In this document: piece by piece, positions 1 through 64,000 of the stretch | Layout: every line of letters begins with the position of its first letter | Position numbering within the stretch: position 1 is the first letter of the stretch | DNA from: Thermodesulfobacteriota bacterium | Lineage (GTDB): Bacteria > Desulfobacterota_D > UBA1144 > Nemesobacterales > UBA2774 | Direction of reading: 5' to 3' | NCBI GenBank assembly: GCA_965223335.1 | Contig: OZ244991.1 | Location: forward strand, 1,641,856 to 1,705,855 | Length of the DNA: 64,000 bases | The notes under the pieces: model-generated | The model's database searches: none | The model's input: only the letters and a program-made list of their open reading frames with translations | What the model was told of the DNA's origin: nothing | Made by a program: the position numbers and the translations under genes

Positions 1-867
1 GCCAAGAACATGGTTGGGCGTACCCCCGGGTCAATCAAAGCTATCCGTCCGCTTAAAGACGGTGTAATCGCTGACTTTGATGTCGCCCAAAAGATGCTTG
101 AGTACTTTATAAGAAAAACCCATAATAACCGTAAGAGCTTTGTGAGACCCAGGATCATCGTGTCTGTACCAATAGGGATTACAGAGGTTGAAAAGAGGGC
201 CGTGAAAGAGTCTGCAGAGGCTGCTGGAGCTCGCGAGGTCTACCTGATAGAGGAAACAATGTCTGCCGCGATCGGAGCGGGAATGCCCGTGACAGAGCCC
301 GCTGGGAATATGGTAGTCGATATCGGCGGGGGCACCACAGGTGTGGCAGTGATCTCGCTTGCGGGCATAGTCGTGAGCAAGTCCATCAAGGTCGGGGGCG
401 ACAAGATGGACGAGTCGATCCTCCAGTATGTTAAACGCAACTACAATATGCTTATCGGTGAGAGGACTGCGGAAGAGGTTAAACAGAAGCTGGGTAAAGC
501 GCTTGGTAACGGTGACATGGGTTCGATGAGTGTTAAGGGCCGAGACCTTAGAGCCGGTATACCAAAGACCATAGAGATTACATCCGAAGAGGTAAAAGAA
601 GCACTGTCCGAGCCTATAGCCGCAATTGTTGAGGCTATCAAACAGACGTTGGAACGCACACCACCCGAGCTAGCTGCCGACATTGTCGATAGCGGTATCG
701 TGTTGACAGGCGGAGGTGCGCTGTTGGGTAACCTAGACGAGTTGATCAAAGACGAGACCGGTCTGCCTACTGGCAAGGCCGAGGACCCGTTGACCTGTGT
801 GGTGCTTGGGTCCGGGAAAGCCCTAGATGAGCTTGATTTGCTAAGAGAGGTCAGTATGGAGTATTGA
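1..867 (+). CDS. mreB: Rod shape-determining protein MreB, 5'-truncated by the window edge; the reading frame is open from nt 1
   Basis: Actin-like ATPase sequence (NMVGRTPG, DIGGGTT, LTGGGALL). The frame continues upstream of the first Met at nt 10. Confidence 0.9.
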   Translation, partial: AKNMVGRTPGSIKAIRPLKDGVIADFDVAQKMLEYFIRKTHNNRKSFVRPRIIVSVPIGITEVEKRAVKESAEAAGAREVYLIEETMSAAIGAGMPVTEPAGNMVVDIGGGTTGVAVISLAGIVVSKSIKVGGDKMDESILQYVKRNYNMLIGERTAEEVKQKLGKALGNGDMGSMSVKGRDLRAGIPKTIEITSEEVKEALSEPIAAIVEAIKQTLERTPPELAADIVDSGIVLTGGGALLGNLDELIKDETGLPTGKAEDPLTCVVLGSGKALDELDLLREVSMEY

Positions 868-916
868 TTCCATACGCTCCAAAGGTATAAGCGATATATA
901 AGTCAATTGATACGAA

Positions 917-1744
917 ATGAGGTTTTTAATCCGCCACCCCATTATAGTTGTTTTGATACTCTTTCTGTTCGGGGTACAGCTTTCCTCTCAAGACTATAAC
1001 GATACAAGCAAAGACAGTTTTTTCTCGGGCATTGTGCTTCGGGTTACTTACTACCCTCAAAAATTCGTCAACTACACAACTGACAAGGTAGTCACTACAT
1101 GGCAAAACTACATGGAAATCGTCGATGTGAACAAAGAGAATGCAAAACTTAAAGAAGAGATCCGCATCTTAAAACAGCAAAATTTCGCACTCAAAGAGGT
1201 CGAGAGACAAAACGTAAGGCTTACCAAGCTGCTCGAGCTCACCGAAGCCACACCCTATCCCGTAGTGTCCGCAAACGTAATCGCCGGCAGCCCATCGGCC
1301 ATCAGGTCAGAGGTGATTATTATTGACAAGGGCTCGTCGGACGGGCTTAGGACGGGCATGCCAGTCGCATCCCTGGGGGGTGTGGTCGGACGTGTATTTA
1401 TGGTTGGCAAGTCAAGCTCCGAGGTTATTCTAATCACCGATCCCCTAAGCGCTGTAGACGCCTATGTGCACAGAACCCGTGCCAGGGGCATAGTGAAGGG
1501 CAACGGAAATCAGTGTGTGATGGAGTATGTAGAGAAGATGTCCGATGTGAGTAAGGGGGATAAGATTATATCCTCTGGCAAAGACGGGTTTTTCCCCAAA
1601 GGAGTCCTCATAGGTACAGTTCATGAGATCAATGCCGATGGAGGGTTTGTAAACGCTTCGGTGGTACCGCACATGGATCTGAACTCTCTCGAAGAGGTGG
1701 TTATCATACTCAAAACCGTGGATAATATCGTGTTAAATGAATAA
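917..1744 (+). CDS. mreC: Rod shape-determining protein MreC
   Basis: N-terminal TM helix, a coiled-coil segment (ENAKLKEEIRILKQQNFALKE) and the C-terminal MreC beta-domain (IDKGSSDGL..GMPV). It lies immediately downstream of mreB. Confidence 0.85.
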   Translation: MRFLIRHPIIVVLILFLFGVQLSSQDYNDTSKDSFFSGIVLRVTYYPQKFVNYTTDKVVTTWQNYMEIVDVNKENAKLKEEIRILKQQNFALKEVERQNVRLTKLLELTEATPYPVVSANVIAGSPSAIRSEVIIIDKGSSDGLRTGMPVASLGGVVGRVFMVGKSSSEVILITDPLSAVDAYVHRTRARGIVKGNGNQCVMEYVEKMSDVSKGDKIISSGKDGFFPKGVLIGTVHEINADGGFVNASVVPHMDLNSLEEVVIILKTVDNIVLNE

Positions 1745-2225
1745 CTCGTCTTCCTTAGTATTATATGTTCTCCTATCCATACTATTTATAGCTCTTCAGA
1801 CCACACTAATATCGCCCAGGTATTTCGGCTACGCTTACCCCGATCTAAACCTCATACTTATTGTTTACCTTGCAATATATTCCGAGGCGCGGGGCACAGC
1901 CCTAATAGCTTTGGGCAACGGGTTTATGATGGATGTGCTCACCGGCAATATGCTCGGTGCCTTCACGTTCTCAAGGTTTAGCGCCTATGTGCTGCTAAAA
2001 AGCATCTCACATCATGTATACATGAAGAGGGCCAGTGCCAAGGGTGCCGCTTTATTTCTAAGTACTATCTTTTCTGAGCTATTTATTTGGGCTATACTGG
2101 CAATTAAGCAACGAAACCTAAACGTGGAGATGGATGGTATTATTATCCAGGCGGTTGTAAACACATTAATTGGGCTGCCCATATTTTGGGCTATAAACAA
2201 AGTAGATGCAAGATTACAGAAGTAG
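1737..2225 (+). CDS. mreD: Rod shape-determining protein MreD (polytopic membrane protein)
   Basis: A 162-aa hydrophobic protein with multiple TM helices between mreC and mrdA. Its start overlaps the mreC stop by 8 nt. Confidence 0.7.
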   Translation: MNNSSSLVLYVLLSILFIALQTTLISPRYFGYAYPDLNLILIVYLAIYSEARGTALIALGNGFMMDVLTGNMLGAFTFSRFSAYVLLKSISHHVYMKRASAKGAALFLSTIFSELFIWAILAIKQRNLNVEMDGIIIQAVVNTLIGLPIFWAINKVDARLQK

Positions 2226-4017
2226 ACTAGTAATTGCGACTATCGTATTGATTCAGGCGTTTTTGATACTGGGGGGAAGGCTTTGGTACCTCCAGATATT
2301 TAAGGGCGCTGAATACGAGAAATTCTCCAGAGACAACAGGATCAGTATAGAGAGGGTCCCGGCACCTAGGGGAAGGATCTTGGACAGAGAGGGTAGGGAG
2401 CTTGTTGTGAACCGCTCTTCGTTCGATGTGTATGTACTGCCCAAGGAGGTAAGTGATCCGGATCAGGTAGCTGCCTCACTGGCACCTGTGCTCAATGTCG
2501 AACCCAAGACGATTAAGAAACAGATTTTGGATGCCGGGAAAAAAGACAGGTTCCAAACCCACCGCATAGCACAGGACATTAACCGTGACCAGCTTGCGTA
2601 TATCGAGGCCCGCAAGAGCTCATTAAAAGGTGTACAGATCCTTGTAAACAGCATCAGACAGTACCCCTACGGTAACCTGGGAGCTCAGATCATAGGCTAT
2701 CTGGGCAAGGTGAGCCCACAAGACCTGCGCGCAAACCCGGGGATGTCGGGCTCGGATTTCGTCGGCAAGAGCGGGGTGGAAAAAGGGTGGGAGACCTACT
2801 TGCGAGGGGACGACGGCTACATACAATCGGTAACCGACGCTCTGGGCAGAGAGGTGGAATCCGCACTATTTCAAAAGGACCTTATTAAGAAAAACAGTCT
2901 ACCTGGCAACGATGTGGTGCTCACGATTGATATAAATTTACAGAGGGCCGCAGAAGAGGCCCTGGGTACCCAAAACGGCTCTATCGTGGTGGTAAACGTA
3001 AATAACGGCAACGTGCTGGCACTGGCCAGCAAGCCCACATTTACACCCGAGGAATTTATAAACGGCATCAAAAAAGAGAAGTGGGATAAATTATTGAAAG
3101 ATAAATCCTACCCGCTGGTTAACCGGAGCACACAGGGGCTCTATGCCCCGGGCTCGGTGTTCAAAATAGTGCCAGCGGCCGCTGCATTAAAAGAAGAGCT
3201 TGTTACCACAGATACCTATATCCACTGCCCGGGATATCATAAGGTGGCTGAACATACGTTTAGGTGTTGGAAACGAAGTGGGCACGGCTGGATGAACCTC
3301 CACGACGCCATGGTCGAGTCATGCGACGTCTATTTTTACAAAGTAGCCGAGAAGCTTGGTATAGACCGACTCCACCGCTATATGAAAGGGTTTGGGTTCG
3401 GGGAGTACACGGGCATAGGCATAGAAGAGAGAAAGGGCTTAGCGCCCAGTAGAGAGTGGAAGAAGCAAAAGCTCAACAAACCCTGGTACAAGGGCGAGAC
3501 AGTCGTAAGTTCAATAGGTCAGGGCTATGTAAATGTTACCCCGCTTCAGGTTACGATGATGACCGCGGCAGTTGCAAACGGCGGGGTGCTTCTAAAGCCC
3601 TCGATCGTAAAAAGGGTCGTGGATTACAAGAGTGAAAACAAGGTCGAATACAGTGCCAAGGCCAATAAATACATCCCCGTAGGTAGTGAAATAACCCAGA
3701 CATTAAGGGATGCTCTAACGGGTGCGGTGAATGATCCGGGAGCTACAGGACGGAGGGCTTGGCTTCCTCATGTAAAAGTAGCGGGCAAGACCGGGACGGC
3801 CCAGGTCATCTCGTTAGATACAAAAAGCAATGTAAACAGACACAGGGATCACGCATGGTTTACATCATATGCACCTGCCCAGGAGCCCGATATCGCTGTT
3901 ACGGTAATAGTTGAGAACGGGGGCAAGGGTGGGGAGGTAGCGGCACCCATTGCAAGGGATATTATTAAGTTTTATATGAAACTAAAGCGAGAGGGCTACT
4001 TCGATGATAATGTTTGA
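2206..4017 (+). CDS. mrdA: Penicillin-binding protein 2 (peptidoglycan D,D-transpeptidase)
   Basis: PBP dimerisation plus transpeptidase domains with the SVFK (SxxK), SxN-like and KTGTA motifs. It overlaps the mreD end by 20 nt. Confidence 0.9.
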   Translation: MQDYRSRLVIATIVLIQAFLILGGRLWYLQIFKGAEYEKFSRDNRISIERVPAPRGRILDREGRELVVNRSSFDVYVLPKEVSDPDQVAASLAPVLNVEPKTIKKQILDAGKKDRFQTHRIAQDINRDQLAYIEARKSSLKGVQILVNSIRQYPYGNLGAQIIGYLGKVSPQDLRANPGMSGSDFVGKSGVEKGWETYLRGDDGYIQSVTDALGREVESALFQKDLIKKNSLPGNDVVLTIDINLQRAAEEALGTQNGSIVVVNVNNGNVLALASKPTFTPEEFINGIKKEKWDKLLKDKSYPLVNRSTQGLYAPGSVFKIVPAAAALKEELVTTDTYIHCPGYHKVAEHTFRCWKRSGHGWMNLHDAMVESCDVYFYKVAEKLGIDRLHRYMKGFGFGEYTGIGIEERKGLAPSREWKKQKLNKPWYKGETVVSSIGQGYVNVTPLQVTMMTAAVANGGVLLKPSIVKRVVDYKSENKVEYSAKANKYIPVGSEITQTLRDALTGAVNDPGATGRRAWLPHVKVAGKTGTAQVISLDTKSNVNRHRDHAWFTSYAPAQEPDIAVTVIVENGGKGGEVAAPIARDIIKFYMKLKREGYFDDNV

Positions 4018-5128
4018 CCGCAGGTTGCTAAGCAACTACGGCTGGTCACTCTTATTGATGATTTTATTGTTTGCTGGCGTGTCTCTGATAAACCTCTACA
4101 GCGCCTCATTCCAAACAGGCCTCGGTGTGTTTAAAAAGCAGTTGATATGGGTCGGTATAGGTGTAGTCGGTATGATTTTTGTGTCGTTCCTTAACTATAG
4201 GATGTTTGAACGCTACGCGCTGTATATATATGGTATATCCATTCTATCGCTTGTATTGGTGCTATTGCTCGGCAAACAGGTCGCAGGGGCAAAAAGCTGG
4301 TTACAGATCGGGGCATTTGCAACTGTGCAGCCGTCTGAGTTTGCAAAGCTGGCTGTGATAATAGTCATGGCCCGTCTCTACGACAGGGACTATCAAAACG
4401 ATGCCTACGGGATTTTGGATTTGATAAAACCTCTCGGATTTGTACTGCTGCCTCTAGTGCTTGTCATGCTGCAGCCCGATTTGGGGACAGCACTTGTATT
4501 GGTGCTTATTGCTGCTAGCATGCTTGTGTTTATGGGTATTAAGAGGACCACGTTGGCAATAGTTTTGGTCTGCGTAGTCAGTCTCTCATTCCCGACTTGG
4601 CAGTACTTCCTCAAGGATTATCAGAAGGACAGGATTAAAACGTTCTTAGACCCCTCGCGCGACCCCCTGGATGCGGGCTACAACGCTATACAGTCACAGA
4701 TAGCTGTGGGCTCTGGGAAGTTTGCCGGCAAAGGGTTTACAAAAGGCTCACAGACCCAGCTCCGCTTTATACCGGCCCAGCAGACCGACTTCGTGTTCTC
4801 TGTGTTTGCCGAGGAGTGGGGTTTTATGGGTGGGATATTCGTACTCCTATTGTATTTCATCATAATCCTCTGGATACTCGATGCGGCTAGCAGGGCAAAG
4901 GATAAGTTCGGGATGCTCGTCTGTTTCGGTGTGGCCTCGATGTTCTTTTGGCATATGGTCATAAACATCGGTATGGTGATCGGGCTCCTGCCGGTCACAG
5001 GGGTCCCGCTATTGATCATGAGCTATGGAGGCTCGTCCGCACTCACTGCCATGCTAGGCATTGGACTCGTGTTGGCTGTAAAAGCAAGAAAATCGCCAAT
5101 GTCAGCAAACCTGATCGAACTCAAGTAA
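4004..5128 (+). CDS. rodA: Peptidoglycan glycosyltransferase RodA (SEDS family)
   Basis: FtsW/RodA/SpoVE-type 10-TM protein in the canonical position after PBP2. It overlaps the mrdA stop by 14 nt. Confidence 0.9.
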   Translation: MIMFDRRLLSNYGWSLLLMILLFAGVSLINLYSASFQTGLGVFKKQLIWVGIGVVGMIFVSFLNYRMFERYALYIYGISILSLVLVLLLGKQVAGAKSWLQIGAFATVQPSEFAKLAVIIVMARLYDRDYQNDAYGILDLIKPLGFVLLPLVLVMLQPDLGTALVLVLIAASMLVFMGIKRTTLAIVLVCVVSLSFPTWQYFLKDYQKDRIKTFLDPSRDPLDAGYNAIQSQIAVGSGKFAGKGFTKGSQTQLRFIPAQQTDFVFSVFAEEWGFMGGIFVLLLYFIIILWILDAASRAKDKFGMLVCFGVASMFFWHMVINIGMVIGLLPVTGVPLLIMSYGGSSALTAMLGIGLVLAVKARKSPMSANLIELK

Positions 5129-6101
5129 CTCTACGTTTATTAAGTTGCGAGATATCGGGTATACCCCCCAGACTCTCTGCGGTCTCGATTGCGCGCATTA
5201 TAGAGTGCTCTATCAGCTCCGCGGCCACAACCCCCACAGCGTTTGCGTCCGAGGGCTCCTCCCCGCATGATATTGCAAACACCACGTCCCCGTCTGCCAC
5301 TGTGTGAACTGGCGAGACCACCCTTGCCATCCCGGTCTGTCCGATCCCTGCAATCCTCATAAGCTCGTTTTTAGAGAACTCTGCATTGGTAGCTATAACG
5401 GCAAGTGTAGTGTTGATCGGGTCGTCTGCCCTTTGGGTTATCCCCTGTTTAATCAGGTTAACGGTGCCCGGGAAATCCACGCCGTCGGGTGAGTTCCTAA
5501 CACCTGCGATAACCTCGCCTGTGTTGTTAGAGATAACATCCCCAAACGCATTTACAACCACAAACACCCCCACATAAACGTCAGAGTCGTTGATTCTATG
5601 GCTCATGGTCCCCACGCCTGATTTCGTAGCATGACTGATTCCAAGCAACTTGCCCACGGTTGCACCTGTACCCACACCCACACTGCCCTCGGCTACAGCT
5701 TGAGACGACGCATTCACACAAGCGCTATAGCCCATATCTGCATCGGGCCTGACCGAGCCGTCCCCTATGCCCAAGTCAAATATCACCGCGGTGGGCACAG
5801 ATGGTACTACTTGGCCATAGCCGACATCGAGTCCGATCTTTTTTTCTTCGAGGTATCGCACAACCCCGCTCGATGCATCGAGCCCAAAAGCACTACCGCC
5901 CGTAAGCAGTATTGCATTTATTCTTCCATAGGTGTTGTGTTGCAGGAGCGAGTCGATCTGTCGGGTGCTGGTACCCCCACCCCTTAGGTCTGCTGCCCCT
6001 GTTGCAGGGGTCTCAGAGATTATTACTGTGCATCCGGTGACCGAATCCGGATCACTGGCGTGTCCGACTCTGATTCCAGGCACATCGGTGATAGAACCCA
6101 T
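5121..6101 (-). CDS. P1-family (DmpA/L-aminopeptidase, S58) peptidase
   Basis: Gly/Ser/Thr-rich Ntn-hydrolase-like sequence typical of DmpA/ArgJ-fold peptidases (GIRVGHASD..GCTVII). It is convergent with rodA and the two overlap by 8 nt. Confidence 0.7.
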   Translation of the reverse strand: MGSITDVPGIRVGHASDPDSVTGCTVIISETPATGAADLRGGGTSTRQIDSLLQHNTYGRINAILLTGGSAFGLDASSGVVRYLEEKKIGLDVGYGQVVPSVPTAVIFDLGIGDGSVRPDADMGYSACVNASSQAVAEGSVGVGTGATVGKLLGISHATKSGVGTMSHRINDSDVYVGVFVVVNAFGDVISNNTGEVIAGVRNSPDGVDFPGTVNLIKQGITQRADDPINTTLAVIATNAEFSKNELMRIAGIGQTGMARVVSPVHTVADGDVVFAISCGEEPSDANAVGVVAAELIEHSIMRAIETAESLGGIPDISQLNKRRVT

Positions 6102-6171
6102 ACCTAAATTCTAATTTATTCGGAGCATTTGCCAAATTCCCCCCGCCATTATACTAAGTGTATAAGCACTC

Positions 6172-6199
6172 TTGACACATAGACTCAATCGGCTAAAAT
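6172..6199 (+). promoter_or_regulatory. Candidate sigma-70 promoter for the sco-cox operon: TTGACA-N16-TAAAAT
   Basis: Near-consensus -35 and -10 hexamers with a 16-nt spacer in the AT-rich 267-nt intergenic region, about 170 nt upstream of the sco start. Confidence 0.4.
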
Positions 6200-6368
6200 C
6201 ATGCACGTTTTGTTGATATCCGAGTAAATAGAATGTATCTACCCATAAAAAGGTTAATTAATTTAAACTTTTTCAATCCCTGATTATATGAGAGTAGAGA
6301 CCCGGGTTACATGAGCATTGATATCAAAATATTGTTTGTTTAATTGAATTAAGTTTTGCTAGGGTATT

Positions 6369-7211
6369 ATGGTGACTACAGGTCAAATGAAATCCGATAT
6401 TCTCATAATTAATACGCTGCTCTTTGCAGTTGTAGCACTTTTTTTAACTACGCAATTTTCCCTTGCAATTACCGATGCCAGGAAAGTAAAGAATGTGGGG
6501 ATTAATGAAAATCTGGGTCAGATTGTTCCGTCCGATATAGAGTTATTAGACGGGGATAACACGAGAGTACAGTTGGGAGACTATCTTGGGGACAAACCCC
6601 TGGTGCTTAACCTTGCTTACTATAACTGCCCGAGGATTTGCTCGTTGGGTACCGACGGTTTGGCCGAGGTTGTGAACTCAACACCTACTTTAAGCGCTGG
6701 AGAGGATTATAATCTGCTCACGGTAAGCTTTGACCCCGAGGACACCCCCCAGGATGCGAAATCCAGGGCATCTAAATATAAATTGAGTGAAGATGATATG
6801 GACTGGAGTTTTTTAGTCGGCAACAGTGCCGAGATTAAGAGACTCACATCTGCGCTTGGGTTTAACTACATGAAGGACGGAGAGGAATTTGCACACCCCT
6901 CCGCTATTTTTGTGCTCACACCAGACGGCGAAATATCACGTTATCTATATGGTATTGAGTACAGCCCAACCGATTTCAAGCTCGCTTTGGTCGAGGCCTC
7001 CGAGGGTGAGATAGGCCCGTCCAAGATAATGAACCAGGTGCTTTTGTTTTGCTACGGATTTGACCCTATAGGCAAGCGGTATGCATTAAAAGCCCTAAAT
7101 GTAGTGAAAGCAGCGGGTGTCGTTACACTTATAAGTCTAGGCGGATTTTTAACGTTTTTTTGGAGACGAGAAAAGAACGATTCTGATAGTTACGGAGGTT
7201 CTAAGGACTGA
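6369..7211 (+). CDS. SCO1/SenC family copper chaperone (thioredoxin fold)
   Basis: N-terminal TM anchor, a CPRIC (CxxxC) copper-binding motif and a downstream conserved His. It is the first gene of the oxidase operon. The start may instead be the Met at 6387. Confidence 0.8.
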   Translation: MVTTGQMKSDILIINTLLFAVVALFLTTQFSLAITDARKVKNVGINENLGQIVPSDIELLDGDNTRVQLGDYLGDKPLVLNLAYYNCPRICSLGTDGLAEVVNSTPTLSAGEDYNLLTVSFDPEDTPQDAKSRASKYKLSEDDMDWSFLVGNSAEIKRLTSALGFNYMKDGEEFAHPSAIFVLTPDGEISRYLYGIEYSPTDFKLALVEASEGEIGPSKIMNQVLLFCYGFDPIGKRYALKALNVVKAAGVVTLISLGGFLTFFWRREKNDSDSYGGSKD

Positions 7212-8152
7212 TGACCTGGATTCCTGAAGTTGCATCTAATCTTGCAGGCAAAGTAGACGGAGTGCTTATGTTTATCACGGCACTTACCCTCGTGTTTTTT
7301 GTTCTTATATCGGTTCTCCTGGTCTATTTTGCAGTAAAGTACAGAAGAAGAAGCGATAATGACGAGACCCCTTATATTACAGGCAACGAGACTCTCGAAA
7401 TCATATGGACACTTGTTCCCACAGTTTTACTGATCTGTATTTTTATCTATGCGTTTGTTGTCTATAAAGATATGCGGACTGTCCCTGCAGATGCAGTAGA
7501 GGTAACCGTTACAGGAAAGCAGTGGTTATGGGAGTTTGAGTACTACAACGGCAAAAAAGACATAAATAGACTTGTAGTCGAACAGAACCGGCCTGTTAGG
7601 ATGGTCATGAGGTCTGATGACGTGCTACACAGCTTCTATGTGCCCGGGTTTAGGGTAAAGCAGGATCTGCTGCCCGGCCGCTACACTCAGCTTTGGTTTA
7701 CACCCACAAAGGTGGGTACGTTCAAACTGTTCTGTGCCGAGTACTGTGGTACTGCACACTCAAACATGCTGGCCGAGGTGGTTGTTATGAGCCCCGAGGC
7801 CTATGATATTTGGGAAAAAGGCGTAGGTGTCGACGACGACGAGGCTGTGGCAGATGCTAAGCCCACTGCAGAGCTGGGCGAGAAGGTATACACACAAAAG
7901 GGTTGTAATGCGTGCCACAGCATTGACGGCAGTGTGGTAATAGGGCCTAGTTTCAAGGGGCTTATAGGTAGGTCCACAACACTTGATGATGGCACTACTA
8001 TTACAGCGGATGAAAACTATATAATGCAGTCGATAATCGAGCCCCAGTCACAGATAGTAGAGGGTTTTCAGCCCATTATGCCGGCGTTTAAAGGCAACAT
8101 TACAGATAAAGAAGTAGATGCATTAATAGCTTATATAAAAACACTAAAGTAA
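7211..8152 (+). CDS. coxB: Cytochrome c oxidase subunit II with a fused C-terminal cytochrome c domain (caa3-type)
   Basis: Two N-terminal TM helices, the CuA site (H..CAEYCG..H..M) and a C-terminal CNACH heme-c binding motif. Its ATG overlaps the sco stop (TGATG). Confidence 0.9.
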   Translation: MTWIPEVASNLAGKVDGVLMFITALTLVFFVLISVLLVYFAVKYRRRSDNDETPYITGNETLEIIWTLVPTVLLICIFIYAFVVYKDMRTVPADAVEVTVTGKQWLWEFEYYNGKKDINRLVVEQNRPVRMVMRSDDVLHSFYVPGFRVKQDLLPGRYTQLWFTPTKVGTFKLFCAEYCGTAHSNMLAEVVVMSPEAYDIWEKGVGVDDDEAVADAKPTAELGEKVYTQKGCNACHSIDGSVVIGPSFKGLIGRSTTLDDGTTITADENYIMQSIIEPQSQIVEGFQPIMPAFKGNITDKEVDALIAYIKTLK

Positions 8153-8180
8153 CGATTGATAGTTAAGGAGGGGTTTGTTC

Positions 8181-9794
8181 ATGGCAAATCATACGGTTGC
8201 CGAACCTGTTTATGTTCCGTTTCTTGAGAAAAAGGGGATAGCCTCTTGGATCTTATCCACTGATCATAAGCGTATCGGGATCATGTATCTGGTCTCGATC
8301 ATATTGTTCTTTATTGTCGGTGGAGCGTTGGCCATGCTCATGAGGTACGAGCTCCTTACCCCTGCCCAGGACCTTGTTAGTGAGCACACATACAATGTTC
8401 TATTTACATTGCATGGATCAATAATGGTCTTTTTCTTTATCATCCCGGGTCTTGCGGCCAGTTTCGGCAATTTTTTAATACCCCTTATGATAGGTGCGCC
8501 CGATGTGGCGTTCCCTAAGTTGAATTTGGGGAGTTATTGGATCTATTTGTTGGGTGCTGTGATTGTTCTCATAGCATTGTTAAGCCCTGCAGATACAGGT
8601 TGGACGTTTTACACCCCTTATAGCGCGCAGACCGATACCGACGTTGTGTTGATTACATTCGGGGTCTTTGTGCTAGGGTTTTCATCGATTCTGACCGGAC
8701 TTAATTTTATCGTTACAATACACAAGATGCGTGCGCCGGGGATGACTTGGCACAGGTTGCCACTGTTTATCTGGGCCTCTTACGCCACGGCTATATTACA
8801 GCTCTTAGCGACCCCAGTTGTGGGTATAACACTCTTGTTGCTCATAACCGAGAGGACGCTCGGAGTAGGGTTTTTCGACCCGGCAAAGGGCGGGGACCCG
8901 GTACTGTTCCAAAACTTTTTCTGGTTCTATTCTCACCCCGCCGTTTACATCATGATTATCCCGGCAATGGGCGTGATTTCCGAGATAATACCTGTGTTTG
9001 CACGTAAGCCCATTTTCGGCTATAAAGCGATTGCTTATTCCAGTTTAGGGATCGCGTTCATAAGCTTTTTGGTATGGGCACACCACATGTTTACAGCGGG
9101 AATTTCCGAGCTTGCGGCCACAATATTTTCGTTCCTCACGTTCCTGGTTGCTATACCTACCGCGATCAAGGTGTTTAACTGGATAGCGACTCTGTATAAG
9201 GGCTCTATTGAGCTTCACTCCGCTATGCTCTATTCGCTGGGTTTTCTATTCTTGTTCACCATTGGTGGGCTTACCGGGCTCTTCCTGGGTGCTTTAGCCT
9301 CCGATATACACCTTCACGACACATACTTTATTGTTGCTCATATGCATTACGTTATGGTCGGCGGCACTGTAATGGGATTCATTGGGGCGCTTCATTTCTG
9401 GTACCCAAAATGGTTTGGCAAGATGTTCAACGAATCGGTTGCCAAGGTTGCCTGGTTTCTCATCTTCGTTGGTTTTAACGTTACATTTTTCCCGCAGTTC
9501 TTCCTAGGGATTCAGGGTATGCCCAGGCGCTATGCGACCTACCCCGAGGAGTTCGAGTCATTGATGGCGCTTTCCACATACGGTTCGTGGATCCTAAGCA
9601 TTGGGTTTATATTGATGTTGTGGAACCTGGTTTCCGGCTTGTTCAGTGGAGAAAAAGCACCGGATAATCCATACAAATCGCTGTCTTTAGAGTGGCAGGT
9701 ACCCTCACCCCCGCCGCACGAGAATTTTGACGAGATACCAAAGGTGACGGACTGGACTTACGGATACGGAAAAAAGAGCGGGTCGGAGGCTTAA
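8181..9794 (+). CDS. coxA: Cytochrome c oxidase subunit I
   Basis: 12-TM heme-copper oxidase core with the conserved His ligands. The start is taken at the ATG 9 nt after an AAGGAGG RBS; the track's TTG at 8175 sits too close to the RBS. Confidence 0.9.
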
Positions 9795-10400
9795 ATGTCA
9801 CACGCAGATACAGAACACGCACACGTACATCAAATGGACCCGGCAGTTGAGTACAGCTCATCAAAGCTAGGAATGTGGCTATTCCTGGGTACAGAGGTTC
9901 TTTTATTCGGGGGGCTCTTTGCGGCCTATGCGATTTTTAGGGCACGTTACCCCGAGGTGTTCATCGAGGACCACAAGGAACTAAATCGTATAATGGGAGC
10001 TGTGAACACATGCGTACTTATATTCAGTAGTTTGACAATGGCTATGGGTGTGTCTGCGATTAAAAAGGGCAAACAAAAAGCGGCTGCATTATTTCTGCTG
10101 ATCACAATAATATGTGGGCTTGGTTTCGGTGTGGTTAAGTATTTTGAGTACGGGGCAAAGTTTGCACACCATATCTACCCGGACACAAGTATTTTCTTTT
10201 CTCTATACTTTCTAATGACTGGGCTTCACATGCTCCACGTCTTTGTCGGTATAGCGATACTTGTGGTACTTTTAGTATTAACGGTTAAGGGGAAATTCAG
10301 CTCCTCGTATAACACGCCTATTGAGGTCGGGGGTTTGTATTGGCACCTTGTAGATTTAATATGGATTTATTTATTTCCGCTATTGTATTTGATCGGTTGA
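9795..10400 (+). CDS. coxC: Cytochrome c oxidase subunit III
   Basis: A 201-aa polytopic membrane protein with the conserved subunit III C-terminus, adjacent to subunit I. Confidence 0.85.
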   Translation: MSHADTEHAHVHQMDPAVEYSSSKLGMWLFLGTEVLLFGGLFAAYAIFRARYPEVFIEDHKELNRIMGAVNTCVLIFSSLTMAMGVSAIKKGKQKAAALFLLITIICGLGFGVVKYFEYGAKFAHHIYPDTSIFFSLYFLMTGLHMLHVFVGIAILVVLLVLTVKGKFSSSYNTPIEVGGLYWHLVDLIWIYLFPLLYLIG

Positions 10401-10416
10401 ACGGAGGTATTATCAA

Positions 10417-10725
10417 ATGACAACAGATGCTCATGCACATGAAGAACATGTAACTGGGTACACGACTTATGTAATTGTGTGGATTATACTCATGGTACTC
10501 ACGTTTATTACGGTTTACGTGTCGTATATAGATTTCGGCATGTTAAACGTAGTGATTGCAATGGTTGTTGCGTCTATAAAAGCATCGATTGTCGCTCTTT
10601 ATTTTATGCATCTTAAGTTCGAGGACTCGATTACATGGGTGTTCGCACTTTTCCCCCTCACTCTGCTCGCTCTACTTATAGGGATGACTATACTCGACAC
10701 TTTCACAAGGGTAGTTGTTCCCTAA
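10417..10725 (+). CDS. Cytochrome c oxidase subunit IV (small bacterial caa3/aa3 subunit)
   Basis: A 102-aa three-TM protein following subunit III. Its size and position fit the prokaryotic CoxD/CtaF subunit. Confidence 0.7.
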   Translation: MTTDAHAHEEHVTGYTTYVIVWIILMVLTFITVYVSYIDFGMLNVVIAMVVASIKASIVALYFMHLKFEDSITWVFALFPLTLLALLIGMTILDTFTRVVVP

Positions 10726-10734
10726 GAATTCTCT

Positions 10735-11589
10735 ATGGTAGGCAAGATAGCTGTCTCACTTTTAGTACTCCTTTTGATCTGGGGTAACCTTGTGGCAGGT
10801 CTTAAGTACGGGCTTGCCTGTCCCGATTGGCCCCTTTGTCATGGCAAGGTGCTCCCACCGTTGCGCTGGGATATTTACATGGAGTTTATGCACCGTGTAA
10901 TAGGTGGCGTCACATCTATTTTTTTAGTCATACTTGCCTACAAGCGGCTTCGGGCCTACAAGGGTGGGGCTAAATCGATACCGGTCATCATGGTCCTGCT
11001 GCTTCTGCTGCAAATATTTGTGGGGGGATTTGTTGTGTTATTGGGGCTCCCTGTGGATTTGACCACGTTTCATTTTGCAAATGCCATAATCATATTTGTA
11101 CTCACACTGTATATGGTGTATTTCGACGGTGTTAGCTGGACCCCTGTCTTCAGTGCTGCGGGGGTTTCGGCTGTGTTTTTCTTTTTGAGTCTGCTTGTAG
11201 TGGTTCAGTTGGTCCTGGGTGCATATGTAAGGCATTCCGAGGCCGGGCTTGCATGCCCCGATTTCCCGACCTGTTTAGGGTTCTGGGTGCCGCCCAATCT
11301 AGCGGGCATAGTGCTCAATCATTTTGCCCACCGCACGCTCGCATATATAATCACATTGTGTGTGCTGGGTCTCGTAGCAGCCTCTTTGTCTTACCAATCG
11401 TTAGCTGCTTACCGCAACCGTATATACATTGTACTCGGACTCATTTTGGTACAGATACTTTTGGGTGTAGCAGTCGTGCATACGAAACTCTATTTCGCAG
11501 TGACTGCAGTACACCTTGCGGTAGCACTTTTAATCCTGGGAGTACTCTTAGACACCTGGTTTCGGGTCATTGCAAAAAGTAGTGTATAA
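10735..11589 (+). CDS. ctaA: Heme A synthase (CtaA/COX15)
   Basis: 8-TM protein with paired Cys loops (CPDWPLC, CPDFPTC) and conserved His residues, as expected for CtaA. Confidence 0.85.
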   Translation: MVGKIAVSLLVLLLIWGNLVAGLKYGLACPDWPLCHGKVLPPLRWDIYMEFMHRVIGGVTSIFLVILAYKRLRAYKGGAKSIPVIMVLLLLLQIFVGGFVVLLGLPVDLTTFHFANAIIIFVLTLYMVYFDGVSWTPVFSAAGVSAVFFFLSLLVVVQLVLGAYVRHSEAGLACPDFPTCLGFWVPPNLAGIVLNHFAHRTLAYIITLCVLGLVAASLSYQSLAAYRNRIYIVLGLILVQILLGVAVVHTKLYFAVTAVHLAVALLILGVLLDTWFRVIAKSSV

Positions 11590-11626
11590 TCTCAATTAAT
11601 TATCCGGGCCCGGGGATCTGTCAGTC

Positions 11627-12538
11627 ATGGAACACGTAGAAAGAGCACCTTCTAAAATAGTAGTATCCACTATACTGCTTTCTAAACCGGGCATAATTCT
11701 TAGCGTAGCCTTTACCGGATTTGCGGGGATGGTCGTTGCCTACGGGGGAGTGCCGTCGGTGGGCAGTATTGCGCTTGTTATAGTTTCACTGCTACTAAGC
11801 GCGGCCGGGTCGGCGATCCTTAACAACGTACTAGACGAGCAGATCGACCAATCAATGGAACGTCTCAACAAGCGTGTAGAGGCGCTTCACGCCGTGGGCA
11901 ATAAAACCGCCGTAATAATTGCAAGCGTTTTTATAGCTATCTCGCTCTTTATAGCCTACTTCTATATCAATCTCGTCTTTACCGTTTTAACAGTTGCCGC
12001 GATTGTAAGCTATACGTTTCTATACACCCTCTATCTCAAACGCAGCTCCCCCTATGGGACTATCCTGGGCGGGCTACCGGGAGCACTGCCGGTTTTGATA
12101 GGCTATTCAGCGGTAAGCCCTGCTATCCGCCTAGATGGGGTCATATTGTTTATATTTATGATGCTGTGGCAACCCCCTCATTTTTGGGCACTGGCCCAGA
12201 AGTACAGGCTCGATTACAAAAAGGCCGGGATCCCTGTAATGCCGGTTGTATTCGGTGCTGAATACACCAACATCATGATCCTGCTCTATTCGCTTGCACT
12301 ACTGCCGCTCACACTCTGTCTTTCATTTCTTGACTACTGCTCAAACTACTTTGCTGTAGTAGCTATAGCACTCGGTTTTTATTTCGAGTTTGTGATAATA
12401 AGGAGCGCCATTACAAACTCAGGTTATGGTAAGGCCTTCGGGGTCTCTATCATATACATGCTCGGTATCATGATGGCGTTGATACTCGATATGATTCTAA
12501 ATCCTAACAATGCCGTCGTAATTGCAATACTCTCATAG
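11627..12538 (+). CDS. ctaB: Protoheme IX farnesyltransferase (heme O synthase)
   Basis: UbiA-family prenyltransferase membrane protein with the NxxxDxxxD-type motif (NNVLDEQID). It is the last gene of the oxidase cluster. Confidence 0.85.
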   Translation: MEHVERAPSKIVVSTILLSKPGIILSVAFTGFAGMVVAYGGVPSVGSIALVIVSLLLSAAGSAILNNVLDEQIDQSMERLNKRVEALHAVGNKTAVIIASVFIAISLFIAYFYINLVFTVLTVAAIVSYTFLYTLYLKRSSPYGTILGGLPGALPVLIGYSAVSPAIRLDGVILFIFMMLWQPPHFWALAQKYRLDYKKAGIPVMPVVFGAEYTNIMILLYSLALLPLTLCLSFLDYCSNYFAVVAIALGFYFEFVIIRSAITNSGYGKAFGVSIIYMLGIMMALILDMILNPNNAVVIAILS

Positions 12539-12544
12539 TGCCCA

Positions 12545-14356
12545 CTATATCTTCGGCAGTAACTCTTTTAAGTGTTCATGAGGTGTTCTCAGCGTGTGTA
12601 TGGCATCCACCCAGAACTGGGGAGAGTTCAGGTCTGCGCCTATGGTTTTCGATGCTACATTATCAGCTGTGTCAGAGCCAGTGTTTCGCAAAAACTCTTC
12701 GTATTTCTCAATAAACGCAGGCCCCTCTCGTTTAAACATTGCAAATAACCCGCGGCTTAGCAGGTACCCGAATGTGTAGGGGAAGTTGTAAAAAGTCACG
12801 CCGGTTATATAGAAATGCAGTTTCGAGGCCCAGAAATATGGATCTTCTCCGTCCTGCTCCAATATATCCCCAAAGATTTTCTGCTGTGTTTCGCACATAA
12901 GCTCTTTTATGCGGCTTACACTCACCTCGCCCGCCCCGCGTTCCTCGTAAAAACTCTTCTCGAACTCAAACCTAACAGGTATATCCATCAGATAAATGGC
13001 ACCGTGGTTTATCTCCATATCTAGCATCTCTGCCTTTTGCCTGTCACTAATCTCGGGGCTGCTGATGATACCCTCTGCAAGTATCATCTCGCCGAATGTA
13101 GATGCAGATTCAGCAAGTGTCATCGGGTAGAGGTGTGCGTAGGGCCTTATATCGCGCATAACATAGCTGTGGAATGCGTGGCCCGCCTCATGAGCAAGTG
13201 TGAGTACATCCCCAATGGTCTCGTTATATGTCATAAATATCCGCGATTCCTTCGTAAGCAGTGAGCCTGTGCAAAACCCCCCGGGGCGCTTTCCCTGCCG
13301 GGGCTCCCAGTCTATCCAGTTCTTTTCATACATGTTGTTTACGAATACACCTAGCTCGGGGTACGATTTTGAAAACGCCTCGCTCACAAGGCCTTTCCCT
13401 TTTTCCCAATCCAGCTTCTCATCTTGGGGCAGATCGAGGGGTGCCCCCAGGTCGTACCAAGCAATACTTTCTCTATTCATGGTCCGGGCCTTGTATCTGA
13501 GTATCTCTTTTGGGACCTCTATCTCGGAATATATGGCCTCAAACATAGCATCCAGAGTCTTACGGCTGATAGCGGATTGAAATAGTGCTACATCCAGGAA
13601 ATGGTCAATACCCCGATAGCGGTTTAGCGTTAGCCTAGTACCCGCAATTGCATTTAGAGCCGCTGCAGCGGTGTCTTCAATACCGGCCCACGCAGCGTTA
13701 CCCCCGTCAAACGCAGCTTTTCTTGTTGCACGGTCGGGCTTTTCCATAAGCGACCGCCTTTTAGATATTGGGATAATCTCTTTGGTCCCGTCAGGGTATT
13801 TCATCTCGAACTCAAGCTTGCTCGACACCGTATCGTAGAGCCGCCCCCATGCCTCGATACCGTTTACAGCCAGATCTGCGGTAAGCACCTCTTTTTCTGC
13901 ATCCATCTTCTTCTGCGCGTCTTCCCTGAGCCGCTCTATATAGTATTTTGCACCATTTAAGCCCTTGCTTTTCACAAAACTATCTATTGTTTCGTCTGTT
14001 GCGTCCTTAAGTGCTCTAATAAGCTCTATTCTGAGCTTAGAGAACTCAGCCCCCATAAGTGACATATCTGCCTCTTCCCTTAGAAAGTCTTCGTTAAGGC
14101 CGTCGGCCGATGCCAGGCAGCCCACATAAGAGCTCAGATGAGAGTACCGCGTGAGTATATCTTCGCACGAGATAAACACCCCTTCCCATTGCTTTAAGTT
14201 CCCTTCGTTCAATATATCCAGCGTGCAAGCGCTTTTGAGTGTAGAGTCTATATCGCTTCTAAGTACAGTTTTAAATTCCTCCATCTCATTCCCCCTAAAC
14301 ACAGGGAAATAGCTTGTTAGATCCCAATTCATTTTCTCGGTTGCTTTGTCCGGCAT
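12545..14356 (-). CDS. pepF: Oligoendopeptidase F (M3B family zinc metallopeptidase)
   Basis: A 603-aa protein with an HEAGHAFH zinc-binding motif and M3-family architecture. There is no signal peptide. Confidence 0.85.
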   Translation of the reverse strand: MPDKATEKMNWDLTSYFPVFRGNEMEEFKTVLRSDIDSTLKSACTLDILNEGNLKQWEGVFISCEDILTRYSHLSSYVGCLASADGLNEDFLREEADMSLMGAEFSKLRIELIRALKDATDETIDSFVKSKGLNGAKYYIERLREDAQKKMDAEKEVLTADLAVNGIEAWGRLYDTVSSKLEFEMKYPDGTKEIIPISKRRSLMEKPDRATRKAAFDGGNAAWAGIEDTAAAALNAIAGTRLTLNRYRGIDHFLDVALFQSAISRKTLDAMFEAIYSEIEVPKEILRYKARTMNRESIAWYDLGAPLDLPQDEKLDWEKGKGLVSEAFSKSYPELGVFVNNMYEKNWIDWEPRQGKRPGGFCTGSLLTKESRIFMTYNETIGDVLTLAHEAGHAFHSYVMRDIRPYAHLYPMTLAESASTFGEMILAEGIISSPEISDRQKAEMLDMEINHGAIYLMDIPVRFEFEKSFYEERGAGEVSVSRIKELMCETQQKIFGDILEQDGEDPYFWASKLHFYITGVTFYNFPYTFGYLLSRGLFAMFKREGPAFIEKYEEFLRNTGSDTADNVASKTIGADLNSPQFWVDAIHTLRTPHEHLKELLPKI

Positions 14357-14491
14357 CTGTGCTCCTCTTTTTTGTTAGGATTTGTTGGGAATAATGTACC
14401 CTGTGATTAAAGGGTGTTAAATCTCGGATTTGGCTTGTGGATGGATGTGTTAGAAGAGAAACTTTTCCTTCAAACGGTTATCTAATTATAT

Positions 14492-15436
14492 ATGACACAC
14501 TCAACTGCGGGTTCGTTTTTCATCGCTATATTGTATTATGTGCTTATTCTCCCTCAACTGTCGCAGGCCCTCGAAGCTTATAACGGGTTTGATGTCGAAA
14601 ACAGCATTGTACCTAAAAATGAGATATTTTCCGGCGGCCCTCCCAAAGACGGCATCCCTGCTATTTTAAAACCCAAGTTCGAGTCCCCTAAAGATTCGGG
14701 GTGGCTAAAGGACGATGACCTTGTGACAGGGGTCTCTATAAACGGTGAAACACGGGCGTACCCCTTGCGTATCCTGGTTTGGCACGAAGCGGTTAACGAC
14801 ACTGTAGGAGCGCAGCCGATATTGGTCTCTTACTGTCCTCTATGCGGGTCTACTTTAGTGTTCAGCAGGAACATTGATGACGACACCTTTAGTTTCGGGA
14901 TTTCCGGACTCTTGTACCAGTCCGATGTACTCTTCTACGACCACAAGACCGAAAGCCTCTGGTCTCAACTCGAGATGAAGTCCATTGCCGGAAAGATGGT
15001 AGGCACCCGACTCGAGGTGCTGCCCTCTACACTATCTACATGGAGGGAATGGAAAAAAGCACACCCCGACACGCTGGTTCTCAGCAGAGATACAGGGTAC
15101 TCAAGGGATTACAGCACCATGCCCTATGCGGGTTATGAACAATCCACCGCCACTATGTTCCCCGTTAACCACAGCAGCAATAGATACCATCCCAAGGAAA
15201 AGGTTTTAGTGGTGCTTGTGGACGGTGATGCCAAGGCCTATCCCTTTAGTGAACTAAAGAATGCAGAGGCCCCACTCAGTGATAAGATTGGGAATACAGA
15301 TGTAAAAATTCTGTTTGGTGATGGCGACTATGTGACCGCTACTGACAGTAACGGCAATCCCATAGAGTCGTTTGTGTCGTACTGGTTCGCTTGGTACACC
15401 TTCAGGCCCGAGACAGATGTGTACAAGGCCAAGTAA
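14492..15436 (+). CDS. DUF3179-family secreted protein (unknown function)
   Basis: Signal peptide followed by the GGPPKDGIPAI motif that I recognise from DUF3179 proteins. The assignment is from memory of the family signature. Confidence 0.5.
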   Translation: MTHSTAGSFFIAILYYVLILPQLSQALEAYNGFDVENSIVPKNEIFSGGPPKDGIPAILKPKFESPKDSGWLKDDDLVTGVSINGETRAYPLRILVWHEAVNDTVGAQPILVSYCPLCGSTLVFSRNIDDDTFSFGISGLLYQSDVLFYDHKTESLWSQLEMKSIAGKMVGTRLEVLPSTLSTWREWKKAHPDTLVLSRDTGYSRDYSTMPYAGYEQSTATMFPVNHSSNRYHPKEKVLVVLVDGDAKAYPFSELKNAEAPLSDKIGNTDVKILFGDGDYVTATDSNGNPIESFVSYWFAWYTFRPETDVYKAK

Positions 15437-15540
15437 CTTAGCTCGTTACCTATAAATCCAACAAAAATCAGACAAGTGCGGTATAATTTTTCTACTCCGA
15501 GCGGTTAAAAATTCATACGATTAAACAAAGGGAACAAAAC

Positions 15541-15825
15541 ATGAACAATAAAAGTTATATGGCATTATTCATAAAAAATCTCTTTAGGAAAGATACTGTA
15601 GTGCGTGCGATCAAAGTGATGATGATCGTCGCCCCTATACTCATCCTGATCAACCATCACGACCACATTATTGCACGTGAGTTCTCACATAAATTCTATA
15701 TGAAGTCTTTGCTTACACTGTTTGTCCCATACTGCGTATCGGCTTATTCATCTGCCAGTGCATACACCGCAGATGAGATTGCCAAACTCAATAATCCGAG
15801 CTCTTCCCAGCCGGTAGGTGTGTAA
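15541..15825 (+). CDS. Small hypothetical membrane protein (94 aa)
   Basis: One hydrophobic segment (VMMIVAPILILI) followed by a HHDH stretch. I recognise no family. Coding status rests only on the ORF and the intergenic context. Confidence 0.35.
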   Translation: MNNKSYMALFIKNLFRKDTVVRAIKVMMIVAPILILINHHDHIIAREFSHKFYMKSLLTLFVPYCVSAYSSASAYTADEIAKLNNPSSSQPVGV

Positions 15826-15839
15826 AGATTTGGTGAGTA

Positions 15840-16793
15840 TCACGAGGAGGGATTATCTTTCTTTGTCTGCTCGTTTAAGTGCCAGTCATAGTGCAGATAA
15901 CCTAGTTTAAAATCGTTTTTCTCAAGAAATTGCACGTCGTATTCTGAAGAAATATTTGTTAGCACAAAACTAAGAACCGATTTATCCTTTAAGCTTCGGC
16001 CCGCGAACTGATCGGTCTCGCCATAAGTGGCAATAAAGTCTTCACCGAACCATTTGAAAATCTTAGACACTTTTACTTGTTTCGTTTTCGGATTCACATA
16101 AACTCCTTTCGATGGGTTATTAACGAAGTTTTTAGATGCGTCCACTAACTGGACTTCCAGCTTATCCCCTGTGTAGGCCTCGTCTCTTAGGTCTGGGCAC
16201 CCGATTGAGGCACAGTTGATGGCTGCGTGGATTCGCGGTTCATTGAACTTCTTTCTAAGTATCTCGTGCTCTATCTCCCCCAGCGTGACCATGTTGCCCA
16301 TTGCCCTGAACTGTAGCTTGTCCCATATGCCTCTTATCTGCCGGATGCTGTTTGAGGGGGCTGTGATCCCGAGTAACGTGAGGCTCCTTTTAATTGGATA
16401 ATTGTCTATGATCGCAGCCAGCGTAAATGCATTATATGCGTTTATCCAATAGGCAATTTGCTCGGATTCCGTCCATTTGTTGTAGTCATCGGGCGAGACC
16501 TCACCCAGCGTGCGCATATATGCCTGTAATTGTTCCCGTGATAGTTGTAGCCCACGATAATCGACCCTGCTCGCTTTAACAAATCGTTCCAATATAGAAT
16601 CGAATTGCTCGTGTGTCTGGTCAAATTCCTTAATATCACTGTTCTCCAATGCGTAGGATACAATTGTATAAGCATTGCTCTGGTGATTTTGAGATAATGA
16701 ATATGCGACTGCTAGCAGTGCAATGATTATTGCTACTGATATTTGGTAAGATATGTGATTCCAGAATTTCGCGATTCGTAGCAAGCGACCCAT
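15840..16793 (-). CDS. DUF547 domain protein (secreted or membrane-anchored)
   Basis: N-terminal TM/signal segment and the AYWINAYNAF motif characteristic of DUF547. Confidence 0.55.
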   Translation of the reverse strand: MGRLLRIAKFWNHISYQISVAIIIALLAVAYSLSQNHQSNAYTIVSYALENSDIKEFDQTHEQFDSILERFVKASRVDYRGLQLSREQLQAYMRTLGEVSPDDYNKWTESEQIAYWINAYNAFTLAAIIDNYPIKRSLTLLGITAPSNSIRQIRGIWDKLQFRAMGNMVTLGEIEHEILRKKFNEPRIHAAINCASIGCPDLRDEAYTGDKLEVQLVDASKNFVNNPSKGVYVNPKTKQVKVSKIFKWFGEDFIATYGETDQFAGRSLKDKSVLSFVLTNISSEYDVQFLEKNDFKLGYLHYDWHLNEQTKKDNPSS

Positions 16794-16854
16794 AATAACT
16801 GTTAGATGGACCCTATTTACTAAGGATTCAAATCTATATTCCTATACGAACCAT

Positions 16855-17337
16855 TTAGGGGTTCGGATTCGGTACAGTTATAGGTGGCTGAGTTGGAGGT
16901 GGCTGTGTAGGTATCGGCCGTGTGGGTGGTGGGCGTCTTGTCGGAGGCACGGGTGGATTAGTCGGTGGTAGAGGTGGGTTTGTAGGCGGTACGGGCGGGT
17001 TGGTGGGAGGATTGGGCGGATTCGTAGGGGGAGGTGCAGTTCGGAAATCATTTTGAGCATCCGGCGGTTCTTGATTGTACGGAGGCTCGGGGTCCGGGAC
17101 TCTTGGGATAGGTGCACGGAGCAGAATTTCCATAACATTTAGCAGATCAGGGTTATCGCGTACCGAATTTATCCTATCAATCGCACCCATATCGAGATCT
17201 ATCTGTTCGTCTGTGGTCCATGAGTTGTTTAAAGCTCCCGCTATCATATGCGGCGATGAAATAAGCAGCACTGCAATTATCATGAATAGCAACGATCTTA
17301 GCGGTTTTAATTTGTTCATTTTATTGAATACTTTCAT
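16855..17337 (-). CDS. Secreted proline-rich repeat protein (P-T-N-P-P-x-P-P tandem repeats)
   Basis: Signal peptide (LLFMIIAVLLISSPHMIAGA). The C-terminal half is almost pure PTNPPxPP/PTQPP repeats. The start is taken at the ATG at 17337; the track's first codon is GTG. The gene directly follows the TPR outer-membrane protein gene, with 1 nt between them. Confidence 0.6.
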   Translation of the reverse strand: MKVFNKMNKLKPLRSLLFMIIAVLLISSPHMIAGALNNSWTTDEQIDLDMGAIDRINSVRDNPDLLNVMEILLRAPIPRVPDPEPPYNQEPPDAQNDFRTAPPPTNPPNPPTNPPVPPTNPPLPPTNPPVPPTRRPPPTRPIPTQPPPTQPPITVPNPNP

Positions 17338-17344
17338 AACCACC

Positions 17345-18658
17345 TCAATAACTCAGGAATAATGACCATGTGATGATGTGACGGTCATATTCTAGCACTC
17401 TGTAAGTTGAGTCCTCGTTTGTAAAACTGTATGACATTGCCGCGTATATCGGTCCCGAGATATTACGTGTCAGCATCGCAAGGAAGTTGATCCTGTCGGT
17501 TTTCCTATCTCTTGGACCCTGGAAATCTGGGTATTTTTCTCTGCCGTACTCACCATTAATATCTGCTCTAATAGCCCAAAACAACGGTGCAGATATTCCG
17601 CCCCTTAACCTGTGGCCGTTAAAATTAAAGTTGAGTCCATCGGCGTTATTGTGCTGGAACTCGTACCCAAGCCACACATTTAGTGCACGCTCCATAAAAA
17701 AGAAGTACTGTAACAAACCAACACTGTTATTTACAGCATCACGTGACGAGATTGCGGGATCAAACCCCTCGTCCTCAAAATCATCATAGGCAAACCTGTA
17801 AAACGGTATTGTTAGGGTGTTGGGTGTGAACGCTGTATTTAGTGATGCGGTAATAGAGTGCGAGTTGCTAAACCTGTCATAATCGAGCAGTGCATAGTTA
17901 AAGTTATAGTTTAGTGTCGGGGAAAACGGTTTGCCGAATAGTGTGGTTGTGTAGTTAATGTATGGTGAAACGTTGAATGTAGATAGATTGAAATCTCTAA
18001 GTTCTCGTTTGGTATGTTGGCTCTGGTAGGTGTTGAAATTGGCACCCAGCACCCAATTCCCTAGGTTAGTGGTTCGTAACCCCAGGTTTAGGTACTCGGT
18101 GAACCTGAATGACTCGTCTTCGGTAAATGCCGCCCCACTGCCGTTTGGGTTTTCCGGCACATTGAAATCGAGTTGGGGTGCAATTTGTAGGAATACGTTA
18201 TAGAATCTGGGGCCACCGGGTCTCTCGAACTCGGTCTGCTGTTGTTCAATGGCCTCGACATACTTTCCTGCCCACTTCGCGTATAGAGATTCCGGGGCTA
18301 GCGTTTTTACCTTGTCAAAAAGCGCACGCGCCATATCGGTCTGGCTGATTTTGAAATATGTAGATGCCTTATAATAGATTATCGGTACGTTTTCGGGGTC
18401 TATCTTAAGCGCTTTATCATAAGTTTCGAGTGCCTTTTGATAGTTTTCCAGCCTGTGATAAGAAAGTCCGATATATCTTAATATTAGAGGGGCCTGGTCA
18501 GGGTATTGCTCAAGTAGAGTTGTGAATTCTGTTATCGCCTTATTATAATCACCGGATTTAAAGGCCTTCCCGGCTTCTGTATCTACTATATTAAGCTCTG
18601 CAAAAGCCGCGGGGGTAATCAGCGAGAGAATGAAAAATGTGTATATGAGTATCCGCAT
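17345..18658 (-). CDS. TPR-repeat outer-membrane beta-barrel protein
   Basis: Signal peptide MRILIYTFFILSLITPAAFA at an internal Met, so the track ORF is trimmed by 50 codons. Next come about 3 TPR motifs, then an aromatic- and Gly-rich region of alternating residues ending in ...WSLFLSY. A terminal aromatic residue is typical of outer-membrane barrels. Confidence 0.6.
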   Translation of the reverse strand: MRILIYTFFILSLITPAAFAELNIVDTEAGKAFKSGDYNKAITEFTTLLEQYPDQAPLILRYIGLSYHRLENYQKALETYDKALKIDPENVPIIYYKASTYFKISQTDMARALFDKVKTLAPESLYAKWAGKYVEAIEQQQTEFERPGGPRFYNVFLQIAPQLDFNVPENPNGSGAAFTEDESFRFTEYLNLGLRTTNLGNWVLGANFNTYQSQHTKRELRDFNLSTFNVSPYINYTTTLFGKPFSPTLNYNFNYALLDYDRFSNSHSITASLNTAFTPNTLTIPFYRFAYDDFEDEGFDPAISSRDAVNNSVGLLQYFFFMERALNVWLGYEFQHNNADGLNFNFNGHRLRGGISAPLFWAIRADINGEYGREKYPDFQGPRDRKTDRINFLAMLTRNISGPIYAAMSYSFTNEDSTYRVLEYDRHIITWSLFLSY

Positions 18659-18896
18659 ATCTTCATTTTTGATGTTACTTCCGAGGATTATATAATTTTT
18701 TGTGTCTGCTTGCAAATGGATATTAGAATTAATATCCTCTCTAATTAAGCAAGCAATATGTAGTATTAAGTTGCTGGAATATGGCTTGCATCGGATTGTT
18801 ATTTGCATAATTATCCGCCTGAGTAATGAGAAGAGGCTGTGTATATTTCCTCCTCAAAACTATTTCAAATAGTTAGTAGTTGTTAAGGGAGTAAAG

Positions 18897-18918
18897 GTTC
18901 ATTACAACTGTAATGAAC
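18897..18918. promoter_or_regulatory. Perfect palindrome GTTCATTACA-AC-TGTAATGAAC (operator-like)
   Basis: A 10-bp perfect inverted repeat with a 2-nt spacer, about 240 nt upstream of the TPR outer-membrane protein gene. Read in the gene's sense it supplies TGAACC-N15-ACTAC, which has the -35 but not the -10 of the island's ECF motif. Confidence 0.35.
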
Positions 18919-18971
18919 TCTGATTCTAGCGGGTTATATGTAGAAATGTGTGGAATAGTTAATTCCTATTG

Positions 18972-19787
18972 CTATGAAAAGGCCTGATTTAATCTCTCAA
19001 TTTGCTCATCGGACAGGTGCCAGCCCGAGCCCCCGCAATTCTCAACAGTGCGCTCAACGCTGTTGGATTTCGGTATGGATACTACATTTGGATGGGAATT
19101 GCACCAGTTTAGAGAGACCTGTGCCATAGTCCTGCCAGTCTCTTTTGCAATGTCCTCAAGCACCTGCATTTTGCTGCTTACCCTGATTCGTGGTTTCTTG
19201 CAAAGCCGCCCGTCATCAAGGGGGGTATACGCGAGGATTGTTATGTTGCTCTTCTCGCAAAATGGTATTAAGTCTGTTTCTATGCCGCGGCTGTTTAGGT
19301 TGTAGAGGACCTGATTTGAGACTATCGGATGGTGGTTAAGATAGTGCATAGCGTTTAATAGTTCGTCTGTGTCGAAATTGCTCACACCCAGATATTTAAC
19401 CAGGCCCCGGTCGGCCAGTTTCTCTAAAGCTCGCATCGTATCCTGCAGAGGGTAGGTGTAATTGGGCCAGTGGATCTGATAGAGATCAATATAATCAGTA
19501 CCTAGTCGATACAAGCTGTCCTCGCATGCTCTCAATACATCATCATGTGCAAGGTGTCTGCCTGAGACCTTCGTTGCTAAAAACACGTCATCACGAATAC
19601 CTTTAATTGCTTCTCCTACCACGTCTTCAGTGTGATAACCCTCGGCAGTGTCTATGAGACTTGCACCCAGTTTTATCCCCTCTCTTAGAGTCTCTGCACC
19701 ACCCCGGTACCTCCATGTGCCGAGCCCGATCTCAGGGATCATAATCCCGGTATTACTTAGTTCTTTATGGTTCATCTCTGTACTCAT
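18972..19787 (-). CDS. Aldo/keto reductase family oxidoreductase
   Basis: AKR fold signatures (GLGTW, IDTAEGY, LGVSNF). Confidence 0.8.
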   Translation of the reverse strand: MSTEMNHKELSNTGIMIPEIGLGTWRYRGGAETLREGIKLGASLIDTAEGYHTEDVVGEAIKGIRDDVFLATKVSGRHLAHDDVLRACEDSLYRLGTDYIDLYQIHWPNYTYPLQDTMRALEKLADRGLVKYLGVSNFDTDELLNAMHYLNHHPIVSNQVLYNLNSRGIETDLIPFCEKSNITILAYTPLDDGRLCKKPRIRVSSKMQVLEDIAKETGRTMAQVSLNWCNSHPNVVSIPKSNSVERTVENCGGSGWHLSDEQIERLNQAFS

Positions 19788-19868
19788 AATTATGATTCTT
19801 AAATATATGATAATAAATTCTTATAGGTTTGAATACAGAGGGAATGTAGTAGTCGCAAGATATATATT

Positions 19869-19903
19869 AAAAACGGGGCTGTCTGTGAATTTAGACAACC
19901 CCG
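19869..19903 (-). terminator. Rho-independent terminator after the choice-of-anchor-Q gene
   Basis: 11-bp stem CGGGGCTGTCT/AGACAACCCCG with one mismatch and an 8-nt loop, followed on the minus strand by a TTTTT run. It starts 13 nt after the stop codon. Confidence 0.6.
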
Positions 19904-19915
19904 TATAGTCTCATT

Positions 19916-21223
19916 TTATGCTTCAATTTCATTTCTCCTCATCAGTCTTCTAGTTAATATCAAAGCAGGAATTAGAAGATAGAGAGGAAAAGCTGTAGAG
20001 GTTGTATTGGTTGCCAGTGAACATCCACCGCCACTTTCGCTTACGGCACCAAATACGTGCTCAACGGCACCCATATCACAGATCGAAAACCCATTACCGT
20101 CCCCGTCCTGCGGCCTTGCGGTGCCTCTTTGGTCGGTCCCGTTACATTCTGCCGGGTTATCGGCGCTATCAATAGCAGGGCTCCCTTCCAGTATCCCGTG
20201 TGTCATAGTGGGGCCGCCGTTATCTGCAAGTATGCCGATCATTGGGTTTGTGTTGGGCATATCAGTCGGGTCTATGAGGTTGCATAAAGTTGTGGAAATA
20301 TTGTTTCCATCCGACTGGATAAATATTCCACCGCAATCACTTGTGATGTTATTGGCAATTATACTACCCCATACTGAAGTCATACTTCCAGCTGCCTGAT
20401 AGATACCTCCGGCTGAACCAGATACGGTTATGTTAGATGCAATCGTTGTAAACTTTATGTCGAGCTCGGAGTCGTTATAAATTCCACCACCTAGGTCGGT
20501 TGCAGCGTTATTGCTTATAGTGACGTTCCTAAGTGTTAGAGCCCCACGGTTGTAAATACCGCCTCCCCTCTCATCACCAGGGTCTCCGGCAGTAATATTG
20601 TTGTCGATCACTGATTCAACAATTGTCCCTTCGGCATCAGGGCCGATATATATGCCTGCGCCTCTGGGAGCCATATTGCCTGTAATTGCTACCGTCTCGA
20701 GTACCACAATTTCAGCTGCATTTCTTATGGCACCACCGGCATTTCCCGAGTTGGCATTCGTGATCGTTAGGTCATAGAACTCAACCGTAATTTGATTTAA
20801 ACCATCACCATCTAAAAGATGGAAGATCTGCTTGGAGCCGTTTCCGTCGATAATCGTGGACTTAGTGCCTGATCCTTGGATAATGAGGTCATCTCTTATA
20901 TCCAGATCACCAACTGCTGCGAAGTTGTCCCCGCCCTCTAGTGTAAGGACATACGTCCCAGCGGGTATTGCTATCGTATCCTGACCCGCAAGATCGTTTG
21001 TTTCCATCACCGCAGCACGAAGTGTGCAGTTCCCGGCCCCGTCGTCACAAAGTGTATCACCCGGTGTATCATCGGGTGTGTCAATGTTGCTGTTTACAAC
21101 AAACATCACAGCATGTGAATGAGTTGCTCCTATCATCACTGATAGAGCAAATACTAAAAGCAACATGCCTCGTGCTATGTGCGAAGCATCAAAATCTTTA
21201 ATGCTCTCGAATAAGTTAATCAT
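19916..21223 (-). CDS. Secreted right-handed beta-helix protein with a choice-of-anchor-Q-like domain and a C-terminal sorting/anchor-like tail
   Basis: Start at MINLFESIK, RBS AAGGAGG. The track's upstream Met would contain the promoter motif. The protein has a signal peptide and a Gly/Asn-rich region of NxTxxxN beta-helix-like repeats. Its C-terminal block (LADNGGPT..GSPAID..C..TDQRG..RPQDGDGNG..CDMGAVE) matches what I recall of the choice-of-anchor Q domain. The tail is GGGC, a hydrophobic helix, then RRLMRR. Confidence 0.6.
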   Translation of the reverse strand: MINLFESIKDFDASHIARGMLLLVFALSVMIGATHSHAVMFVVNSNIDTPDDTPGDTLCDDGAGNCTLRAAVMETNDLAGQDTIAIPAGTYVLTLEGGDNFAAVGDLDIRDDLIIQGSGTKSTIIDGNGSKQIFHLLDGDGLNQITVEFYDLTITNANSGNAGGAIRNAAEIVVLETVAITGNMAPRGAGIYIGPDAEGTIVESVIDNNITAGDPGDERGGGIYNRGALTLRNVTISNNAATDLGGGIYNDSELDIKFTTIASNITVSGSAGGIYQAAGSMTSVWGSIIANNITSDCGGIFIQSDGNNISTTLCNLIDPTDMPNTNPMIGILADNGGPTMTHGILEGSPAIDSADNPAECNGTDQRGTARPQDGDGNGFSICDMGAVEHVFGAVSESGGGCSLATNTTSTAFPLYLLIPALILTRRLMRRNEIEA

Positions 21224-21259
21224 GGTTAATTCCTCCTTTAAAGCAAGTTTGAATGGTGA

Positions 21260-21285
21260 GTAACAATATGCGAGGTAAAGGTTCA
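21260..21285 (-). promoter_or_regulatory. ECF-type promoter TTGAACC-N15-GTTACTCAC (gene sense) for the CoA-Q beta-helix gene
   Basis: One of five copies of the same motif with identical spacing. Its -10 lies 36 nt upstream of the ATG. Confidence 0.6.
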
Positions 21286-21307
21286 ATATGTAACATATAT
21301 AATATAT

Positions 21308-21342
21308 AAAAAGCCCCTGGAGCTTTCATACTCCAAGGGCTT
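21308..21342 (-). terminator. Rho-independent terminator after the Cys-rich exoprotein gene
   Basis: 12-bp stem AAGCCCCTGGAG/CTCCAAGGGCTT with one mismatch and an 8-nt loop, followed on the minus strand by TTTTTATATA. Confidence 0.6.
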
Positions 21343-21379
21343 CTCTGTAAAGTCGAGTCTAACTTAAGGACTGTATTAA

Positions 21380-22216
21380 TTATGTTTCAGGTTTGTAAGG
21401 TGGGTTGGTCAACACACATTTTACCTTTGTTGTGGGTTTAACCTTACCGCTGTACTGTTTCGTGTTGCTGGTGCCGTTATAAACACAACTCGCGTTGAAT
21501 CTAACCAAGTCTACAGTAGTCGGCTGAAGTTGTATTGTGGCTTCTTTCTTGTAATCGCCGTTTCCCTTAGTCAGTGCATCTTTACACTGTTTCTCCACAG
21601 TGTTTAAACTCCATGGTTTAATCATAACGTTTTTATTGATGTGATCTTCAGTGTAGTTGCCTGTCGGGAATACAGCCTTAGGACCATTGGCCGTAGAGAT
21701 CTCAAAGTGCTTAATGCTTTGGTTCTCACCACACTGGAGTTTAGCGTTCCACTTTGTCTTCTCTTTTAAGTTTTTAGAAGCAAGTTTCATCACTGTGTAC
21801 TCATGACCGTTATGAGACTCGGATTTGAGTTTCATAGGCACTGTGCCATGAAGACCGTTCATCTGATAGATTGATGCTCCGCCGTGGCTTGGGAACGGGT
21901 TGGATGTATACCCGCTCTGTGAACTCTGATGTTTAGGTTTAACCAAAACAGCTTTCTTGGCCACAGGCTTTGTGGATTTTCTGCTACTCTTGATACGCTT
22001 TGGTGTAGTAGAAGAATCGGAGTTGTCTACGCCGTTGGTTGTGTAACCATAGTGGTCGCAGCAGTTAACCCATTTCCCATCAACCTTACAGAGTGCCAGT
22101 ATATCGTAAGGGCAACTCGCAAAGCTGTTGTTTGTACCCAATCCTAAAAACATAAATACCGCTAATGCTACTACTGAAAATACTTTCATGCTTTCAAATC
22201 TACTTAGATTAATCAT
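21380..22216 (-). CDS. Secreted Cys- and Lys-rich hypothetical protein (278 aa)
   Basis: Start at MINLSRFESMK after an AAGGAGG RBS, followed by a signal peptide. The mature protein has about 10 Cys, many Lys and no recognisable domain. Confidence 0.55.
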   Translation of the reverse strand: MINLSRFESMKVFSVVALAVFMFLGLGTNNSFASCPYDILALCKVDGKWVNCCDHYGYTTNGVDNSDSSTTPKRIKSSRKSTKPVAKKAVLVKPKHQSSQSGYTSNPFPSHGGASIYQMNGLHGTVPMKLKSESHNGHEYTVMKLASKNLKEKTKWNAKLQCGENQSIKHFEISTANGPKAVFPTGNYTEDHINKNVMIKPWSLNTVEKQCKDALTKGNGDYKKEATIQLQPTTVDLVRFNASCVYNGTSNTKQYSGKVKPTTKVKCVLTNPPYKPET

Positions 22217-22252
22217 GGTTAATTCCTCCTTGAAATCGTATTTGTACAGTGT

Positions 22253-22278
22253 GTAACAACAAAGGCGTAGATGGTTCA
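22253..22278 (-). promoter_or_regulatory. ECF-type promoter TTGAACC-N15-GTTACACAC for the Cys-rich exoprotein gene
   Basis: Second copy of the motif. Its 5' UTR and first codons are nucleotide-level homologous to those of the CoA-Q gene. Confidence 0.6.
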
Positions 22279-22353
22279 AAAAAATGATGATTAACCTAGA
22301 TAGAGTTACATAAGACCTTGCTTTCAAGACTGTGCCATAGATCAATACAAGAA

Positions 22354-22386
22354 CCCCGGTCTAGATTGGGAGTTTCCAGACCGGGG
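22354..22386 (-). terminator. Terminator hairpin after the CARDB-like gene
   Basis: 9-bp GC-rich stem CCCCGGTCT/AGACCGGGG with a 15-nt loop, followed on the minus strand by TTCTTGTATTG. Confidence 0.45.
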
Positions 22387-22430
22387 CAGGTTGGGGTATA
22401 GGAGGTGTGTATGAGATGCACACATTATTT

Positions 22431-22991
22431 TCACTTGTTTTTGTTTGCTAATAGTGACTTTCTATTGTCGTTTGAATCACAATCACCCTTAACCTTTACT
22501 CGTAACGCGAATGGCACATTATTTAATTCATTGGATTCGACTACCTCTTGGTTACTGTCTAATTTGATAACTACCTTTTGCTTCCCTGTTTCCAATGCTA
22601 TCGTGTTGTGAGTATTTATAACTTCGTCTGTGTCCAGACCTGAATAAGATTCCACCCTAGACCACGAACCGACGTTTATTCTGTATTCAAAACTATCACT
22701 TGAAGACTCTCCACGATTACTAATTTGTATCTGATAAGGAAAGACACATCTTCCATTAACCGAGTGTATAGCATCTTCTGCTCTCAATTGAATTGAACTT
22801 CCCCACTCACCAACAGTGTCTGCTATTCTAATGGAGTCTGAGCTTGTTATATCTGGCAGTTCGCTATTAATGCTACTTACCTCGTAATATTCCAAATCAT
22901 CAGCGAGTGTTTTACTGCCCATGACTTGTAGAGAGACTATTATTAAGAGAACTGTTAAAAATGTAATGTTTTGAGTGCTTAACCTTTTCAT
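22431..22991 (-). CDS. Small secreted CARDB-like (cell-adhesion-related) domain protein
   Basis: Signal peptide. The C-terminal ...VVESNELNNV... resembles the ESNExNN signature that closes CARDB domains. 186 aa. Confidence 0.45.
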   Translation of the reverse strand: MKRLSTQNITFLTVLLIIVSLQVMGSKTLADDLEYYEVSSINSELPDITSSDSIRIADTVGEWGSSIQLRAEDAIHSVNGRCVFPYQIQISNRGESSSDSFEYRINVGSWSRVESYSGLDTDEVINTHNTIALETGKQKVVIKLDSNQEVVESNELNNVPFALRVKVKGDCDSNDNRKSLLANKNK

Positions 22992-23024
22992 TCCAAACTC
23001 CTTTCAATTGATTTTGTATAGTAA

Positions 23025-23050
23025 GTAACGCGGGAGGTGGAAAAGGTTCA
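23025..23050 (-). promoter_or_regulatory. ECF-type promoter TTGAACC-N15-GTTACTTAC for the CARDB-like gene
   Basis: Third copy of the motif. Its -10 lies about 30 nt upstream of the ATG at 22991. Confidence 0.6.
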
Positions 23051-23067
23051 AAATTTTTTTGAGCAGA

Positions 23068-23095
23068 GGGGGCTCTATGTAGTCATAGAGCCCCC
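23068..23095 (-). terminator. Strong hairpin immediately after the M6-like metalloprotease gene; putative terminator/insulator
   Basis: Perfect 12-bp stem GGGGGCTCTATG/CATAGAGCCCCC with a 4-nt loop, starting 11 nt after the stop. The trailing sequence is an A-run then a T-run on the coding strand rather than a clean U-tract, so intrinsic termination is uncertain. Confidence 0.4.
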
Positions 23096-23105
23096 TTGAA
23101 AAGAT

Positions 23106-26100
23106 CTAGTTGGTGTTATTTAGTGAGAATGTGGAGTTGGTCAAGAAATCTGTTTTGATCCCAAGCAGGTTATATCCGCTTGGATCACCATTTGACCACA
23201 GCAATAGAGGTTCGCTACCTAGTGGCAGTGGGTCGCCTATGCTTAGCGGGCAAGATAATGTGCCTGCATCAAGCAGATCCATTCCGCCTACTGCTTGACC
23301 GAACAGTGTTTGTTTGAACTCTGCATAGTCGTCCCCTGAATCGTTGCTGATGAAATCATAGATGTGAGCAAAGTCCGGTTGTATAAGTCTAACACCTACT
23401 CTTACGTAGTTGCTCGCATGCTTGTTCAACCATTCATGATTCGGTATGCAGACAGGGTTCTGTAGAGGTTTACAGTCTGGTGCTACAGCGCCGATAGCCG
23501 ATTTGCAGGCATCATTAGGTTCTATTACATGGTACACAGCCAAGCCCGAGTCGTTGATGTTATAGTCGTAGAGAGGTGTGTTGATCGAGTTTTCTTGGAT
23601 TCTGGTCTCGAGCAGCACATATTCCAGCCCGTCATCATACCTGCGTGGGAGTATGTAGACCTTCTCACTCTGCTTCACATCACTCAGATCGTATTTATCA
23701 TTTTCCTCGATGACATGAGGTGTGACCCATCCAAGGTGTAGCTTGTGGAACCCATGAAGGTGAGGTGTTGCAAGGTCCTTACCGGTTTTAAATGTCATAA
23801 GCGATATCATATGAGGTGCAGTGTTCATATATCTGTTCTGACAGGTCTCACCCGGTGCCAGGTCCTCTTCGTCCGGGCAATCACTCATAAAGCTAGGTAG
23901 CGCAGAAAACTGTACTCCGTCATGCAGTCCTTTGTATCTTCCATACGCGTCATCGAGGCCTAGCCAATGGTGTGCAAGTTCGTGTGCGGCAACCATCATA
24001 TTCTGGATCTTGTCCGACTGATCAAGAGGTTCGGCTTTAAATATTAGGTTTAGGTGAACTGTCTCTGTAATCCTCACACCGTCCACACTCAGTGTTTCAT
24101 TATCTTCGTCACAGAAAGGTGCAAAGCTTGTCTTAATTGACGAGCCGGCGTTCCCACTCCTTGGGATGGCAACAATAATTCCCAATTCATCTGGCGTGAT
24201 CATTTCATCTTTATTTCTGTCATAGGATTTGAAGTCAATCATACCTTCGGCAAATTTGAGCGCTTCAGCATGAAGGGCATCAGAGCCTGATCCATAGGTA
24301 GCACCGTTTTCACAGTCAAAGTTCTCACTATCGAGATAATAGTTTTTATCGTTTGTGATTTGACCTGCGTTTGCAGCTGTGAAAATCCCGAGTGTGCCGG
24401 CTTTGTTAACCTGGAACCTGCCGCCTGAGTTGAGCATAAAATAGTCTTTTACACTCTGGAACCCGCCGTGCAGGAAGTCATCAACATCCACAAAGAACAT
24501 GGTGTCTGCAGGTGAATCTTCGATCTGGGGATCGATTATGATGGTGAGGAGCTCGCGGGATCCATATATAGGTTCTATTATGGACTCGTATTTCTTAGAA
24601 GCTCTTCCCATATTAGGTCCTTCTGCCAGGTCCGGGCCTATGCGGAGTTTTTTCTCGACTACCAGGTTAGCATCGTTGATATAGCCAGCAGGTGGAGTTG
24701 TAACACCGGCTTGCGTTACTCGGTATGCAACTCCTACTTCATAACCGCCTGCTTTAGGTGATAGCTCCTTGATACCAAATGTGTAACTGCCGCCGCCAGC
24801 ATGATTTACCTGTGGTTTAGTGTCGCCAGGGTTTTGGAATGTCAGTGTCGGGTAGTGGATGATTACTTCTTGATCCATTAGCGGGAAGCCGTCCAATGTA
24901 GGCACTATGAATATAGTCCCCTCTCCTGCGAATGCTCCGCTTAGTGTTACTGCTATATCCGATACTTCATTCACTTCAACATGTGTCGACAGATTAGCAA
25001 CCGGTGTGGTATGGCTCTCTGTGGAGCTTGTAAGCTCGGTCTGCGATACAACATCAAAAAAGTTGTCTTTGGAATTGTTCTCTTCTGTTTGTACTAACAC
25101 AGTCCATGCAGAAATTGTTCCTTTTGCCACAACATCAGTCTCGCTGCCTCTCCACTCGAACTTTACGTTATGCATTCCCTCTGGGAGGTCTTCTGCATTA
25201 AATACCACGCTTCTTGCCTCGGTATGATAGAGTCTTCCCGCCAATGCAATCTCTTTGGGATAGACCTCTTCGGCACCGTTATCAATTATCGCGCGGAGCA
25301 TAATGAAATCACCCTGCTCCATGCTTATGACGGATGAGAATGTAATAGCGGTTTCCGAGCCTTTAGGTACGTAGAAATTTATGTCGGCATTAGGCACGGG
25401 CGTCCAGTTCTTGGTCCCGATCTTAAGCTGTTCGGGTTCACCGTCGCCAGTGATGCCTTTTCCGGTTTTAACCTTAATCGAAGCGTTTCTGATGTAGGAA
25501 CTGCCGTTTGTTACATGCTCTGTTGAGTACTGTACCTGTACCGTGTGTATGCCTCTGTCTACCTCTGTTAAAAAGGTGAATGATTGACTCGGGGCCACAA
25601 GTACCTGGTCCATCCCGCCAGTAAGTGTGATCGGACCTGGGAGTGCCTCAACACCGTCTACGAGTACCCTTATTTGCAGGGGTTCATCTGTGGTGTCCGA
25701 TACATATGACATTGCCGAGAATGTAATCGCAGCTACGGTGTTATTTTCATTTACTACAAATTTGCTTGCGGCTCTCGGTAGATCTATAAACCCGTCACTG
25801 CCCTTTGGGAGTTTAATGAATTGATCAACCATCACTGGGAATTCCGGTGTGCCGCCGTCAACACATATTGTTTCTTTCTCGCCAGCATACGAGTATTTCT
25901 TGGTTTTACAGCCGATATGAGTTTCCGACCTGATCTGCATGCTGTCAGGTTCATTGCCATCGAACTCATACGGATTAGGTAAGAATCCGCCCGGACCTGG
26001 GCGGTTTACGCTTGATGATTTTTTCTGAGCCTCTGCGCTCACTGAAAACATAAGTACAACTACTAGAAGCACAAGCAACTGTAATATTTGCCTGCTTGTT

Positions 26101-26138
26101 CCTTGTTTGGATTTATTGTTGAGTGTAAGTCTTAACAT
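23106..26138 (-). CDS. Large secreted zinc metalloprotease, M6 (InhA)-like, about 1010 aa
   Basis: Start at ATG 26138, 6 nt after AGGAGG. The track ORF begins at an upstream TTG. Signal peptide present. HELAHHWLGLDDAYG matches the M6-family HExxHxxGxxDxY zinc-site pattern. The protein has long beta-rich N- and C-terminal extensions. Confidence 0.6.
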   Translation of the reverse strand: MLRLTLNNKSKQGTSRQILQLLVLLVVVLMFSVSAEAQKKSSSVNRPGPGGFLPNPYEFDGNEPDSMQIRSETHIGCKTKKYSYAGEKETICVDGGTPEFPVMVDQFIKLPKGSDGFIDLPRAASKFVVNENNTVAAITFSAMSYVSDTTDEPLQIRVLVDGVEALPGPITLTGGMDQVLVAPSQSFTFLTEVDRGIHTVQVQYSTEHVTNGSSYIRNASIKVKTGKGITGDGEPEQLKIGTKNWTPVPNADINFYVPKGSETAITFSSVISMEQGDFIMLRAIIDNGAEEVYPKEIALAGRLYHTEARSVVFNAEDLPEGMHNVKFEWRGSETDVVAKGTISAWTVLVQTEENNSKDNFFDVVSQTELTSSTESHTTPVANLSTHVEVNEVSDIAVTLSGAFAGEGTIFIVPTLDGFPLMDQEVIIHYPTLTFQNPGDTKPQVNHAGGGSYTFGIKELSPKAGGYEVGVAYRVTQAGVTTPPAGYINDANLVVEKKLRIGPDLAEGPNMGRASKKYESIIEPIYGSRELLTIIIDPQIEDSPADTMFFVDVDDFLHGGFQSVKDYFMLNSGGRFQVNKAGTLGIFTAANAGQITNDKNYYLDSENFDCENGATYGSGSDALHAEALKFAEGMIDFKSYDRNKDEMITPDELGIIVAIPRSGNAGSSIKTSFAPFCDEDNETLSVDGVRITETVHLNLIFKAEPLDQSDKIQNMMVAAHELAHHWLGLDDAYGRYKGLHDGVQFSALPSFMSDCPDEEDLAPGETCQNRYMNTAPHMISLMTFKTGKDLATPHLHGFHKLHLGWVTPHVIEENDKYDLSDVKQSEKVYILPRRYDDGLEYVLLETRIQENSINTPLYDYNINDSGLAVYHVIEPNDACKSAIGAVAPDCKPLQNPVCIPNHEWLNKHASNYVRVGVRLIQPDFAHIYDFISNDSGDDYAEFKQTLFGQAVGGMDLLDAGTLSCPLSIGDPLPLGSEPLLLWSNGDPSGYNLLGIKTDFLTNSTFSLNNTN

Positions 26139-26171
26139 TTTATTCCTCCTCAATGTTTGTTTGATAGGTAA

Positions 26172-26197
26172 GTAACACGAGGAGGTAAAATGGTTCA
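26172..26197 (-). promoter_or_regulatory. ECF-type promoter CTGAACC-N15-GTTACTTAC for the M6-like metalloprotease gene
   Basis: Fourth copy of the motif, about 35 nt upstream of the ATG. Confidence 0.6.
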
Positions 26198-26298
26198 GAT
26201 TACTTAAAAACTTTTTGGTTGATACAATTAGCTTCTGCTACTGATTAGCGTAACAAGTTAAGATCATTGAATAAATACAGAGTGTGATAAAAGCAGGT

Positions 26299-28023
26299 TC
26301 AGTTGGCTCTGGCTTCTTCGGTGCCTTCATTTAATAAGTTCAATGCACCCAAAGCGTCTATTCTGCCTTTACCGTATTCGTTATCCTTTCCGGGTTTACC
26401 CAAGTCAAGCGCACTTTGCGTAAGGAGGTATTTAACCTCAGTCGAGGTGAGAGCCGGGTTTTGCTGCAGAAGTAGTGCAATAGCACCTGTGACGTGGGCT
26501 GCCGCCATAGAAGTGCCCGAGGTTAGATGCCACTTATTACCTGGTGCAGGGCAGTAGATCTCCACCCCAGGTGCCGAGAGATCTATGTATGATCCTCTGG
26601 TCGATGAACGGTATAGATTATCTTTGGCATCCGTCGCAGTCACAGCTATGACTTCTCCCAAAGCCGCCGGATACACAGTCTTACCATTCTTACCACCATT
26701 ACCCGCAGCGGCTACAACAATGACTCCTTTTTCTACCGCTTTCCTGATCATTTTAGCGATTAGATGATCTTTCGGGCCGCCAAGGCTGAGGTTTATAACC
26801 TGAGCACTGTTTAAGATCGAATAATCAATTGATTTTGCAAGTGAAGTACTGCTGCAAATTGTATTTTTAGCCTCTGTTGAGTCTGACCAGCATGCCCTCA
26901 CGGAAATGATATCAACATCGGGTGATATGCCGAGTGCACCTGTACCGTTGTTAGGAGTAGATGCAATAATCCCGGCGATTGATGTGCCGTGCAGTTCATC
27001 TGTAAAACTCCCGTTGCCTTTGTCCACAAAATCCCTTCTCAGTTTTACCGCATTACTGAGTGCACTGTGATTATAATCTACACCGGTATCAATGACGGCC
27101 ACTCTTACCCCGTTTCCTGTCGAAATTCTGTGAGCCTTATCGGCGTTGATCTTATTCACACCATACTGGATTGAACTGGTTGCGAGCCCTTCGTATAGAT
27201 ACACAGGCTGGGTCGCTAACACACGAGCATCATCAATAAGTGAGGTAATCACAACCGGGACTGTTCTAGAATCCGGGATGTTATATACGACTAGCACAGC
27301 ATTGATGCTGTTTAATCTATAAGCTTCCCTTAGAGTCAGCTCATTTTTACTTCCTATTTCAGTTGCTGTGCTCCGAGCATTCGGGCTGTCTTCTATAAGT
27401 ATCAATACCTGATCGGGTATATAACCGTCCTTTGCTATTCCGGACAAAGTTTCGGGGGTCGGATCCTTAAACACGGGGGCGGTGAGTTGTTCCTGCTCTA
27501 TAACAGGCTCAATCAAAGTTGGGTCGTCCGGCAATTGAGTAGGTGATGTAAACTGGGGATCAGGGACTACGGGATTAATCCCCGAGGTCGGGTCGGGGTC
27601 AGAAGACCCAGGTTGATTACTCGGGGTTTCAGGCTCAGGTACCGGGGGTAGGGGGTTTGTGGGTTGAGTGGTGTCAGGATTCCTGGGAGGCTTCGGGTTG
27701 TCAGGTCTCGGGGGCTTAGGTTCATTCGGAGGAAGCACAATATCTTGGCTCGGAAGATTCGGTATTGTCGGTGGTTTGTTCGGGGGTTGAGGATATGTAG
27801 GCCCCGAATTGCTAGGGTTTCGGTTAGGATTAGGTTTCGGCGGTGTAGGCAGGTCATCACCCACATTAGGACTATAGCTGCTAGGGTATCGTGGTATTGG
27901 CTTTGATGAGTTGGACTGAGCAACCACAATAGCCTCTGCAGTTAAATTCAAGGCGAGCGCATTTGAATAACCGCTCAGAGCTATTAAAAGTGCTGCCGTT
28001 ACAGTTGCTGTGATAGCTCTCAT
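26299..28023 (-). CDS. Secreted S8 subtilisin-like serine protease with a roughly 120-aa proline-rich N-terminal region
   Basis: Signal peptide, catalytic triad motifs VAVIDTGVD (Asp), HGTSIAGII (His) and GTSMAAAHVTG (Ser), and a PxxP-rich low-complexity N-terminal region. It sits 35 nt downstream of the anti-sigma gene with no promoter motif between them. Confidence 0.85.
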   Translation of the reverse strand: MRAITATVTAALLIALSGYSNALALNLTAEAIVVAQSNSSKPIPRYPSSYSPNVGDDLPTPPKPNPNRNPSNSGPTYPQPPNKPPTIPNLPSQDIVLPPNEPKPPRPDNPKPPRNPDTTQPTNPLPPVPEPETPSNQPGSSDPDPTSGINPVVPDPQFTSPTQLPDDPTLIEPVIEQEQLTAPVFKDPTPETLSGIAKDGYIPDQVLILIEDSPNARSTATEIGSKNELTLREAYRLNSINAVLVVYNIPDSRTVPVVITSLIDDARVLATQPVYLYEGLATSSIQYGVNKINADKAHRISTGNGVRVAVIDTGVDYNHSALSNAVKLRRDFVDKGNGSFTDELHGTSIAGIIASTPNNGTGALGISPDVDIISVRACWSDSTEAKNTICSSTSLAKSIDYSILNSAQVINLSLGGPKDHLIAKMIRKAVEKGVIVVAAAGNGGKNGKTVYPAALGEVIAVTATDAKDNLYRSSTRGSYIDLSAPGVEIYCPAPGNKWHLTSGTSMAAAHVTGAIALLLQQNPALTSTEVKYLLTQSALDLGKPGKDNEYGKGRIDALGALNLLNEGTEEARAN

Positions 28024-28058
28024 GTCTCTTCTCCCTCGTTTTATACTATAACCTATAT

Positions 28059-28751
28059 TTAATAGCCCTCAGTGGCTGATTTAATTATTTCGGTATTCGC
28101 ACTAAGTTCTTGAATGGTATCGGCTGCTTGCTCGTCAGGTTCTAGCTCTATTACATATAAACCACCCGCTTTCGGTCCATCCACAATTTTTCCCCTGATT
28201 TCCTCAAGCACCTCTCCTATAGCTTCTATGCTAGCGTCTTCTTGAAACACAACCAACAACTTTGGCCCGGCAGTTTGCACTAGCTCTGTATCTCCGCTTA
28301 AGACCTTGTAATCATTGGTCTCCTCGGGTGTGCCGAAGTAAAGTTTGCCTGCAAGCAGAGCGATCAACCCAAACTGCACAAGCAGTATGGCCATGGCCCC
28401 TGCGGGTATTGCGGTGGGTAATGATATAGCCGGCATCAAGTTTTTTATACTTGACCAAATGGTTTCGGTTTCTTCATCTCTGGCGTAGCTGACATCGGTG
28501 TCTGTTTCTTCGATCCTCTGCATAATGCTTTCTTCCATATTCTCGAACTCGGCAGATATCTCTTTATCCACAAGCTCATTGGTTTCCATAACTGCTTCCC
28601 TTATAACCTCGAGTCCTATGATCTCAGAGCTGCACTCTTCGCATTCGTGGATGTGCTCTGTAACAAGTGCTTTTTCTTCTGTGTCCAATGTACCGTTTAG
28701 GTACCATGGCAAAAGCAGGCTGATCTCTTCATGTGTAGTATTGTTGGTCAT
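28059..28751 (-). CDS. Anti-sigma factor, ZAS-type (zf-HC2, HxxxCxxC), single-pass membrane protein
   Basis: EHIHECEEC motif near the N-terminus, one TM helix (AGAMAILLVQFGLIALLAGKL) and a C-terminal extracytoplasmic domain. Its ATG overlaps the sigma-factor stop (ATGA). Confidence 0.7.
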   Translation of the reverse strand: MTNNTTHEEISLLLPWYLNGTLDTEEKALVTEHIHECEECSSEIIGLEVIREAVMETNELVDKEISAEFENMEESIMQRIEETDTDVSYARDEETETIWSSIKNLMPAISLPTAIPAGAMAILLVQFGLIALLAGKLYFGTPEETNDYKVLSGDTELVQTAGPKLLVVFQEDASIEAIGEVLEEIRGKIVDGPKAGGLYVIELEPDEQAADTIQELSANTEIIKSATEGY

Positions 28752-29338
28752 TGCAGTGTCTCCTCTGTGGTTATTCCCAATCCTGTAAGTTTTTCTTTCA
28801 ATTTTTCTTTTGCGTAATACATTCGGGTCTTCACAGTGTTTACAGGGCAGTCCATTATCTCGGCAATTTCAGGGTATGATAGCCCCTCATAGAATGTAAG
28901 CTCGAGTACCGTCCTGTGTTCGGGGGAAAGTTGTTCCAGAGCTATTTTCATGCGCTCTGCTCTATCTTTTTTCTCCACGATTTCCTCCACGTTATCTTCC
29001 GACGCAGGGATCCGTGAAAACTCCTCGGGGTCCATTGCAGTCGGCGATTTTTTTCTCAGTTCGTTCATTGTTTTGTTGTGTGCTATACCGAAAATCCATG
29101 TAAGCACCTTTGATTTCCCTTTAAAGTTTTTGGCACTGTTCCAGACCTCAAACATTACATCGTTTGTGATCTCTTCGGTCATTTTGTTGTCTTTTGTTGT
29201 CTTATAAACAAACGAAAAGACCTGCCGAACGTATTTTTGATAAAGGGTTTTAAACGCCTCTTTATTGCCGTTTGCGATTTCCTCTATCAGTTCCAAATCC
29301 GAAGGTTCCAAAACCCTCTCCATTATCTCTGGCCTCAC
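28748..29338 (-). CDS. ECF (group 4) sigma-70 family RNA polymerase sigma factor
   Basis: A 196-aa protein with sigma region 2 (FKTLYQKYVRQVFSFVYK..) and region 4 (LEQLSPEHRTVLELTFYEGLSYPEIAEIM). It is translationally coupled to the anti-sigma gene. Confidence 0.85.
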   Translation of the reverse strand: MRPEIMERVLEPSDLELIEEIANGNKEAFKTLYQKYVRQVFSFVYKTTKDNKMTEEITNDVMFEVWNSAKNFKGKSKVLTWIFGIAHNKTMNELRKKSPTAMDPEEFSRIPASEDNVEEIVEKKDRAERMKIALEQLSPEHRTVLELTFYEGLSYPEIAEIMDCPVNTVKTRMYYAKEKLKEKLTGLGITTEETLQ

Positions 29339-29359
29339 AAATGTATTTTCAAACTGTTA

Positions 29360-29385
29360 GTAACACCGAGTACACAGATGGTTCA
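29360..29385 (-). promoter_or_regulatory. Autoregulatory ECF-type promoter TTGAACC-N15-GTTACTAAC upstream of the ECF sigma gene
   Basis: Fifth copy of the motif, 21 nt upstream of the sigma ATG. An extra TTCGAAC half-site lies just upstream of the -35. Confidence 0.6.
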
Positions 29386-29500
29386 AACGCTTTGTTCGAA
29401 CAAAATTTATTAAACAATACTAAAATAAAAACAGTTGAATAACCAGTGGTATCAAGACACTTTGTAATAGGGTGGTTCCTGTGTATAATCCCTTGTTATC

Positions 29501-30793
29501 ATGCAAATAATTAAGCTCAGTAGAGCGGGTCTTGAAAAACAGCTCGGTAATCTGAGGAGTGGGGTGTCGGTATCCGACCCGGTTCTTGAGACCGCGACAC
29601 GCAAAATAGTCGATGGTGTAAGAAAATCGGGGGATAAAGCGCTATTTAGCTATACGAAAAAGTTCGATAGGTTTGCTGTCACCAAAAAGACTGTCCGGGT
29701 CTCTAAAAGAGAGATAGACAAGGCTTTAAACGATATACCGTCAAGACTCAGGTCCGATCTCAGGCTTGCTGCAAAGAGGATAAGGGTATTTCACAAAGAG
29801 AAACTGCCCAAGGCTAATCTTTTTAAAGATAATCTGGGCAACGAACTAGGTTGGCTCATCCGCCCCATTGAAAAAGTGGGGATATATGTGCCGGGGGGCA
29901 AGGCCGCATACCCCTCCACTGTGCTCATGACTGCTATTCCTGCAAAGGTAGCTGGGGTAAAGGAAATAGTTCTTGTAACACCATGTCCCAAAGGGGAAGT
30001 TAACCCAGCAGTGCTTGCCGCAGCCTCTATTGCAGGAGTGGACAGCATATATAAAGTAGGCGGCGCTCAGGCAGTAGCGGCACTCGCGTACGGTGCTGAG
30101 TCCGTGCCCAAGGTAGATAAGATAGTCGGACCGGGAAACATATATGTAGCAATTGCAAAAAAACTTGTGTTCGGCGAAGTCGATATAGATATGGTTGCGG
30201 GCCCGAGCGAGGTTTTGGTAGTAGCTGACGGCAGTGTGCCCCCAAGCTGGGTGGCTGCGGATCTGTTGGCACAGGCCGAGCATGACGAGATGGCAGTTCC
30301 CTCGCTGGTAACTACGTCCCAAAAATATGCAAAAGAGGTCAAAGCCCAGGTTATATCACAGCTGGAGCAACTTAGCCGCAATAAGATTGCGAGTGCATCG
30401 GTAAGGGATCATGGCAAGGCATTTGTGGTGGGGTCTATCGAGCTTGCATGCGAGGTGGCCAACTACATTGCCCCCGAGCACCTGGAGCTGTGTGTGAAGA
30501 ACCCAAAAACTATTTTAAAGAAAATAAAACATGCGGGTGCCATATTTCTGGGTTCTATGTCAACCGAGGCCTTTGGCGATTATATTGCCGGACCAAGCCA
30601 TGTGCTTCCTACTGGGGGCGCAGCGCGTTTTTCTTCTCCTCTAGGTGTGTATGATTTCCTGCGTATGCCAAGTGTGATATCTATTTCGCCTGCAGGTTTC
30701 AAGAGGCTAGGGAAATCCGTCATGAACCTTGCCTATAGTGAGGAACTCGAGGCCCATGCGCTTTCAGTGGGTGTTAGGCTAGAACAGAAATAG
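29501..30793 (+). CDS. hisD: Histidinol dehydrogenase
   Basis: Full-length HisD-like sequence of 430 aa with the conserved His/Glu/Asp zinc and NAD sites. Confidence 0.9.
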   Translation: MQIIKLSRAGLEKQLGNLRSGVSVSDPVLETATRKIVDGVRKSGDKALFSYTKKFDRFAVTKKTVRVSKREIDKALNDIPSRLRSDLRLAAKRIRVFHKEKLPKANLFKDNLGNELGWLIRPIEKVGIYVPGGKAAYPSTVLMTAIPAKVAGVKEIVLVTPCPKGEVNPAVLAAASIAGVDSIYKVGGAQAVAALAYGAESVPKVDKIVGPGNIYVAIAKKLVFGEVDIDMVAGPSEVLVVADGSVPPSWVAADLLAQAEHDEMAVPSLVTTSQKYAKEVKAQVISQLEQLSRNKIASASVRDHGKAFVVGSIELACEVANYIAPEHLELCVKNPKTILKKIKHAGAIFLGSMSTEAFGDYIAGPSHVLPTGGAARFSSPLGVYDFLRMPSVISISPAGFKRLGKSVMNLAYSEELEAHALSVGVRLEQK

Positions 30794-30805
30794 CGAGCCG
30801 GACTG

Positions 30806-31912
30806 ATGAACGCATCCAAGCCAGAAAACAATCGAAATACCGAATCACTAGAGACTCTGCTGGATAGGGTAAAAAAAGAGGTGCGCGAGCTAAGTGCTTA
30901 CAATGTACCCCACATCGACTGCAGTGTTAAGCTCGACGGGAACGAGAGCCCCTATGGGATGCCCAAAGAGATTGTTGAGAAAGTGGATGCTCTGCTCTCT
31001 CAAATAGAAATAAACAGGTATCCCGATGCTAACTGCACTCAGTTAAAAGAAAAATTATCTAGACTCGTAAACTTTCCTACTGATGGAATCATCTTTGGGA
31101 ATGGGTCCGATGAGCTGATAGGGATGTTAATTACAACGTTCTGCGGCAGATCCGGGATTGTGACTATCCCCACACCGACTTTCTCAATGTATAGCCTTAC
31201 CTCAAAAGCGCTCGGAATGAAAACCTCGGAGATCCCTCTTGATGACAAGTTTGATCTCGATCTTGCTGCGATGCTCGAAGATATTCAAACAAACGACCCG
31301 GATTTAATATTCCTAGCAAGCCCCAATAACCCAAGCGGCAACATTTTTTCGGCGGAAAAGATTCTAGAAATCATAAAGGCTTCGGGGGGGATAGTGGTTG
31401 TAGACGAGGCTTATGCAGAGTTTGCAGGGCAAGACTTTTTATCCAGAGTCCGGGAGCATGATAACCTCATTGTGCTAAGGACGTTCTCAAAAGTAGGTTA
31501 TGCTGGGATTCGTCTCGGGATGCTCTTTGCCAATGAAATCCTAGTCCATGAGATTAACAAAGTGCGCTACCCCTACAACATCAATTCGCTCAGCCAAGCC
31601 GTGGGTGCTGCAGTATTCGAGAACTACAGCTATTTGTCTGATGTAATTGAATGCATAGTAGAGGAGAAGCAACGGGTTTTTGAATCGCTCAGAGCCATGG
31701 ATGGTATAACAGCTTATAGGAGCGACGCCAACTTTATTATGTTTAAGGTAGGTGATGCCGATAAGCTCTGGTCCGACCTTGTAGAGAGCGATGTATTGAT
31801 ACGAAATTTCAATAAGCCCGGGCGGTTAAGTAACTGTATGCGGGTTACTATCGGGACGAAAGAGGAAAACGATAAGTTTTTAGAAGCCATAGGGAGATCT
31901 CTTCCTTCGTAA
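30806..31912 (+). CDS. hisC: Histidinol-phosphate aminotransferase (class II PLP enzyme)
   Basis: PLP-dependent aminotransferase fold with the KVGYAG lysine region. It is adjacent to hisD. Confidence 0.85.
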   Translation: MNASKPENNRNTESLETLLDRVKKEVRELSAYNVPHIDCSVKLDGNESPYGMPKEIVEKVDALLSQIEINRYPDANCTQLKEKLSRLVNFPTDGIIFGNGSDELIGMLITTFCGRSGIVTIPTPTFSMYSLTSKALGMKTSEIPLDDKFDLDLAAMLEDIQTNDPDLIFLASPNNPSGNIFSAEKILEIIKASGGIVVVDEAYAEFAGQDFLSRVREHDNLIVLRTFSKVGYAGIRLGMLFANEILVHEINKVRYPYNINSLSQAVGAAVFENYSYLSDVIECIVEEKQRVFESLRAMDGITAYRSDANFIMFKVGDADKLWSDLVESDVLIRNFNKPGRLSNCMRVTIGTKEENDKFLEAIGRSLPS

Positions 31913-33451
31913 TAAACGTAGAGCTACATATCCCACCCAAATCAATAGACAGAGCATCGGGAATAGATACCCTATTCGAGTATAAAGGGTCTTGTTGCCA
32001 TTCATTAGAGCTACTTCACCCACAAGATTGGTCCGAGTGAATATATCCGTTTTTTCGACTACCCGACCCAATGGGTCAATTATGGCGCTAATGCCTGTAT
32101 TAGTGGAGCGTATAAGGTAGCGTCTGTTCTCTATCGCACGCGGTATCGAGATCAATAGATGCTGGTAAGGGGCTATAGTTTTTCCGAACCAGGCATCGTT
32201 TGTAATGTTTACAATTAAATTAGCATCTTGATCCACAAACATTCTGCTATACGACGGTATTATATCCTCGTAGCATATGATGGGTGCTATCCTGAGGCCC
32301 AGTTCCTCTATCACAAACTGATTTAGCTCGCTGCCGGGTGTAAAATCCCCCGATGCGGGGCTTATCTTCTTTAATGATGGGACATATTTGGTGAAGGGCA
32401 GATATTCACCGAACAGTAGGAGCTCTATTTTATGGTACCGTCCCATTATCTCGCCGTATGAATCGGTTAAAAAGGCTGTGTTATATTTTGTCAGGTTCTC
32501 GTCAATGTATTCCGAAGTGTTGTCCTCGGGGGGCGTGTACGACATCCCTCCCACGATGAAATACTTCCCCTCTATGTCGGGTACGGCAATCTCTTCCCTT
32601 ATGCTCAGGTAGTTGGCATAAGTCGGGAACCAGGCTTGAAGAGCCGTCTCGGGCCAGATTATAAGTTCCACATCCTCCATCTCCCGAGACATCTGTTTGT
32701 GTCTTGCGGTGACTATGCTTTCATCGCTCTCGGTCTTCTCAAGGAAATCAAAGTTAGCCTGCACCAAACCCACTTTAACTTTATCGGCTTGTGCAATCTG
32801 TGCCGAGACCTGTCCGATCCTTATGTAACCGTATGCAAGAACAGAAATTATTAAAACGATACAGGTGGCGATCTCGTACACAGGCATATGCGTTCGATCT
32901 CTAAAGGCCAAAAACATCCTTAAAACCGCCACGTTTACTAACACAATAACAAATGTGAGTCCATATACTCCCAGTAGGTCAAAAACCTGTACCAACTGCA
33001 GGTAAACGGCCTGGGAATTTGCGAGAGTGTAGGGGAAGAGAAAGGGGAAAAGATACTCGATTGATGTCCAAATCGCGGCGATCAAAATTGCAGTTAATAG
33101 TCCCAATCGGTTGTGGAGGTGTAATCTGGCACTGGCCAGTGAAAAAAGTGCCACTGCTAACCCGCCGTAGATACTCAAAAACACAATGAATATAAAGCTC
33201 ACCACCAACGGGAACCCGCCGAATCTGGTTAATGTGCCGATCAGCCAATATGTCCCTATCATGTTGGATACTGCACCTGCTATAAGGCCCAGTTTGAACG
33301 CGTCCCTCCCCGATTTATTGATGAGCGCATATAAAAGGGGAACGAGCAGTACCCAGGCCAATATGCTCATGTACGGGATCATAAAAGTGACCGGATATAA
33401 CACACCCGTGATTATAGAGAGGATAATGTCTGTTCGAGTGATCCTATTCAT
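31880..33451 (-). CDS. lnt: Apolipoprotein N-acyltransferase
   Basis: N-terminal polytopic membrane domain plus a C-terminal nitrilase/CN-hydrolase domain (E..K..C triad region), 523 aa. The 3' ends of lnt and hisC overlap by 33 nt. Confidence 0.85.
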   Translation of the reverse strand: MNRITRTDIILSIITGVLYPVTFMIPYMSILAWVLLVPLLYALINKSGRDAFKLGLIAGAVSNMIGTYWLIGTLTRFGGFPLVVSFIFIVFLSIYGGLAVALFSLASARLHLHNRLGLLTAILIAAIWTSIEYLFPFLFPYTLANSQAVYLQLVQVFDLLGVYGLTFVIVLVNVAVLRMFLAFRDRTHMPVYEIATCIVLIISVLAYGYIRIGQVSAQIAQADKVKVGLVQANFDFLEKTESDESIVTARHKQMSREMEDVELIIWPETALQAWFPTYANYLSIREEIAVPDIEGKYFIVGGMSYTPPEDNTSEYIDENLTKYNTAFLTDSYGEIMGRYHKIELLLFGEYLPFTKYVPSLKKISPASGDFTPGSELNQFVIEELGLRIAPIICYEDIIPSYSRMFVDQDANLIVNITNDAWFGKTIAPYQHLLISIPRAIENRRYLIRSTNTGISAIIDPLGRVVEKTDIFTRTNLVGEVALMNGNKTLYTRIGYLFPMLCLLIWVGYVALRLLRRKRSPYGF

Positions 33452-33562
33452 TGGAGACTAAATGTACCTCTGCCTAACTGCGATTAAAAGGTTAGGATTT
33501 GAAGTATAGTTAGTAAGAATTGATATTGATCTGGAGTAATTATTCTAGATACCGCTATTTAT

Positions 33563-34339
33563 TTAAGCTTTTTTGACCTCGGAAGAGGGCTTTGCTTCGG
33601 GGCGTAATGTGTAGAGTTTTATTACCCCGACTGCGATAATGGTGATTGCCATCAGCTGTGCAATAGAGAGGTTTGGTATGGGGCTTGGTGTAGTGTTTCT
33701 GACAAATTCGATTACAAAACGCTCTAACCCTGCCAGAACTAGATACAGTGAGAAAAGCCATCCGGTCGGTTTATCCATTTTGCGCAGTTTCCATATAAGT
33801 ACGAATACTGCAAACATAATTAAAATTTCATAAATTTGAGTTGGGTGTACTGTGTCGGTGGTGGGGGGAAGTCCCCTAGGGAAGGCCACAGCCCAAGGTA
33901 GGTCCGACGGTATACCGTAGTCATCGCCCACCAGAAAACAGCCCATCCGCCCTATCACATAACCCATGGCCAATGACGGTGTAGCGGTGTCGCCTATCTT
34001 CCAGAAATTGAGTTTATACCGCCGTCCCAGCAACCACACCAAGAGTATCGCACCTATGAAACCTCCGTAAAACGTGAGCCCGCCACGAGATAACAGGTGT
34101 GTTGCAGGGTGTCTTAGTATTTCTCCGATCGGCACGTTCTCAAAAAGGTAGAGCAGCTTGGCCCCTACGATCCCACCCACCATGGCCGCCAAAAATAGGT
34201 TGCCTATCTGTGTCTCGTCGATCCCTTTGCGCTTTGCTTCCTTTGTGATAAGCCAGTAACCGACCACAAAGCTCAGCGCCACCATCACACCAAACGATGA
34301 TATGCTGAAGTTGCCTAATTTGATGAGTTCCGGATACAT
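33563..34339 (-). CDS. lgt: Prolipoprotein diacylglyceryl transferase
   Basis: Lgt signature (GRMGCFLVGDDYG) and a 7-TM topology. Confidence 0.9.
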   Translation of the reverse strand: MYPELIKLGNFSISSFGVMVALSFVVGYWLITKEAKRKGIDETQIGNLFLAAMVGGIVGAKLLYLFENVPIGEILRHPATHLLSRGGLTFYGGFIGAILLVWLLGRRYKLNFWKIGDTATPSLAMGYVIGRMGCFLVGDDYGIPSDLPWAVAFPRGLPPTTDTVHPTQIYEILIMFAVFVLIWKLRKMDKPTGWLFSLYLVLAGLERFVIEFVRNTTPSPIPNLSIAQLMAITIIAVGVIKLYTLRPEAKPSSEVKKA

Positions 34340-34483
34340 CTAGATGTCCTTCGATCCGCTCGATTCTATGTTTTCGAGCTCCGACTTAGCTGATTCGCCA
34401 GAGGCAATTATAAAATATAGAAGGGTAAATACCACAGCCAAACACACTATCTGTATGATAAACATTACCGTGTAGTCGTCCAT
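34340..34483 (-). CDS. Putative 47-aa single-TM membrane peptide directly abutting lgt
   Basis: ORF MDDYTVMFIIQIVCLAVVFTLLYFIIASGESAKSELENIESSGSKDI. Its TAG stop is immediately followed by the lgt ATG (TAGATG). It is below the track's 60-aa cut-off and I translated it by hand. Confidence 0.3.
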   Translation of the reverse strand: MDDYTVMFIIQIVCLAVVFTLLYFIIASGESAKSELENIESSGSKDI

Positions 34484-34578
34484 TTAACTCTCGTCCGTAA
34501 ATTGCAGGTAAATTATCACGGCTACCCGCATTCAAGCAAATAGCCGTGAGTTTGATATTAAGTTTGTCTATTTAACAG

Positions 34579-35673
34579 TTATGACCCATCCGCAGCGCTT
34601 AGCTTGTTATCTATAGCAGCTTTCAGTTTAGCAACGTCTGCACCCGGGACCATCAAGCCATTAACGATGAATGTAGGTGTTGAGCGTACACCCACTGTCT
34701 GGGCTTCCTGCATCTCTTTGTCTACCCTTGCAGCTACCTCTTCCGATTCCAGACAGGTGTTGAATGCCTGCTCGTCAAGCCCAAGGTCTTTGGCAAATGC
34801 CTTAAACTGCTCAGTAGCCGTTTCTTCTTTAATCGTGCCCTGGTTCTCGAACACTACGTCGTGGAACGCCCAGAATTGGTCGTTGCCCTGTTGATAGGCG
34901 CATAGTGATGCAATTGAAGCTCCCTTTGCCCATTTGTGTATAGTCAATGGCAATTGTTTGAACACTACCTTCACCTTGCCGTCATACTCTTTTAGGATCT
35001 CGGGCAGGATCTCTTTTCCCTTCTTGCAGAATGGGCACTGGAAATCGGAATATTCCACTATGGTTACCACTGCGTCGTCTGCACCTTTAACCGGGATATC
35101 CTCTAGCGAGATCTTTTCCATTACCTCTTTGTGTGGGTCAATGGTGGTGTCTATTACCTGGCCACCAGGGATGATATGTTTCCCATCGGCGCTCACAATC
35201 ACAGGAAAGGTTTGGCTCATGTAGTTTAGCGTGCCCTGCTTGAGCCCACTTACCTCTGCGTCCTCGAGATCACTCAATTTCGAGACTTTACCAAATATGA
35301 CATATTTGCCGTCGTCGCTTACTAGTAGTGGAACCAGTGACGGGCCCCTTTGAGTGTTTACGGTCAAATTTACTGATTTAAAACCCTGGATCGGGCTAGC
35401 ATAGTAGCCGTCGGCTGTTATGTTGGTGTCGGGTGGCATGTTGGCCCCGAACTGTTTTTTAATAAAACCGATTAAGTTGGTTTCCTCTTCTTTGGAAATA
35501 TCGCCGGTTTTTTCCTGTGCTTGTTCACCCGCAGATGTATCGGTGTTCTTTGCACTCTGCTCCGCAGTGTCACCCTTCGCTGTGTTTTCTGTGCCCGAGT
35601 TGTCCTCTGCGGACTTACACGCAAATGAAACACAGGTAAGCACAATCAAAACACCTGTTAAAATCTTCTTCAT
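34579..35673 (-). CDS. DsbA-family thiol:disulfide oxidoreductase lipoprotein with a long N-terminal extension
   Basis: Lipoprotein signal (LTCVSFAC), a disordered acidic linker, then a thioredoxin/DsbA domain with a CPFC active site. Confidence 0.75.
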   Translation of the reverse strand: MKKILTGVLIVLTCVSFACKSAEDNSGTENTAKGDTAEQSAKNTDTSAGEQAQEKTGDISKEEETNLIGFIKKQFGANMPPDTNITADGYYASPIQGFKSVNLTVNTQRGPSLVPLLVSDDGKYVIFGKVSKLSDLEDAEVSGLKQGTLNYMSQTFPVIVSADGKHIIPGGQVIDTTIDPHKEVMEKISLEDIPVKGADDAVVTIVEYSDFQCPFCKKGKEILPEILKEYDGKVKVVFKQLPLTIHKWAKGASIASLCAYQQGNDQFWAFHDVVFENQGTIKEETATEQFKAFAKDLGLDEQAFNTCLESEEVAARVDKEMQEAQTVGVRSTPTFIVNGLMVPGADVAKLKAAIDNKLSAADGS

Positions 35674-35855
35674 AGCAACTCCTCCTCAAATTAATTAAGT
35701 TTATTGTTATATTTATTTTCTATAGGGAATATTGGGAGCTTCTCAAGTTTTTGGGCAAGACCGTTTTGGCTTCTCTCTATTGATTTATAAAACTATACCT
35801 GACAACTGATAGAACTTGCAGTGTTCTTTAAAAATAGGTAAATTCATAGTCCTAA

Positions 35856-36458
35856 ATGTTAACCACTCCTGTGTTGGTTCTCAACCGTTATTTCGTTCCT
35901 ATCACAATTACTAGTGTTAAAAGGGCTTTTGTAATGCTTTACTGCGGTGTTGCAAAGGCTGTGGGTGACGATTACGAGACATTCGATTTCGAATCCTGGT
36001 CCGAGATCTCAACCTTGCTCGACCAAGAGCACGACGTCATAAAAACGGTTAGCACGATCATTAAAACCCCCCGGGTCATTATGTTGGTCAGGTACGAAGG
36101 GTTTATCAGGAAAGAGGCTAAATTTAATCGGATCAATATTTTTAGAAGGGATGGGGGGGCGTGTCAGTACTGCCACAAGAAGTACTCGAGGGCAGAGCTC
36201 ACGATCGATCATGTTGTGCCCAGGTCACAGGGTGGCAAGAGTGTGTGGGATAATGTTGTGTGCTGCTGTGTGAAATGTAACAGGAAAAAGGGCGGGCGTA
36301 CCCCCGTGCAGGCGGGGATGGCGCTTAAAACCAAGCCCAAAAAACCGCTTTGGGATCCATTCTCAAATATCTACATCAAGGCTGTTAGGTATAAAGAATG
36401 GGAACCGTTTTTAAGTTTTGTCGATATCTCTTACTGGAACGTCGAGCTCGAGCAATAG
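35856..36458 (+). CDS. HNH endonuclease domain protein
   Basis: C-terminal HNH motif with paired Cys (CQYCHKK...DHVVPRSQGG...CVKCNRKKG). 200 aa. Confidence 0.75.
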   Translation: MLTTPVLVLNRYFVPITITSVKRAFVMLYCGVAKAVGDDYETFDFESWSEISTLLDQEHDVIKTVSTIIKTPRVIMLVRYEGFIRKEAKFNRINIFRRDGGACQYCHKKYSRAELTIDHVVPRSQGGKSVWDNVVCCCVKCNRKKGGRTPVQAGMALKTKPKKPLWDPFSNIYIKAVRYKEWEPFLSFVDISYWNVELEQ

Positions 36459-36566
36459 CTCGCGAGGTGTTTTATAAATTTATCTGTTGGATTTAAGAGA
36501 CTCATTCGATAGATTAATATATTATCCGTTTTCATCCTAACTAAGTTGAGTATCTGGAGGACATAA

Positions 36567-37829
36567 ATGTTAAAAAGGATTTTTATAATATTTTCATTTG
36601 CTCTTCTATCATTTTCATTAAGTTCAGGGGCACAGATTGTTTTACCCCCTGTTTCAGGCCCGATAATAGAAAAACTGCCCATAGTCGTAACCAATCTGAC
36701 CAGTGTTGGGGCAGCTGACCAAAAGGCAGACGAGTTCATAGATGTGTTTGTGAACGATCTGCGCAACGCTGCATTGTTCGAAGTAAGCACAGGCAATATC
36801 TCGGGCACGGGCAGCGATAACATTAATTTCCAGAGTTTATCGACCAGCGGGGCCGAGTACCTTGTGACCGGGCAGTACCAATCCACAGGAAGCAGGATCA
36901 AATTTGCCGTAAGACTCTTTGATGTCAAAGATGGCAAACCGATCCTGGGCCGCTCCTACGAGGCCAGCTCGGGCAGGGTGCGCGAGGCCGCCCACAGGTT
37001 TGCCAACCAGGTGATGAAGGAACTAACAGGCATTGACGGCTTCTTCACATCCAAGATCGCTTTTGTACTCGGCAGCAAAAGAAACAGGAATCTATTTTTG
37101 ATGGATTACGACGGATTCAACATACGACAGCTCACCAAACACAGCTCCTTAATGATGTCGCCTCACTGTTCTCCCAACGGTCAAATGATTGTGTTTAACT
37201 CAGATAAGGTTTGGGATCAGGACCTCTACCTTATTACGCTTGGAGGGAAGGTCACCGAAAAAAGGCTCACCCGTGCATTTAAGCTCGAACAGAGCCCCGA
37301 GTGGTCCCCAAGCGGCGGTCAAATTGCTTTTAGCGCAAACGGCGATATATATGTAGCCAGTGCCAGCGGTAAGGGTGCCAGGAACCTAACCAGGTCCCGC
37401 TCCATCGATGTGTCTCCCACATGGTCTCCCGACGGCAGCAAAATAGCGTTTGTATCGGACCGCTCCGGATCGCCTCAAATATACGTTATGAGTTTGGGCG
37501 GCGGCGGTGCAAAGCGGATCACCTCTGGAGGGTACAGCACCGACCCCTCGTGGTCACCCAGCAGCGAGGTAAACAGGATCGCATTCGTTAAGGTCGAGGG
37601 CAGTGGAGCCAACATATATACGGTCGACCCCTTTGGCGGTAGCGAGCAGAGGCTTACATCGGGGGCAGGCAGAAACGAAAACCCATCGTGGTCTCCCGAC
37701 GGGCACTACATTGCGTTTAGCTCGACCCGTGACGCTGCAAAAAACATCTACCTGATGTATCTAAACGGCGAGAATCAGAAGCGGCTTAGCAAAGGGGGCG
37801 GCAAATCGTTCCCAACGTGGTGTAAGTAA
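36567..37829 (+). CDS. tolB: TolB-family periplasmic protein (TolB N-domain plus WD40-like/PD40 beta-propeller)
   Basis: Signal peptide, TolB-type N-terminal domain and repeated PD40 units (WSPDG..IAF). It is not embedded in a tol-pal cluster in this window, so it could be a paralogue. Confidence 0.7.
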   Translation: MLKRIFIIFSFALLSFSLSSGAQIVLPPVSGPIIEKLPIVVTNLTSVGAADQKADEFIDVFVNDLRNAALFEVSTGNISGTGSDNINFQSLSTSGAEYLVTGQYQSTGSRIKFAVRLFDVKDGKPILGRSYEASSGRVREAAHRFANQVMKELTGIDGFFTSKIAFVLGSKRNRNLFLMDYDGFNIRQLTKHSSLMMSPHCSPNGQMIVFNSDKVWDQDLYLITLGGKVTEKRLTRAFKLEQSPEWSPSGGQIAFSANGDIYVASASGKGARNLTRSRSIDVSPTWSPDGSKIAFVSDRSGSPQIYVMSLGGGGAKRITSGGYSTDPSWSPSSEVNRIAFVKVEGSGANIYTVDPFGGSEQRLTSGAGRNENPSWSPDGHYIAFSSTRDAAKNIYLMYLNGENQKRLSKGGGKSFPTWCK

Positions 37830-37886
37830 TATACGCAAGACAATCGGCAATCGGCCATTCCTACAAAAAGTAAATAGGAGGGTAGA

Positions 37887-38423
37887 GTGAGGCTCTTTGT
37901 AGCAGCCGAGCTTAGTGGAGCGGTACGTAAATCTATCGCCGATTATATCCACGATATAAGTCCCCTATGGGAGGGGGTGAGATGGGAGCGGGAACACAAG
38001 CTCCATATAACACTCAAGTTTTTAGGCAATGTCGAGCACTCCGTTGCAAAATCAGCCAGTGCTATAGTGGGGAATATTACAAAAGAGCACAGCGTGATGA
38101 ATATGAGAAGCACGGGGCTTGGAGGGTTTCCAAATCTAAAACGGCCGCGTGTGCTCTACATAGGACTGTCAGAGAATCAGCATTTAGCCAAACTCCATAG
38201 TGATCTGGAAAACGGGTTAGAGCAAGCGGGTTTCGAAAAAGAAAAACGCATATTCACACCCCACGTAACTATAGGAAGGGTGAAAAATAGAGCCCTTATT
38301 AAAGGCGATATAATAACTATGGATGAGGTCGAATTCGATATTACAAATATAGCAGTTGTCGAGAGCAAGCTTTCAAACAGCGGCTCCGAATATACAAATT
38401 TAGCGCAATTTAATTTGGAATAG
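37887..38423 (+). CDS. thpR: RNA 2',3'-cyclic phosphodiesterase (2'-5' RNA ligase, LigT/ThpR; 2H family)
   Basis: Two HxT/S motifs (HITLKF and HVTIGR) at the expected spacing for a 2H phosphoesterase. Confidence 0.8.
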   Translation: MRLFVAAELSGAVRKSIADYIHDISPLWEGVRWEREHKLHITLKFLGNVEHSVAKSASAIVGNITKEHSVMNMRSTGLGGFPNLKRPRVLYIGLSENQHLAKLHSDLENGLEQAGFEKEKRIFTPHVTIGRVKNRALIKGDIITMDEVEFDITNIAVVESKLSNSGSEYTNLAQFNLE

Positions 38424-38485
38424 TTGTAAAACCGAATACCTCCGTTAATCCGTATACTATATAAACACTCAGTCGAGGTAATAAT

Positions 38486-39037
38486 ATGAAAACATCCACT
38501 AAATTGGCTTTAGCCGTACTGACGATACTGGTCCTGGGCTATGTTTATACTGCTTTTATAACCCCTGTGTCTGCGGATTCCGATCCCCCCAGTTATTCAA
38601 AACACCTTGATAGTATCGATTACGATAGCGAAGACTGGAGGTCCAAGGACAGTACATACTGGAAAAAGGTGCTCACAAAAAAACAGTACGAGGTCTGCAG
38701 GCAGGGCGGCACAGAGTACCCGTTCACTGGTTACTACAATAAATTTTATGAAGATGGTGTATATAGATGCTCAAGCTGTGGAAATGAGCTATTTTCGTCC
38801 GATACAAAGTTCGATTCACGGACCGGGTGGCCGAGCTTTTGGGATCAAATCAGCCCCGAAGCCATAGAGCTTAAGACCGACACGTCTCATGGTATGGTTC
38901 GTACAGAGATTGTGTGCGGCAGGTGCGGTGCACACCTAGGCCACGTGTTTGAGGACGGCCCCAAACCCACAGGCAAGAGGTACTGTGTTAACTCGGTTTG
39001 CCTTCTACACACCGAACCCGTCAGTGCAAAAAAGTAA
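38486..39037 (+). CDS. msrB: Peptide-methionine (R)-S-oxide reductase MsrB with an N-terminal signal/anchor
   Basis: SelR domain with two CxxC pairs (CSSCGNELF and CGRCGAHLGHVFEDG). The N-terminal hydrophobic segment suggests a periplasmic location. Confidence 0.85.
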   Translation: MKTSTKLALAVLTILVLGYVYTAFITPVSADSDPPSYSKHLDSIDYDSEDWRSKDSTYWKKVLTKKQYEVCRQGGTEYPFTGYYNKFYEDGVYRCSSCGNELFSSDTKFDSRTGWPSFWDQISPEAIELKTDTSHGMVRTEIVCGRCGAHLGHVFEDGPKPTGKRYCVNSVCLLHTEPVSAKK

Positions 39038-39308
39038 TATTAACCAATCATTTTCGGGCATCTCCATATCTCTTTAAACTTTGATCTGGATAAAATAATC
39101 TTTTAGACTCGTGGCTATGGGTCATAGTACTGTCATATTGTTATTATTTATACGCCTTATTGGAATCCAAAGAGGAATGAAATCATCTATAGCTTAAGAG
39201 TGAGGGTTGAGAATTCTGAGTTTTGCTAAATTGTGCGCAACGTATTAATAAGTACAATTGGATTCTGTGAGATACGGTTAACAAAATCTTGAGAGAGGGT
39301 AATAAATT

Positions 39309-39953
39309 ATGCTAAAGATATATGGGTCCCCGGTTTCACCCCCTACAAATAAGGTAAGGTTTGTGTCTAATGCACTCGGGCTCGAGCATGAGTTTGTCCG
39401 GGTCAATCTCGCCCAGGGCGAACATAAGACCGAAGATTTCCTTGCACTCAACCCTGTCGGTAAAGTACCTGTTATACAGGATGACGATGTTGTGCTCTTT
39501 GAGAGCAATGCCATTACTAAATACCTGGCACAAAAAACAGGTTCGTCACTTTACCCCACAGACATGGTCCAGAGGGCCCATGTAGATAAGTGGATTGATT
39601 ATTCATCTCTACATATAGGGAGCTGTGTAAACAGTCTTTTTTTCAATAGAGTGTTAGCCCCGTTTTTTCAGGTAGAACCCGATCAAAGAGCGCTCGAGGA
39701 AAACCAGGGATTCCTGGAACGTTTTCTACCTGTAGTAGAGGGCCAATTATCGAATAACAGTTTTTTATGTGGCGACAATATGACTCTCGCGGATTATAAC
39801 CTCTTTGCTATTTTGGATGTAGCAGAGGTTTCTGGACTCGATTTATCGCCCTATCCCAAGCTCGTAGCCTGGCGTAACGGTCTGCAAACAAAAGAGTTTT
39901 ACACTAAATGTCATGAGAACTATGCCCAGGCATTAAAGGCGGTAACAGGATAA
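39309..39953 (+). CDS. Glutathione S-transferase
   Basis: N-terminal thioredoxin-like GST domain (SPPTNKVRF.., PVGKVPVI, ESNAI) and a C-terminal alpha-helical domain. Confidence 0.8.
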   Translation: MLKIYGSPVSPPTNKVRFVSNALGLEHEFVRVNLAQGEHKTEDFLALNPVGKVPVIQDDDVVLFESNAITKYLAQKTGSSLYPTDMVQRAHVDKWIDYSSLHIGSCVNSLFFNRVLAPFFQVEPDQRALEENQGFLERFLPVVEGQLSNNSFLCGDNMTLADYNLFAILDVAEVSGLDLSPYPKLVAWRNGLQTKEFYTKCHENYAQALKAVTG

Positions 39954-39993
39954 TAAAAATATAATATAAATTCTGTTTGAGTTACGGGAACAA

Positions 39994-40698
39994 ATGAGCG
40001 AAGAACTTAATTTCCAGGGTTTTAACAAAAACACATTCAAATTCTTTAAACAGCTTTCTAAGCAGAACACTAAAGACTGGTTCGATGAACACAGGGCCGA
40101 TTACGAGAATAATGTACTCATACCCGCAATGGGGTTTGTCAGCGATATGGGTGCCAAGTTAAGATCCATTACCCCTGATGTAACAGCCATCCCTAAGATC
40201 GATAAATCCATTTTCAGGCTACGCAGAGACACACGGTTTAGCAGCGATAAAACCCCATACAAAACCCACATGGGTATATTCTTTTGGGAGGGTTCGGGCA
40301 AAAAACTCGAGAACCCCGGATACTACGTCCAGCTTAATGGCCGATCCATATTCATAGGCGTCGGGATGCATATGTTCCCCACACACCTGCTCAGAGTCTA
40401 TAGAGATGCTATTGCCGATCCTAAACTCCGAAAGAAGATCGTAAAAGTTATTAAGGGAATAGAGAAAAACGATGCCTACAAAATAAGCGGCAGTCATTAC
40501 AAGCGTGTCCCCAAGGGCTATGACCCCAATACTCCCAATGCGGAGCTCTTTCTGCATAACGGGCTTGCTGCATTTGGGGAATATAAAATCCCTGATTCCG
40601 CGTATTCCTCCGAGTTCATTGATTACTGTTTCGATCATTTCAAGGCGATGGCAGGCATACACAAGTGGTTACATACCATATTCTACAATAGCGATTAA
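39994..40698 (+). CDS. DUF2461 (TIGR02453-like) family protein
   Basis: Size and the N-terminal NTKDWFDEHRADYE motif match my memory of this conserved hypothetical family. Confidence 0.45.
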   Translation: MSEELNFQGFNKNTFKFFKQLSKQNTKDWFDEHRADYENNVLIPAMGFVSDMGAKLRSITPDVTAIPKIDKSIFRLRRDTRFSSDKTPYKTHMGIFFWEGSGKKLENPGYYVQLNGRSIFIGVGMHMFPTHLLRVYRDAIADPKLRKKIVKVIKGIEKNDAYKISGSHYKRVPKGYDPNTPNAELFLHNGLAAFGEYKIPDSAYSSEFIDYCFDHFKAMAGIHKWLHTIFYNSD

Positions 40699-40719
40699 CA
40701 AAGGAGGATTTAATACAAA

Positions 40720-41307
40720 ATGTCAGAGTCTAACGATCAGAGAGAACGACAATATAACGTAGCCGACATTTTCATCGACCGCTGGTCACCCAGAGCCATG
40801 TCGGGTGAGTCTATTACAGACCGGGAACTGATGACTCTATTTGAAGCGGCCAGATGGGCCCCGTCGGCCTTTAATAACCAGCCGTGGCGGTTTTTATACA
40901 CCAAAAGAGATAGTGATAGCTGGGAAACATTTTTTAACCTACTCGCCGAGGGTAATCGGACCTGGGTAAAAAACGCAGCGGTCCTAATGGTTGTTATATC
41001 CAAAAAGACATCCGAGTATAACAATAAACCCGTGAGGACTCACGCATTCGACACCGGTTCTGCATGGGTGAGTCTGGCACTGCAGGGATCAATAAGTGGT
41101 TTGGTTGTCCATGGTATGGCGGGGTTTGATTACGATAAAGCCAAAGAAGATCTGGGGATCCCTGATGACTATAACGTAGAGGCTATGGTGGCGGTGGGGA
41201 GGCCCGGCGATAAAAATGAGCTGCCCGAAAAACTGCGCAATATCGAAAAACCTTCGGGGCGTAAAGAGATAAAAGAGATTGCATTCGAGGACAAATTCCA
41301 AGGCTAA
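40720..41307 (+). CDS. Nitroreductase family protein
   Basis: FMN-dependent nitroreductase fold (RWSPRAM, AARWAPSAFNNQPWRF). Confidence 0.8.
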   Translation: MSESNDQRERQYNVADIFIDRWSPRAMSGESITDRELMTLFEAARWAPSAFNNQPWRFLYTKRDSDSWETFFNLLAEGNRTWVKNAAVLMVVISKKTSEYNNKPVRTHAFDTGSAWVSLALQGSISGLVVHGMAGFDYDKAKEDLGIPDDYNVEAMVAVGRPGDKNELPEKLRNIEKPSGRKEIKEIAFEDKFQG

Positions 41308-41408
41308 TAGAGGTTATGAAGTAGTAACAAACTAATTCCGGTTATGCATTTCGACTAAATCCTCTATACTATTAATCAACTACATACTTAGATGAGGGGG
41401 ATACGTAA

Positions 41409-42344
41409 ATGAGTACCAATGAGAGTGGTAAGCACAGTGAAGAACTATTTCCCCCGCTCCCCATCGAGGAGTGGGAAGATACAAAGAACACACTGCACCT
41501 TTTTATGCAGATAGTAGGCAAGATACGCCTTAAATCTTTTCCCAAGATGAACCATTGGTGGCATGTAACTCTATATGTTGCCCCGCGCGGCCTTACCACG
41601 AGGTCCATACCCTACGACGGTATGATTTTCGAGATCGCGTTTGATTTCATAGATCACAAGCTTGTGATTGTTACCAGTCAAGGAGCGACGCGTTTCATCC
41701 CGCTTAACGGGCTTAATGTGGCCGAGTTTTACAAGAGTTTAATGTCCGAGTTAGCTGACCTGGGTATTGATGTGGATATTGTTGCCGAGCCCTACGATGT
41801 GCCGTTTAGTTCCGAGCCCTTTGCAACCGACACTACGCACGGTACTTACGATGAACAGTTTGTTAATAGGTACTGGCATATACTATTGAATGTCGATAAT
41901 GTGTTCGAGAGGTTCAGGGCCAGGTTTATAGGAAAGAGCACCCCTGTACACCTGTATTGGCACCACGCCGATCTGGCAGTTACCCGGTTCTCCGGCAAGG
42001 AAGCACCGTATCAGAACGAAAATGCAACCAATGCCGATAAAGAGGCATACTCGCACGAGGTAATAAGCTTTGGGTTCTGGGCAGGGGACGAGAACGTACG
42101 TGCACCGGCCTTTTATTCCTATACTTATCCCGAGCCCGAGGGACTTACCACAGAGGAGCTTCTGCCCAAAGAGGCCTTTTGGAACACCGACTCGGGCAGT
42201 GCGATGGCGGTGTTAATGTACGATGACCTCCGCAAGTCCGACTCCCCCGAGGATACGCTGCTAGAGTTCTTGGAGAGCAGTTACAACGCAGGTGCAAAGA
42301 AGGCAAATTGGGATATTGAAGCACTCAGCTTAAAAGGTAGTTAG
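41409..42344 (+). CDS. Conserved hypothetical protein (311 aa, no signal peptide)
   Basis: An ORF with an ordered, non-repetitive sequence. I recall similar proteins from several bacteria but cannot name the family with confidence. Confidence 0.4.
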   Translation: MSTNESGKHSEELFPPLPIEEWEDTKNTLHLFMQIVGKIRLKSFPKMNHWWHVTLYVAPRGLTTRSIPYDGMIFEIAFDFIDHKLVIVTSQGATRFIPLNGLNVAEFYKSLMSELADLGIDVDIVAEPYDVPFSSEPFATDTTHGTYDEQFVNRYWHILLNVDNVFERFRARFIGKSTPVHLYWHHADLAVTRFSGKEAPYQNENATNADKEAYSHEVISFGFWAGDENVRAPAFYSYTYPEPEGLTTEELLPKEAFWNTDSGSAMAVLMYDDLRKSDSPEDTLLEFLESSYNAGAKKANWDIEALSLKGS

Positions 42345-42457
42345 AGAGAGGGAATATTAAAAAGAGCCCAGTATATTCAAGCTATTACGACTTGATCAAA
42401 AACCCAGAGTCCAAAGCGGCACGGTAACCATCTATTTGAGAGATAGGAGTATATCAA

Positions 42458-43123
42458 ATGATCGACCTATACACATCGTCAACCCCAAACGGCAGGAAGA
42501 TCTCGATCATGCTCGAGGAGATCGAGATACCATACACTGTGCACCATGTGAGCCTAAGCAAGTTCGAGCAAAAGGAGCCTTGGTTCCTCGAGATCAACCC
42601 AAACGGCCGTATCCCTGCTATCGTAGACAGGGACAACGACGACTTTGCTGTATTCGAGTCCGGGGCCATACTGATCTATCTGGCCGAGAAAACCGGAAAG
42701 CTCCTACCGCAAGATGTGAAAGGCAGGTCTACTGTTATACAGTGGCTCATGTTCCAAATGGCCGGCATAGGCCCTATGCAGGGGCAGTCCAACGTTTTCT
42801 ACAGGTATGCCCCGGAGAAGATCGAGTACGCGATTAACCGCTACCACAGGGAGACCAAGAGGTTGTATACAGTGTTAGAGAAGAGGCTTACGGACAATGA
42901 ATATTTGGGGGGATCCGAATATTCAATTGCCGATATTGCAACGTATCCCTGGATAGCGCTCCACAAGTGGGCGGGCATTGAGATTGATGACCTGCCGAAC
43001 CTGCGCGAGTGGATGAAGGTAGTACGCCGCCGCCCCGCAGTGAGACGCGGGATGGATATACCGAAATCCAGGAAAAAGAGTCTTAAAGAAGCAGAGGAGA
43101 GGGGATCAAAACTGTTGGTATGA
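42458..43123 (+). CDS. Glutathione S-transferase, Nu-class (YfcG/YghU-like disulfide-bond reductase)
   Basis: [34 protein letters not shown] is typical of the YfcG-like GST N-terminus. Confidence 0.8.
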
Positions 43124-43202
43124 TTTAGGGCGGTGCCCTGGTGCAGCGGTCCTATAACTCATCGGTTAAGATTATACGAGCTTATAACGGAGGTGCGTTA
43201 GA

Positions 43203-43964
43203 ATGAGACTAGAGGGTAAAACTGCAATAGTTACTGGCGGTAGCGAGGGGATCGGGAGGGCTACAGCACATATTTTATGCAAGGAAGGTGCTAACGTCGG
43301 CATAATGGCCAGAACCGAGTCCAATCTTGAAAGTGTGGTGGCCGAGGCCGAGGGGCCGGGTGAATTAGTGGCCTATCAGGGCGATGTGTCGGTGGAAGAG
43401 GACATAAAGAGGGTGGTCGAAGATTTTCACTCGCGCTTCGGGCGCATTGATATTCTATTTAATAATGCGGGGATACTCGAGGGCGGTACAGTCGTCACTA
43501 CAACCAGCGAGGTGTGGGACCGCACAATCGATATCAACGTCAAAGGTGTGTTTTTGATGAGCAAATATGTGGTACCGATAATGGCAGAGAACGGAGGGGG
43601 CTCGATCATAAACAACTCCTCAGTGCTCGGCATGGTAGGCATGGAAAACTGTGTCGCATACAATGCGTCTAAAGGAGCTGTGAGACAGATCACTAGGAGC
43701 ATGGCGCTTGACCATTCCAAGCAGAATATACGCGTTAATTCAGTTTGTCCGGGCTACATTAAAACCAAGATGGATGTCGAGTTCATGGGCAACCCGCCCG
43801 ATGCCGAGGAGCAGCTCGACAAGATAGCAGCCGATATGATCCCGCTTGTACGGCGTGCCGAGCCTGAAGAGGTAGGATACGCAGTTTTGTATCTGGCTAG
43901 CGACGATGCCAGGTATGTAACGGGGTCCGACCTGGTCATAGACGGCGGTTGGACGACCTATTAA
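43203..43964 (+). CDS. SDR family NAD(P)-dependent oxidoreductase
   Basis: TGGSEGIGRA Rossmann motif, an NNAG motif and the YNASKGA catalytic Tyr/Lys. Confidence 0.85.
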   Translation: MRLEGKTAIVTGGSEGIGRATAHILCKEGANVGIMARTESNLESVVAEAEGPGELVAYQGDVSVEEDIKRVVEDFHSRFGRIDILFNNAGILEGGTVVTTTSEVWDRTIDINVKGVFLMSKYVVPIMAENGGGSIINNSSVLGMVGMENCVAYNASKGAVRQITRSMALDHSKQNIRVNSVCPGYIKTKMDVEFMGNPPDAEEQLDKIAADMIPLVRRAEPEEVGYAVLYLASDDARYVTGSDLVIDGGWTTY

Positions 43965-44048
43965 ATAGCAGCATCACTTGGGGCACAGGGGTAAAAAGAT
44001 TGCTAAACACAAATACAACTCTTAAGTGGTTTATTACCAAACAGTCAT

Positions 44049-45059
44049 ATGGATCCGATTAGCCAGGGTGTTCTGGGTGCATCACTCCCCCAAAGCGTCT
44101 CCAACCGAAAAGAGATACGAATCGCGGGTGTGGTAGGGTTTTTATCTGCCTTACTGGCCGACCTGGATATCCTGATTCGTTCGTCCACCGACCCTCTGCT
44201 TGTGATCGACTATCACAGGCACTTTACCCATGCTCTTGCGTTCATACCAATTGGGGGACTAATCGCAGCCTCAGTGCTTTGGGTGTTTCTGAGAAAGCGG
44301 ATGGGCTTTTTGCGCATCTATATCTATGCGACCCTCGGTTACGCAACAGCCGGGCTTCTGGATGCCTGCACGAACTATGGCACAAGGGTGTTTTGGCCAT
44401 TTTCCGATGAGAGAGTTGCTTGGAATATAATCTCTATTATCGACCCTATTTTTACTATCACACTATTGGTAATTGTGGTCATTGCATTCATCAGAAAATC
44501 TACAAATATTGCACGTGTGGGAGTATTATTTGCTGTGCTTTATCTCTTGCTCGGCTATGCGCAGCGCGAACGGGCCACAAGTGTGGCTGTTGATCTTGCC
44601 GGGGAGCGGGGACACCGGATAGAGCGGATCTTAGTGCACCCTTCGCTCGGCAATTTGGTGCTCTGGCGTTCGGTATACGAATCCGATGGGCGGTTGTATG
44701 CAGATGCAGTGTGGGTAGGGCCCTTCTCAGATCCCGTTGTCTATGAGGGCGACTCACTTGAGCTCTTTGACCCCGACACAGACTACCCGGGAGCCGACAA
44801 GGACAGCGTGCTTTATAATGACGTGCTTCGGTTTCAGAAGTTTACAGGCGGTTATCTTTCATACCATCCAGACTATCCGAATATTGTAGGCGACATGCGG
44901 TACTCGATCATCCCAAACGGGATTATTCCGCTCTGGGGTATAACTCTGGATACCGAGAACGAGAGTAAACATATTGAGATGCTAAATACCAGGGGTGAGG
45001 TAACGGACGAGAAATGGAACATATTTTTCTCAATGCTCCGTGGGCAGTCTATCGACTGA
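44049..45059 (+). CDS. Membrane-bound metal-dependent hydrolase (DUF457/YdjM-like)
   Basis: An N-terminal polytopic region with conserved His (HRHFTHAL) typical of DUF457, plus a soluble C-terminal extension. Confidence 0.55.
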   Translation: MDPISQGVLGASLPQSVSNRKEIRIAGVVGFLSALLADLDILIRSSTDPLLVIDYHRHFTHALAFIPIGGLIAASVLWVFLRKRMGFLRIYIYATLGYATAGLLDACTNYGTRVFWPFSDERVAWNIISIIDPIFTITLLVIVVIAFIRKSTNIARVGVLFAVLYLLLGYAQRERATSVAVDLAGERGHRIERILVHPSLGNLVLWRSVYESDGRLYADAVWVGPFSDPVVYEGDSLELFDPDTDYPGADKDSVLYNDVLRFQKFTGGYLSYHPDYPNIVGDMRYSIIPNGIIPLWGITLDTENESKHIEMLNTRGEVTDEKWNIFFSMLRGQSID

Positions 45060-45207
45060 GTTGTTTTCTAGCCGGTATGCCTTGATTGCTTGTGATAAAT
45101 TGTATTAACATATTCCTGGTCTGAATTTATTTGTTCTCTTTGGCGAAGCATTTTGAGTAAATGTGGCTGCAATGATTATATATAACTAAATTTCAGGGGA
45201 GGGCACC

Positions 45208-45954
45208 ATGCAATTAAACGAGCTTCAGGAAAAGATGTGCGAGGAGAGCAGGTGGGATTTCACCGACCTAAAGGCGCTATTTCTTAACTGTACTCTCAAA
45301 AAGTCACCTGCTTTATCCCACACCGAGGGTTTAATAAGTATTTCTATAGCTATAATGGAGAAAAACGGCATCTCAGTAGAGCTGCTTAGGCCTGTGGATT
45401 ACGATATTGCTACGGGTGTGTATCCCGATATGACCGAGCACGGCTGGGATAAAGACGACTGGCCCGGGATTTACGAGAAGGTTAAGGAGGCAGAGATAAT
45501 AGTGATCGGGTCCCCTATCTGGCTCGGTGAGAAATCCTCGGTCTGCACACAGGTTATAGAGAGACTCTACTCTACTTCGGGCGATCTAAACCCCCAGGGT
45601 CAGTATGCCTATTACGGGCGAGTTGGCGGGTGCCTCATAACCGGGAACGAAGACGGGGCCAAACACTGCTCAATGAACATATTGTATTCGCTACAGCATA
45701 TAGGATATGTGATCCCTCCTCAGGCCGATGCCGGGTGGCTGGGCGAGGCCGGCCCGGGCCCCTCATACCTGGACCCAGGCTCCGGGGGCCCTGAAAATGA
45801 CTTCACCAATCGTAACACCACTTTTATGACGTGGAACCTCATGCACATGGCCAGGATGATCAAAGACGCAGGTGGGATACCCGCACACGGCAACCAGCGC
45901 TCGGAATGGGACGCGGGGTGCAGGTTTGATTATGAAAACCCCGAGCACAGGTAG
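45208..45954 (+). CDS. Flavodoxin-like fold NAD(P)H-dependent FMN reductase family protein
   Basis: The LNCTLKKSP..SHTEG and IVIGSPIWLG motifs resemble those of NADPH-dependent FMN reductases. The exact start is uncertain. Confidence 0.55.
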   Translation: MQLNELQEKMCEESRWDFTDLKALFLNCTLKKSPALSHTEGLISISIAIMEKNGISVELLRPVDYDIATGVYPDMTEHGWDKDDWPGIYEKVKEAEIIVIGSPIWLGEKSSVCTQVIERLYSTSGDLNPQGQYAYYGRVGGCLITGNEDGAKHCSMNILYSLQHIGYVIPPQADAGWLGEAGPGPSYLDPGSGGPENDFTNRNTTFMTWNLMHMARMIKDAGGIPAHGNQRSEWDAGCRFDYENPEHR

Positions 45955-46007
45955 TATTACTTGATAAATATGCGCATCAACAAAACATAGCACGGGGGGA
46001 GTCGGCT

Positions 46008-46502
46008 TTGCCCATATACGAGTTCTTCTGTAAAAAGTGCAACACGGTCTATAAGTTTTATTCAAGGACAGTAAATACCGAGACCATACCCAAGTGCCCA
46101 AAGTGCAAACGAGTAAAGCTCGAACGCATTTTTTCATCGTTTGCCACCTTAAGCGGTGCCAAAGAAGGGGGTGAAGCTGAGACCCCCGATATTGACGAAT
46201 CCAAGCTCGAAAAAGCAATGTCTATGCTCGAGCGAGAAGTCGACAGAGTGGATGAAGACGACCCCAAACAGACTGCCGAGCTCATGAGAAAACTCACCGA
46301 TGCAACGGGTATGTCCATGGGCCCCGGCATGGAGGAAGCTCTAAGCAGGCTAGAGAGCGGCGAGGACCCTGAGACGATAGAACAGGAGATGGGGGATCTA
46401 CTTGAGGACGAATCCATGCTCTTTGCAAAGAAAAAGAAAAAAGGCGCCAAACACAAGCCAACCTACCCAAAAACAGACGACACACTTTATGAACTGGACT
46501 AA
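46008..46502 (+). CDS. FmdB-family zinc-ribbon protein with an acidic C-terminal tail
   Basis: MPIYEFFCKKC...CPKCK: the CxxC-N-CPxC zinc ribbon of the FmdB family. Confidence 0.7.
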   Translation: MPIYEFFCKKCNTVYKFYSRTVNTETIPKCPKCKRVKLERIFSSFATLSGAKEGGEAETPDIDESKLEKAMSMLEREVDRVDEDDPKQTAELMRKLTDATGMSMGPGMEEALSRLESGEDPETIEQEMGDLLEDESMLFAKKKKKGAKHKPTYPKTDDTLYELD

Positions 46503-46582
46503 CTCTGGGGTATAAAGGCTATAAAAAAAGGGGACATACTCATATAAATATGTCCCCCGTTATGAAATTGGATTTAAAACAA

Positions 46583-47383
46583 TTAATTGCTTTCAGACTT
46601 GAAAATCTCTTTTAGAAATTCCTCCATGGATTTCCACGAGCTCTCATCCGCGTCTTTATCGTATACAAGGGGAATCTCGAATTTTTTAGCGTACTCGTCT
46701 GCTGCAGGGTTGGTAAAGCTATGCCCCACCCCCGGATACACGATCAGTGCATAGTCCACGTCTGCACCGTTCATCTCTTTTCTAAACTCAGCTAACTGCT
46801 CGGGAGTAGTAAATTTGTCGTCTTTACCATGGAGCACCAACACCTTTGCCTTGACACTACCAGGCTCGGGTGTGTGCATGGAAGCAAGGCTCCCGTGAAA
46901 ACTGACCACACCGTCCAGGTCCGTACCCTTTCTGGCCATATGCAGTACCACCCCGCCACCAAAACAGTACCCGATAGCTGCAATCTGATCGGGGTTTACT
47001 GTGGGCTCTGCTTTTAAAAAGTCCATGGCCGCATTAAATCTTTTCTCACCCACGTCCATATTGTTTAGAACTTCCATCATGAATTTGTTGGCGTCGTCGG
47101 GGTGATCTGCCTGTTTGCCGTCCCCGTACATATCTACAGCCAGTGCTGTGTAACCCATCTCCGCCAGCATGTCTGCGCGTTTTCTGGCGTAATCGTTATG
47201 TCCCCACCATTCGTGCACCACTAGCACTCCGGGGCGTTTACCCTCGATGCTGTTGTCGTAGGCCAGATAACCCTTTAGTGTTGTGCCGCTCTCGGTGTAC
47301 TCCACGTCCTTGCCCACTACCTCTGCGTATGATAGTTGGCTTAGAGCAAAAACGGTTAATAAAAGAAGTCCAAAGAATTTCAT
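46583..47383 (-). CDS. Dienelactone hydrolase family protein (secreted alpha/beta hydrolase)
   Basis: Signal peptide, a GYCFGG nucleophile elbow and DLH-like topology. Confidence 0.8.
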   Translation of the reverse strand: MKFFGLLLLTVFALSQLSYAEVVGKDVEYTESGTTLKGYLAYDNSIEGKRPGVLVVHEWWGHNDYARKRADMLAEMGYTALAVDMYGDGKQADHPDDANKFMMEVLNNMDVGEKRFNAAMDFLKAEPTVNPDQIAAIGYCFGGGVVLHMARKGTDLDGVVSFHGSLASMHTPEPGSVKAKVLVLHGKDDKFTTPEQLAEFRKEMNGADVDYALIVYPGVGHSFTNPAADEYAKKFEIPLVYDKDADESSWKSMEEFLKEIFKSESN

Positions 47384-47503
47384 TTATATTCCTCCCTTTT
47401 GTGTTTGTTTTAGTATCATTCATTGATAAATGATAGACTAGTTGTTGTCAAGACATAGTTCATGGTTAGCTATATAGATTTCAAGTTACATTCTTAGACA
47501 CAT

Positions 47504-49027
47504 ATGAATGCAAAATTAATACTCACTCTATTTGCCATGGGGCTGGGCGTGTTGGTCCTGGCAGTGGATATCACAGCCATTAATCTTGCCATCCCGGGCA
47601 TTGAAAAAGGGTTTAAGACCTCAATCGAGACCGTCCAGTGGGTTATAAACGGCTATGGGCTATCCTTCGGGGTCCTCATGGTCACGTGCGGGAGGCTTGC
47701 CGATATATACGGCCGCACAAAGATGTTCTATATAGGGCTGGTGGTGTTTGGGTTGGCATCATTTTTGGGAGCTATAGCTACGGATGTAGGCATGCTTATA
47801 GCCGCTCGCTTTGTTCAAGGTTTCGGTGGGGCACTACTCTGGCCCGCAATACTGGGCATAGTGTTTTCCTCTGTTTCTGACAGTCAAAAGGGTATCGCGA
47901 TTGGATTGATCATGGGAGCAGCGGGATTCGGTAACGCCGCGGGCCCGGTCCTAAGCGGGTTTATTACCGAGACCTGGTCGTGGCGCTGGGTGTTGATGAT
48001 GAATATCCCGCTAGTGCTGATTGCTGGGACAATCAGCTATTTTGTGGTTGAGAAACAGTCGGGGGAGAGTGGTGAAAAGGGCGTAGATTCCCTGGGCATC
48101 CTAACGTTATCTGTGTCCATAATAGCTCTATTATATGCGCTTAATGTGGCTCCCACATGGGGCTGGGTATCCTACGGTATCTTCGGGTTACTGCTCTTAT
48201 CCATAGCAATGTTCTATTTGTTTATTAGGGTTGAAAAGGTCGCAAGACTGGCACTTATTCCCGATGACGTGCTTCGCAACTCCACATTCATGATGGCTGG
48301 GCTCATTATGTTGCTTGCTATCCCCTCATTTTTTTGTGTGATGTTATATGTGCCGCAGTACTTCGAGAAGTTCATGGACTACACTCCCGTATTAGCCGGG
48401 GCCTCTTTAGTCCCTATGCTGCTTAGCTTCGGGTTGGTCTCGCCTATATCCGGCACCATATTTAACCGCCTTGGCCCAAAATACTCTATCTTAACAGGCT
48501 TATTGCTGATAACACTCGGGATACTGGCATTGATAATCCTCGGTTTCGATAAGGACTACTATGGGTTTATACCCGGGATGGTATTGATGGGTATGGGCAT
48601 AGGGTTTTCCATCCCTTCTGTGACGACCTCGGGCGTGGGATTTGTAAGTGATTCCAGGGCGAGCTTAGCAAGCGGGATACTGTATATGTTTCAGCTTGTG
48701 GGTGCCGCTTTGGGGCTTGCCATTGCCACTACGATATTCACAACTAGAGTAAAAGACGATTTACTGGACAAGTTAAAAAATCTGGGTCTCGACCTCACAA
48801 CTGTAGAACACACCGATATTGAGGGGTTTGTCATCGGCAGCGGCAGTAAAAGCAACCTTACAACCGAGTTGGGAATCGATACGTTTAACACCCTCATACC
48901 TCCCCTGCACAGCTCCTATGTGTCGGGCATCAAAACGGCGCTTGTATTCACAGTGGTTTTAGCCGCCCTAGGTGCTGTTGTTGCACTGGTCTATATACCT
49001 AAACAACTAAATGCTTCTTCGGACTAA
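47504..49027 (+). CDS. MFS transporter, DHA2-like 14-TM drug:H+ antiporter family
   Basis: 14 predicted TM segments and the MFS signature GRLADIYGRTKM. Confidence 0.8.
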   Translation: MNAKLILTLFAMGLGVLVLAVDITAINLAIPGIEKGFKTSIETVQWVINGYGLSFGVLMVTCGRLADIYGRTKMFYIGLVVFGLASFLGAIATDVGMLIAARFVQGFGGALLWPAILGIVFSSVSDSQKGIAIGLIMGAAGFGNAAGPVLSGFITETWSWRWVLMMNIPLVLIAGTISYFVVEKQSGESGEKGVDSLGILTLSVSIIALLYALNVAPTWGWVSYGIFGLLLLSIAMFYLFIRVEKVARLALIPDDVLRNSTFMMAGLIMLLAIPSFFCVMLYVPQYFEKFMDYTPVLAGASLVPMLLSFGLVSPISGTIFNRLGPKYSILTGLLLITLGILALIILGFDKDYYGFIPGMVLMGMGIGFSIPSVTTSGVGFVSDSRASLASGILYMFQLVGAALGLAIATTIFTTRVKDDLLDKLKNLGLDLTTVEHTDIEGFVIGSGSKSNLTTELGIDTFNTLIPPLHSSYVSGIKTALVFTVVLAALGAVVALVYIPKQLNASSD

Positions 49028-49201
49028 TCATCTTAATTTATGCATGCTCGTGACCCGGTTTTTTAATCACGTGCACAGAAATTTATGATTGTTATGGTGC
49101 CTCTCATTAGTTACCCTATAACTATAGCACACCACTCACACAACCGGATTATTCGATAGCCTAATTTTGTCAAACTCAATCTTTTCAGACCGGTATATGA
49201 A

Positions 49202-52200
49202 TTGGTTAGAATAAAAAAATACACAAGACTCATATTAATCTCTCTCGGGATTATTTTCCTATTAGTCTCTGCACTTTTGATTGTGGGGGTAAACCTCGTT
49301 AACCGCGACCTTATGAAGGATCAGATCCTATCTGTAACCTCAGTGAAGATCGGGGGCGAGGTCAAGTACAAAGACGCTCACATAACTCTCTTTCACAGGC
49401 CCCATCTTGTGCTTGAGGGCGGGCATGTCAATATTCCGGGCAAGTTAGATGCGGACTTTGACACACTCGATATTTATCCGGCTATTTTGCCTCTATTCCT
49501 CGGTAATATAGAGGTCTCGGAACTCCGAGTAATCAGACCGAATATAGTGCTGAGCTCTGCTAAAAAGAGCGATACCGAGAAACAAAAAGCAAAGCAAGAC
49601 AAGGAGCCGATCTTATCCCGGGTAAGAAGTAAAATCAAGAATATTTTTGAGTTTGTTAAGCATGATACAGGCGACCTCAACATACAAATCGTAGATGGTG
49701 AGTTTGAATTGGTTAGGTCTGGGAATGACCTCTTAAAAATCACACAGATAAACGCATTATTCAGCAAGCCGCAAGAAAAAATACAATACAAAATTACCGC
49801 AACATCAGACGAATGGGATAGGATCAGTGCCCAGGGGTGGTTATCTCCCGACGACTTCGAAAGCACCGGAAAGATTGACGTTACGGGTCTTAAAGTGGGA
49901 CCAATAACACCTGGTACTAAAGAGATATCTACTTCTATTGCGATAGAAGATGCCGATCTATCCATTACCTACGACACCGGGGGATTAAACAATCTCGATG
50001 TTTATATGAAAACGGATATACCCAAAATTCTCTTAGATAACGGCGAGAATTCTAAACAGATAGAAAACATAGACCTTGCATCGCGGCTTAGTGCCGACGA
50101 CAATGAGATTAAGGTCGAGGTTTTGAATGGCAACTTCACCACCCCCCCACTCTCTGTGAACGGAAGTTATAGGATTGATAATAACACACAGTCCCACGAG
50201 CTTACATTAAGTGGTCAGAATATTGACGCCAAGTCGGCCAGGGATATCGCACTTTTTGTGGCCGGTCAAAATAGGATAGTAAAAATTATTTTTGAGATTG
50301 TGCGCGGGGGCACTGTCCCCGACATCAAACTCACCGGCAACGCCGGTTCATTCAAACAGATATGGAAGAAAGGCAACTTTGAGCTCAAGGGCAGCATGAT
50401 AAATGGCGAGGTCTTTATTCCCAAGGCCGAGTATGATCTAACCGATGCAAAGGGTGAGGTGGTAATCGGCGATGGGCTGCTAAAGGGCAGTAATATGAGT
50501 GCCAAGATGGGCAACTCGATAGGTACCGAGGGCAGTTTAACGCTCGGACTCGAGGGTCCGATAGGTCCGCTTTTGCTCGATGTGTTGGTTGATGCCGATG
50601 TAAGCGATATCCCGCCGGTGTTAAAACAGTTTATATCCGACCGCATATTCCAAGGCGAGATCGACAGATTACAGGCCGTAAGCGGCAGGGCCAAGGGCAA
50701 ACTAATTCTCGGCGAGCAAAAAAAGTCTCCTAAGCCCAAGATCGACGTAACAGACCTAACCATTAACGCAGACTACGGACGCGTCCCGTACAAGCTCGAG
50801 ATAGACGGGGGCAGATTTCAGTACGAAAACAAGTTCATAAAGGTAAGCGATATCAATCTTACAACTACAAATTTTTCCACTAAAGGCATTAATGGTTCAT
50901 TTTCATGGCAGGAGAATAATATCCTCAACCTTAACTCAAGTGCCGTTAATTTTGAACTGCACGATATGTTCAAGTGGTTAAGGTCTTTCGATCTCTTGGG
51001 GTCTCATCTGGAAAAAGTTGCGGATCTAAAGGGCTCTGCACTGCTGGATTCGCTTGCCTTTAAGGGTGATGTGATGGTGCCCTCGACATGGCGGATAGAG
51101 AGCGTGGGCTCTATAAACAATGCTGTCATAAAACTTCCGGGGCTTGACGGCGATATTACGGTGCCCAGTAATCAATTTGTGGTAACTCCCGAGAAGATAT
51201 CGTTTAATGACAGCCAGATACAGGTTGATACCAACAGCATTAATCTTGGAGCCAATATAAATAACTATGTCACCCACGGGTTCTCAGTGGATGTGAAGTT
51301 CAATGGCGGGTTAGATGCACCTATTAGCAACGAACTTATCACTTATTTTAATATCCCCGACCTTGTATCGGTTACCGGCCCTCTGTCCATATCCGATTCG
51401 AGCCTTGTGTACAAAAAATACAAGGATAATAACTCCCTATTAAACGGAGCGGCGATCAAGGGGACTAGAACTACGGATCTAAGGAGTTTGAAACTCGATA
51501 TTACGCTTGATGCAGATTCCTTAGAGTGGAAAAAGGACAAGACATACTCTGAAAATACCGAGGCTAAAACGGATAACACTAAAGAGGCTCGGCCTAGTGC
51601 TGACCCAGATGCCCGCAAAACACTTTTATTCGGCGATGTTAAGGTCAAGTCCAAGAATTTTGCATACGGACAGTTCGATTGGACCTCTGTGGACGGTGTA
51701 ATTGATTTGGATGGCAGAGATGTTAACGTCAATATATCTAGTGCCAATTTGTGCGGGATAGACACACCCGGGGTTTTCGAGGTTTCTCCGCCCAAACTCA
51801 AACTCGATCTAACCCCCAAGTCCACCGACACCGACTTAAGCACCACTATCGAATGCCTTCTTAAGAAAGGCAAGATTCTCACAGGAGACTTCAAGTTCGA
51901 TGGCGATCTATTGTCCGACACCGATCAGGGTGCGGTGTTTGAGGGGTTAAACGGAAACCTGGATTTCATATCCCATAACGGTCATGTATCCAATTACGGG
52001 ACCGTGGCTAAATTTTTCTCGATACTGAATCTGGGCGATGTCATCAGGGGGGAGCTCCCCGATTTTAGCAAAAAGGGTTTCCCCTACGAGATGATGAAAG
52101 CCAAGGGAGAGATCACAGACGGTATATTGGAGTTAAAAGAGGCTGTGATGGACGGAAGGGCGCTAAAGGTTGTGTGTGAGGGCACGGTTGACCTGGTCCA

Positions 52201-52468
52201 AAAGCAACTAGACCTCCAGGTGCTTGTAATCCCTGTGTTTTCGGTCGATGCGGTCATAGAAAAGATACCTCTGGTTAAATCCGTGCTGGGCAAGGATATG
52301 GTGTCGATACCCGTTAGAGTAAGTGGAGACATATCTAATCCCGAGATTAAACAGCTCTCCGTGTCTGCCATCAGCACCGGTATTCTCGCGATTATTAAAG
52401 AGACGCTTAATATCCCCGTTTCTTTAGTTAAGCCGCTTCCTAAACACGATGATGCAAAGGACGATTAA
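49202..52468 (+). CDS. AsmA/YhdP-family large envelope protein (1088 aa)
   Basis: N-terminal TM anchor followed by a very long beta-rich periplasmic region. Size and composition fit AsmA-like outer-membrane biogenesis or lipid-transport proteins. Confidence 0.55.
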   Translation: MVRIKKYTRLILISLGIIFLLVSALLIVGVNLVNRDLMKDQILSVTSVKIGGEVKYKDAHITLFHRPHLVLEGGHVNIPGKLDADFDTLDIYPAILPLFLGNIEVSELRVIRPNIVLSSAKKSDTEKQKAKQDKEPILSRVRSKIKNIFEFVKHDTGDLNIQIVDGEFELVRSGNDLLKITQINALFSKPQEKIQYKITATSDEWDRISAQGWLSPDDFESTGKIDVTGLKVGPITPGTKEISTSIAIEDADLSITYDTGGLNNLDVYMKTDIPKILLDNGENSKQIENIDLASRLSADDNEIKVEVLNGNFTTPPLSVNGSYRIDNNTQSHELTLSGQNIDAKSARDIALFVAGQNRIVKIIFEIVRGGTVPDIKLTGNAGSFKQIWKKGNFELKGSMINGEVFIPKAEYDLTDAKGEVVIGDGLLKGSNMSAKMGNSIGTEGSLTLGLEGPIGPLLLDVLVDADVSDIPPVLKQFISDRIFQGEIDRLQAVSGRAKGKLILGEQKKSPKPKIDVTDLTINADYGRVPYKLEIDGGRFQYENKFIKVSDINLTTTNFSTKGINGSFSWQENNILNLNSSAVNFELHDMFKWLRSFDLLGSHLEKVADLKGSALLDSLAFKGDVMVPSTWRIESVGSINNAVIKLPGLDGDITVPSNQFVVTPEKISFNDSQIQVDTNSINLGANINNYVTHGFSVDVKFNGGLDAPISNELITYFNIPDLVSVTGPLSISDSSLVYKKYKDNNSLLNGAAIKGTRTTDLRSLKLDITLDADSLEWKKDKTYSENTEAKTDNTKEARPSADPDARKTLLFGDVKVKSKNFAYGQFDWTSVDGVIDLDGRDVNVNISSANLCGIDTPGVFEVSPPKLKLDLTPKSTDTDLSTTIECLLKKGKILTGDFKFDGDLLSDTDQGAVFEGLNGNLDFISHNGHVSNYGTVAKFFSILNLGDVIRGELPDFSKKGFPYEMMKAKGEITDGILELKEAVMDGRALKVVCEGTVDLVQKQLDLQVLVIPVFSVDAVIEKIPLVKSVLGKDMVSIPVRVSGDISNPEIKQLSVSAISTGILAIIKETLNIPVSLVKPLPKHDDAKDD

Positions 52469-52496
52469 AGACGGTGCAGTGCTTAAGTTACATGGG

Positions 52497-52922
52497 TTAT
52501 TTTTGCTTTAAAATATCCCTAATCTCTTCTAGCAATAGCTCTTCATTTGTGGGTTCTGGAGCGGGTTCCTCTTCCTTTTTTTCCTGACTAAGCCTGTTTA
52601 TGTTCTTAATGATAAAAAACACTGCGAGTGCCACTAAGATAAAGATTATTATTGTGTTAATGAACGTGCCGTAATTGATGGTGATTGCACCGGCTTTGGT
52701 TGCCTCGGCCAAGGTCGCATACGGCCCCGCCGGTGTACCGTCTTTTAGCACCGTAAAGAGGTCTGCGAAATCTACATCACCGATAAGTATGCCGATAGGG
52801 GGCATAATGATGTCGTTAACAAAGGAGTGCACAATGGTACCGAATGCGGCACCGATAACGATCCCGACCGCCATGTCCACTACATTGCCCCGCAGTGCAA
52901 ATTCTTTGAACTCTTTTAGCAT
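52497..52922 (-). CDS. mscL: Large-conductance mechanosensitive channel
   Basis: [28 protein letters not shown] is the canonical MscL N-terminus. 141 aa. Confidence 0.9.
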
Positions 52923-53040
52923 ATTTTCACCTCGTAATAATTTAGGTTGGTACGATTATCTCATAAAGACAATTTATTTTCAAATACTGCTAACCACTAT
53001 ATATTTATCGATATTTTGTTGAATCAAGGAGGGCTCGGGC

Positions 53041-53316
53041 ATGGGTAAGGCAACTGTGAACATAGAGTACTGTACAAAATGCAGGTGGTTGATCAGGGCT
53101 ACGTGGATTGCCCAGGAACTGCTTACTACATTTGAAGACGAGATAGGAGAGTTGGCGCTAGTCCCAGGCACGGGGGGAGTGTTTGAGGTCAAGATAAACG
53201 AACAAATCTTATGGTCCCGTGCAGATCAAAACGGGTTCCCCGATATCGCCCAGCTAAAGAGACTGGTTAGGGATGTTATAGCCCCTGATAAGTCCCTTGG
53301 TCATACCGACCTCTAA
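53041..53316 (+). CDS. SelT/SelW/Rdx-family protein (Cys-containing homologue)
   Basis: CTKC redox motif at the N-terminus of a 91-aa protein. The motif is TGT-ACA-AAA-TGC, so there is no in-frame TGA and it is not a selenoprotein. Confidence 0.65.
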   Translation: MGKATVNIEYCTKCRWLIRATWIAQELLTTFEDEIGELALVPGTGGVFEVKINEQILWSRADQNGFPDIAQLKRLVRDVIAPDKSLGHTDL

Positions 53317-53373
53317 ACAGTGTGTATAATTTATTTTACGATGACTATATCGCTAGCAAATGGGGAAGTTTAA

Positions 53374-54078
53374 ATGACGGTATATTTGCTTACTGATAGT
53401 CTCGATTTCCCCCAACCCGAACTCGCAGAGGAAAACGGGCTTTTGGCTCTAGGTGGTGACCTCGGCACCGAGAGGTTACTGCTGGCATATAAAAGCGGCA
53501 TATTCCCCTGGTACTCAGAGGGCCAGCCTATTCTCTGGTTCTCGCCCGATCCTAGGTTTATTTTACTGCCTAACGAATTACACATAAGCTCAAAAGTTAA
53601 AAAGTTAATCAACTCCGGTGTGTTCGAGGTAAGGTTCGATACCCGCTTCACCGAGGTGATACACAAATGCTCCGAGGTGCCTAGAGCCGGGCAAGAGGGC
53701 ACATGGATCACGAGTGACATGATCAACGCCTATGTTGAACTGCATAACAAAGGCTATGCTCATTCGGTTGAGACTTATCTCGACGGCAATTTAGTAGGTG
53801 GGTTGTACGGGGTTTCACTGGGCAGAGCGTTTTTTGGCGAGTCAATGTTCCACACTGCAAGCAACGCCTCGAAAGTGGCTTTGTACTATCTTGTGTGCAG
53901 ACTTATCGATTGGGACTTCATGTTTATCGACTCGCAGGTGCCCAATGCGCATATGAAGAGCCTGGGGGCAAAAGAGATTCCGCGCACCCAATTTCTTCGT
54001 TTGCTTGCCCGTGCTTTAGAGTCCGAGAGCGTTGTCGGCAACTGGGGTAAGGATAAGCCCATTTGCAGTGAACTCTGA
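53374..54078 (+). CDS. aat: Leucyl/phenylalanyl-tRNA--protein transferase
   Basis: Aat-family sequence (GIFPWY..PILWFSPDPR...GESMFH). Confidence 0.85.
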   Translation: MTVYLLTDSLDFPQPELAEENGLLALGGDLGTERLLLAYKSGIFPWYSEGQPILWFSPDPRFILLPNELHISSKVKKLINSGVFEVRFDTRFTEVIHKCSEVPRAGQEGTWITSDMINAYVELHNKGYAHSVETYLDGNLVGGLYGVSLGRAFFGESMFHTASNASKVALYYLVCRLIDWDFMFIDSQVPNAHMKSLGAKEIPRTQFLRLLARALESESVVGNWGKDKPICSEL

Positions 54079-54229
54079 GTTGTTAAGCTTCATATAACCT
54101 AGGCGCACTATAATTGAAAATTAAAGAGCTACATGTATAATCCTTCCTTCGCATTATCAGGCGTTTTGTCTCGATAATTGCAATAAACCACGAGAGTTTG
54201 AACTAGCAAACAATCATAGGAGACGATTA

Positions 54230-54688
54230 ATGAGTGATTGGAAAGTTGTAAATCACGGCCATCCCGATATAGAGCCGTCTAAATCGAAAAGGGCCATCTT
54301 TATAGGCAGATACCAGCCCTATCACAAAGGCCACGTGAGCCTGGTTAGGCAGAAATTGGACAAGGGCGTGCCGTGTTTGATAATGGTGCGAGATATCCCA
54401 CCCGACCCCAAAAATCCGTTTACCACAGAACAGACCGTAAGCATGATCGAGAAATATCACGAGAGCAAGGGTGACGATGTAAAGGTAATGATCATCCCCG
54501 ACATCGAGTCGGTAAACTGGGGCAGAGGTGTTGGGTATGAGATGAACGAATTCGAACCCCCCGAGAACATAGGCTGGATCTCGGCTACCAAGATCAGGAC
54601 CTCCATCGGCGAAGGCAACGACGAGTGGAGAGAGCTTGTGGATAGCTCGATCCAGGACGATGTGGTCAAGTATCTGACAGAAGCCTAG
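54230..54688 (+). CDS. Cytidylyltransferase-like nucleotidyltransferase ((H/T)xGH family)
   Basis: IFIGRYQPYHKGH matches the (H/T)xGH nucleotidyltransferase motif. The fully overlapping minus-strand ORF has no motif and is treated as a shadow. Confidence 0.6.
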   Translation: MSDWKVVNHGHPDIEPSKSKRAIFIGRYQPYHKGHVSLVRQKLDKGVPCLIMVRDIPPDPKNPFTTEQTVSMIEKYHESKGDDVKVMIIPDIESVNWGRGVGYEMNEFEPPENIGWISATKIRTSIGEGNDEWRELVDSSIQDDVVKYLTEA

Positions 54689-54861
54689 GCGGTTAGTCGC
54701 CGGCAATTACTTTGTCTCGCGGTACTTAGCGATTGGGATGTTCTCCCCTACAACTCCTAGCATCTTAGAGCTATATTGACTGTATGACCTCAGAAGCTTG
54801 TTAAATATTGAACAATGTTTTAATATTGCGTTATAGTTGCATCTGTGTTTGCAGAGAACAG

Positions 54862-55182
54862 GCAATGTCATCGCAAGAGCAAAAACAGTTCGGTTCGTTT
54901 GCTGAGTTCTACGAGTTTTATCTAGAGGAACACAGCTACCCTGTAAATCGAAAGCTCCATTTTTTCGGCAGTCTCCTTGTGCTCTTGATCATTGCCTATG
55001 TGCTGGTCGAGCAAAAGTGGTATGCACTGCTCCTTGCCCCCGTGGTAGGGTACGGGTTTGCGTGGATAGGCCACTTCTTTGTTGAAAAGAACAAGCCTGC
55101 AACTTTCAAGTACCCACTTTACAGCCTCATGGGTGATTGGGTAATGTTCAAAGACATCATCACCGGTAAGGTGAAGTTCTAA
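54862..55182 (+). CDS. DUF962/Mpo1-like membrane protein
   Basis: FAEFYEFYLEEHSYPVNRKLHFFG matches the DUF962 signature. The start is taken at MSSQ, trimming 18 codons of the track ORF. Confidence 0.5.
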   Translation, partial: AMSSQEQKQFGSFAEFYEFYLEEHSYPVNRKLHFFGSLLVLLIIAYVLVEQKWYALLLAPVVGYGFAWIGHFFVEKNKPATFKYPLYSLMGDWVMFKDIITGKVKF

Positions 55183-55198
55183 AGGACCTTCTCGCAAT

Positions 55199-55945
55199 AT
55201 GCCAAAGCTATTGGTTTTCCAACATGTATCTCACGAGATATTGGGGACGCTAGACCCTTTGATCCGGGAATCCGGTTTTCGAATCAGGTATATAAACTTC
55301 GGCCGACACCCCGATGCGGACCCGAGCCTTGACGGTTATGACGGTTTGATAGTACTAGGCGGCCCGATGAACGTTGACGAGGTCCGCACCCATCCCCACC
55401 TGCACACCGAAGTGAAGCTCATCGACAGCGCCATTGACAAGGGAATCCCCGTGCTTGGGATATGCCTTGGCGGGCAGCTTGTGGCTAAGGCACTCGGTGC
55501 CAAGGTAAAGAAGAACCCCAAAAAAGAGATTGGATGGTACGATGTCTCACCCACACACAACGGCAAACGAGACCCCTTGATCGGGGGATTTAACAAGGTC
55601 GAGAAAATATTTCAGTGGCACGGCGATACATTCGACATACCCCGGGGTGCCACCCATCTCGCCACCTCCCCCCTATGTGAAAACCAGGCGTTTAGGTACC
55701 GCGACAATGTTTACGGGTTCCAGTTCCACCTCGAGGTCGATGAGAAGATGATAGCAAGGTGGCTCCGTGTATCCGCTAACAAAAAGGAGATAGAGGAAAC
55801 TAAGGGCGAGATCGACCCCGACCTCATCAAAAAAGATACCCCTCTTCATATCGAACGTTTAACCGATCTAAGCAACTCTACATTCGGCGAGTTTATAAAC
55901 CTGTTTGGCTTCGAGAAAAAGAAACAGAGTCTGCCCTCACGTTAA
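55199..55945 (+). CDS. Class I (type 1) glutamine amidotransferase domain protein
   Basis: GICLGGQL nucleophile elbow and a downstream His. 248 aa. Confidence 0.8.
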   Translation: MPKLLVFQHVSHEILGTLDPLIRESGFRIRYINFGRHPDADPSLDGYDGLIVLGGPMNVDEVRTHPHLHTEVKLIDSAIDKGIPVLGICLGGQLVAKALGAKVKKNPKKEIGWYDVSPTHNGKRDPLIGGFNKVEKIFQWHGDTFDIPRGATHLATSPLCENQAFRYRDNVYGFQFHLEVDEKMIARWLRVSANKKEIEETKGEIDPDLIKKDTPLHIERLTDLSNSTFGEFINLFGFEKKKQSLPSR

Positions 55946-55958
55946 CCCCTCGGCGGAC

Positions 55959-58391
55959 CTAAGAGTTTGAGTCCGTGGACTTCTTGTTGTTCTGTCTCCC
56001 AAACTTTCGGTAGTCTTCTGCAAACTCCCTTAGCCTTTTATCTACAAGGTAGTTTACAGTGCCCCGTTTGAACTTCCCTGTCGAGCCCCTTGCACCCGCT
56101 TCTTTCCCGGTTAATGTGTGGATTGCCTGGTCGATTGACTCCACCGGGTAAACATGGAATTCCCCTTGTTTCACCGCCTCTACAACTTCGGGTTTCAGCA
56201 TCAGGTTCTTTACGTTTTGGTGCGGGATCACCACTCCCTGCTCCCCGGTTATACCCTTGGCCTTACACACGTCATAGTAACCCTCGACCTTTTCGTTCAC
56301 GCCCCCAATAGGCTGGATCTGACCCTTCTGGTTTACCGATCCGGTTATGGCCAGGCTCTGCTTTATGGGTATACCTGAGAGGCTCGATATCAGCACCAAT
56401 AGCTCGGCGGCAGAGGCGCTGTCGCCGTCTATCATGTCGTAGCTCTGCTCAAACCCTATGCTGGCCGAGAGGCTAAGTGGTTTATTCTGTGCATAGGTTG
56501 TGCCGATGTAGCCACTCAGTATTAGCACTCCTTTGTCATGTATATTGCCGCTTAGTCTGGCCTTGCGCTCGATGTTCATCACACCCTCGGTCCCCATAAA
56601 AGTCTCGCAGGTAATGCGCGAGGGCCTCCCGAACGCGTGATCCCCGATGTTGTATACAGCCAGGCCGTTTATCTGCCCCACTACCATCCCGGTTGTGTCG
56701 ACCATGATCACACCCTTGGCGATCATCTCCTGTATCTTTTCCTGGATCATGCTCGAGCGATAGAGTTTCTCGTCGATTGCCTTTAAGACGTGCTCCCTTG
56801 ATATTGCGTCTTCATCCCCGTTTACTTTGGCCCAGTACCCCGCCTCTTTTATAATTTTCGTAATCCCACCGAACTGTACCGACAGTTTGGTCTGGTCGCC
56901 TGCGAGCCGGGTTGCGTGTTCTATGATGGCCTCTACACCACTACGATCAAATCTCTTGATATTGTCCCGCTCACATATGGATTTAATAAAGCACGAGTAT
57001 TGCTGCAAAGATGTTTCGTCTTGATCAACCACGGTATCGAAATCGGCCTTTACCTTAAAGAGCTTTCTAAAGTCGTCGTCGTAAGCGTAAAGCATATTAA
57101 ATATGTAGGAATTACCGGTGATTATAACTTTTAGGTCCAGTTTTATAGGCTCTGGGCGGATCCCTACCGTGCTTGAAAACCCATACTGCTGAGATACATC
57201 TTCAATCCTGAGCTCATCGTTCTCGAGTGCTTTTTTTAGCGAGTCCCAGACAAATGGGAACTTAAATATATCAAGTGCCTCTATTACCAGGTAGCCGCCG
57301 TTTGCTTTGGCGAGTGAGCCGCTACGTATCATGGTAAAATCTGTAACGAGTGCCCCAAACTTGGCCTCTCTTTCTATAGTCCCGAACAGATTGACGTAAG
57401 TCGGGTGGCTCTCGAATATTACAGGTGCACCCTCTGTCCGAGAATTGTCAATAAATACATTTACTTTATATTCTACGAACTGTGGGTCTTGCTTTGGTAT
57501 TTTGTAGGGGAACGGGGCCCCACCCGGGGGTGGTGTTTTGTCTGGCAGAAAATTATCTATATGCTCAAGTATATGCTTTTGAAGCATATCGAAATGATCT
57601 ATCACCTGCGGATATGTCTTATACGTTTCACGAAGTGTGTCGATCAGGTCCCTTACCGCAAACAATGCGACCCTTTTTTCCAGTTCCTTAACCTTGTCCA
57701 TCGCTTGCTTTTCGAGCGCGCGGACCTCTTTTAAGACCGCAGCGACTTCGTTGTCCAGTTCTTCTTTGCTTTGTTTTATTTTTTCTTTGATCTCTTCGGT
57801 AAGGCTGTTGTAGTTCTCTTGTGTAACGGGTTTCCCGCCGATAAGCGGTATAGTGATAATGCCTGTGGGCGAGAACTGAATCTGAATTTCCTTTGCTGCA
57901 GCTTTTGACTGCAGCTCTTCGAATAATCTAGTTTTCTCTCTCTGGAAATCGTTCATATAGTTCTGTTTCTGGTCTTCAACGTCGGTCCTTTCGAAAGCTG
58001 TGGGTATAGTGGTCTGTAGAATTTGGAGGAACTCTTCCATATCAGTTTGGAAGTCTTTACCTTTACCCGTGGGCAGCTCTATTGCTCTCGGCTCGTTGGG
58101 TTCTGCAAAGTTATATACAAAACACCAATCCGAGGGCGTTGGTTTATCTTTTGCGACCGTGCTCAAGATGTATTCGATTGCGGTGGTTTTACCGACCCCT
58201 GTGGGCCCTGCGATATAGATGTTGTAGCCCCCAAAATCCATACCCAGACCAAAGTTTATGGCTTCAACCGCTCGTTTTTGTCCTATGAATTCCCTACACG
58301 AGACAAGATCGTCGGTTGTTTTAAATCCCAACTTAGAAAGATCGCATTTTTTATATACCTGTGTGTGTTTAAGTTCGTTTACTTTTCTCAT
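55959..58391 (-). CDS. Lon-related ATP-dependent protease (N-terminal AAA+ ATPase, C-terminal S16 peptidase domain)
   Basis: Walker A motif GPTGVGKTT and a C-terminal Lon proteolytic-domain sequence (DGDSASAAELLVLISSLSGIPIKQSLAITGSVNQKGQIQPIGG) with a Ser-Lys dyad. 810 aa. Confidence 0.75.
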   Translation of the reverse strand: MRKVNELKHTQVYKKCDLSKLGFKTTDDLVSCREFIGQKRAVEAINFGLGMDFGGYNIYIAGPTGVGKTTAIEYILSTVAKDKPTPSDWCFVYNFAEPNEPRAIELPTGKGKDFQTDMEEFLQILQTTIPTAFERTDVEDQKQNYMNDFQREKTRLFEELQSKAAAKEIQIQFSPTGIITIPLIGGKPVTQENYNSLTEEIKEKIKQSKEELDNEVAAVLKEVRALEKQAMDKVKELEKRVALFAVRDLIDTLRETYKTYPQVIDHFDMLQKHILEHIDNFLPDKTPPPGGAPFPYKIPKQDPQFVEYKVNVFIDNSRTEGAPVIFESHPTYVNLFGTIEREAKFGALVTDFTMIRSGSLAKANGGYLVIEALDIFKFPFVWDSLKKALENDELRIEDVSQQYGFSSTVGIRPEPIKLDLKVIITGNSYIFNMLYAYDDDFRKLFKVKADFDTVVDQDETSLQQYSCFIKSICERDNIKRFDRSGVEAIIEHATRLAGDQTKLSVQFGGITKIIKEAGYWAKVNGDEDAISREHVLKAIDEKLYRSSMIQEKIQEMIAKGVIMVDTTGMVVGQINGLAVYNIGDHAFGRPSRITCETFMGTEGVMNIERKARLSGNIHDKGVLILSGYIGTTYAQNKPLSLSASIGFEQSYDMIDGDSASAAELLVLISSLSGIPIKQSLAITGSVNQKGQIQPIGGVNEKVEGYYDVCKAKGITGEQGVVIPHQNVKNLMLKPEVVEAVKQGEFHVYPVESIDQAIHTLTGKEAGARGSTGKFKRGTVNYLVDKRLREFAEDYRKFGRQNNKKSTDSNS

Positions 58392-58571
58392 TTACGCCTC
58401 ACAGTATCTGTATTATTGATGGATGTCTATATAGGTTACCTGGTTTTTAAATTTCAGAGTAGCAGCGTTTTATTGTTCCATTAAAGAGCTATATAACACA
58501 GAGATCGGGACTGTGTCCATTTGTGAAAACGCCTTGCGAGAAGCTCAATATATTGTAAATTTAATTAACTT

Positions 58572-58649
58572 CGGGGTGTAGCTCAGATTGGCTAGAGCGT
58601 TGCGTTCGGGACGCAGAGGCCGCCGGTTCAAGTCCGGCCACCCCGACCA
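58572..58649 (+). tRNA. tRNA-Pro (anticodon CGG)
   Basis: Cloverleaf folded by hand: acceptor CGGGGTG/CACCCCG, D-arm GCTC/GAGC, anticodon stem TTGCG/CGCAG with loop TTCGGGA, T-arm GCCGG-TTCAAGT-CCGGC, discriminator A and an encoded CCA. Confidence 0.85.
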
Positions 58650-58773
58650 TTCAATTAAAAGACCGCCTATTTTATTCACTGCTTTATTAAATACCCCAAA
58701 AATCCAGGTGACATTTATTCACTTATTATTTACTCTTAATAATTAGATGTAACTAAGTGGTGGGGAGGGGTAA

Positions 58774-59601
58774 ATGAAGAATCGGTTGATTGGTGTTGGA
58801 TTGGTTTTACTCTCTTTAACAGTTTTTTCCCTATTTTTTAAACTTACATACTTACATGCCGAGCCTAGTGCGGATGTTCAAAAACAAGCAGGTCCGTCTA
58901 CGGTTGCGGCAATAGATCCTGAGGCCGATGAGTTGCTCCGTGCGATGAGTGCCACACTCGAGGCGGCAAAGACATTCTCCGTAAAGACTCATGTGAATTT
59001 CGACGATGTCCTTAAATCGGGGCAAAAGATACAGTACGGCGGAGACATCGAGATAAAACTCAAGCGGCCCAACAAGATTGTCGGGTACTTCGACGGCGAC
59101 CTGGTAGAGAGGAGTGTATGGCTCGATAATGGGACCCTCACGATCTTGAACATGGATAAAGATTTCTACGGCGAGCTCAAAGTCCCACCGACTATAGACG
59201 AGACTGTGGACTTTATGTTGGACAACTACGATTTTACACTGCCTCTGGCCGACATCGTTTACAGCAGTCCATACAAATCGGTTAGCGCAGACATACAAAC
59301 CGGGGTTGTTGTAGGTGTGGGCAGGGTAGAGGGCAAAGACTGTGTCCACCTAGCCTTCACTCAGGAGTTTATAGACTGGCAGATCTGGATCGATGAGAGC
59401 AACCGGCACCTGCCCTGTAAGCTAGTAATCAATTACAAAACTCAAGAGGGCGAGCCCCAGTACAGTGCCGAGTTCTCGGACTGGAAGCTCGACCAGAAGA
59501 TGAGCGATAAAGAGTTTAAGCCAAATATTCCGAAAGAGGCGCTAAAGATTGAGTTCATTAAGATGGATAGTGCAGGGGAGAGTGAAAATGATAAAAAATA
59601 G
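58774..59601 (+). CDS. LolA-like periplasmic protein (DUF2092-like)
   Basis: Signal peptide and a beta-rich sequence of about 250 aa resembling LolA/DUF2092 outer-membrane lipoprotein-sorting-like proteins. Assignment is by resemblance only. Confidence 0.45.
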   Translation: MKNRLIGVGLVLLSLTVFSLFFKLTYLHAEPSADVQKQAGPSTVAAIDPEADELLRAMSATLEAAKTFSVKTHVNFDDVLKSGQKIQYGGDIEIKLKRPNKIVGYFDGDLVERSVWLDNGTLTILNMDKDFYGELKVPPTIDETVDFMLDNYDFTLPLADIVYSSPYKSVSADIQTGVVVGVGRVEGKDCVHLAFTQEFIDWQIWIDESNRHLPCKLVINYKTQEGEPQYSAEFSDWKLDQKMSDKEFKPNIPKEALKIEFIKMDSAGESENDKK

Positions 59602-60604
59602 TAATAAAAAACGTTTGTTTATCCTCGCATTCTTAATCCTATCGGCAGGAGTGTTCCTTGCTGTAGATACTTTTGCCCGCGGCAGAGGTGGCAGAGGCGG
59701 TGGAAGGGGTGGAGGCCGTAGTATGAGCCACCACCATGGGGGCGGTTCGCATTACAGGGGTGCAGCGTCGGGTAACCATGGCTACGGGAGCATCAGGGGT
59801 TCTGGCAGAGCTCATCAGTCTCACCAGCGCAACCGCGCTCAAACCGGCACAATGAATCGGGGCAACAGAGTAAACACTGTCCAGAGTCGCGATCGAAGCA
59901 ATGTCGGAACACAAAGAGGTAATGCAGGAAACAGGCAAAACCGCGATATACAGAACCGTAACCCCGAAAACCGTCCCGGCGACAGACAACCGGACCGCGA
60001 CGCTATATCCGATCGCCAGGGCCAACGCCAAGATGCCCGTTACGACCGCCAGGGCCAGCGCCAAGACGCTGCACAGGATATGCAACGCAGGCGTATCAAC
60101 CATTGGGACAATTATCACTACAACCGTTACTACGGCGGCTACTATAATTCGTGGTACGGATACTATTCCGGGTGGGGTGCATTCGCTGCGGGGCTTTTTA
60201 TAGGGGCAGCAATTGCCAGTATCCCCTCCAATTCCTCAACGGTCTATGTGGAGGGCGACACATTCTATTATTCTGACGGTGTCTACTATGTAGAGGACCA
60301 ATCCCAGTATGTGGTCGTGCCCCCACCTGTAGGTGCTGTTGTGGTGTCTCTCCCGGCTTCGTGTGAATCTATAAGTGCCGATGGAGGCCAGTTTTACAAC
60401 TGTGGCGGGGCTTATTACCAGCAGGTTAGCAAGGGCTATAAAGTTGTAGACCCCCCGATTGGTGCAGTTGTGACGACACTTCCCGACGGGGCTCAAAAAA
60501 CCGATGTCGGGGGCAACACCTATTTCCTTTTTGCAGGCGCGTATTATCAGCCGTTTAATAGCGGCAACTCTGTAATCTACAAAATCGTGCCCGCACCTGC
60601 ATAA
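59588..60604 (+). CDS. R/G/Q/N-rich low-complexity protein with one TM segment and a duplicated C-terminal Y..VV.PP.GAVV..LP...GAYYQ repeat domain
   Basis: Start at MIKNSNKK, overlapping the upstream stop by 14 nt. Signal/TM segment, then about 170 aa of RGG/DRQGQRQDA low complexity, a Tyr-rich patch, a TM-like segment (GAFAAGLFIGAAIASI) and two clear tandem repeats. Confidence 0.5.
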   Translation: MIKNSNKKRLFILAFLILSAGVFLAVDTFARGRGGRGGGRGGGRSMSHHHGGGSHYRGAASGNHGYGSIRGSGRAHQSHQRNRAQTGTMNRGNRVNTVQSRDRSNVGTQRGNAGNRQNRDIQNRNPENRPGDRQPDRDAISDRQGQRQDARYDRQGQRQDAAQDMQRRRINHWDNYHYNRYYGGYYNSWYGYYSGWGAFAAGLFIGAAIASIPSNSSTVYVEGDTFYYSDGVYYVEDQSQYVVVPPPVGAVVVSLPASCESISADGGQFYNCGGAYYQQVSKGYKVVDPPIGAVVTTLPDGAQKTDVGGNTYFLFAGAYYQPFNSGNSVIYKIVPAPA

Positions 60605-60671
60605 AATAAGTATTAATTAGAATTTGAGCTTAGGGGATTCTTTAAGTTGGTATAACCCAAATTCAGACCAT

Positions 60672-60700
60672 AAAAAAGGGGAGCAAAAGCTCCCCTTTGT
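60672..60700. terminator. Bidirectional rho-independent terminator
   Basis: AAAAAA-GGGGAGC-AAAA-GCTCCCC-TTTG: a 7-bp GC stem flanked by an A-run and a T-run. It serves the convergent genes at 59588..60604 (+) and 60739..60975 (-). Confidence 0.7.
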
Positions 60701-60738
60701 AGTAAGTATTAAATCAGTTTTAAAATTTTGATGCAGTA

Positions 60739-60975
60739 TTATTGTGCTGCATCGTCCTCCATCTCACCGCCTGGCATTTCATCTTCGGCTGTGTCCGCAT
60801 CAGCAGTATTCTCTTCGACAGCTTCTTCTTCATCACCCGCAGCTTCATTTTCCATCTCACTTCCGGGCTCGGCCTGTTCCTCAGCTTGGACCGTAGCGGT
60901 TCCAAACACATAAGCACTACCAAATGCTAAACCTACTGCCAACATCAATACAAAAAGAAAATTTACAATCCTCAT
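60739..60975 (-). CDS. Small secreted highly acidic protein (78 aa)
   Basis: Signal peptide MRIVNFLFVLMLAVGLAFGSA, then a mature part that is about 50% Asp/Glu plus Ala. Confidence 0.45.
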   Translation of the reverse strand: MRIVNFLFVLMLAVGLAFGSAYVFGTATVQAEEQAEPGSEMENEAAGDEEEAVEENTADADTAEDEMPGGEMEDDAAQ

Positions 60976-61208
60976 GATATCAACTCTCCCTTCTTAATGT
61001 ATTTGACTGTACTTAGATAAAGCCAGTCAGGATATATTAAAATGCAATCTGAAGACCATATATGCTATGTTGCAAATAATGATGTAATTAAAGCATGTTA
61101 CGTTGCTACGTACAAATATTTAAGACATTTTTACTGTAATACTGTGTTAAACAACACATTTACAATTGTGTGATTTCACCCAATTGGTCCGTGTAAATGC
61201 AGGTCGGG

Positions 61209-62342
61209 TTACATGCGAAAGTGCTTCAACGCCACCCTCATTTTCGATACCGAGAGTCTACGGAGTGCCTTTTTCTCAATCTGGCGTATTCTCTCTCTGG
61301 TCAGGTTGTATCTCTTTCCGATGTCGTCCAGGGTCTCGATCTGTATGCCGTCTAATCCAAACCTCAAGCGCAGTATCTCCTCTTCCTTGGCACTAAGGAG
61401 CGATAGCGAGCTCCTAATACTGTCTCGCAACTCTTCGTCCAAAGTCATCTGATCGGGTTTAATGGCTTTTTCGTCTGCAATATGGTCATAGAAACTGGAT
61501 TTATCCTCGTCAATTGGAGTGTCGAGGCTAAGGGGACTGTGGGTAAGGTTGAGTATTCTGTTTACGTATTTTAGTGGCACACCCGAGTGCTCCGAGATCT
61601 CTTCGGGACTCGGTTTTTTGTGAGTTCTGTTCGTCAGTATTGCATTTGATTTATACACTCGGCTCGTTACTTCCAATAGGTATACCGGGACCCTAAGCGC
61701 CCCTTTTTGAACCAGTATGGCACGGGTGATCGACTGGTATATCCACCACGAGGCATAGGTCGAGAACCGATAGCCTTTTTTGTAGTCGTACCTCTCGATG
61801 GACTTCATAAGTCCTATATTGCCCTCTTGAATGAGGTCCAGGAAATGCAGCCCCTGATTCACATATCGCTTGGCAATGCTTATGACCAGTCTAAGGTTGG
61901 CCCTGGCAAATCTCTTTTTCAGCTCATTTGCTTTTTCGGTGTGCGCCCTGTGTTTTGCTTCGAGCTTAAGAAGTATCATCTGTTTTTTTGGGCTCAGCTT
62001 CCGCTTGCTCTGCTTTAGCTCATCTATCTTTTGCTCGATGAGTGCGGCGCGGTCGGTACACTTACTAATTTTTGCGGGTATCTCGATCTCTTGGCGTAGT
62101 GTGAGTAACGGTTCTTTGGAAATATCGTTAAAATACGAGTTTATGATTCGGTACTGTTCGTCCGAGGTCGAAAGCCTGTCCTCTGATTCGCGATCTGAAG
62201 ACCCGTTATTGTTTCCATTTTGACCTAGCGCATTTTGCTCAGCTTTGTCTTCTTCAAAATCACTTAACTCGGGTGCTTTATTATATACATCCAGGATATC
62301 GCTAGAGCCGTTCGTAGTAACTTCGGTTTGATCCATCTTCAT
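61209..62342 (-). CDS. Sigma-70 family RNA polymerase sigma factor, group 1/2-like (regions 1.2, 2, 3, 4)
   Basis: ANLRLVISIAKRY (region 2.1/2.2), IQEGNIGLMKSIERYD..YRFSTYASWWI (2.3/2.4) and a region 4.2 HTH (ETLDDIGKRYNLTRERIRQIEKKALRRL). 377 aa with an acidic N-terminus. Confidence 0.8.
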   Translation of the reverse strand: MKMDQTEVTTNGSSDILDVYNKAPELSDFEEDKAEQNALGQNGNNNGSSDRESEDRLSTSDEQYRIINSYFNDISKEPLLTLRQEIEIPAKISKCTDRAALIEQKIDELKQSKRKLSPKKQMILLKLEAKHRAHTEKANELKKRFARANLRLVISIAKRYVNQGLHFLDLIQEGNIGLMKSIERYDYKKGYRFSTYASWWIYQSITRAILVQKGALRVPVYLLEVTSRVYKSNAILTNRTHKKPSPEEISEHSGVPLKYVNRILNLTHSPLSLDTPIDEDKSSFYDHIADEKAIKPDQMTLDEELRDSIRSSLSLLSAKEEEILRLRFGLDGIQIETLDDIGKRYNLTRERIRQIEKKALRRLSVSKMRVALKHFRM

Positions 62343-62693
62343 AATTCATCCTCCAATATTAAGTTACTATTTGATATACTCGTCGATCTAAAATCCAAGA
62401 GCACTGTGCTGACTAACTCTTATCTATGGATATATATGGGCAACGTTTATGCCATTTAGAGCATAAAAATTATTTCCAATAAATTCAGTGCATTGCATCC
62501 ACATGGTGCTAAATTCATTAAATTTAGAGGTTTTTATGTGCGATATCACACTAGTAAGATGTGTTATATCGGCTAATTTATCTTGTGTATTCGAGTATTA
62601 TTTGAATCGAGACTGTAAATCTTTAATCTAAAAGCAACCTAGAGGCGTAGTGAGCTTGATATTTGCACTAATCAGCCTGTAAACTCAATCACA

Positions 62694-64000
62694 ATGGGAG
62701 AAGAACTACTTCAAATCCTCGATGCGCTTGAAAAACCAATGGTTTTTGCGAGCAAGAACAACTACTCCAACATCGATAAAGTCAAGAACCTGGACCACCT
62801 AGTATCGGACCTGGTCATTAAAGCTCTGTCACTTATAACCTCCAATGACATTGGCCCGCTGCTTAGGTCTCTTCAAACCTCGTTCCAAGGCTATAACGAC
62901 CTCGATTCGGAACAAAAAGAGGCTCGGTTAAAACAGGCGCTATCTGTTTTAGACAGCATCAGGGTCGAATTGCACTCAGACAACAAAACAGCCAACACGG
63001 ATCATGACAATGTTAAGGGTGTAAAAGCCGAACACGAAGCTACAGATGAGCGGAATAAAGCTCAGAAGAAGCCCGCCGTGGAGTCGGACGACCCCTCAAC
63101 CCTATCTATACAGTACATAAAAGGGGTCGGGCCCAAGATCTCTTCATTACTGGCCAAGCGCGGGATTGAGACGGTTGAGGACGCCCTCTTTTACTTTCCT
63201 AGGGCATATGACGACCGCAGGGATATTAAAAAAATCTCAGAACTCCGTCCCGATACCAGGGCGACTGTCATGGGCGAGATAAAACTGTCGAGCCGTGTGA
63301 AACTCAAAACTCGCTCGATCTATAAAGTCGTGATTTCGGATGGCACAGGCATATTGTCGCTTGTATGGTTTAAGTTCAACGACAAGTACATGAGGGCGAC
63401 TTTCTCTAAGGGGCAAGAGATCATACTAAATGGCGATGTAGCTCTGGGATATCGTGGCGAGCTCCAGATAATCCACCCCAAGCCCGAGGACATTGAGATA
63501 TTCGATAAGGGCGATATTAATTTCGACGATCAGCTAAACTGCAACCGCATTGTGCCGATCTACCCTCTTACCGAGGGGATTAAGCAGAGGCGCATGCGAA
63601 CTATAATAAAGACCGTTTTGGATACATATGCCGGTGCACTTGCGGAGTTCATGCCGGGGGATATCATAGACAAACGCTCTCTTACAAGCTTAAACAATGC
63701 TGTTTCATTCGTGCATTTTCCACCCGACGATTCCAGTGTAGTAGACCTTTCAGATGCCGGTTCCGTTTATGATTCCCCACCTCACAAAACACTTTGTTTC
63801 AACGAGCTTTTTTTAATTGAAGTAGGGCTTGCATTAAAAAAAAGGGATGTAACCAATATGCCGGGTATAGCCATGACGCCCACAGGGCAGTTGACCGAGA
63901 GGCTCTTGGAAACCCTTCCGTTTGAACTCACCCCGGCCCAATCCAGAGTTATTGCGGAGATCAAGGAAGATATCGAGTTCGATCGACCTATGAACCGTCT
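62694..64000 (+). CDS. recG: ATP-dependent DNA helicase RecG, 3'-truncated by the window edge
   Basis: I translated this open frame by hand from the ATG at 62694 to the window end. It is absent from the track because it has no stop. It shows the RecG N-terminal wedge domain (IQYIKGVGPK..LFYFPRAYDDR) and the start of the helicase domain (FELTPAQ). Confidence 0.8.
   Translation, partial: MGEELLQILDALEKPMVFASKNNYSNIDKVKNLDHLVSDLVIKALSLITSNDIGPLLRSLQTSFQGYNDLDSEQKEARLKQALSVLDSIRVELHSDNKTANTDHDNVKGVKAEHEATDERNKAQKKPAVESDDPSTLSIQYIKGVGPKISSLLAKRGIETVEDALFYFPRAYDDRRDIKKISELRPDTRATVMGEIKLSSRVKLKTRSIYKVVISDGTGILSLVWFKFNDKYMRATFSKGQEIILNGDVALGYRGELQIIHPKPEDIEIFDKGDINFDDQLNCNRIVPIYPLTEGIKQRRMRTIIKTVLDTYAGALAEFMPGDIIDKRSLTSLNNAVSFVHFPPDDSSVVDLSDAGSVYDSPPHKTLCFNELFLIEVGLALKKRDVTNMPGIAMTPTGQLTERLLETLPFELTPAQSRVIAEIKEDIEFDRPMNR

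What the first reader, a model, noticed from the sequence alone, without database searches (positions are those of the whole stretch)
16855..18918. Bicistronic TPR outer-membrane-barrel and proline-repeat protein pair preceded by a perfect 22-bp palindrome containing the regulon -35
A gene for a roughly 440-aa protein with a signal peptide, N-terminal TPRs and a C-terminal aromatic-terminated barrel (...WSLFLSY) is followed 1 nt later by a gene for a secreted protein that is half PTNPPxPP repeats. The TPR-barrel architecture is typical of exopolymer or secretion porins, for example the PgaA, BcsC and PelB classes, though much smaller here. The pair may therefore be a porin with its substrate or tether. 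About 240 nt upstream lies GTTCATTACA-AC-TGTAATGAAC. Read in the gene's sense this gives TGAACC-N15-ACTAC: the island's -35 consensus with a degenerate -10, embedded in a perfect inverted repeat. It may be a regulator-binding operator or a weak, cross-talking ECF promoter.
Basis: partly seen in the sequence, partly recalled or inferred. Interest (0 to 1): 0.55.

Follow-up and report, generated by a model that had tools for sequence, protein, structure and literature searches.

The report
Slam-like outer-membrane barrel with proline-rich partner
Two tightly coupled genes encode an outer-membrane channel distantly related to the Slam / type 11 secretion proteins and a small secreted, mostly disordered proline-rich protein that always accompanies it; the pair is probably a translocon with its own cargo or tether, and the upstream "palindrome" is mainly a conserved alternative-sigma promoter, not a demonstrable operator.

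Summary
The sequence features are real. Gene A (17345..18658, minus strand, 437 aa) has a signal peptide, three TPRs and a C-terminal barrel ending in FLSY. Gene B (16855..17337, 160 aa) starts 7 nt after A's stop (1 nt if the GTG is used). It has a signal peptide, a 65-aa conserved head and a 61-aa Pro-rich tail.

The AlphaFold2 model of A (pLDDT 88.9) has 14 strands. Its nearest solved folds are the 14-stranded OmpG and CymA, not the 16-stranded polysaccharide porins. Homologs 36-38% identical across the whole barrel pass Pfam's threshold for SlipAM/DUF560, the Slam / type 11 secretion barrel. The window protein itself does not.

B follows A in every relative with downstream sequence. Partners in very distant lineages keep an N-terminal motif ([IV]DxxxGA[IF]E) ahead of a disordered tail. 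B lacks the 8-stranded barrel of canonical Slam cargo.

TGAACC-N15-ACTAC is the orthologous, conserved variant of the island's ECF promoter (TGAACC-N15-GTTAC, five perfect copies). A σ70-like promoter lies nearer the gene. The palindrome's upstream arm is unique to this genome. It sits 54 nt after an aldo-keto reductase gene inserted only here, and it is no rarer than chance.

Verdict: a new variant of a known kind, of moderate interest.

The parts
17345..18658 (-). Gene A: outer-membrane protein of 437 aa plus stop. It has a signal peptide, a 3-TPR periplasmic domain and a 14-stranded barrel.
   Evidence: ORF. TPR Pfam hits. AF2 model with pLDDT 88.9. About 30 full-length homologs. Start at ATG 18658 deduced.
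18599..18658 (-). Signal peptide of A (MRILIYTFFILSLITPAAFA, cleaved after AFA).
   Evidence: Read from the sequence. Equivalent AxA sites occur in the orthologs.
18227..18598 (-). Periplasmic TPR domain of A (residues ~21-144): seven helices, i.e. 3 TPRs plus a capping helix.
   Evidence: Pfam TPR_1/2/16/19. TPR_Slam is weak in the window protein (24.7 bits against a cut-off of 35.2) but matches 24 of 29 homologs. AF2 helices.
17348..18202 (-). C-terminal beta-barrel of A (residues ~153-437): 14 strands, ending in FLSY. The most conserved motifs are DEGFDPxISSRD, ADGLNF and YPDFQGPRDR, which fall between strands 7/8, 9/10 and 11/12.
   Evidence: AF2 strands. Invariant columns. Top fold matches are OmpG and CymA. 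Barrels of homologs pass the SlipAM gathering score.
16855..17337 (-). Gene B: secreted protein of 160 aa plus stop. The start is ATG 17337; GTG 17343 is an alternative.
   Evidence: Present directly after A in 14 related loci.
17340..17346 (-). Shine-Dalgarno-like GAGGTGG overlapping A's stop codon, suggesting translational coupling of A and B.
   Evidence: Sequence. The equivalent in relatives is TGAGGTAAAATTATG.
17236..17337 (-). Signal peptide of B (34 aa, ...PHMIAG|A).
   Evidence: Read from the sequence. Distant partners have canonical AxA sites: VRA|Q, AWA|Q, ALA|M.
17041..17235 (-). Conserved head of mature B (residues 35-99), with motifs IDLDMGAID and PPYNQEPPDAQNDFR. Two short helices are predicted.
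   Evidence: Alignment A7. Motif specificity. Single-sequence AF2 model, at low confidence.
16858..17040 (-). Pro-rich tail of B (residues 100-160; PTNPPxPP repeats; no predicted secondary structure).
   Evidence: The tail sequence and repeat unit differ between orthologs.
18876..18901 (-). Variant ECF-type promoter TGAACC-N15-ACTAC, ~195 nt upstream of A's start codon measured from the -10.
   Evidence: The orthologous sites have TGAAC and AC-T-A invariant in 7 loci.
18897..18918 (.). Inverted repeat of 10+2+10 nt, GTTCATTACA-AC-TGTAATGAAC. The arm nearer gene A contains 5 of the 6 bases of the -35.
   Evidence: The RNA hairpin folds at -10.7 kcal/mol, z = -2.96. The upstream arm is not conserved.
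18687..18715 (-). Proximal sigma-70-like promoter TTGCAA-N17-TATAAT, ~30 nt upstream of A's start codon.
   Evidence: 10 of 12 matches. Relatives carry TTGAAT-N17-TAGTAT at the equivalent place, followed by GAGGAGGA and a GTG start.
18972..19787 (-). Aldo-keto reductase gene. It is context only: an insertion between the choice-of-anchor-Q gene and gene A found only in this genome. Its stop lies 54 nt upstream of the palindrome.
   Evidence: Pfam Aldo_ket_red, E = 3e-55. No tblastn match in any of the related loci searched (L001-L010), whereas the flanking genes match.

Best explanation
Genes A and B are a translationally coupled two-gene module.

A is an outer-membrane protein built like the Slam / type 11 secretion (DUF560/SlipAM) translocons. 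It has a Sec signal peptide, a ~125-aa periplasmic domain of three TPRs and a 14-stranded barrel. It belongs to a large, mostly unannotated sister branch of that family.

B is exported by Sec and cleaved. Mature B has a short conserved head (IDLxxGAI...PPYNQEPPDAQxDFR) followed by a 60-90-residue Pro-rich tail that is probably an extended polyproline-II chain. The tail sequence drifts freely between species.

Inferred mechanism. A is the dedicated outer-membrane translocon or anchor for B. The conserved head is recognised by A's TPR domain or by the conserved loops of its barrel. The unfolded tail passes through the barrel and is exposed at the cell surface, either released as cargo or left threaded as a tether.

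Regulation. In this lineage the module sits at the distal end of an ECF-sigma-controlled island of secreted proteins. A conserved, weaker variant of the island promoter (TGAACC-N15-ACTAC) and a proximal sigma-70-like promoter both lie upstream of A.

The palindrome. It is specific to this genome. A 10-nt stretch complementary to the -35 region lies just downstream of an inserted aldo-keto reductase gene. At most it is a weak 3' hairpin for that transcript. There is no evidence that it is an operator.
For: Shown:
- Architecture: signal peptide, TPRs and a C-terminal aromatic residue. The AF2 model has pLDDT 88.9, seven helices and then 14 strands. The best solved folds are the 14-stranded OmpG and CymA (TM-score on the target 0.53-0.66). 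BcsC and PelB align only with rmsd 13-15 A.
- Link to SlipAM: the barrels of P0023, P0024 and P0026 are 36-38% identical to the window barrel over its full length. They score 38.0, 30.9 and 28.8 bits against PF04575, whose gathering score is 22. For P0023 and P0026 the match is collinear over model positions 49-276 of 288; for P0024 it covers 106-276. TPR_Slam matches 24 of 29 and 43 of 86 family members.
- Family size: a barrel-only profile finds 2995 representatives at E <= 1e-3 and 1537 at E <= 1e-10. Nearly all of the best 150 carry the barrel at the C-terminus, mostly behind a ~150-250-aa N-terminal region. Every member scanned has TPR hits, and most have no Pfam hit on the barrel.
- B follows A in 14 related loci. 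It also follows A in three loci where A is only 33-39% identical and the neighbouring genes differ. One of these, L013, carries an A protein that is SlipAM-positive by Pfam's own cut-off.
- In still more distant loci, L015 (Thioalbus denitrificans) and L017, the downstream secreted protein carries IDRETGAFE or VDRALGGLE just after its signal peptide and is otherwise low-complexity.
- The motif [IVL]D...G[AGS][ILFV][ED] occurs 11 times in 194,000 six-frame residues. Ten of those hits are in the gene-B position.
- B has no Cys and no Pfam domain. Only two short helices are predicted.
- Promoters and palindrome.

From the literature: Slam and type 11 secretion proteins are defined by a TPR N-terminal domain plus a 14-stranded DUF560 barrel and often sit next to their cargo (PMC5449769; PMC8406197). 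Pro-Thr repeat regions occur in predicted type 11 cargo, and marine 'cluster 3' systems lack canonical cargo (10.1101/2024.09.26.615229).
Against: - The window protein itself gives no PF04575 hit at E <= 1. The link to SlipAM is transitive.
- Only 12 of 86 representatives hit SlipAM, while 13 of 86 hit BBP2_2. In the four barrels examined individually, the BBP2_2 matches covered only the last ~65-95 residues.
- B lacks the C-terminal 8-stranded barrel common to all predicted Slam cargo, and it is not a lipoprotein.
- No physical A-B interaction was tested.
- Translocation, surface exposure and the direction of threading are inferred only.
- One distant locus (L016) has a disordered downstream protein without a clear motif.
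- The ECF-type site leaves a ~200-nt leader, much longer than at the five perfect promoters. L004, L009/L002/L020 and L021/L022 lack a clear copy.
Confidence: 0.55

Rival explanations
1. A is a Slam-like translocon whose real cargo are the island's other secreted proteins: the S8 protease, the 1015-aa protein, the CARDB proteins, the possible lipoprotein p321 and the choice-of-anchor-Q protein. B is a periplasmic accessory subunit (adaptor, plug or chaperone-like partner bound to the TPR domain), not cargo.
For: Every Dadabacteria / Thermodesulfobacteriota locus that extends upstream of A carries part or all of the gene order ECF sigma, anti-sigma, S8, 1015-aa, CARDB, p321, choice-of-anchor-Q, A, B. 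The island genes carry TGAACC-N15-GTTAC promoters. All island proteins have signal peptides, and p321 has a lipobox-like FASC.
Against: In loci where A is 24-39% identical the island is absent but the B-like partner remains. None of the island proteins has a recognised TbpB-like or lipoprotein-C barrel.
Confidence: 0.2
2. A is an ordinary substrate-specific or general diffusion channel. B is a functionally separate envelope protein, for example a Pro-rich periplasmic spacer, and the two are co-transcribed for reasons other than transport of B.
For: The nearest solved folds are the diffusion channels OmpG and CymA. The window barrel has no significant hit to any secretion family.
Against: Gene order and start/stop coupling are kept down to ~25% identity of A. 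The partner keeps a specific N-terminal motif. A periplasmic TPR domain is not a feature of diffusion porins. The most conserved residues lie between strands 7/8, 9/10 and 11/12, where surface loops of ordinary porins are the most variable parts.
Confidence: 0.12
3. A is a small exopolysaccharide export porin of the PgaA/BcsC/PelB class.
For: It has the TPR-plus-barrel architecture. Foldseek lists BcsC and PelBC among its significant matches. NCBIfam PgaA and BcsC give weak hits on the TPR part only (E = 0.005-0.011).
Against: The model has 14 strands, not 16. There are 3 TPRs rather than a long superhelix. The PgaA and BcsC scores are 15 and 14 bits against cut-offs of 367 and 858. No synthase or glycosyltransferase operon is linked in any of about 20 loci. 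PMC8406197 separates the 16-stranded PgaA-like proteins from the 14-stranded type 11 family.
Confidence: 0.05
4. The 22-bp palindrome is an operator for a dimeric regulator that occludes the -35 of the ECF-type promoter of gene A.
For: The arms are perfect 10-bp repeats overlapping TGAAC. The closest clade (L003) shares the outer GTTCAT...TGAAC at the same 22-nt span.
Against: The upstream arm is absent from every other relative. About 0.8 such repeats are expected per window by chance. No second copy exists in the window. No regulator gene is adjacent. The arm lies at the edge of the reductase insertion found only in this genome.
Confidence: 0.1

Closest known systems
Slam / type 11 secretion outer-membrane proteins (Pfam SlipAM PF04575 = DUF560, with TPR_Slam PF24575), e.g. 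Neisseria Slam1/2, Xenorhabdus NilB and HrpB
   Same: Sec signal peptide, a periplasmic TPR N-terminal domain of ~125-140 aa and a 14-stranded C-terminal barrel. The gene sits next to a gene for a Sec-exported partner. Homologs 36-38% identical pass the PF04575 gathering score (PMC5449769, PMC8406197).
   Different: The window protein does not itself hit PF04575. The partner is a non-lipidated, largely disordered Pro-rich protein with a conserved N-terminal motif, not a protein with a C-terminal 8-stranded TbpB-like or lipoprotein-C barrel. The hosts are Dadabacteria / Thermodesulfobacteriota and, for more distant members, records named Omnitrophota. There is no TonB or TonB-dependent receptor linkage.
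Marine 'cluster 3' type 11 systems (10.1101/2024.09.26.615229)
   Same: These are DUF560-type proteins from environmental bacteria that rarely sit next to canonical barrel-domain cargo, which suggests other targeting domains.
   Different: Those systems co-occur with DUF1194 proteins. Here the constant neighbour is the motif-plus-disordered-tail protein, and no DUF1194 protein was found.
Synthase-dependent exopolysaccharide porins PgaA, BcsC and PelB
   Same: A periplasmic TPR domain fused to an outer-membrane barrel.
   Different: They have 16 strands, long TPR superhelices and operons with synthases and modifying enzymes. None of these is found here.
OmpG and CymA (14-stranded monomeric channels)
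   Same: They are the best solved structural matches to the barrel.
   Different: Sequence identity is only 10-13% in the structural alignments. They have no TPR domain and no dedicated partner gene.
RcsF threaded through OmpA/C/F, and type Va autotransporter linkers
   Same: Conceptual analogy only: a disordered segment of one polypeptide occupies the lumen of an outer-membrane barrel, so that one end is exposed at the surface.
   Different: No homology. RcsF is a lipoprotein loaded by BamA. Autotransporters carry passenger and barrel in one chain.
ECF (group 4) sigma-dependent promoters with autoregulated sigma/anti-sigma operons
   Same: A GAAC-containing -35, fixed spacing and a short -10. 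A perfect copy lies upstream of the sigma gene itself.
   Different: The gene-A site has ACTAC (nCTAC in relatives) in place of GTTAC and leaves a ~200-nt leader.

Membership tests
Slam / type 11 secretion OMP (SlipAM, DUF560) | Sec signal peptide and outer-membrane beta-signal (C-terminal aromatic residue) | tested here: met
   MRILIYTFFILSLITPAAFA|E at the N-terminus and ...SLFLSY at the C-terminus.
Slam / type 11 secretion OMP (SlipAM, DUF560) | Periplasmic N-terminal domain of ~140 aa containing TPRs (PMC5449769, PMC8406197) | tested here: met
   TPR_1/2/16/19 hits at residues ~30-130. AF2 gives 7 helices at residues 29-144. TPR_Slam scores 24.7 bits in the window protein (below the cut-off of 35.2) but matches 24 of 29 homologs.
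Slam / type 11 secretion OMP (SlipAM, DUF560) | 14-stranded C-terminal barrel | tested here: met
   The AF2 model (pLDDT 88.9) has 14 strands between residues 154 and 437. The top PDB folds are the 14-stranded OmpG and CymA. This is a prediction, not an experimental structure.
Slam / type 11 secretion OMP (SlipAM, DUF560) | Significant match of the barrel to Pfam PF04575 | tested here: inconclusive
   The window barrel has no hit at E <= 1. The barrels of P0023, P0024 and P0026 (36-38% identical over 100% of the window barrel) score 38.0, 30.9 and 28.8 bits against a gathering score of 22, spanning model positions 49-276 of 288 for P0023 and P0026. In all, 4 of 29 and 12 of 86 family members hit. 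Homology is therefore transitive.
Slam / type 11 secretion OMP (SlipAM, DUF560) | Neighbouring cargo with a C-terminal 8-stranded barrel (TbpB-like or lipoprotein C), often a lipoprotein | tested here: not met
   B has no Cys, no Pfam or NCBIfam domain and no predicted strand. No such domain was found in the island proteins.
Slam / type 11 secretion OMP (SlipAM, DUF560) | OMP-dependent surface display or secretion of the partner | not testable with these tools
   This needs a translocation assay, for example co-expression in E. coli with protease shaving.
Exopolysaccharide porins PgaA/BcsC/PelB | 16-stranded barrel behind a long TPR superhelix | tested here: not met
   14 strands and 3 TPRs. 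BcsC and PelBC align with rmsd 13-15 A.
Exopolysaccharide porins PgaA/BcsC/PelB | Family HMM match (NCBIfam TIGR03939 PgaA, NF008520 BcsC) | tested here: not met
   15.1 bits against a cut-off of 366.65, and 13.6 bits against 858. Both hits are on the TPR part only.
Exopolysaccharide porins PgaA/BcsC/PelB | Operon with polysaccharide synthase or modifying enzymes | tested here: not met
   None adjacent in the window or in about 20 related loci.
Pfam BBP2_2 (PF10082, putative beta-barrel porin 2) | Full-length match to the family model | tested here: not met
   Only partial matches to the C-terminal part of the model (within positions ~291-376 of 378), at or below the gathering score: 24.5, 23.8, 20.0 and 18.9 bits against 23.7.
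The island's ECF-sigma promoter (TGAACC-N15-GTTAC) | -35 TGAACC and a 15-nt spacer | tested here: met
   18901->18896 followed by a 15-nt spacer. The spacer, TTTACTCCC..., resembles TTTACCTCC at the other sites.
The island's ECF-sigma promoter (TGAACC-N15-GTTAC) | -10 GTTAC | tested here: not met
   The site has ACTAC, so only TAC is shared. Orthologous gene-A sites have GCTAC, CCTAC, GATAC or CCAC, so the variant is conserved rather than decayed.
The island's ECF-sigma promoter (TGAACC-N15-GTTAC) | Conservation at the orthologous position | tested here: met
   TGAAC and AC-T-A are invariant columns in 7 loci, and the site is also present in L018. It is absent or unclear in L004, L009/L002/L020 and L021/L022.
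The island's ECF-sigma promoter (TGAACC-N15-GTTAC) | Transcription start dependent on the island's sigma factor | not testable with these tools
   This needs 5'-RACE or in vitro transcription.
Intrinsic terminator (reading the palindrome as the reductase gene's terminator) | G+C-rich stem followed by a U-tract | tested here: not met
   The stem is A+U-rich, folds at -10.7 kcal/mol, and is followed by CUUUACUCCC. The terminator scan did not list it, although it found the GC-rich terminators of the neighbouring genes.
Operator palindrome | Conservation of both half-sites in orthologous regions, or recurrence within the regulon | tested here: not met
   The upstream arm is absent in relatives. 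It is the only copy in the window.

The most novel reading that the evidence does not exclude
The A-B pairs define an unrecognised branch of the Slam / type 11 secretion superfamily. This branch is widespread in environmental bacteria beyond the classical Proteobacteria (Dadabacteria / Thermodesulfobacteriota, with distant members in records named Omnitrophota and in Thioalbus). In this reading its dedicated cargo is an intrinsically disordered protein, Pro-rich or otherwise low-complexity. The cargo is recognised through a short N-terminal motif ([IV]DxxxGA[IF]E) instead of the canonical C-terminal 8-stranded barrel, and it is threaded through the 14-stranded barrel to form a surface-exposed polyproline brush or tether.
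Probability: 0.3. Interest if true: 0.7.

Novelty: new variant of a known kind. Interest (0 to 1): 0.5.

Why it matters
Type 11 secretion is the most recently named secretion system, and its rules for choosing cargo are known only for host-associated Proteobacteria. There, a C-terminal 8-stranded barrel targets the cargo.

A large sister family that Pfam does not cover, with a different and strictly linked partner type, would widen both the taxonomic and the mechanistic scope of the system. It would also give a simple two-gene model for asking how a 14-stranded barrel handles an unfolded chain.

The surrounding island is a clean, comparatively validated ECF regulon in an uncultured phylum. It has five perfect promoters and one conserved weaker variant, which makes it useful for studying promoter-strength tuning.

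The palindrome itself is of little consequence.

Tried and rejected
- afdb50 fold search: the library was unavailable.
- Exact-protein look-up of P0001: not on record.
- Cluster look-up of P0001 and P0055: no names or accessions.
- Full-length profile against PDB sequences: swamped by TPR proteins. The barrel-only profile found nothing at E <= 10, so no Slam-family structure could be used.
It was repeated with 15 sequences.
- Homolog search with B's head: found only itself. B is often uncalled or miscalled, so orthologs were taken from the loci.
B alone, as a single sequence, gave a low-confidence model.
- Metagenome scan with A: only one extra relative.
- Rfam on 15000-30000 at E <= 0.1: nothing, so there is no known RNA element in the long leader.
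- TonB-like role for B: rejected. It has no TonB C-terminal domain and its signal peptide looks cleavable.
- Inner-membrane-anchored B: considered unlikely, because distant partners have canonical AxA cleavage sites.
- BBP2_2 or DUF2860 membership: rejected, because the matches are partial and at or below threshold.
- The ACTACTA shared by the regions upstream of the reductase gene and of gene A, as a possible insertion scar: noted but not interpretable.


Full report
**What is there.** Both genes lie on the minus strand.

Gene A is the ORF 17345..18808. Its sensible start is ATG 18658, which gives MRILIYTFFILSLITPAAFA|ELN... and 437 aa. The public annotation (P0001, 487 aa) starts at 18808 and puts 49 residues in front of the signal peptide. 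My first translation began one codon early, so residue numbers in the AF2 output are one higher than the true numbers.

Gene B ends at 16855. In all relatives, however, an ATG follows the stop by 9 nt (TGAGGTAAAATTATG). In the window an ATG at 17337 follows by 7 nt, with GAGGTGG overlapping the stop codon. The database entry for B (P0055) is 160 aa, which matches that start. Either way the two genes are translationally coupled.

The inverted repeat (arms 18897-18906 and 18909-18918) and the string TGAACC-N15-ACTAC (18901->18876) are exactly as described.

**Gene A: a TPR domain and a 14-stranded barrel.**
- Pfam finds only TPR families (residues ~30-130) and a sub-threshold TPR_Slam match.
- NCBIfam hits to PgaA and BcsC fall on the TPR part only. 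They score 15 and 14 bits against cut-offs of 367 and 858.
- An AlphaFold2 model built from 29 homologs is confident (mean pLDDT 88.9). It has seven helices (three TPRs plus a cap), a short low-confidence linker and then 14 beta-strands running to the C-terminal FLSY.
- Foldseek against the PDB ranks the 14-stranded OmpG and CymA first (TM-score on the target 0.53-0.66). BcsC and PelBC appear only with rmsd 13-15 A.
- No solved structure matches the barrel by sequence.

**The link to Slam / type 11 secretion.**
- About 30 full-length homologs exist, all from metagenomes or MAGs. Three of them (P0023, P0024, P0026) are 36-38% identical to the window barrel over its full length.
- Their barrel parts alone score 38.0, 30.9 and 28.8 bits on Pfam SlipAM (PF04575 = DUF560; gathering score 22). 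For P0023 and P0026 the match runs collinearly over model positions 49-276 of 288; for P0024 it covers 106-276.
- BBP2_2 and DUF2860 give only partial matches at or below threshold.
- The window barrel itself gives no hit.
- A barrel-only profile read against 1.84 billion representatives finds 2995 proteins at E <= 1e-3 and 1537 at E <= 1e-10. Nearly all of the best 150 carry the barrel at the C-terminus, mostly behind a ~150-250-aa N-terminal region.
- Of 86 representatives scanned, all have TPR hits, 43 hit TPR_Slam, 12 hit SlipAM and 13 hit BBP2_2. Sources call them 'tetratricopeptide repeat protein' or 'hypothetical'.

Slam and type 11 proteins are defined in the literature by a TPR N-terminal domain of ~140 aa plus a 14-stranded DUF560 barrel, and the 16-stranded PgaA-like proteins were explicitly set apart from them (PMC5449769; PMC8406197). 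Gene A therefore has the Slam architecture. It belongs to a large sister branch that Pfam mostly does not cover and that grades into DUF560. It is not a PgaA/BcsC/PelB-type porin.

**Gene B: the constant partner.**
- B has a signal peptide (...PHMIAG|A), a 65-residue head and a 61-residue tail of PTNPPxPP-like repeats. It has no Cys and no domain hits.
- A single-sequence AF2 model is weak (pLDDT 64). It predicts only two short helices in the head and no structure in the tail.
- tblastn and ORF extraction find B directly after A in L001-L010, L018, L020 and L021. The head is conserved: xIDLxxGAIExxDSVxxNPDLLxVxExLLRAP...PPYNQ[EQ]PPDAQxDFR. The Pro-rich tail differs in both repeat unit and length.
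- One public record calls the antisense Gly-rich ORF in place of B. This helps explain why a protein search found only B itself.
- In three loci where A is only 33-39% identical and the neighbouring genes are unrelated, the next gene again encodes a signal peptide, then IDLAMNAIE, IDVTLGALE or VDIALNALE, then PPYKQ[EQ]PPAAQxDFR, then a Pro-rich tail. One of these A proteins, P0026, is SlipAM-positive by Pfam's own cut-off.
- In still more distant loci the downstream secreted protein carries IDRETGAFE (Thioalbus denitrificans, L015) or VDRALGGLE (L017) just after the signal peptide and is otherwise low-complexity. A third locus, L016, has a long acidic disordered protein without a clear motif.
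Ten of those hits are in the B position.

A-B is therefore an autonomous, co-inherited module. What is conserved in B is a short N-terminal element. The rest is a disordered chain of drifting sequence.

**Mechanism (inferred).** A periplasmic TPR domain is a peptide-binding module. A 14-stranded barrel of OmpG size could pass an unfolded chain. Between A's strands, the most conserved motifs (DEGFDPxISSRD, ADGLNF, YPDFQGPRDR) lie where ordinary porins are the most variable, which suggests gating or contact loops.

My best reading is that A captures B's head and passes or holds the Pro-rich tail across the outer membrane, so that B is either released cargo or a threaded tether. Pro-Thr repeat segments are already noted in predicted type 11 cargo, and marine cluster 3 systems lack canonical cargo.

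I give this reading about 0.55.

The main rival (0.2) is that B is an accessory subunit and the cargo are the island's secreted proteins. A plain porin with an unrelated neighbour (0.12) and an exopolysaccharide porin (0.05) are less likely.

**The island and its promoters.** Upstream on the same strand lie:
- an ECF sigma (28748..29338);
- a zf-HC2 anti-sigma whose outer domain resembles a subtilase prodomain (28059..28751);
- an S8 protease;
- a 1015-aa protein;
- a CARDB protein;
- a 321-aa protein;
- a choice-of-anchor-Q protein.

The related loci keep this order as far as their sequence extends upstream, ending in A-B.

Five perfect copies of TGAACC-N15-GTTAC lie on the minus strand, with -35 first bases at 29385, 26197, 23050, 22278 and 21285. 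Only 0.035 are expected by chance. The first precedes the sigma gene itself. GC-rich terminators separate the island's downstream genes.

The site before gene A has a perfect -35, the same spacing, a similar C/T-rich spacer and ACTAC in place of GTTAC. At the orthologous position, just after the preceding gene's terminator, relatives have TGAAC[CT]-N15/16-(G/C/A)(C/A)TAC-T(C/A)A. TGAAC and the AC-T-A of the -10 are invariant columns in 7 loci.

The variant is therefore a conserved, presumably weaker member of the regulon, not a decayed copy. Where it is missing (L009/L002/L020), A directly follows a gene that carries a perfect promoter.

A second conserved element is a sigma-70-like promoter ~30 nt before the start codon: TTGCAA-N17-TATAAT at 18715..18687 in the window, and TTGAAT-N17-TAGTAT in relatives. 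Rfam finds nothing in the ~200-nt leader.

**The palindrome.** The aldo-keto reductase gene (18972..19787) has no tblastn match in any of the related loci searched, where A follows the choice-of-anchor-Q gene or a CARDB gene. It is therefore an insertion specific to this genome.

The palindrome begins 54 nt after the reductase stop. Its downstream arm is the conserved -35 region. Its upstream arm is found in no relative; L003 shares only GTTCAT.

As RNA it folds into a 9-bp A+U-rich hairpin of -10.7 kcal/mol (z = -2.96) without a U-tract. The terminator scan does not list it.

Perfect 10+10 repeats with a short spacer are expected 0.83 times per shuffled window and occur at three loci here.

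It may serve as a weak 3' hairpin for the reductase transcript or may be fortuitous. Nothing supports an operator, and I give that reading about 0.1.

**Verdict.** It is wrong about the class of barrel, and its operator idea is unsupported. The pair is best filed as a new variant within the Slam / type 11 secretion superfamily with a non-canonical, disordered partner. Interest is moderate, at 0.5.

Noticed in passing
window, minus strand; -35 first bases at 29385, 26197, 23050, 22278, 21285: Five perfect ECF-type promoters, TGAACC-N15-GTTAC, against 0.035 expected by chance. One precedes the ECF sigma gene itself, which suggests autoregulation. The others precede the 1015-aa, CARDB, 321-aa and choice-of-anchor-Q genes. 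The same motif recurs at the same genes in L001-L010.
   Followed up: partly
window 28059..28751 (-) and 26299..28023 (-): The zf-HC2 anti-sigma factor has a C-terminal domain that matches the fervidolysin (subtilase) N-terminal prodomain (Pfam E = 4e-4, 21.2 bits against a cut-off of 21). It is followed directly by an S8 subtilase gene. This may be a protease-sensing or protease-cleaved anti-sigma switch.
   Followed up: no
window 18972..19787 (-): The aldo-keto reductase gene has no match in any of the related loci searched. It was inserted between the choice-of-anchor-Q gene and gene A, inside an otherwise syntenic island. The string ACTACTA occurs both upstream of the reductase gene (~19850) and at the -10 of gene A.
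   Followed up: partly
window 18687..18715 (-): A near-consensus sigma-70-like promoter, TTGCAA-N17-TATAAT, lies ~30 nt upstream of gene A's start. It is conserved as TTGAAT-N17-TAGTAT in relatives. Gene A therefore probably has two promoters.
   Followed up: partly
window 19916..~20030 (-), C-terminus of the choice-of-anchor-Q protein: The C-terminus reads ...SESGGGCSLATNTTSTAFPLYLLIPALILTRRLMRRNEIEA: a Gly/Cys motif, a hydrophobic helix and a basic tail. This is a sorting signal of the GlyGly-CTERM or MYXO-CTERM kind. NCBIfam gives rhombotarget A at E = 2e-9 and choice_anch_Q at E = 5e-20.
   Followed up: no
window 21286 and 22345 (listed TTG starts); 18808 (annotated start of P0001): Mechanical or annotated start codons overlap the promoters or precede the signal peptide. 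The true starts are probably ATG 21223 (MINLFESIK...), an ATG about 43 codons into the 321-aa ORF (MINLSRFESMK...) and ATG 18658 for gene A. The 5' regions of the 321-aa and choice-of-anchor-Q genes share '...KEELTMINL', so they look duplicated.
   Followed up: partly
L001 7557..7820 (-) (= BQJP01000008.1): The public annotation calls a Gly-rich antisense ORF (87 aa) in place of the gene-B ortholog (7303..7836, +). Pro-rich genes of this family are therefore under-represented in protein databases.
   Followed up: yes
L010 9998..11889: The gene A and gene B orthologs in this MAG (JAWKQD010000013.1) are broken into several tblastn segments or frames. This could be pseudogenisation or assembly errors.
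   Followed up: no
window 7030 (+): A single TGAACC-N15-GCTAC match lies on the plus strand inside the ORF 6369..7211. It is probably chance, since 0.5 relaxed matches are expected per window.
   Followed up: no
L007, L008 (record titles 'uncultured Spirochaetia bacterium'): Two MAGs labelled Spirochaetia carry the same island, with 64-65% identity in gene A to the Dadabacteria / Thermodesulfobacteriota loci. This suggests mislabelled bins.
   Followed up: no
window 26299..28023 (-), N-terminal part of the S8 protease: The protease also carries a Pro-rich segment after its signal peptide (...PTPPKPNPNRNPSNSGPTYPQPPNKPPTIPNL...). Pro-rich linkers therefore recur among the island's secreted proteins.
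   Followed up: no

Follow-up and report, generated by a model that had tools for sequence, protein, structure and literature searches.

Five copies of a bipartite motif, probably promoters of one ECF sigma factor, in an exported-protein gene cluster of a Thermodesulfobacteriota bacterium

Analysis of a 64-kb stretch of DNA from a Thermodesulfobacteriota bacterium (64,000 nucleotides, referred to below as the window) revealed five copies of a bipartite motif, TGAACC-N15-GTTAC, in a single gene cluster (Table 1). Our analysis suggests that these are, with high probability, promoters for the ECF sigma factor of the same cluster. TGAACC would then serve as the -35 and GTTACTnAC as the -10. A single-pass membrane anti-sigma factor would hold the sigma factor inactive; upon its inactivation the sigma factor would transcribe its own operon (sigma factor, anti-sigma factor and S8 subtilase), a positive autoregulation, and would also transcribe four separately terminated units encoding the M6-like, CARDB, Cys-rich beta-sandwich and choice-of-anchor-Q proteins. 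An ECF sigma regulon of this sort is an ordinary kind of bacterial switch. It may extend beyond the cluster, because the scan covered 64 kb of the genome.

Table 1. Coordinates of the genes, putative promoters and hairpins of the cluster, numbered along the window.
Feature	Position	Strand	Description
Promoter copy 1	29360..29385	-	TTGAACC-N15-GTTACTAAC, 36 nt 5' of sigma ATG; exact match; putative autoregulatory promoter
ECF sigma factor (P0001)	28748..29323	-	191 aa; Pfam Sigma70_r2, Sigma70_r4_2, Sigma70_ECF; TIGR02937 112.7 bits (cut-off 42.9)
Anti-sigma factor	28059..28751	-	230 aa; N-terminal zf-HC2, one transmembrane helix (~117-138), C-terminal subtilase-prodomain/I9-like domain (~161-230)
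S8 subtilase	26299..28023	-	574 aa; signal peptide, proline-rich spacer, prodomain-like region, catalytic domain; Pfam Peptidase_S8 (PF00082) 176.7 bits
Promoter copy 2	26172..26197	-	CTGAACC-N15-GTTACTTAC, 33 nt 5' of M6-like gene
M6-domain metalloprotease-like exported protein	23106..26138	-	1010 aa; TIGR03296 79.1 bits (cut-off 110.8); HELAH at 719
Hairpin 3' of M6 gene	23067..23096	-	13 bp, GC-rich; dG -25.5 kcal/mol, z -6.3; imperfect U tract
Promoter copy 3	23025..23050	-	TTGAACC-N15-GTTACTTAC, 33 nt 5' of CARDB gene
CARDB-domain exported protein	22431..22991	-	186 aa; Pfam CARDB 27.2 bits (cut-off 22.7)
Hairpin 3' of CARDB gene	22353..22387	-	13 bp, then T-rich stretch; fold of 22290-22433: dG -36.7 kcal/mol, z -2.1
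Promoter copy 4	22253..22278	-	TTGAACC-N15-GTTACACAC, 36 nt 5' of Cys-rich gene
Cys-rich exported protein	21380..22216	-	278 aa, 8 Cys; beta-sandwich C-terminal domain
Intrinsic terminator 3' of Cys-rich gene	21308..21345	-	16-bp stem and T run, z -4.3; canonical
Promoter copy 5	21260..21285	-	TTGAACC-N15-GTTACTCAC, 36 nt 5' of choice-of-anchor-Q gene
Choice-of-anchor-Q beta-helix protein	19916..21223	-	435 aa; signal peptide; NF041518 71.5 bits (cut-off 25)
Intrinsic terminator closing the cluster	19873..19904	-	12-bp stem and TTTTT, z -6.0; canonical

Exactly five matches to TGAACC-N15-GTTAC were found in the window, all on the minus strand and all intergenic. Dinucleotide-preserving shuffles of the window gave a mean of 0.03 matches, and none of 100 shuffles reached five. 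The initial annotation had reported five copies with a 15-nt spacer upstream of five units, which these counts confirm, and had divided the -35 block into TTGAACC at four sites and CTGAACC at one, as was found. The genes, said to lie within 20-40 nt of the -10, start 33-36 nt from the end of GTTAC at all five sites. Its wording of the -10 as GTTAC followed by t/c-n-AC holds at four sites and fails at the Cys-rich unit, where A follows GTTAC (the blocks 3' of GTTAC are TAAC, TTAC, TTAC, ACAC and TCAC). A similar density of the motif elsewhere had been named as evidence that would count against a regulon; relaxed regular expressions and a position weight matrix (PWM) revealed no further credible copy over the other ~54 kb of the window, the sole additional PWM match being at 36902 with 15.3 bits, compared with 32-34 bits at the five sites. 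The copy upstream of the sigma gene has the layout of an ECF-type autoregulatory promoter: its -35 is of AAC type, its -10 of GTT/CGT type, and about 16 nt separate them.

Comparison with related genomes revealed the motif 5' of the same genes in seven orthologous clusters from Thermodesulfobacteriota-like MAGs. It precedes the sigma gene in loci L001-L004 and L081-L083 and the M6-like gene in all seven. The PWM, trained on the five window sites and applied to the seven loci at a threshold of at least 14 bits, gave 39 matches, every one on the coding strand; 36 of them precede genes for the sigma factor, M6, CARDB, CARDB-2, Cys-rich or choice-of-anchor-Q proteins, and the background was at most 35 matches in 2.5 Mb. 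Across the orthologous clusters the two blocks and the distance between them are conserved, and the sequences of the spacer and flanks are not. The information profile of the 36 sites outside the window likewise showed conservation of tTGAACCtTT and GyTACTnAC and none of the spacer or upstream flank, with a further conserved tCAAA 4-5 nt downstream of the 9-nt -10 block. Because this block and tCAAA together exceed the usual length of an ECF -10, a second factor may also bind at the -10 region.

Analysis of 76 more distant sigma homologues (39-52% identity) from Acidobacteriota, Alpha- and Gammaproteobacteria, Methylomirabilota and Myxococcota showed that the 6-mer seen most often 5' of the sigma gene is TGAACC, present in 57 of the 76. 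A promoter-like site with TGAACY precedes the sigma gene in 66 of them, and 13 loci have additional copies 3' of the S8 gene or on the divergent strand. The -35 hexamer thus tracks the sigma family across phyla, and the -10 varies by clade. The proposal of the initial annotation that one ECF sigma factor governs the exported-protein units is supported both by this tracking and by the seven orthologous clusters.

The sigma factor belongs to the ECF (group 4) sigma-70 proteins, possessing only the sigma-2 and sigma-4 domains. It scored below the cut-off of every named NCBIfam equivalog (RpoE, SigW, SigK, SigM, SigX, SigY and others), the top model being PRK12515 (168.5 bits against a cut-off of 236), and an ECF group matching it was not found in the main text of PMC7826278. 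The ATG of the anti-sigma gene overlaps the sigma stop codon (ATGA) and its product carries a zf-HC2 domain (32.1 bits), which points to a co-transcribed cognate anti-sigma factor; in 72 of 75 homologous loci the sigma and anti-sigma genes lie next to each other. Since the S8 gene begins only 35 nt beyond the anti-sigma gene and the gap holds neither motif nor hairpin, it is read as the third gene of a predicted three-gene operon. The S8 gene had been left out of the first unit in the initial annotation. It follows the anti-sigma gene, completing the triad, in 64 of 75 loci from several phyla, a co-occurrence of prodomain-like domain and S8 gene that lies within one gene family and is not phylogenetically independent. 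No hairpin was found after the S8 gene at the end of the sigma unit (z +1.1), and because the operon has no terminator, read-through into the M6 gene is likely.

Profile matches to Pfam and NCBIfam models confirmed the gene identities given earlier. The S8 subtilase is a member of Peptidase S8, with its Asp/His/Ser triad (D312, H345 and S505) and oxyanion Asn (N411) intact; it scored 224.5 bits against the mycosin equivalog, below the cut-off of 278.75. The M6-like protein retains HExxH (HELAH), scores under the TIGR03296 cut-off and has no Pfam match; its orthologues are present in seven loci at 55-58% identity. CARDB orthologues and paralogues occur in six loci. The Cys-rich family is restricted to the clade, with only 18 homologue clusters, all at least 58% identical; the AF2 model of the window protein has a pLDDT of ~90 over residues 110-275, and its fold comparison gave no informative match. 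The choice-of-anchor-Q protein contains the domain of that name and is not the RbtA (rhombotarget A) equivalog, which carries a GlyGly-CTERM signal (36.8 bits against 295). Its Gly-rich, hydrophobic and basic C-terminal tail (GGGCS...hydrophobic...RRLMRR) resembles a sorting signal, but no sorting-signal model matched it.

Three of the products had been described as proteases or protease-like. Only two are, the S8 subtilase and the M6-like protein, and no protease signature was found in the CARDB, Cys-rich or choice-of-anchor-Q proteins. The products of the regulon units do bear N-terminal export signals, and the term 'secreted' that had been applied to them is to be read as referring to these signals. 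Strong hairpins follow all four downstream units, as had been claimed, with dG of -21 to about -28 kcal/mol and z of -2.1 to -6.3; the canonical hairpin-plus-T-run form is seen at two of them, and the U tract is imperfect at the strong hairpin of the CARDB gene.

Two other explanations of the motif itself were weighed. The motif might be bound by some regulator other than the adjacent ECF sigma factor, be it a transcription factor or a further sigma factor, and the unusually long conserved 3' block with its further tCAAA, as well as the occurrence of TGAACCTTT-N12-GTTACTAAC beside ECF sigma genes only 24-30% identical, would suit such a regulator. This is hardly probable in view of the strict orientation, the fixed and non-conserved 15-nt spacer and the fixed 33-36 nt to the start codons; AAC and GTT 16 nt apart are standard ECF geometry, the motif precedes the sigma gene itself, its -35 hexamer follows the sigma family across phyla, and the region shows no excess of sigma-70-like promoters (12, with 19 expected). 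The five copies might instead be remnants of a duplicated promoter/5'UTR cassette that no longer share regulation, to which the RBS and first codons common to units 4 and 5 (AAGGAGGAATTAACCATGATTAA) would correspond. Spacers and flanks vary between the copies, however, and the blocks are kept at orthologous positions although the proteins have diverged to 40-60% identity, which argues for purifying selection on the blocks and leaves this explanation extremely improbable.

The anti-sigma factor belongs to a family of ~2,350 representatives (50% clustering), and the conserved part of the protein is its extracytoplasmic prodomain-like domain. This C-terminal domain was overlooked in the initial annotation. 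Pfam PF22148 (fervidolysin N-terminal prodomain) matches residues 148-230 alone with 23.8 bits (threshold 21) and the full-length protein with 21.2 bits, above the gathering threshold of 21. The homologue in locus L076 scores 31.6 bits and five of 10 distant homologues match at E <= 0.05; the match is marginal in most anti-sigma homologues. The fold of the domain is beta-alpha-beta-beta-alpha-beta and can be superposed on those of known prodomains and inhibitors.

What inactivates the anti-sigma factor is a separate matter, on which our reading is tentative. Subtilases degrade their own prodomains. The C-terminal domain could be a prodomain/I9-like module on which the co-transcribed S8 subtilase docks and which it degrades, a proposal that we hold at somewhat below even confidence. 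Binding or cleavage of this domain by the S8 subtilase would release the sigma factor, the subtilase acting as a dedicated site-1 protease that precedes intramembrane cleavage of the anti-sigma factor; the switch would thereby signal that active protease is present and, once thrown, would hold itself on. The domain would be a decoy prodomain, its free C-terminal tail lying in the S8 active-site cleft as in I9 inhibitors. That a self-encoded S8 subtilase acts as dedicated site-1 protease of a protease-sensing, self-locking switch throughout the family is a bolder and more doubtful extension. It would apply to a large uncharacterised ECF family of Acidobacteriota, Thermodesulfobacteriota, Proteobacteria, Myxococcota and Methylomirabilota, in which lineages would have attached their own local exported-protein regulons to the module by spreading the promoter. 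No description of an ECF trigger via a prodomain-like sensor and a co-encoded subtilase was found in the literature searched.

Alternatively, the promoters are real and the S8 subtilase is merely a conserved first output, the C-terminal domain sensing something else, for example a peptide, an envelope protein or misfolded cargo, and site-1 cleavage falling to generic proteases (DegS-, Prc- or PrsW-like, or signal peptidase). We consider this a serious possibility, though one that we doubt. The hhalign comparison of the domain with the prodomain of its cognate S8 subtilase was weak (probability 4.5%, similarity not significant), five loci retain the domain although the nearest 4 kb contain no S8 gene, and in many ECF systems the principal target gene simply shares a transcript with the sigma gene (PMC7826278). 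An output role does not account as readily for the specific Pfam assignment of the domain to subtilase prodomains, with scores that clear the threshold in the window protein and one distant homologue, for its position at the extreme C-terminus, resembling a cleaved prodomain, or for the triad being kept across several phyla. It is improbable that the anti-sigma factor is instead a redox-sensing ZAS protein like RsrA or RshA, in which thiol oxidation would lead to zinc loss and free the sigma factor. HxxxCxxC and zf-HC2 are present in the window protein and the RsrA equivalog model matches weakly, at 16.1 bits against a cut-off of 62.5. The motif cysteines are missing from three of 10 close orthologues, which argues against zinc or redox release as the conserved trigger, and a membrane anchor and a conserved extracytoplasmic domain set the protein apart from the soluble, redox-sensing RsrA. 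The analogy to SigR- and SigH-type ZAS systems drawn in the initial annotation is therefore weak, extending to HxxxCxxC in the window protein and to the GGAAT/AAC...GTT promoter geometry shared with SigR/RsrA and SigH/RshA.

The canonical ECF systems with a membrane anti-sigma factor and regulated proteolysis are sigma-E/RseA of E. coli (DegS and RseP) and sigma-W/RsiW of B. subtilis (PrsW and RasP). The window system resembles them in having a sigma factor of sigma-2 and sigma-4 domains co-transcribed with a single-pass anti-sigma factor with an N-terminal anti-sigma domain, and an AAC -35/GTT -10 promoter before the sigma operon and targets. Unlike theirs, its sensor resembles a subtilase prodomain and its operon includes a subtilase gene, and no partner of DegS or PrsW type was found here. 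Compared with subtilase propeptides and I9 inhibitors such as POIA1 (PDB 1V5I), the domain differs in its fusion partner, an anti-sigma factor instead of a protease or a free inhibitor.

In sigma-V/RsiV of Bacillus and Clostridioides the anti-sigma factor is a lysozyme receptor; binding of this host-derived enzyme licenses site-1 cleavage, performed by signal peptidase (PMC4183432, PMC5014341). Direct binding of an enzyme by the extracytoplasmic domain of the anti-sigma factor would, by analogy, be common to that system and our proposal; the partner proposed here is a self-encoded, co-transcribed subtilase, and there is no sequence relationship. Sigma-I/RsgI of Clostridium thermocellum is not an ECF system, and RsgI senses polysaccharide through carbohydrate-binding modules and autoproteolyses (PMC10328401). 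That system and the one in the window both have anti-sigma sensor modules related to the degradative machinery under control and target secreted hydrolases, the module here being protease-related. The cluster had been called not a described named system; ECF control of secreted proteases has a precedent in SigU/RsuA of Streptomyces coelicolor, where, as summarised in PMC6295645, ECF activation raises secretion of many proteins, secreted proteases included. The SigU regulon is dispersed and experimentally defined, whereas the one described here is compact, clustered and motif-defined; the sigma and anti-sigma families also differ, with no specific match.

The five promoters would constitute a clean, compact ECF regulon in an uncultivated lineage, and the motif tTGAACCtTT-N11/12-GyTACTnAC could serve as an orthogonal sigma/promoter pair. 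If the subtilase is only an output, the cluster is simply another ECF system whose regulon is local. The proposed trigger, if true, would be a new way of activating ECF sigma factors and would explain how thousands of related systems of soil and sediment bacteria sense the state of their own extracellular proteolysis.

Scanning of the 64-kb window revealed exactly five copies of TGAACC-N15-GTTAC, the candidate ECF promoter in which TGAACC is the -35 and GTTAC the -10 block. They lie where the initial annotation had placed them and, as it had claimed, all five are on the minus strand. The mean number of copies in shuffled sequence was 0.03, and none of 100 shuffles reached five. Neither relaxed patterns nor a position weight matrix (PWM) yielded another credible copy in the other ~54 kb of the window. 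All five copies are intergenic, and the short distance proposed between -10 block and gene was confirmed: the end of GTTAC lies 33-36 nt from a start codon at every copy, and each of these start codons has a Shine-Dalgarno sequence. The -35 block reads TTGAACC in four copies and CTGAACC in one, as described; the t/c-n-AC proposed to follow GTTAC holds at four sites (TAAC, TTAC, TTAC and TCAC) but not at the fifth (ACAC). Sigma-70 promoters showed no enrichment in the scan.

Features of the cluster and its surroundings
Feature	Coordinates	Strand	Description
ECF sigma factor	28748-29323	minus	191 aa; Sigma70_r2, Sigma70_r4_2, Sigma70_ECF; TIGR02937 at 112.7 bits
Anti-sigma factor		minus	230 aa; zf-HC2; ATG overlaps the sigma stop codon
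S8 subtilase		minus	35 nt past the anti-sigma gene; no motif in front
M6-domain protein		minus	1010 aa; HELAH
CARDB protein		minus	Next after the M6-domain gene
Cys-rich protein		minus	278 aa; eight Cys residues
Choice-of-anchor-Q beta-helix protein		minus	Last gene of the cluster
Region of the extended 3' block (GyTACTnAC, 9 nt) and tCAAA, five sites	29352-29359; 26164-26171; 23017-23024; 22245-22252; 21252-21259; each with ~5 nt more downstream		
RBS and start, Cys-rich unit	22212-22234		AAGGAGGAATTAACCATGATTAA
RBS and start, choice-of-anchor-Q unit	21219-21241		AAGGAGGAATTAACCATGATTAA
Anti-sigma tail	28059-28070		...SATEGY
S8 spacer	~27469-27903		Residues 41-185
Choice-of-anchor-Q C-terminal tail	19916-20030		GGGCSLATNTTSTAFPLYLLIPALILTRRLMRR
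Aldo-keto reductase gene	18972-19787		
TPR gene	17345-18808		
tRNA-Pro(CGG)	58572-58649		Sole RNA gene in the window (ARAGORN, Rfam)

Strong folds (z -2.1 to -6.3) follow each of the four downstream units, in agreement with the hairpins initially reported, two of the four being canonical terminators. Sequence 3' of the S8 gene has no fold (z +1.1). Because hairpins lie 3' of the last four genes and none lies 3' of S8, the layout is one three-gene operon of sigma, anti-sigma and S8, with probable read-through into the M6 gene, and four insulated single-gene units. An Rfam search of the cluster gave no match. The cluster is flanked by housekeeping genes: hisD, hisC, lnt, lgt and a DsbA-like gene on one side, and aldo-keto reductase and TPR protein genes on the other.

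All non-cytoplasmic products carry a plausible predicted N-terminal signal peptide, as had been proposed. The description of the products as a protease battery was overstated, since only two of them are proteases. In the S8 sequence the catalytic Asp, His and Ser and the oxyanion Asn are intact, and a ~145-residue spacer with 32% proline connects the signal peptide to the prodomain-like region. Such a spacer is unusual for a secreted subtilase; within the envelope it might serve as a tether or to keep domains apart. No homologues of the Cys-rich protein were found outside the clade, and its predicted structure is a generic beta-sandwich without an informative match. The sequence of the choice-of-anchor-Q tail resembles GlyGly-CTERM or another sorting signal; sorting-signal models gave no match to it.

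Sigma-factor homologues were gathered and their loci then fetched for comparison. Seven loci of Thermodesulfobacteriota-like MAGs encode sigma factors 63-76% identical to that of the window and have in common the gene order sigma, anti-sigma, S8, M6, CARDB, second CARDB-like, Cys-rich, choice-of-anchor-Q and TPR. The PWM, trained on the window's five sites only and applied at a threshold of at least 14 bits, gave 39 matches in these loci, all on the coding strand and 36 of them preceding orthologous genes; its background was at most 35 matches in 2.5 Mb of other sequence. Alignment of the 36 non-window sites on the motif revealed high information only at tTGAACCtTT, GyTACTnAC, tCAAA and the ribosome-binding site; neither the upstream flank nor the 11-12 nt spacer is conserved. 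This pattern is the one expected of a bipartite promoter under selection rather than of a repeat.

The tCAAA element is conserved 4-5 nt past the GyTACTnAC block at the window sites and all orthologous sites. Together these elements exceed the length of the usual ECF -10 element; the extension could represent a discriminator, a second binding site, or sequence at the transcription start or in the first transcribed bases. The ribosome-binding site and start are identical in the Cys-rich and choice-of-anchor-Q units, and choice-of-anchor-Q orthologues keep GGAGGAATWAACCATGA. Since both units have this sequence in common, it suggests that a cassette comprising promoter and 5' end was copied. One orthologous cluster (L002) has an extra choice-of-anchor-Q/CSLREA paralogue at 20141-20543; this paralogue has its own motif copy, and the predicted regulon grows through duplication of genes together with their promoter. 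The second CARDB-like gene of the orthologous clusters is absent from the window. The TPR gene lies immediately 3' of the choice-of-anchor-Q gene in orthologous loci, and in the window the aldo-keto reductase gene separates the two. Two orthologous clusters (L082 and L083) encode IPTL-CTERM proteins upstream of the sigma gene.

Beyond the clade, 76 homologous loci with sigma factors of 39-52% identity were compared, from Acidobacteriota, Stella and other Alphaproteobacteria, Gammaproteobacteria, Methylomirabilota and Myxococcota. In the sequence preceding the sigma gene, TGAACC is the commonest hexamer (57 of 76 loci), and TGAACY occurs within 260 nt upstream of this gene in 66; the -10 block varies with clade, as GTGACTTAC, GCGACTGAG or GGACATAC. 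In 13 of these loci, extra motif copies occur immediately 3' of S8 or face the opposite way on the divergent strand, and the genes behind them encode signal-peptide proteins. Because 13 distant loci hold further copies, a small predicted local regulon is a trait of the sigma family, with its largest version among the loci compared in the window's clade.

In L011, L036, L043, L048, L079 and many Thermoanaerobaculia loci, the sigma promoter is immediately preceded by an inverted -35 block (GGTTCA), which has a -10-like block to itself on the opposite strand. The arrangement looks like back-to-back divergent promoters that would also drive lipoprotein and exported-protein genes. The motif-preceded gene after S8 in L008 (~7945 onward), L064 (~14095 onward) and L091 codes for a large exported protein, and these proteins have in common a C-terminal 'NWDxxGQPKNKxxFxxFL...' motif; they are a putative conserved target family, which the window's cluster lacks. 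When metagenome contigs were scanned for the exact pattern, 93 loci were obtained, ~30 of which belong to this cluster type or to related sigma loci. Most other matches are without downstream CAAA/SD/ATG context and look like chance, and a few candidates outside the cluster (L142, L155 and L103) encode short or unrelated ORFs. Eight metagenome contigs (L104, L106, L107, L115, L120, L122, L138 and L152) contain TGAACCTTT-N12-GTTACTAAC followed by a GGCAAATG-like sequence, near ECF sigma genes whose identity to that of the window is only 24-30%; a nearly identical promoter may be in use in another ECF lineage.

The anti-sigma factor evolves fast, with ~40% identity where the sigma factors have ~75%. 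Retained across the family are the anti-sigma domain with LLPWYxNGTL, a single transmembrane helix and the C-terminal domain. HxxxCxxC is missing from three of ten close orthologues, and this loss argues against a conserved redox trigger such as the comparison with ZAS-type systems had implied. A search with the full-length anti-sigma profile against a library clustered at 50% identity gave 2,353 representatives at E <= 1e-10, mostly in end-to-end alignments; given this number and the recurrent order of sigma, anti-sigma and S8, the module is widespread.

It is highly probable that the sigma factor transcribes from all five promoters, activating its own operon and co-inducing the four downstream units. 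The putative sensor is the C-terminal domain of the anti-sigma factor, modelled as beta-alpha-beta-beta-alpha-beta (pLDDT ~82). The isolated domain scores 23.8 bits against PF22148, the Pfam family of the fervidolysin N-terminal prodomain (cut-off 21), and a Myxococcota homologue scores 31.6 bits. The unrelated ACT, S6 and FtsX-ECD domains give similar scores because the fold is generic. Between the domain and the prodomain region of the cognate S8 no BLASTP match was found and hhalign gave a weak, non-significant one; a recent origin as a paralogue of the S8 prodomain was rejected on these grounds, and the two have only a fold class in common.

Prodomains and I9 'temporary inhibitors' are bound and degraded by subtilases. 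By analogy, we tentatively propose that S8 might bind the prodomain-like sensor of the anti-sigma factor and then degrade it; regulated proteolysis of the anti-sigma factor would then begin, setting up a self-reinforcing switch. The main rival explanation is that S8 is merely the conserved first output and that the C-terminal domain senses something else. Among 75 loci with enough downstream sequence, the order sigma, anti-sigma, S8 occurs in 64, and the C-terminal domain and the S8 gene occur together in 54. In 62 homologues a median of 8 residues separates the end of the domain from the C-terminus, and three orthologues of the window's protein end in ...EEAY. The subtilisin propeptide ends in ...HAY with Tyr at P1, and by this analogy the ...SATEGY and ...EEAY ends would fit a product-like tail docked in the subtilase active site.

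All named NCBIfam equivalogs score under cut-off for the window's sigma factor, and a PDB sequence search placed it only generically among RpoE, AlgU and SigK. Nothing relevant was found in literature on the motif or on ECF groups with subtilase context, and the re-classification paper on ECF sigma factors mentions in its main text no group matching the sigma/anti-sigma/subtilase module. ECF54 has subtilase neighbours but no anti-sigma factor (PMC8999054), and was rejected for this reason.

The system would work like the canonical ECF/anti-sigma pathways sigma-E/RseA and sigma-W/RsiW. Its closest logical analogues are sigma-V/RsiV, in which an enzyme is bound by the anti-sigma factor (PMC4183432), and sigma-I/RsgI, in which sensor modules match the regulated hydrolases (PMC10328401); SigU/RsuA is a precedent for ECF control of secreted proteases (PMC6295645). 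A repeated-promoter regulon by itself belongs to an already known type. No description of a prodomain-like anti-sigma factor with an operon-encoded subtilase was found in the literature searched, and as far as this literature shows, the combination constitutes an undescribed variant.

Follow-up and report, generated by a model that had tools for sequence, protein, structure and literature searches.

Locus and domain architecture

The target gene lies at positions 19916..21223 of the 64-kb stretch of DNA analysed here (the window), on the minus strand like all other genes and features located below, and encodes a protein of 435 amino acid residues. The reading frame named in the initial annotation is present in the ORF list, and an identical protein (P0001) is encoded on a 2.67-Mb contig. 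The true start is the ATG at 21223, preceded at a distance of 8 nt by a ribosome binding site read from the sequence (AAAGGAGG, 21232..21239). A longer ORF with a TTG start at 21286 was rejected because both the promoter motif described below and the ribosome binding site fall within the extension.

The N-terminus (approximately residues 1–38; 21110..21223) reads as a Sec-type signal peptide without a lipobox, for which we infer a cleavage site in GATHSHA/V; in the AF2 model this region forms two helices (residues 2–9 and 13–32) ahead of the β-helix. It is followed by a CSLREA-like N-terminal cap (CDDGAGNCTLRAAV, 21008..21103). The cap contains the motif CTLRAA, in agreement with the pattern C-[ST]-L-R-[EA]-A, and scores 16.6 bits with TIGR04214 against a cutoff of 25; orthologs of the target carry the source annotation "CSLREA domain protein". 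The body of the protein is a right-handed parallel β-helix with PMP-like GGGIYN repeats (20249..21007), modelled as a strand ladder with pLDDT >90 and matched weakly by Chlam_PMP. Residues 326–388 (20060..20248) constitute a choice-of-anchor Q domain. The initial annotation had proposed this domain from the motifs LADNGGPT, GSPAID, TDQRG, RPQDGDGNG and CDMGAVE, all of which occur in the translation, and the NCBIfam model NF041518 (choice_anch_Q) identifies the protein as a full member with 71.5 bits (E 4.9e-20), well above the cutoff of 25.

The AF2 model as a whole (mean pLDDT 86.3) comprises the β-helix, a disordered linker holding C401 and a terminal helix. The closest solved fold to the passenger in the PDB is Rhombotarget A (9cdv/9cdu; E 1.5e-8, TM 0.56). 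This likeness is at the level of the fold only, the score with the Rhombotarget A equivalog TIGR04212 being 36.8 bits against a cutoff of 295. Besides C401 the passenger holds six cysteines, three of them invariant (C66, C297 and C314) and three present in at least 90% of the sequences (C59, C360 and C382). Their conservation suggests three pairs, with C401 left unpaired. As a protein the target is ordinary and is already annotated by present pipelines as a choice-of-anchor Q/CSLREA β-helix protein.

Gene cluster and ECF regulon

An exact ECF-type promoter motif, TGAACC-N15-GTTAC, precedes the target (21260..21285). The window holds five exact sites where 0.08 would be expected, each of them upstream of a cluster gene, and the motif also precedes the target orthologs in the loci L001 and L081. 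A terminator-like hairpin is located directly 3' of the target stop codon (19873..19904). A second one (21308..21345) ends the upstream gene, and the target therefore looks monocistronic.

The upstream gene encodes a secreted protein of 278 amino acid residues (21380..22216; promoter motif at 22253-22278) that had no match in Pfam or NCBIfam and was not assigned to a family; its leader of 71 nt shares 75% identity with that of the target. Further upstream lie the genes for a secreted CARDB-domain protein (22431..22991, 27.2 bits; promoter motif at 23025-23050), a 1015-aa M6-like metalloprotease with the motif HELAHH (23106..26153; TIGR03296, 79 bits against a cutoff of 110.8; promoter motif at 26172-26197) and a secreted S8 subtilase (26299..28023; Peptidase_S8, 176.7 bits), where the gene order is kept in L001, L081 and L082. 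The cluster continues with an anti-sigma factor (28059..28751; zf-HC2, 32.1 bits), whose C-terminal domain resembles a subtilase propeptide (Fervidolysin_NPro-like, 21.2 bits against a cutoff of 21), and an ECF sigma factor (28748..29338; Pfam Sigma70_ECF and NCBIfam sigma70-ECF). The sigma factor gene is preceded by the same motif (29360-29385), which predicts autoregulation. As judged from its promoter sequence, the target is a member of a conserved ECF-sigma regulon.

Anatomy of the C-terminal tail

The C-terminus of the target reads SESGGGC(401)-SLATNTTSTA-FPLYLLIPALILT-RRLMRR-NEIEA, and its last 38 residues form the tail domain. This domain consists of a Gly/Ser-rich signature (GGGC-S-[LIV]-A), about eight small residues, a Pro-bearing hydrophobic segment and an Arg cluster. 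The signature G398-G-G-C401-S402 (20018..20032), in which G-C-S never varies among 19 ortholog tails, is situated in the disordered linker (pLDDT <50 at residues 394–411). The hydrophobic segment A411-FPLYLLIPALIL-T424 (19952..19993) includes Pro413 and Pro419 and corresponds to the family consensus [ILF]PLYLLIP[VA][FL]ILI; a helix is modelled at residues 414–434. About 22 hydrophobic residues had been counted originally; the truly hydrophobic part comprises 13–14 residues and follows a small polar spacer of about ten. The basic cluster RRLMRR (residues 425–430; 19934..19951) is predicted to be cytoplasmic because of the positive-inside rule.

The consensus of 125 aligned tails is GGGCS[LIV]A...PLYLLIP..ILIRR.WRR. 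The Cys occurs in all 125. Positions +12 and +18 are most often occupied by Pro (56/125 and 75/125), position +25 by Arg (93/125) and positions +28, +29 and +31 by Arg or Lys. Position +9 is mostly occupied by S, P, T or N and position +10 by S; Asp is not among the common residues there.

Conservation and distribution of the tail

All 20 orthologs of the target, at 50–56% identity, keep the tail pattern GCS...P..Y...R..R. The initial annotation had suggested looking for other proteins of the genome that share the tail; across sequence collections, such proteins exist in number. A word-indexed search with the tail profile yielded just eight short fragments, and an exhaustive profile search of 1.84 billion representatives retrieved 121 protein clusters at E<=1e-3, of which 117 carry the matching stretch at their very C-terminal end. 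The passengers are unrelated to each other and include choice_anch_Q (27), YVTN (20), NHL (17), DUF11 (10) and choice_anch_I (8) domains besides TSP3, thaumatin, CARDB and VWA. A strict DNA pattern for the tail was found in 16 GTDB species genomes, all of them MAGs of Candidatus Dadabacteria or Thermodesulfobacteriota. Up to three tail genes occur per MAG or contig, in tandem in L024 and L042, and one MAG holds three strict matches. On this strict pattern in the GTDB species genomes, the tail family is, at the sequence level, conserved and restricted to Dadabacteria. In two divergent ORFs, the tail is located between the passenger and an autotransporter β-domain.

The tail thus shows features of a Cys-type signal, namely a position at the C-terminal end, a signal-peptide-like N-terminus in the target, the Cys and unrelated passengers. 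These features bear on the second option of the initial annotation, a plain membrane anchor. Such a tail would remain uncleaved in the inner membrane, with the protein facing the periplasm and the Cys serving another purpose, for instance a disulfide or metal contact. The hydrophobic segment and the Arg cluster would suffice as a stop-transfer anchor, and the outcome of the enzyme search reported below is in line with it. Nonetheless, we regard this explanation as unlikely because, within a single lineage, the Cys-bearing tail ends over 100 protein clusters whose adhesin-like and propeller passengers are unrelated. A plain anchor would also leave unexplained the Cys that every aligned tail has in the motif GGGCS[LIV]A and the conserved prolines, and the three predicted pairs among the six other cysteines would leave no partner for C401.

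Affiliation with curated sorting signals

A comparison with the NCBIfam sorting-domain HMMs, as proposed initially, yielded weak matches to JDVT-CTERM, M36 and Synerg-CTERM models, but the target tail scores below the cutoff in every model. The values were 13.3–13.5 bits for JDVT-CTERM, 9.6 bits for the myxosortase-dependent M36 tail and 6.4–7.9 bits for Synerg-CTERM (TIGR04564, cutoff 22.5 bits), with no others; in particular, MYXO-CTERM (TIGR03901, cutoff 20 bits) gave no match to the target tail at E<=10. Among the 19 ortholog tails, MYXO-CTERM matched 12 weakly (best E 3.3e-4), JDVT-CTERM 11, Synerg-CTERM three and GlyGly-CTERM one, also weakly (E 0.18). Consensus-type tails reached 14.7–19.9 bits with TIGR03901; with NF033191 (JDVT-CTERM, cutoff 27 bits), eight of ten scored 11–24 bits and two had no match. 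Across the family, the JDVT model matched 11 of 124 members at E<=0.01 (best 1.4e-10), and one member passes the cutoff of TIGR03382, a model of the MYXO-CTERM class. [quoted passage not shown]

The weak matches thus go to the MYXO-, JDVT- and Synerg-CTERM models and not to the GlyGly-CTERM or exosortase-type signals to which the tail had first been likened. Assignments to GlyGly-, PEP- and IPTL-CTERM were rejected because of the HMM results, none of these models matching the target at E<=10, and the position of the motifs. A divergent GlyGly-CTERM, in which a rhombosortase encoded elsewhere would cut after the Gly run and join the new C-terminus to a lipid containing glycerophosphoethanolamine, as happens to VesB and Rhombotarget A, could be argued from the Gly-rich signature GGG, the single ortholog match and the fold of the passenger with its weak TIGR04212 score. 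The likeness of the passenger, however, tells nothing of the anchor, since it is the very pairing with different tails that defines choice-of-anchor domains. The target lacks a match to TIGR03501 even at E<=10, the Cys present in all aligned tails is absent from GlyGly-CTERM, and no rhomboid motif was detected in the window or in 84 loci around tail genes. We consider this derivation very unlikely.

Closer still to refutation is an exosortase-type or IPTL-CTERM-type signal. The sequence IPAL in the tail, which had been compared with IPTL, is a coincidental likeness because the IPTL-CTERM motif precedes the transmembrane segment whereas the Pro of the target is inside the hydrophobic segment. 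The tail contains no PEP motif, as stated initially, and neither PEP-CTERM (TIGR02595) nor IPTL-CTERM matched it. Genuine IPTL-CTERM proteins (VPTMSQWG..., IPTLSEWG...) are encoded on related Dadabacteria contigs and are distinct from proteins with the Cys tail. They might be taken to favour such a signal, but the two tail types coexist as separate entities on the same contigs. The guess in the initial annotation that the tail might be an unclassified sorting signal was correct. The tail is modular and lacks defining features of each named family. By analogy, it may be a variant, peculiar to this lineage, of the Cys-type signals that CPBP proteases ("myxosortases") process, with the enzyme itself postulated.

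Search for a processing enzyme and the neighbouring TPR-barrel protein

In accordance with the initial annotation, no rhomboid-, CPBP-, exosortase- or sortase-like ORF was found in the 64 kb of the window, where all ORFs with multiple transmembrane segments could be assigned (MreD, RodA, Cox subunits, CtaA/B, Lnt, Lgt, YdjM and MFS). The 84 loci around tail genes, about 0.55 Mb, were scanned for ORFs with several transmembrane segments and for the motifs of CPBP proteases (EExxxR, EE..FRG) and rhomboids, and revealed no CPBP or other intramembrane protease. The sole motif match (L008, 2349-4415) was discarded, as its sequence looks like that of a membrane-anchored alkaline-phosphatase-family protein. 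All four known Cys-type signals are paired with CPBP enzymes, and housekeeping myxosortases are encoded away from their clients (Haft 2023; bioRxiv 10.1101/2023.06.07.544157). MrtX has been shown to cleave MYXO-CTERM in a Cys-dependent manner, also in E. coli (Guo, Haft and Wall 2025; PMC11980579).

A neighbouring gene (17345..18658) encodes an outer-membrane protein with an N-terminal TPR region and a 14-strand β-barrel (AF2 mean pLDDT 88.3), and in three related genomes the TPR-barrel gene is located directly 3' of the target ortholog. The solved structures closest to the barrel protein in fold are OmpG, CymA and BcsC. Membership in the Slam family was rejected: TPR_Slam (PF24575) scored 24.7 bits against a cutoff of 35.2 amid generic TPR cross-matches, the PF04575 barrel did not match the protein and is recorded for only one distant homolog, and the 50 top-ranking folds from the PDB did not include a Slam structure. 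The architecture alone fits.

This barrel raises the question whether the tail is read by an adjacent outer-membrane partner, or by an enzyme class new to C-terminal sorting, and not by a CPBP protease at all. The conserved position of the barrel gene, the two divergent ORFs with an autotransporter β-domain and the outcome of the CPBP search around tail genes would agree with this, but most tail genes in the 84 loci are without an adjacent barrel gene. Housekeeping sorting enzymes are, moreover, normally non-adjacent to their clients (Haft 2023), and all similarity to curated models leads to myxosortase-type signals. Such a reader is quite improbable in our assessment.

Proposed model and significance

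The reading we prefer, with a probability of about 0.6, joins an exported β-helix protein, a Cys-type tail, cleavage by a CPBP protease, lipid anchoring and ECF-driven transcription. The target would accordingly encode a Sec-exported right-handed β-helix surface protein with a CSLREA-like cap and a choice-of-anchor Q cap. Once exported, it would be retained in the inner membrane by its hydrophobic segment and Arg cluster. A lipid would be attached to Cys401, and a housekeeping protease of the CPBP family (PF02517; Rce1-like, myxosortase-type), encoded elsewhere in the genome, would cut just after the Cys. The lipid-anchored β-helix would then be moved to the outer membrane or the cell surface. 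The neighbouring ECF sigma factor is predicted to drive transcription of the target via TGAACC-N15-GTTAC, which is common to four other cluster genes. For the tail, this mechanism is drawn by analogy from the MYXO-, JDVT- and Synerg-type systems (Haft 2023; Guo, Haft and Wall 2025), from which we infer the lipidation, cleavage and surface location of the target.

A wider proposal, to which we give somewhat less than even odds, is that Dadabacteria use a fifth, lineage-specific Cys-type signal, GGGCS[LIV]A-x8-PLYLLIP...RR.WRR, together with a myxosortase-like CPBP protease of their own, and that surface delivery may be coupled to dedicated outer-membrane barrels, either the adjacent TPR plus 14-strand protein or an autotransporter β-domain fused behind the tail, and not to type II secretion.

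The uncultured Dadabacteria are frequent in samples of marine, sponge and subsurface origin; to our knowledge, their cell surface is wholly uncharacterized. Our literature search found no paper tying this group to sorting by a C-terminal tag. Such tags delimit the surface protein set of the lineage that uses them, and with every newly recognized tag a sorting enzyme dedicated to it has come to light. The tail described here provides a sequence handle for the Dadabacteria surface proteome, which would include β-helix adhesin-like, β-propeller, TSP3 and DUF11 proteins, and a clear query for finding the enzyme by phylogenetic profiling. With it, one more class-level lineage would join those that use Cys-type signals of the myxosortase kind, and the ECF-sigma regulon around the target offers a testable regulatory context.

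Comparison with known systems

Among the described systems, MYXO-CTERM with MrtX, MrtC and MrtP (TIGR03901 and TIGR03382; Myxococcota and Bradymonadales) is likewise tripartite, with a Cys in a Gly-rich signature and a similar length. It also occurs in many copies per genome on unrelated surface passengers, with the sorting enzyme not adjacent; a MrtX-like enzyme for the Dadabacteria tail was not found in the window or the 84 loci. The two signals differ in the signature, which is GCGC in MYXO-CTERM and always contains a single Cys in the Dadabacteria tail, and in the transmembrane segment, which is without Pro or charge in MYXO-CTERM but has two conserved prolines here. Furthermore, MYXO-CTERM is restricted to Myxococcota and Bradymonadales, whereas the genome matches of the tail are all Dadabacteria/Thermodesulfobacteriota.

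JDVT-CTERM with MrtJ (NF033191 and NF033192; Pseudomonadota), whose model gives the target tail its highest score (13.3 bits), also has a single Cys and a Pro at a fixed distance inside or before the transmembrane segment. Its near-invariant Asp-Pro is, however, located at +9/+10, in contrast to S-[ILF]-P at +10 to +12 in the Dadabacteria tail. JDVT-CTERM typically has one client per genome and an adjacent CPBP gene (16 of 17 cases); Dadabacteria have several clients, and none of the 84 tail loci holds such a gene. Synerg-CTERM with MrtS (TIGR04564; Synergistota) shares a signature that is rich in Ser and Gly and closes with a single Cys, as well as a conserved Pro in a Leu-rich transmembrane segment, but is shorter (27 aa) and, as is CGP-CTERM, without a spacer between the Cys and the transmembrane segment. 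The Dadabacteria tail, with its spacer of about ten residues, scores only 6–10 bits with the Synerg model.

GlyGly-CTERM as in Rhombotarget A (TIGR03501 and TIGR04212; 9CDV) resembles the target in the CSLREA-type N-cap (putative in the target), the β-helix and the Gly-rich start of the tail; there the Gly-Gly abuts the transmembrane segment directly and a conserved Cys is lacking, while the Dadabacteria tail has one. IPTL-CTERM (TIGR04174/PF18203) carries IPTL[SG]EWG before the transmembrane segment, a motif with no counterpart in the target, where IPAL lies inside the hydrophobic segment. The Slam/type XI systems (TPR plus a 14-strand DUF560 barrel) have the same architecture as the neighbouring barrel protein, which is likewise encoded next to a putative surface cargo. 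Known Slam cargo is N-terminally lipidated, in contrast to the target, whose signal peptide is without a lipobox. Lastly, the choice-of-anchor Q proteins (NF041518) place their domain between the β-helix and a C-terminal anchor, exactly as in the target. Relatives bear other anchors such as dockerin, DUF11 or CFI-box-CTERM, and it is only the anchor that is unusual in the target.

Target protein and its gene

The 435-aa target is encoded at 19916..21223 on the minus strand (ORF list); its true start is the ATG at 21223, with AAAGGAGG 8 nt 5' of it. A longer TTG-started frame was rejected, since the promoter motif falls within that extension. Terminator-like hairpins flank the gene on the minus strand (21345-21308 and 19904-19873), and a 2,667,483-bp contig carries an identical protein. 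A 71-nt leader (promoter, RBS and first codons, MINL) is present twice with 75% identity, at 21216-21286 before the target and at 22209-22279 before the upstream gene for a 278-aa protein.

The choice-of-anchor Q domain proposed in the initial annotation was recovered at residues 326-388 as a match to NCBIfam NF041518 (71.5 bits, cutoff 25). NCBIfam matches to CSLREA_Nterm (16.6 bits, cutoff 25) and rhombotarget A (36.8 bits, cutoff 295) were sub-threshold, and Pfam returned only a weak Chlamydia PMP repeat. In the AlphaFold model (49 homologs as input, mean pLDDT 86.3), an N-terminal helix representing the signal peptide precedes a right-handed beta-helix (approximately residues 40 to 345), the choice-of-anchor Q cap, a disordered linker (394-411) containing Cys401 and a terminal helix (414-434). 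Among solved structures the fold comes nearest to Rhombotarget A (9CDV/9CDU; E 1.5e-8, TM 0.56); pectate-lyase-like beta-helices rank next. As a surface protein the target is unremarkable, a beta-helix of the choice-of-anchor Q/CSLREA kind. Because the ORF, NCBIfam and AlphaFold results agree, the earlier description of the sequence is confirmed; the tail features it listed are present, but the hydrophobic core comprises about 13-14 residues, not about 22, and follows a small polar spacer of about 10 residues.

The C-terminal tail

The tail, consisting of a GGGC signature, spacer, hydrophobic segment and Arg cluster, is kept in all 20 target orthologs (50-56% identity; source MAGs labelled Thermodesulfobacteriota). 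In these, G-C-S never varies, and A, Y and two R almost never do. In an exhaustive search of 1.84 billion representative proteins for others sharing the tail, a profile from 19 tails matched 121 clusters (E<=0.001; protein length 49 to 1096 aa), reaching the C-terminus in 117. The consensus is GGGC-S-[LIV]-A-x2-G-x3-S-[ILF]-P-L-Y-L-L-I-P-[VA]-[FL]-I-L-I-R-R-x-W-R-R. All 125 aligned tails contain the Cys; counted from it, positions +12 and +18 are most often Pro (56/125 and 75/125) and +25 is most often Arg (93/125).

The passengers of the tail are mutually unrelated. Among 124 proteins scanned were choice-of-anchor Q (27), YVTN beta-propeller (20), NHL (17), DUF11 (10) and choice-of-anchor I (8) domains, besides thrombospondin type 3, thaumatin and CARDB. 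Such a range of passengers marks a protein-sorting domain and not a chance membrane anchor. Between the two options offered earlier, the unrelated passengers and more than 100 clusters favour an unclassified sorting signal over a plain C-terminal anchor; that the terminal helix and Arg cluster form an uncleaved anchor is unlikely.

Two divergent tail proteins, P0220 (locus L083, 1032-4322) and P0237 (L084, 3234-5999), are single ORFs with a common layout: passenger (beta-helix or VWA), internal Cys tail with Arg cluster, second signal-peptide-like segment (...VQAQ) and a full terminal autotransporter beta-domain (PF03797, ~200 bits). Both resemble a split autotransporter encoded in a single frame.

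A DNA pattern encoding G-C-[STA]-[LIVMF]-A-x8-P-[LIVMF]-Y-[LF]-[LF]-x-P matched 16 places in 185,579 species (one genome each), all in MAGs named Candidatus Dadabacteria, Thermodesulfobacteriota, Desulfobacterota or delta proteobacterium; Dadabacteria are a class within Thermodesulfobacteriota per NCBI. This strict pattern occurred three times in one MAG and twice in another, and matched 57 contigs of JGI metagenomes, several twice. Thus the signal is confined to this lineage and present in multiple copies. One copy lies in the window, and a looser protein regex detected tandem tail genes, up to three, in loci L024 and L042.

IPTL-CTERM-type tails were also seen on Dadabacteria contigs with Cys tails (L001 18660-19016, minus strand; L050; L059; L081 645-1019 and 15643-15990). 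These genuine examples read VPTMSQWG... or IPTLSEWG..., followed by a TM segment and RRKK. Given both tail types on the same contigs, Dadabacteria seem to have two separate systems for C-terminal sorting.

Regulon and gene neighbourhood

The window contains five sites of the motif TGAACC-N15-GTTAC where 0.08 would be expected; every one is on the minus strand, just upstream of a minus-strand gene: the ECF sigma factor gene (28748..29338; site 29360-29385), those for a 1015-aa M6-like protein (23106..26153; 26172-26197), a CARDB protein (22431..22991; 23025-23050) and the 278-aa protein (21380..22216; 22253-22278), and the target (site 21260-21285). Equivalent positions are occupied by seven sites in ortholog locus L001 (0.02 expected) and five in L081. 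Loci L001, L081 and L082 share the gene order sigma, anti-sigma, S8 subtilase, ~1011 aa, CARDB, ~275 aa, target, TPR outer-membrane protein and Pro-rich protein. Shared motif and kept order together place the target in a conserved regulon of secreted proteins under ECF-sigma control; this regulon looks autoregulated, as the motif also precedes the sigma gene.

The anti-sigma factor (zf-HC2; 28059-28751, minus strand) has a C-terminal Fervidolysin_NPro-like domain (21.2 bits, cutoff 21) resembling a subtilase propeptide, and the next gene encodes the S8 subtilase (26299-28023, minus strand), a hint that this protease could control sigma release.

The TPR outer-membrane protein (17345-18658, minus strand) was modelled by AlphaFold (mean pLDDT 88.3) as an N-terminal TPR domain with a 14-strand beta-barrel. 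The modelled architecture is that of Slam/T11SS (type XI secretion) proteins, but Slam Pfam models were sub-threshold or absent. In three related genomes its gene comes immediately after the target ortholog, the two adjoining in L001, L081 and L082; in this genome only, an aldo/keto reductase gene (18972-19787, minus strand) separates them. The gene for the secreted Pro-rich protein (PPTNPPxPPTNPP repeat; 16855-17343, minus strand) keeps its place after the TPR-barrel gene in the same three loci. That such a barrel-dependent route, or an enzyme of another class, handles the tail is quite unlikely.

Sorting enzyme and proposed mechanism

Rhomboid, CPBP, exosortase and sortase genes were absent from the 64-kb window, as the initial annotation had it for sorting enzymes: every multi-TM ORF has another identity (MreD, RodA, cytochrome oxidase subunits, CtaA/B, Lnt, Lgt, YdjM, MFS transporter). 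Nor were any found in 84 loci (~0.55 Mb) fetched around tail genes, which were checked with Pfam listings and motif scans and by inspecting the multi-TM ORFs. A housekeeping sorting enzyme that serves many clients is expected not to be encoded beside them (Haft, bioRxiv 10.1101/2023.06.07.544157); the absence fits such an enzyme, though it is not positive evidence for one.

By analogy with the known Cys-type signals, we infer a CPBP protease as the probable processing enzyme. In the most likely mechanism, taken jointly (probability about 0.6), the target would be exported via Sec, retained in the inner membrane, lipidated at Cys401, cleaved by a CPBP protease encoded elsewhere in the genome and moved to the cell surface.

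Lgt lies within ~3-13 kb of Cys-tail genes on three contigs (window 31880-34339, minus strand; L024 1805-2608; L042 7048-7851), and in the window so does Lnt (31880-34339, minus strand). This proximity is probably just synteny, but may be of interest for the enzyme that lipidates the Cys of such tails.

Comparison with known sorting signals

The target tail alone had three NCBIfam matches, all sub-threshold: JDVT-CTERM (13.3 bits, cutoff 27), the MYXO-CTERM end of the myxosortase-dependent M36 peptidase model (9.6 bits) and Synerg-CTERM (6-8 bits). The resemblance to GlyGly-CTERM, exosortase or IPTL signals noted initially did not hold, the GlyGly-, PEP- and IPTL-CTERM models being silent at E<=10. 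Among 19 ortholog tails, MYXO-CTERM matched 12 (best E 3.3e-4), JDVT-CTERM 11, Synerg-CTERM 3 and GlyGly-CTERM one (E 0.18). Processing by a rhombosortase is very unlikely, and by an exosortase or IPTL-type system most improbable. JDVT-CTERM matched 11/124 tail-family members at E<=0.01 (best 1.4e-10). With ten consensus-type tails, it matched eight (11-24 bits) and MYXO-CTERM four (15-20 bits); one of the ten scored above the TIGR03382 cutoff, set for an older model of the MYXO-CTERM class.

JDVT-CTERM, MYXO-CTERM and Synerg-CTERM are Cys-containing tripartite signals, each paired with a CPBP/Rce1-like glutamic intramembrane protease; the enzymes for Cys signals are MrtX/C/P, MrtJ, MrtS and MrtA (Haft, bioRxiv 10.1101/2023.06.07.544157). 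The MYXO-CTERM of TraA is cut by MrtX in a Cys-dependent manner, also in E. coli (Guo, Haft and Wall, PMC11980579). GCGC is frequent in MYXO-CTERM, which lacks Pro, whereas the Dadabacteria tail carries one Cys only and its hydrophobic segment contains two prolines. Where JDVT-CTERM has Asp-Pro it has S-[ILF]-P, and unlike JDVT-CTERM it is multi-copy and without an adjacent protease; in contrast to Synerg-CTERM it has a spacer and greater length. As it misses defining features of each named family, we file the tail outside all four, although it probably works like myxosortase-type signals. The anchor, the noteworthy part of the protein, is best read as a variant of cysteine-type C-terminal sorting signals that is restricted to Dadabacteria and that curated models, at their set cutoffs, still miss.
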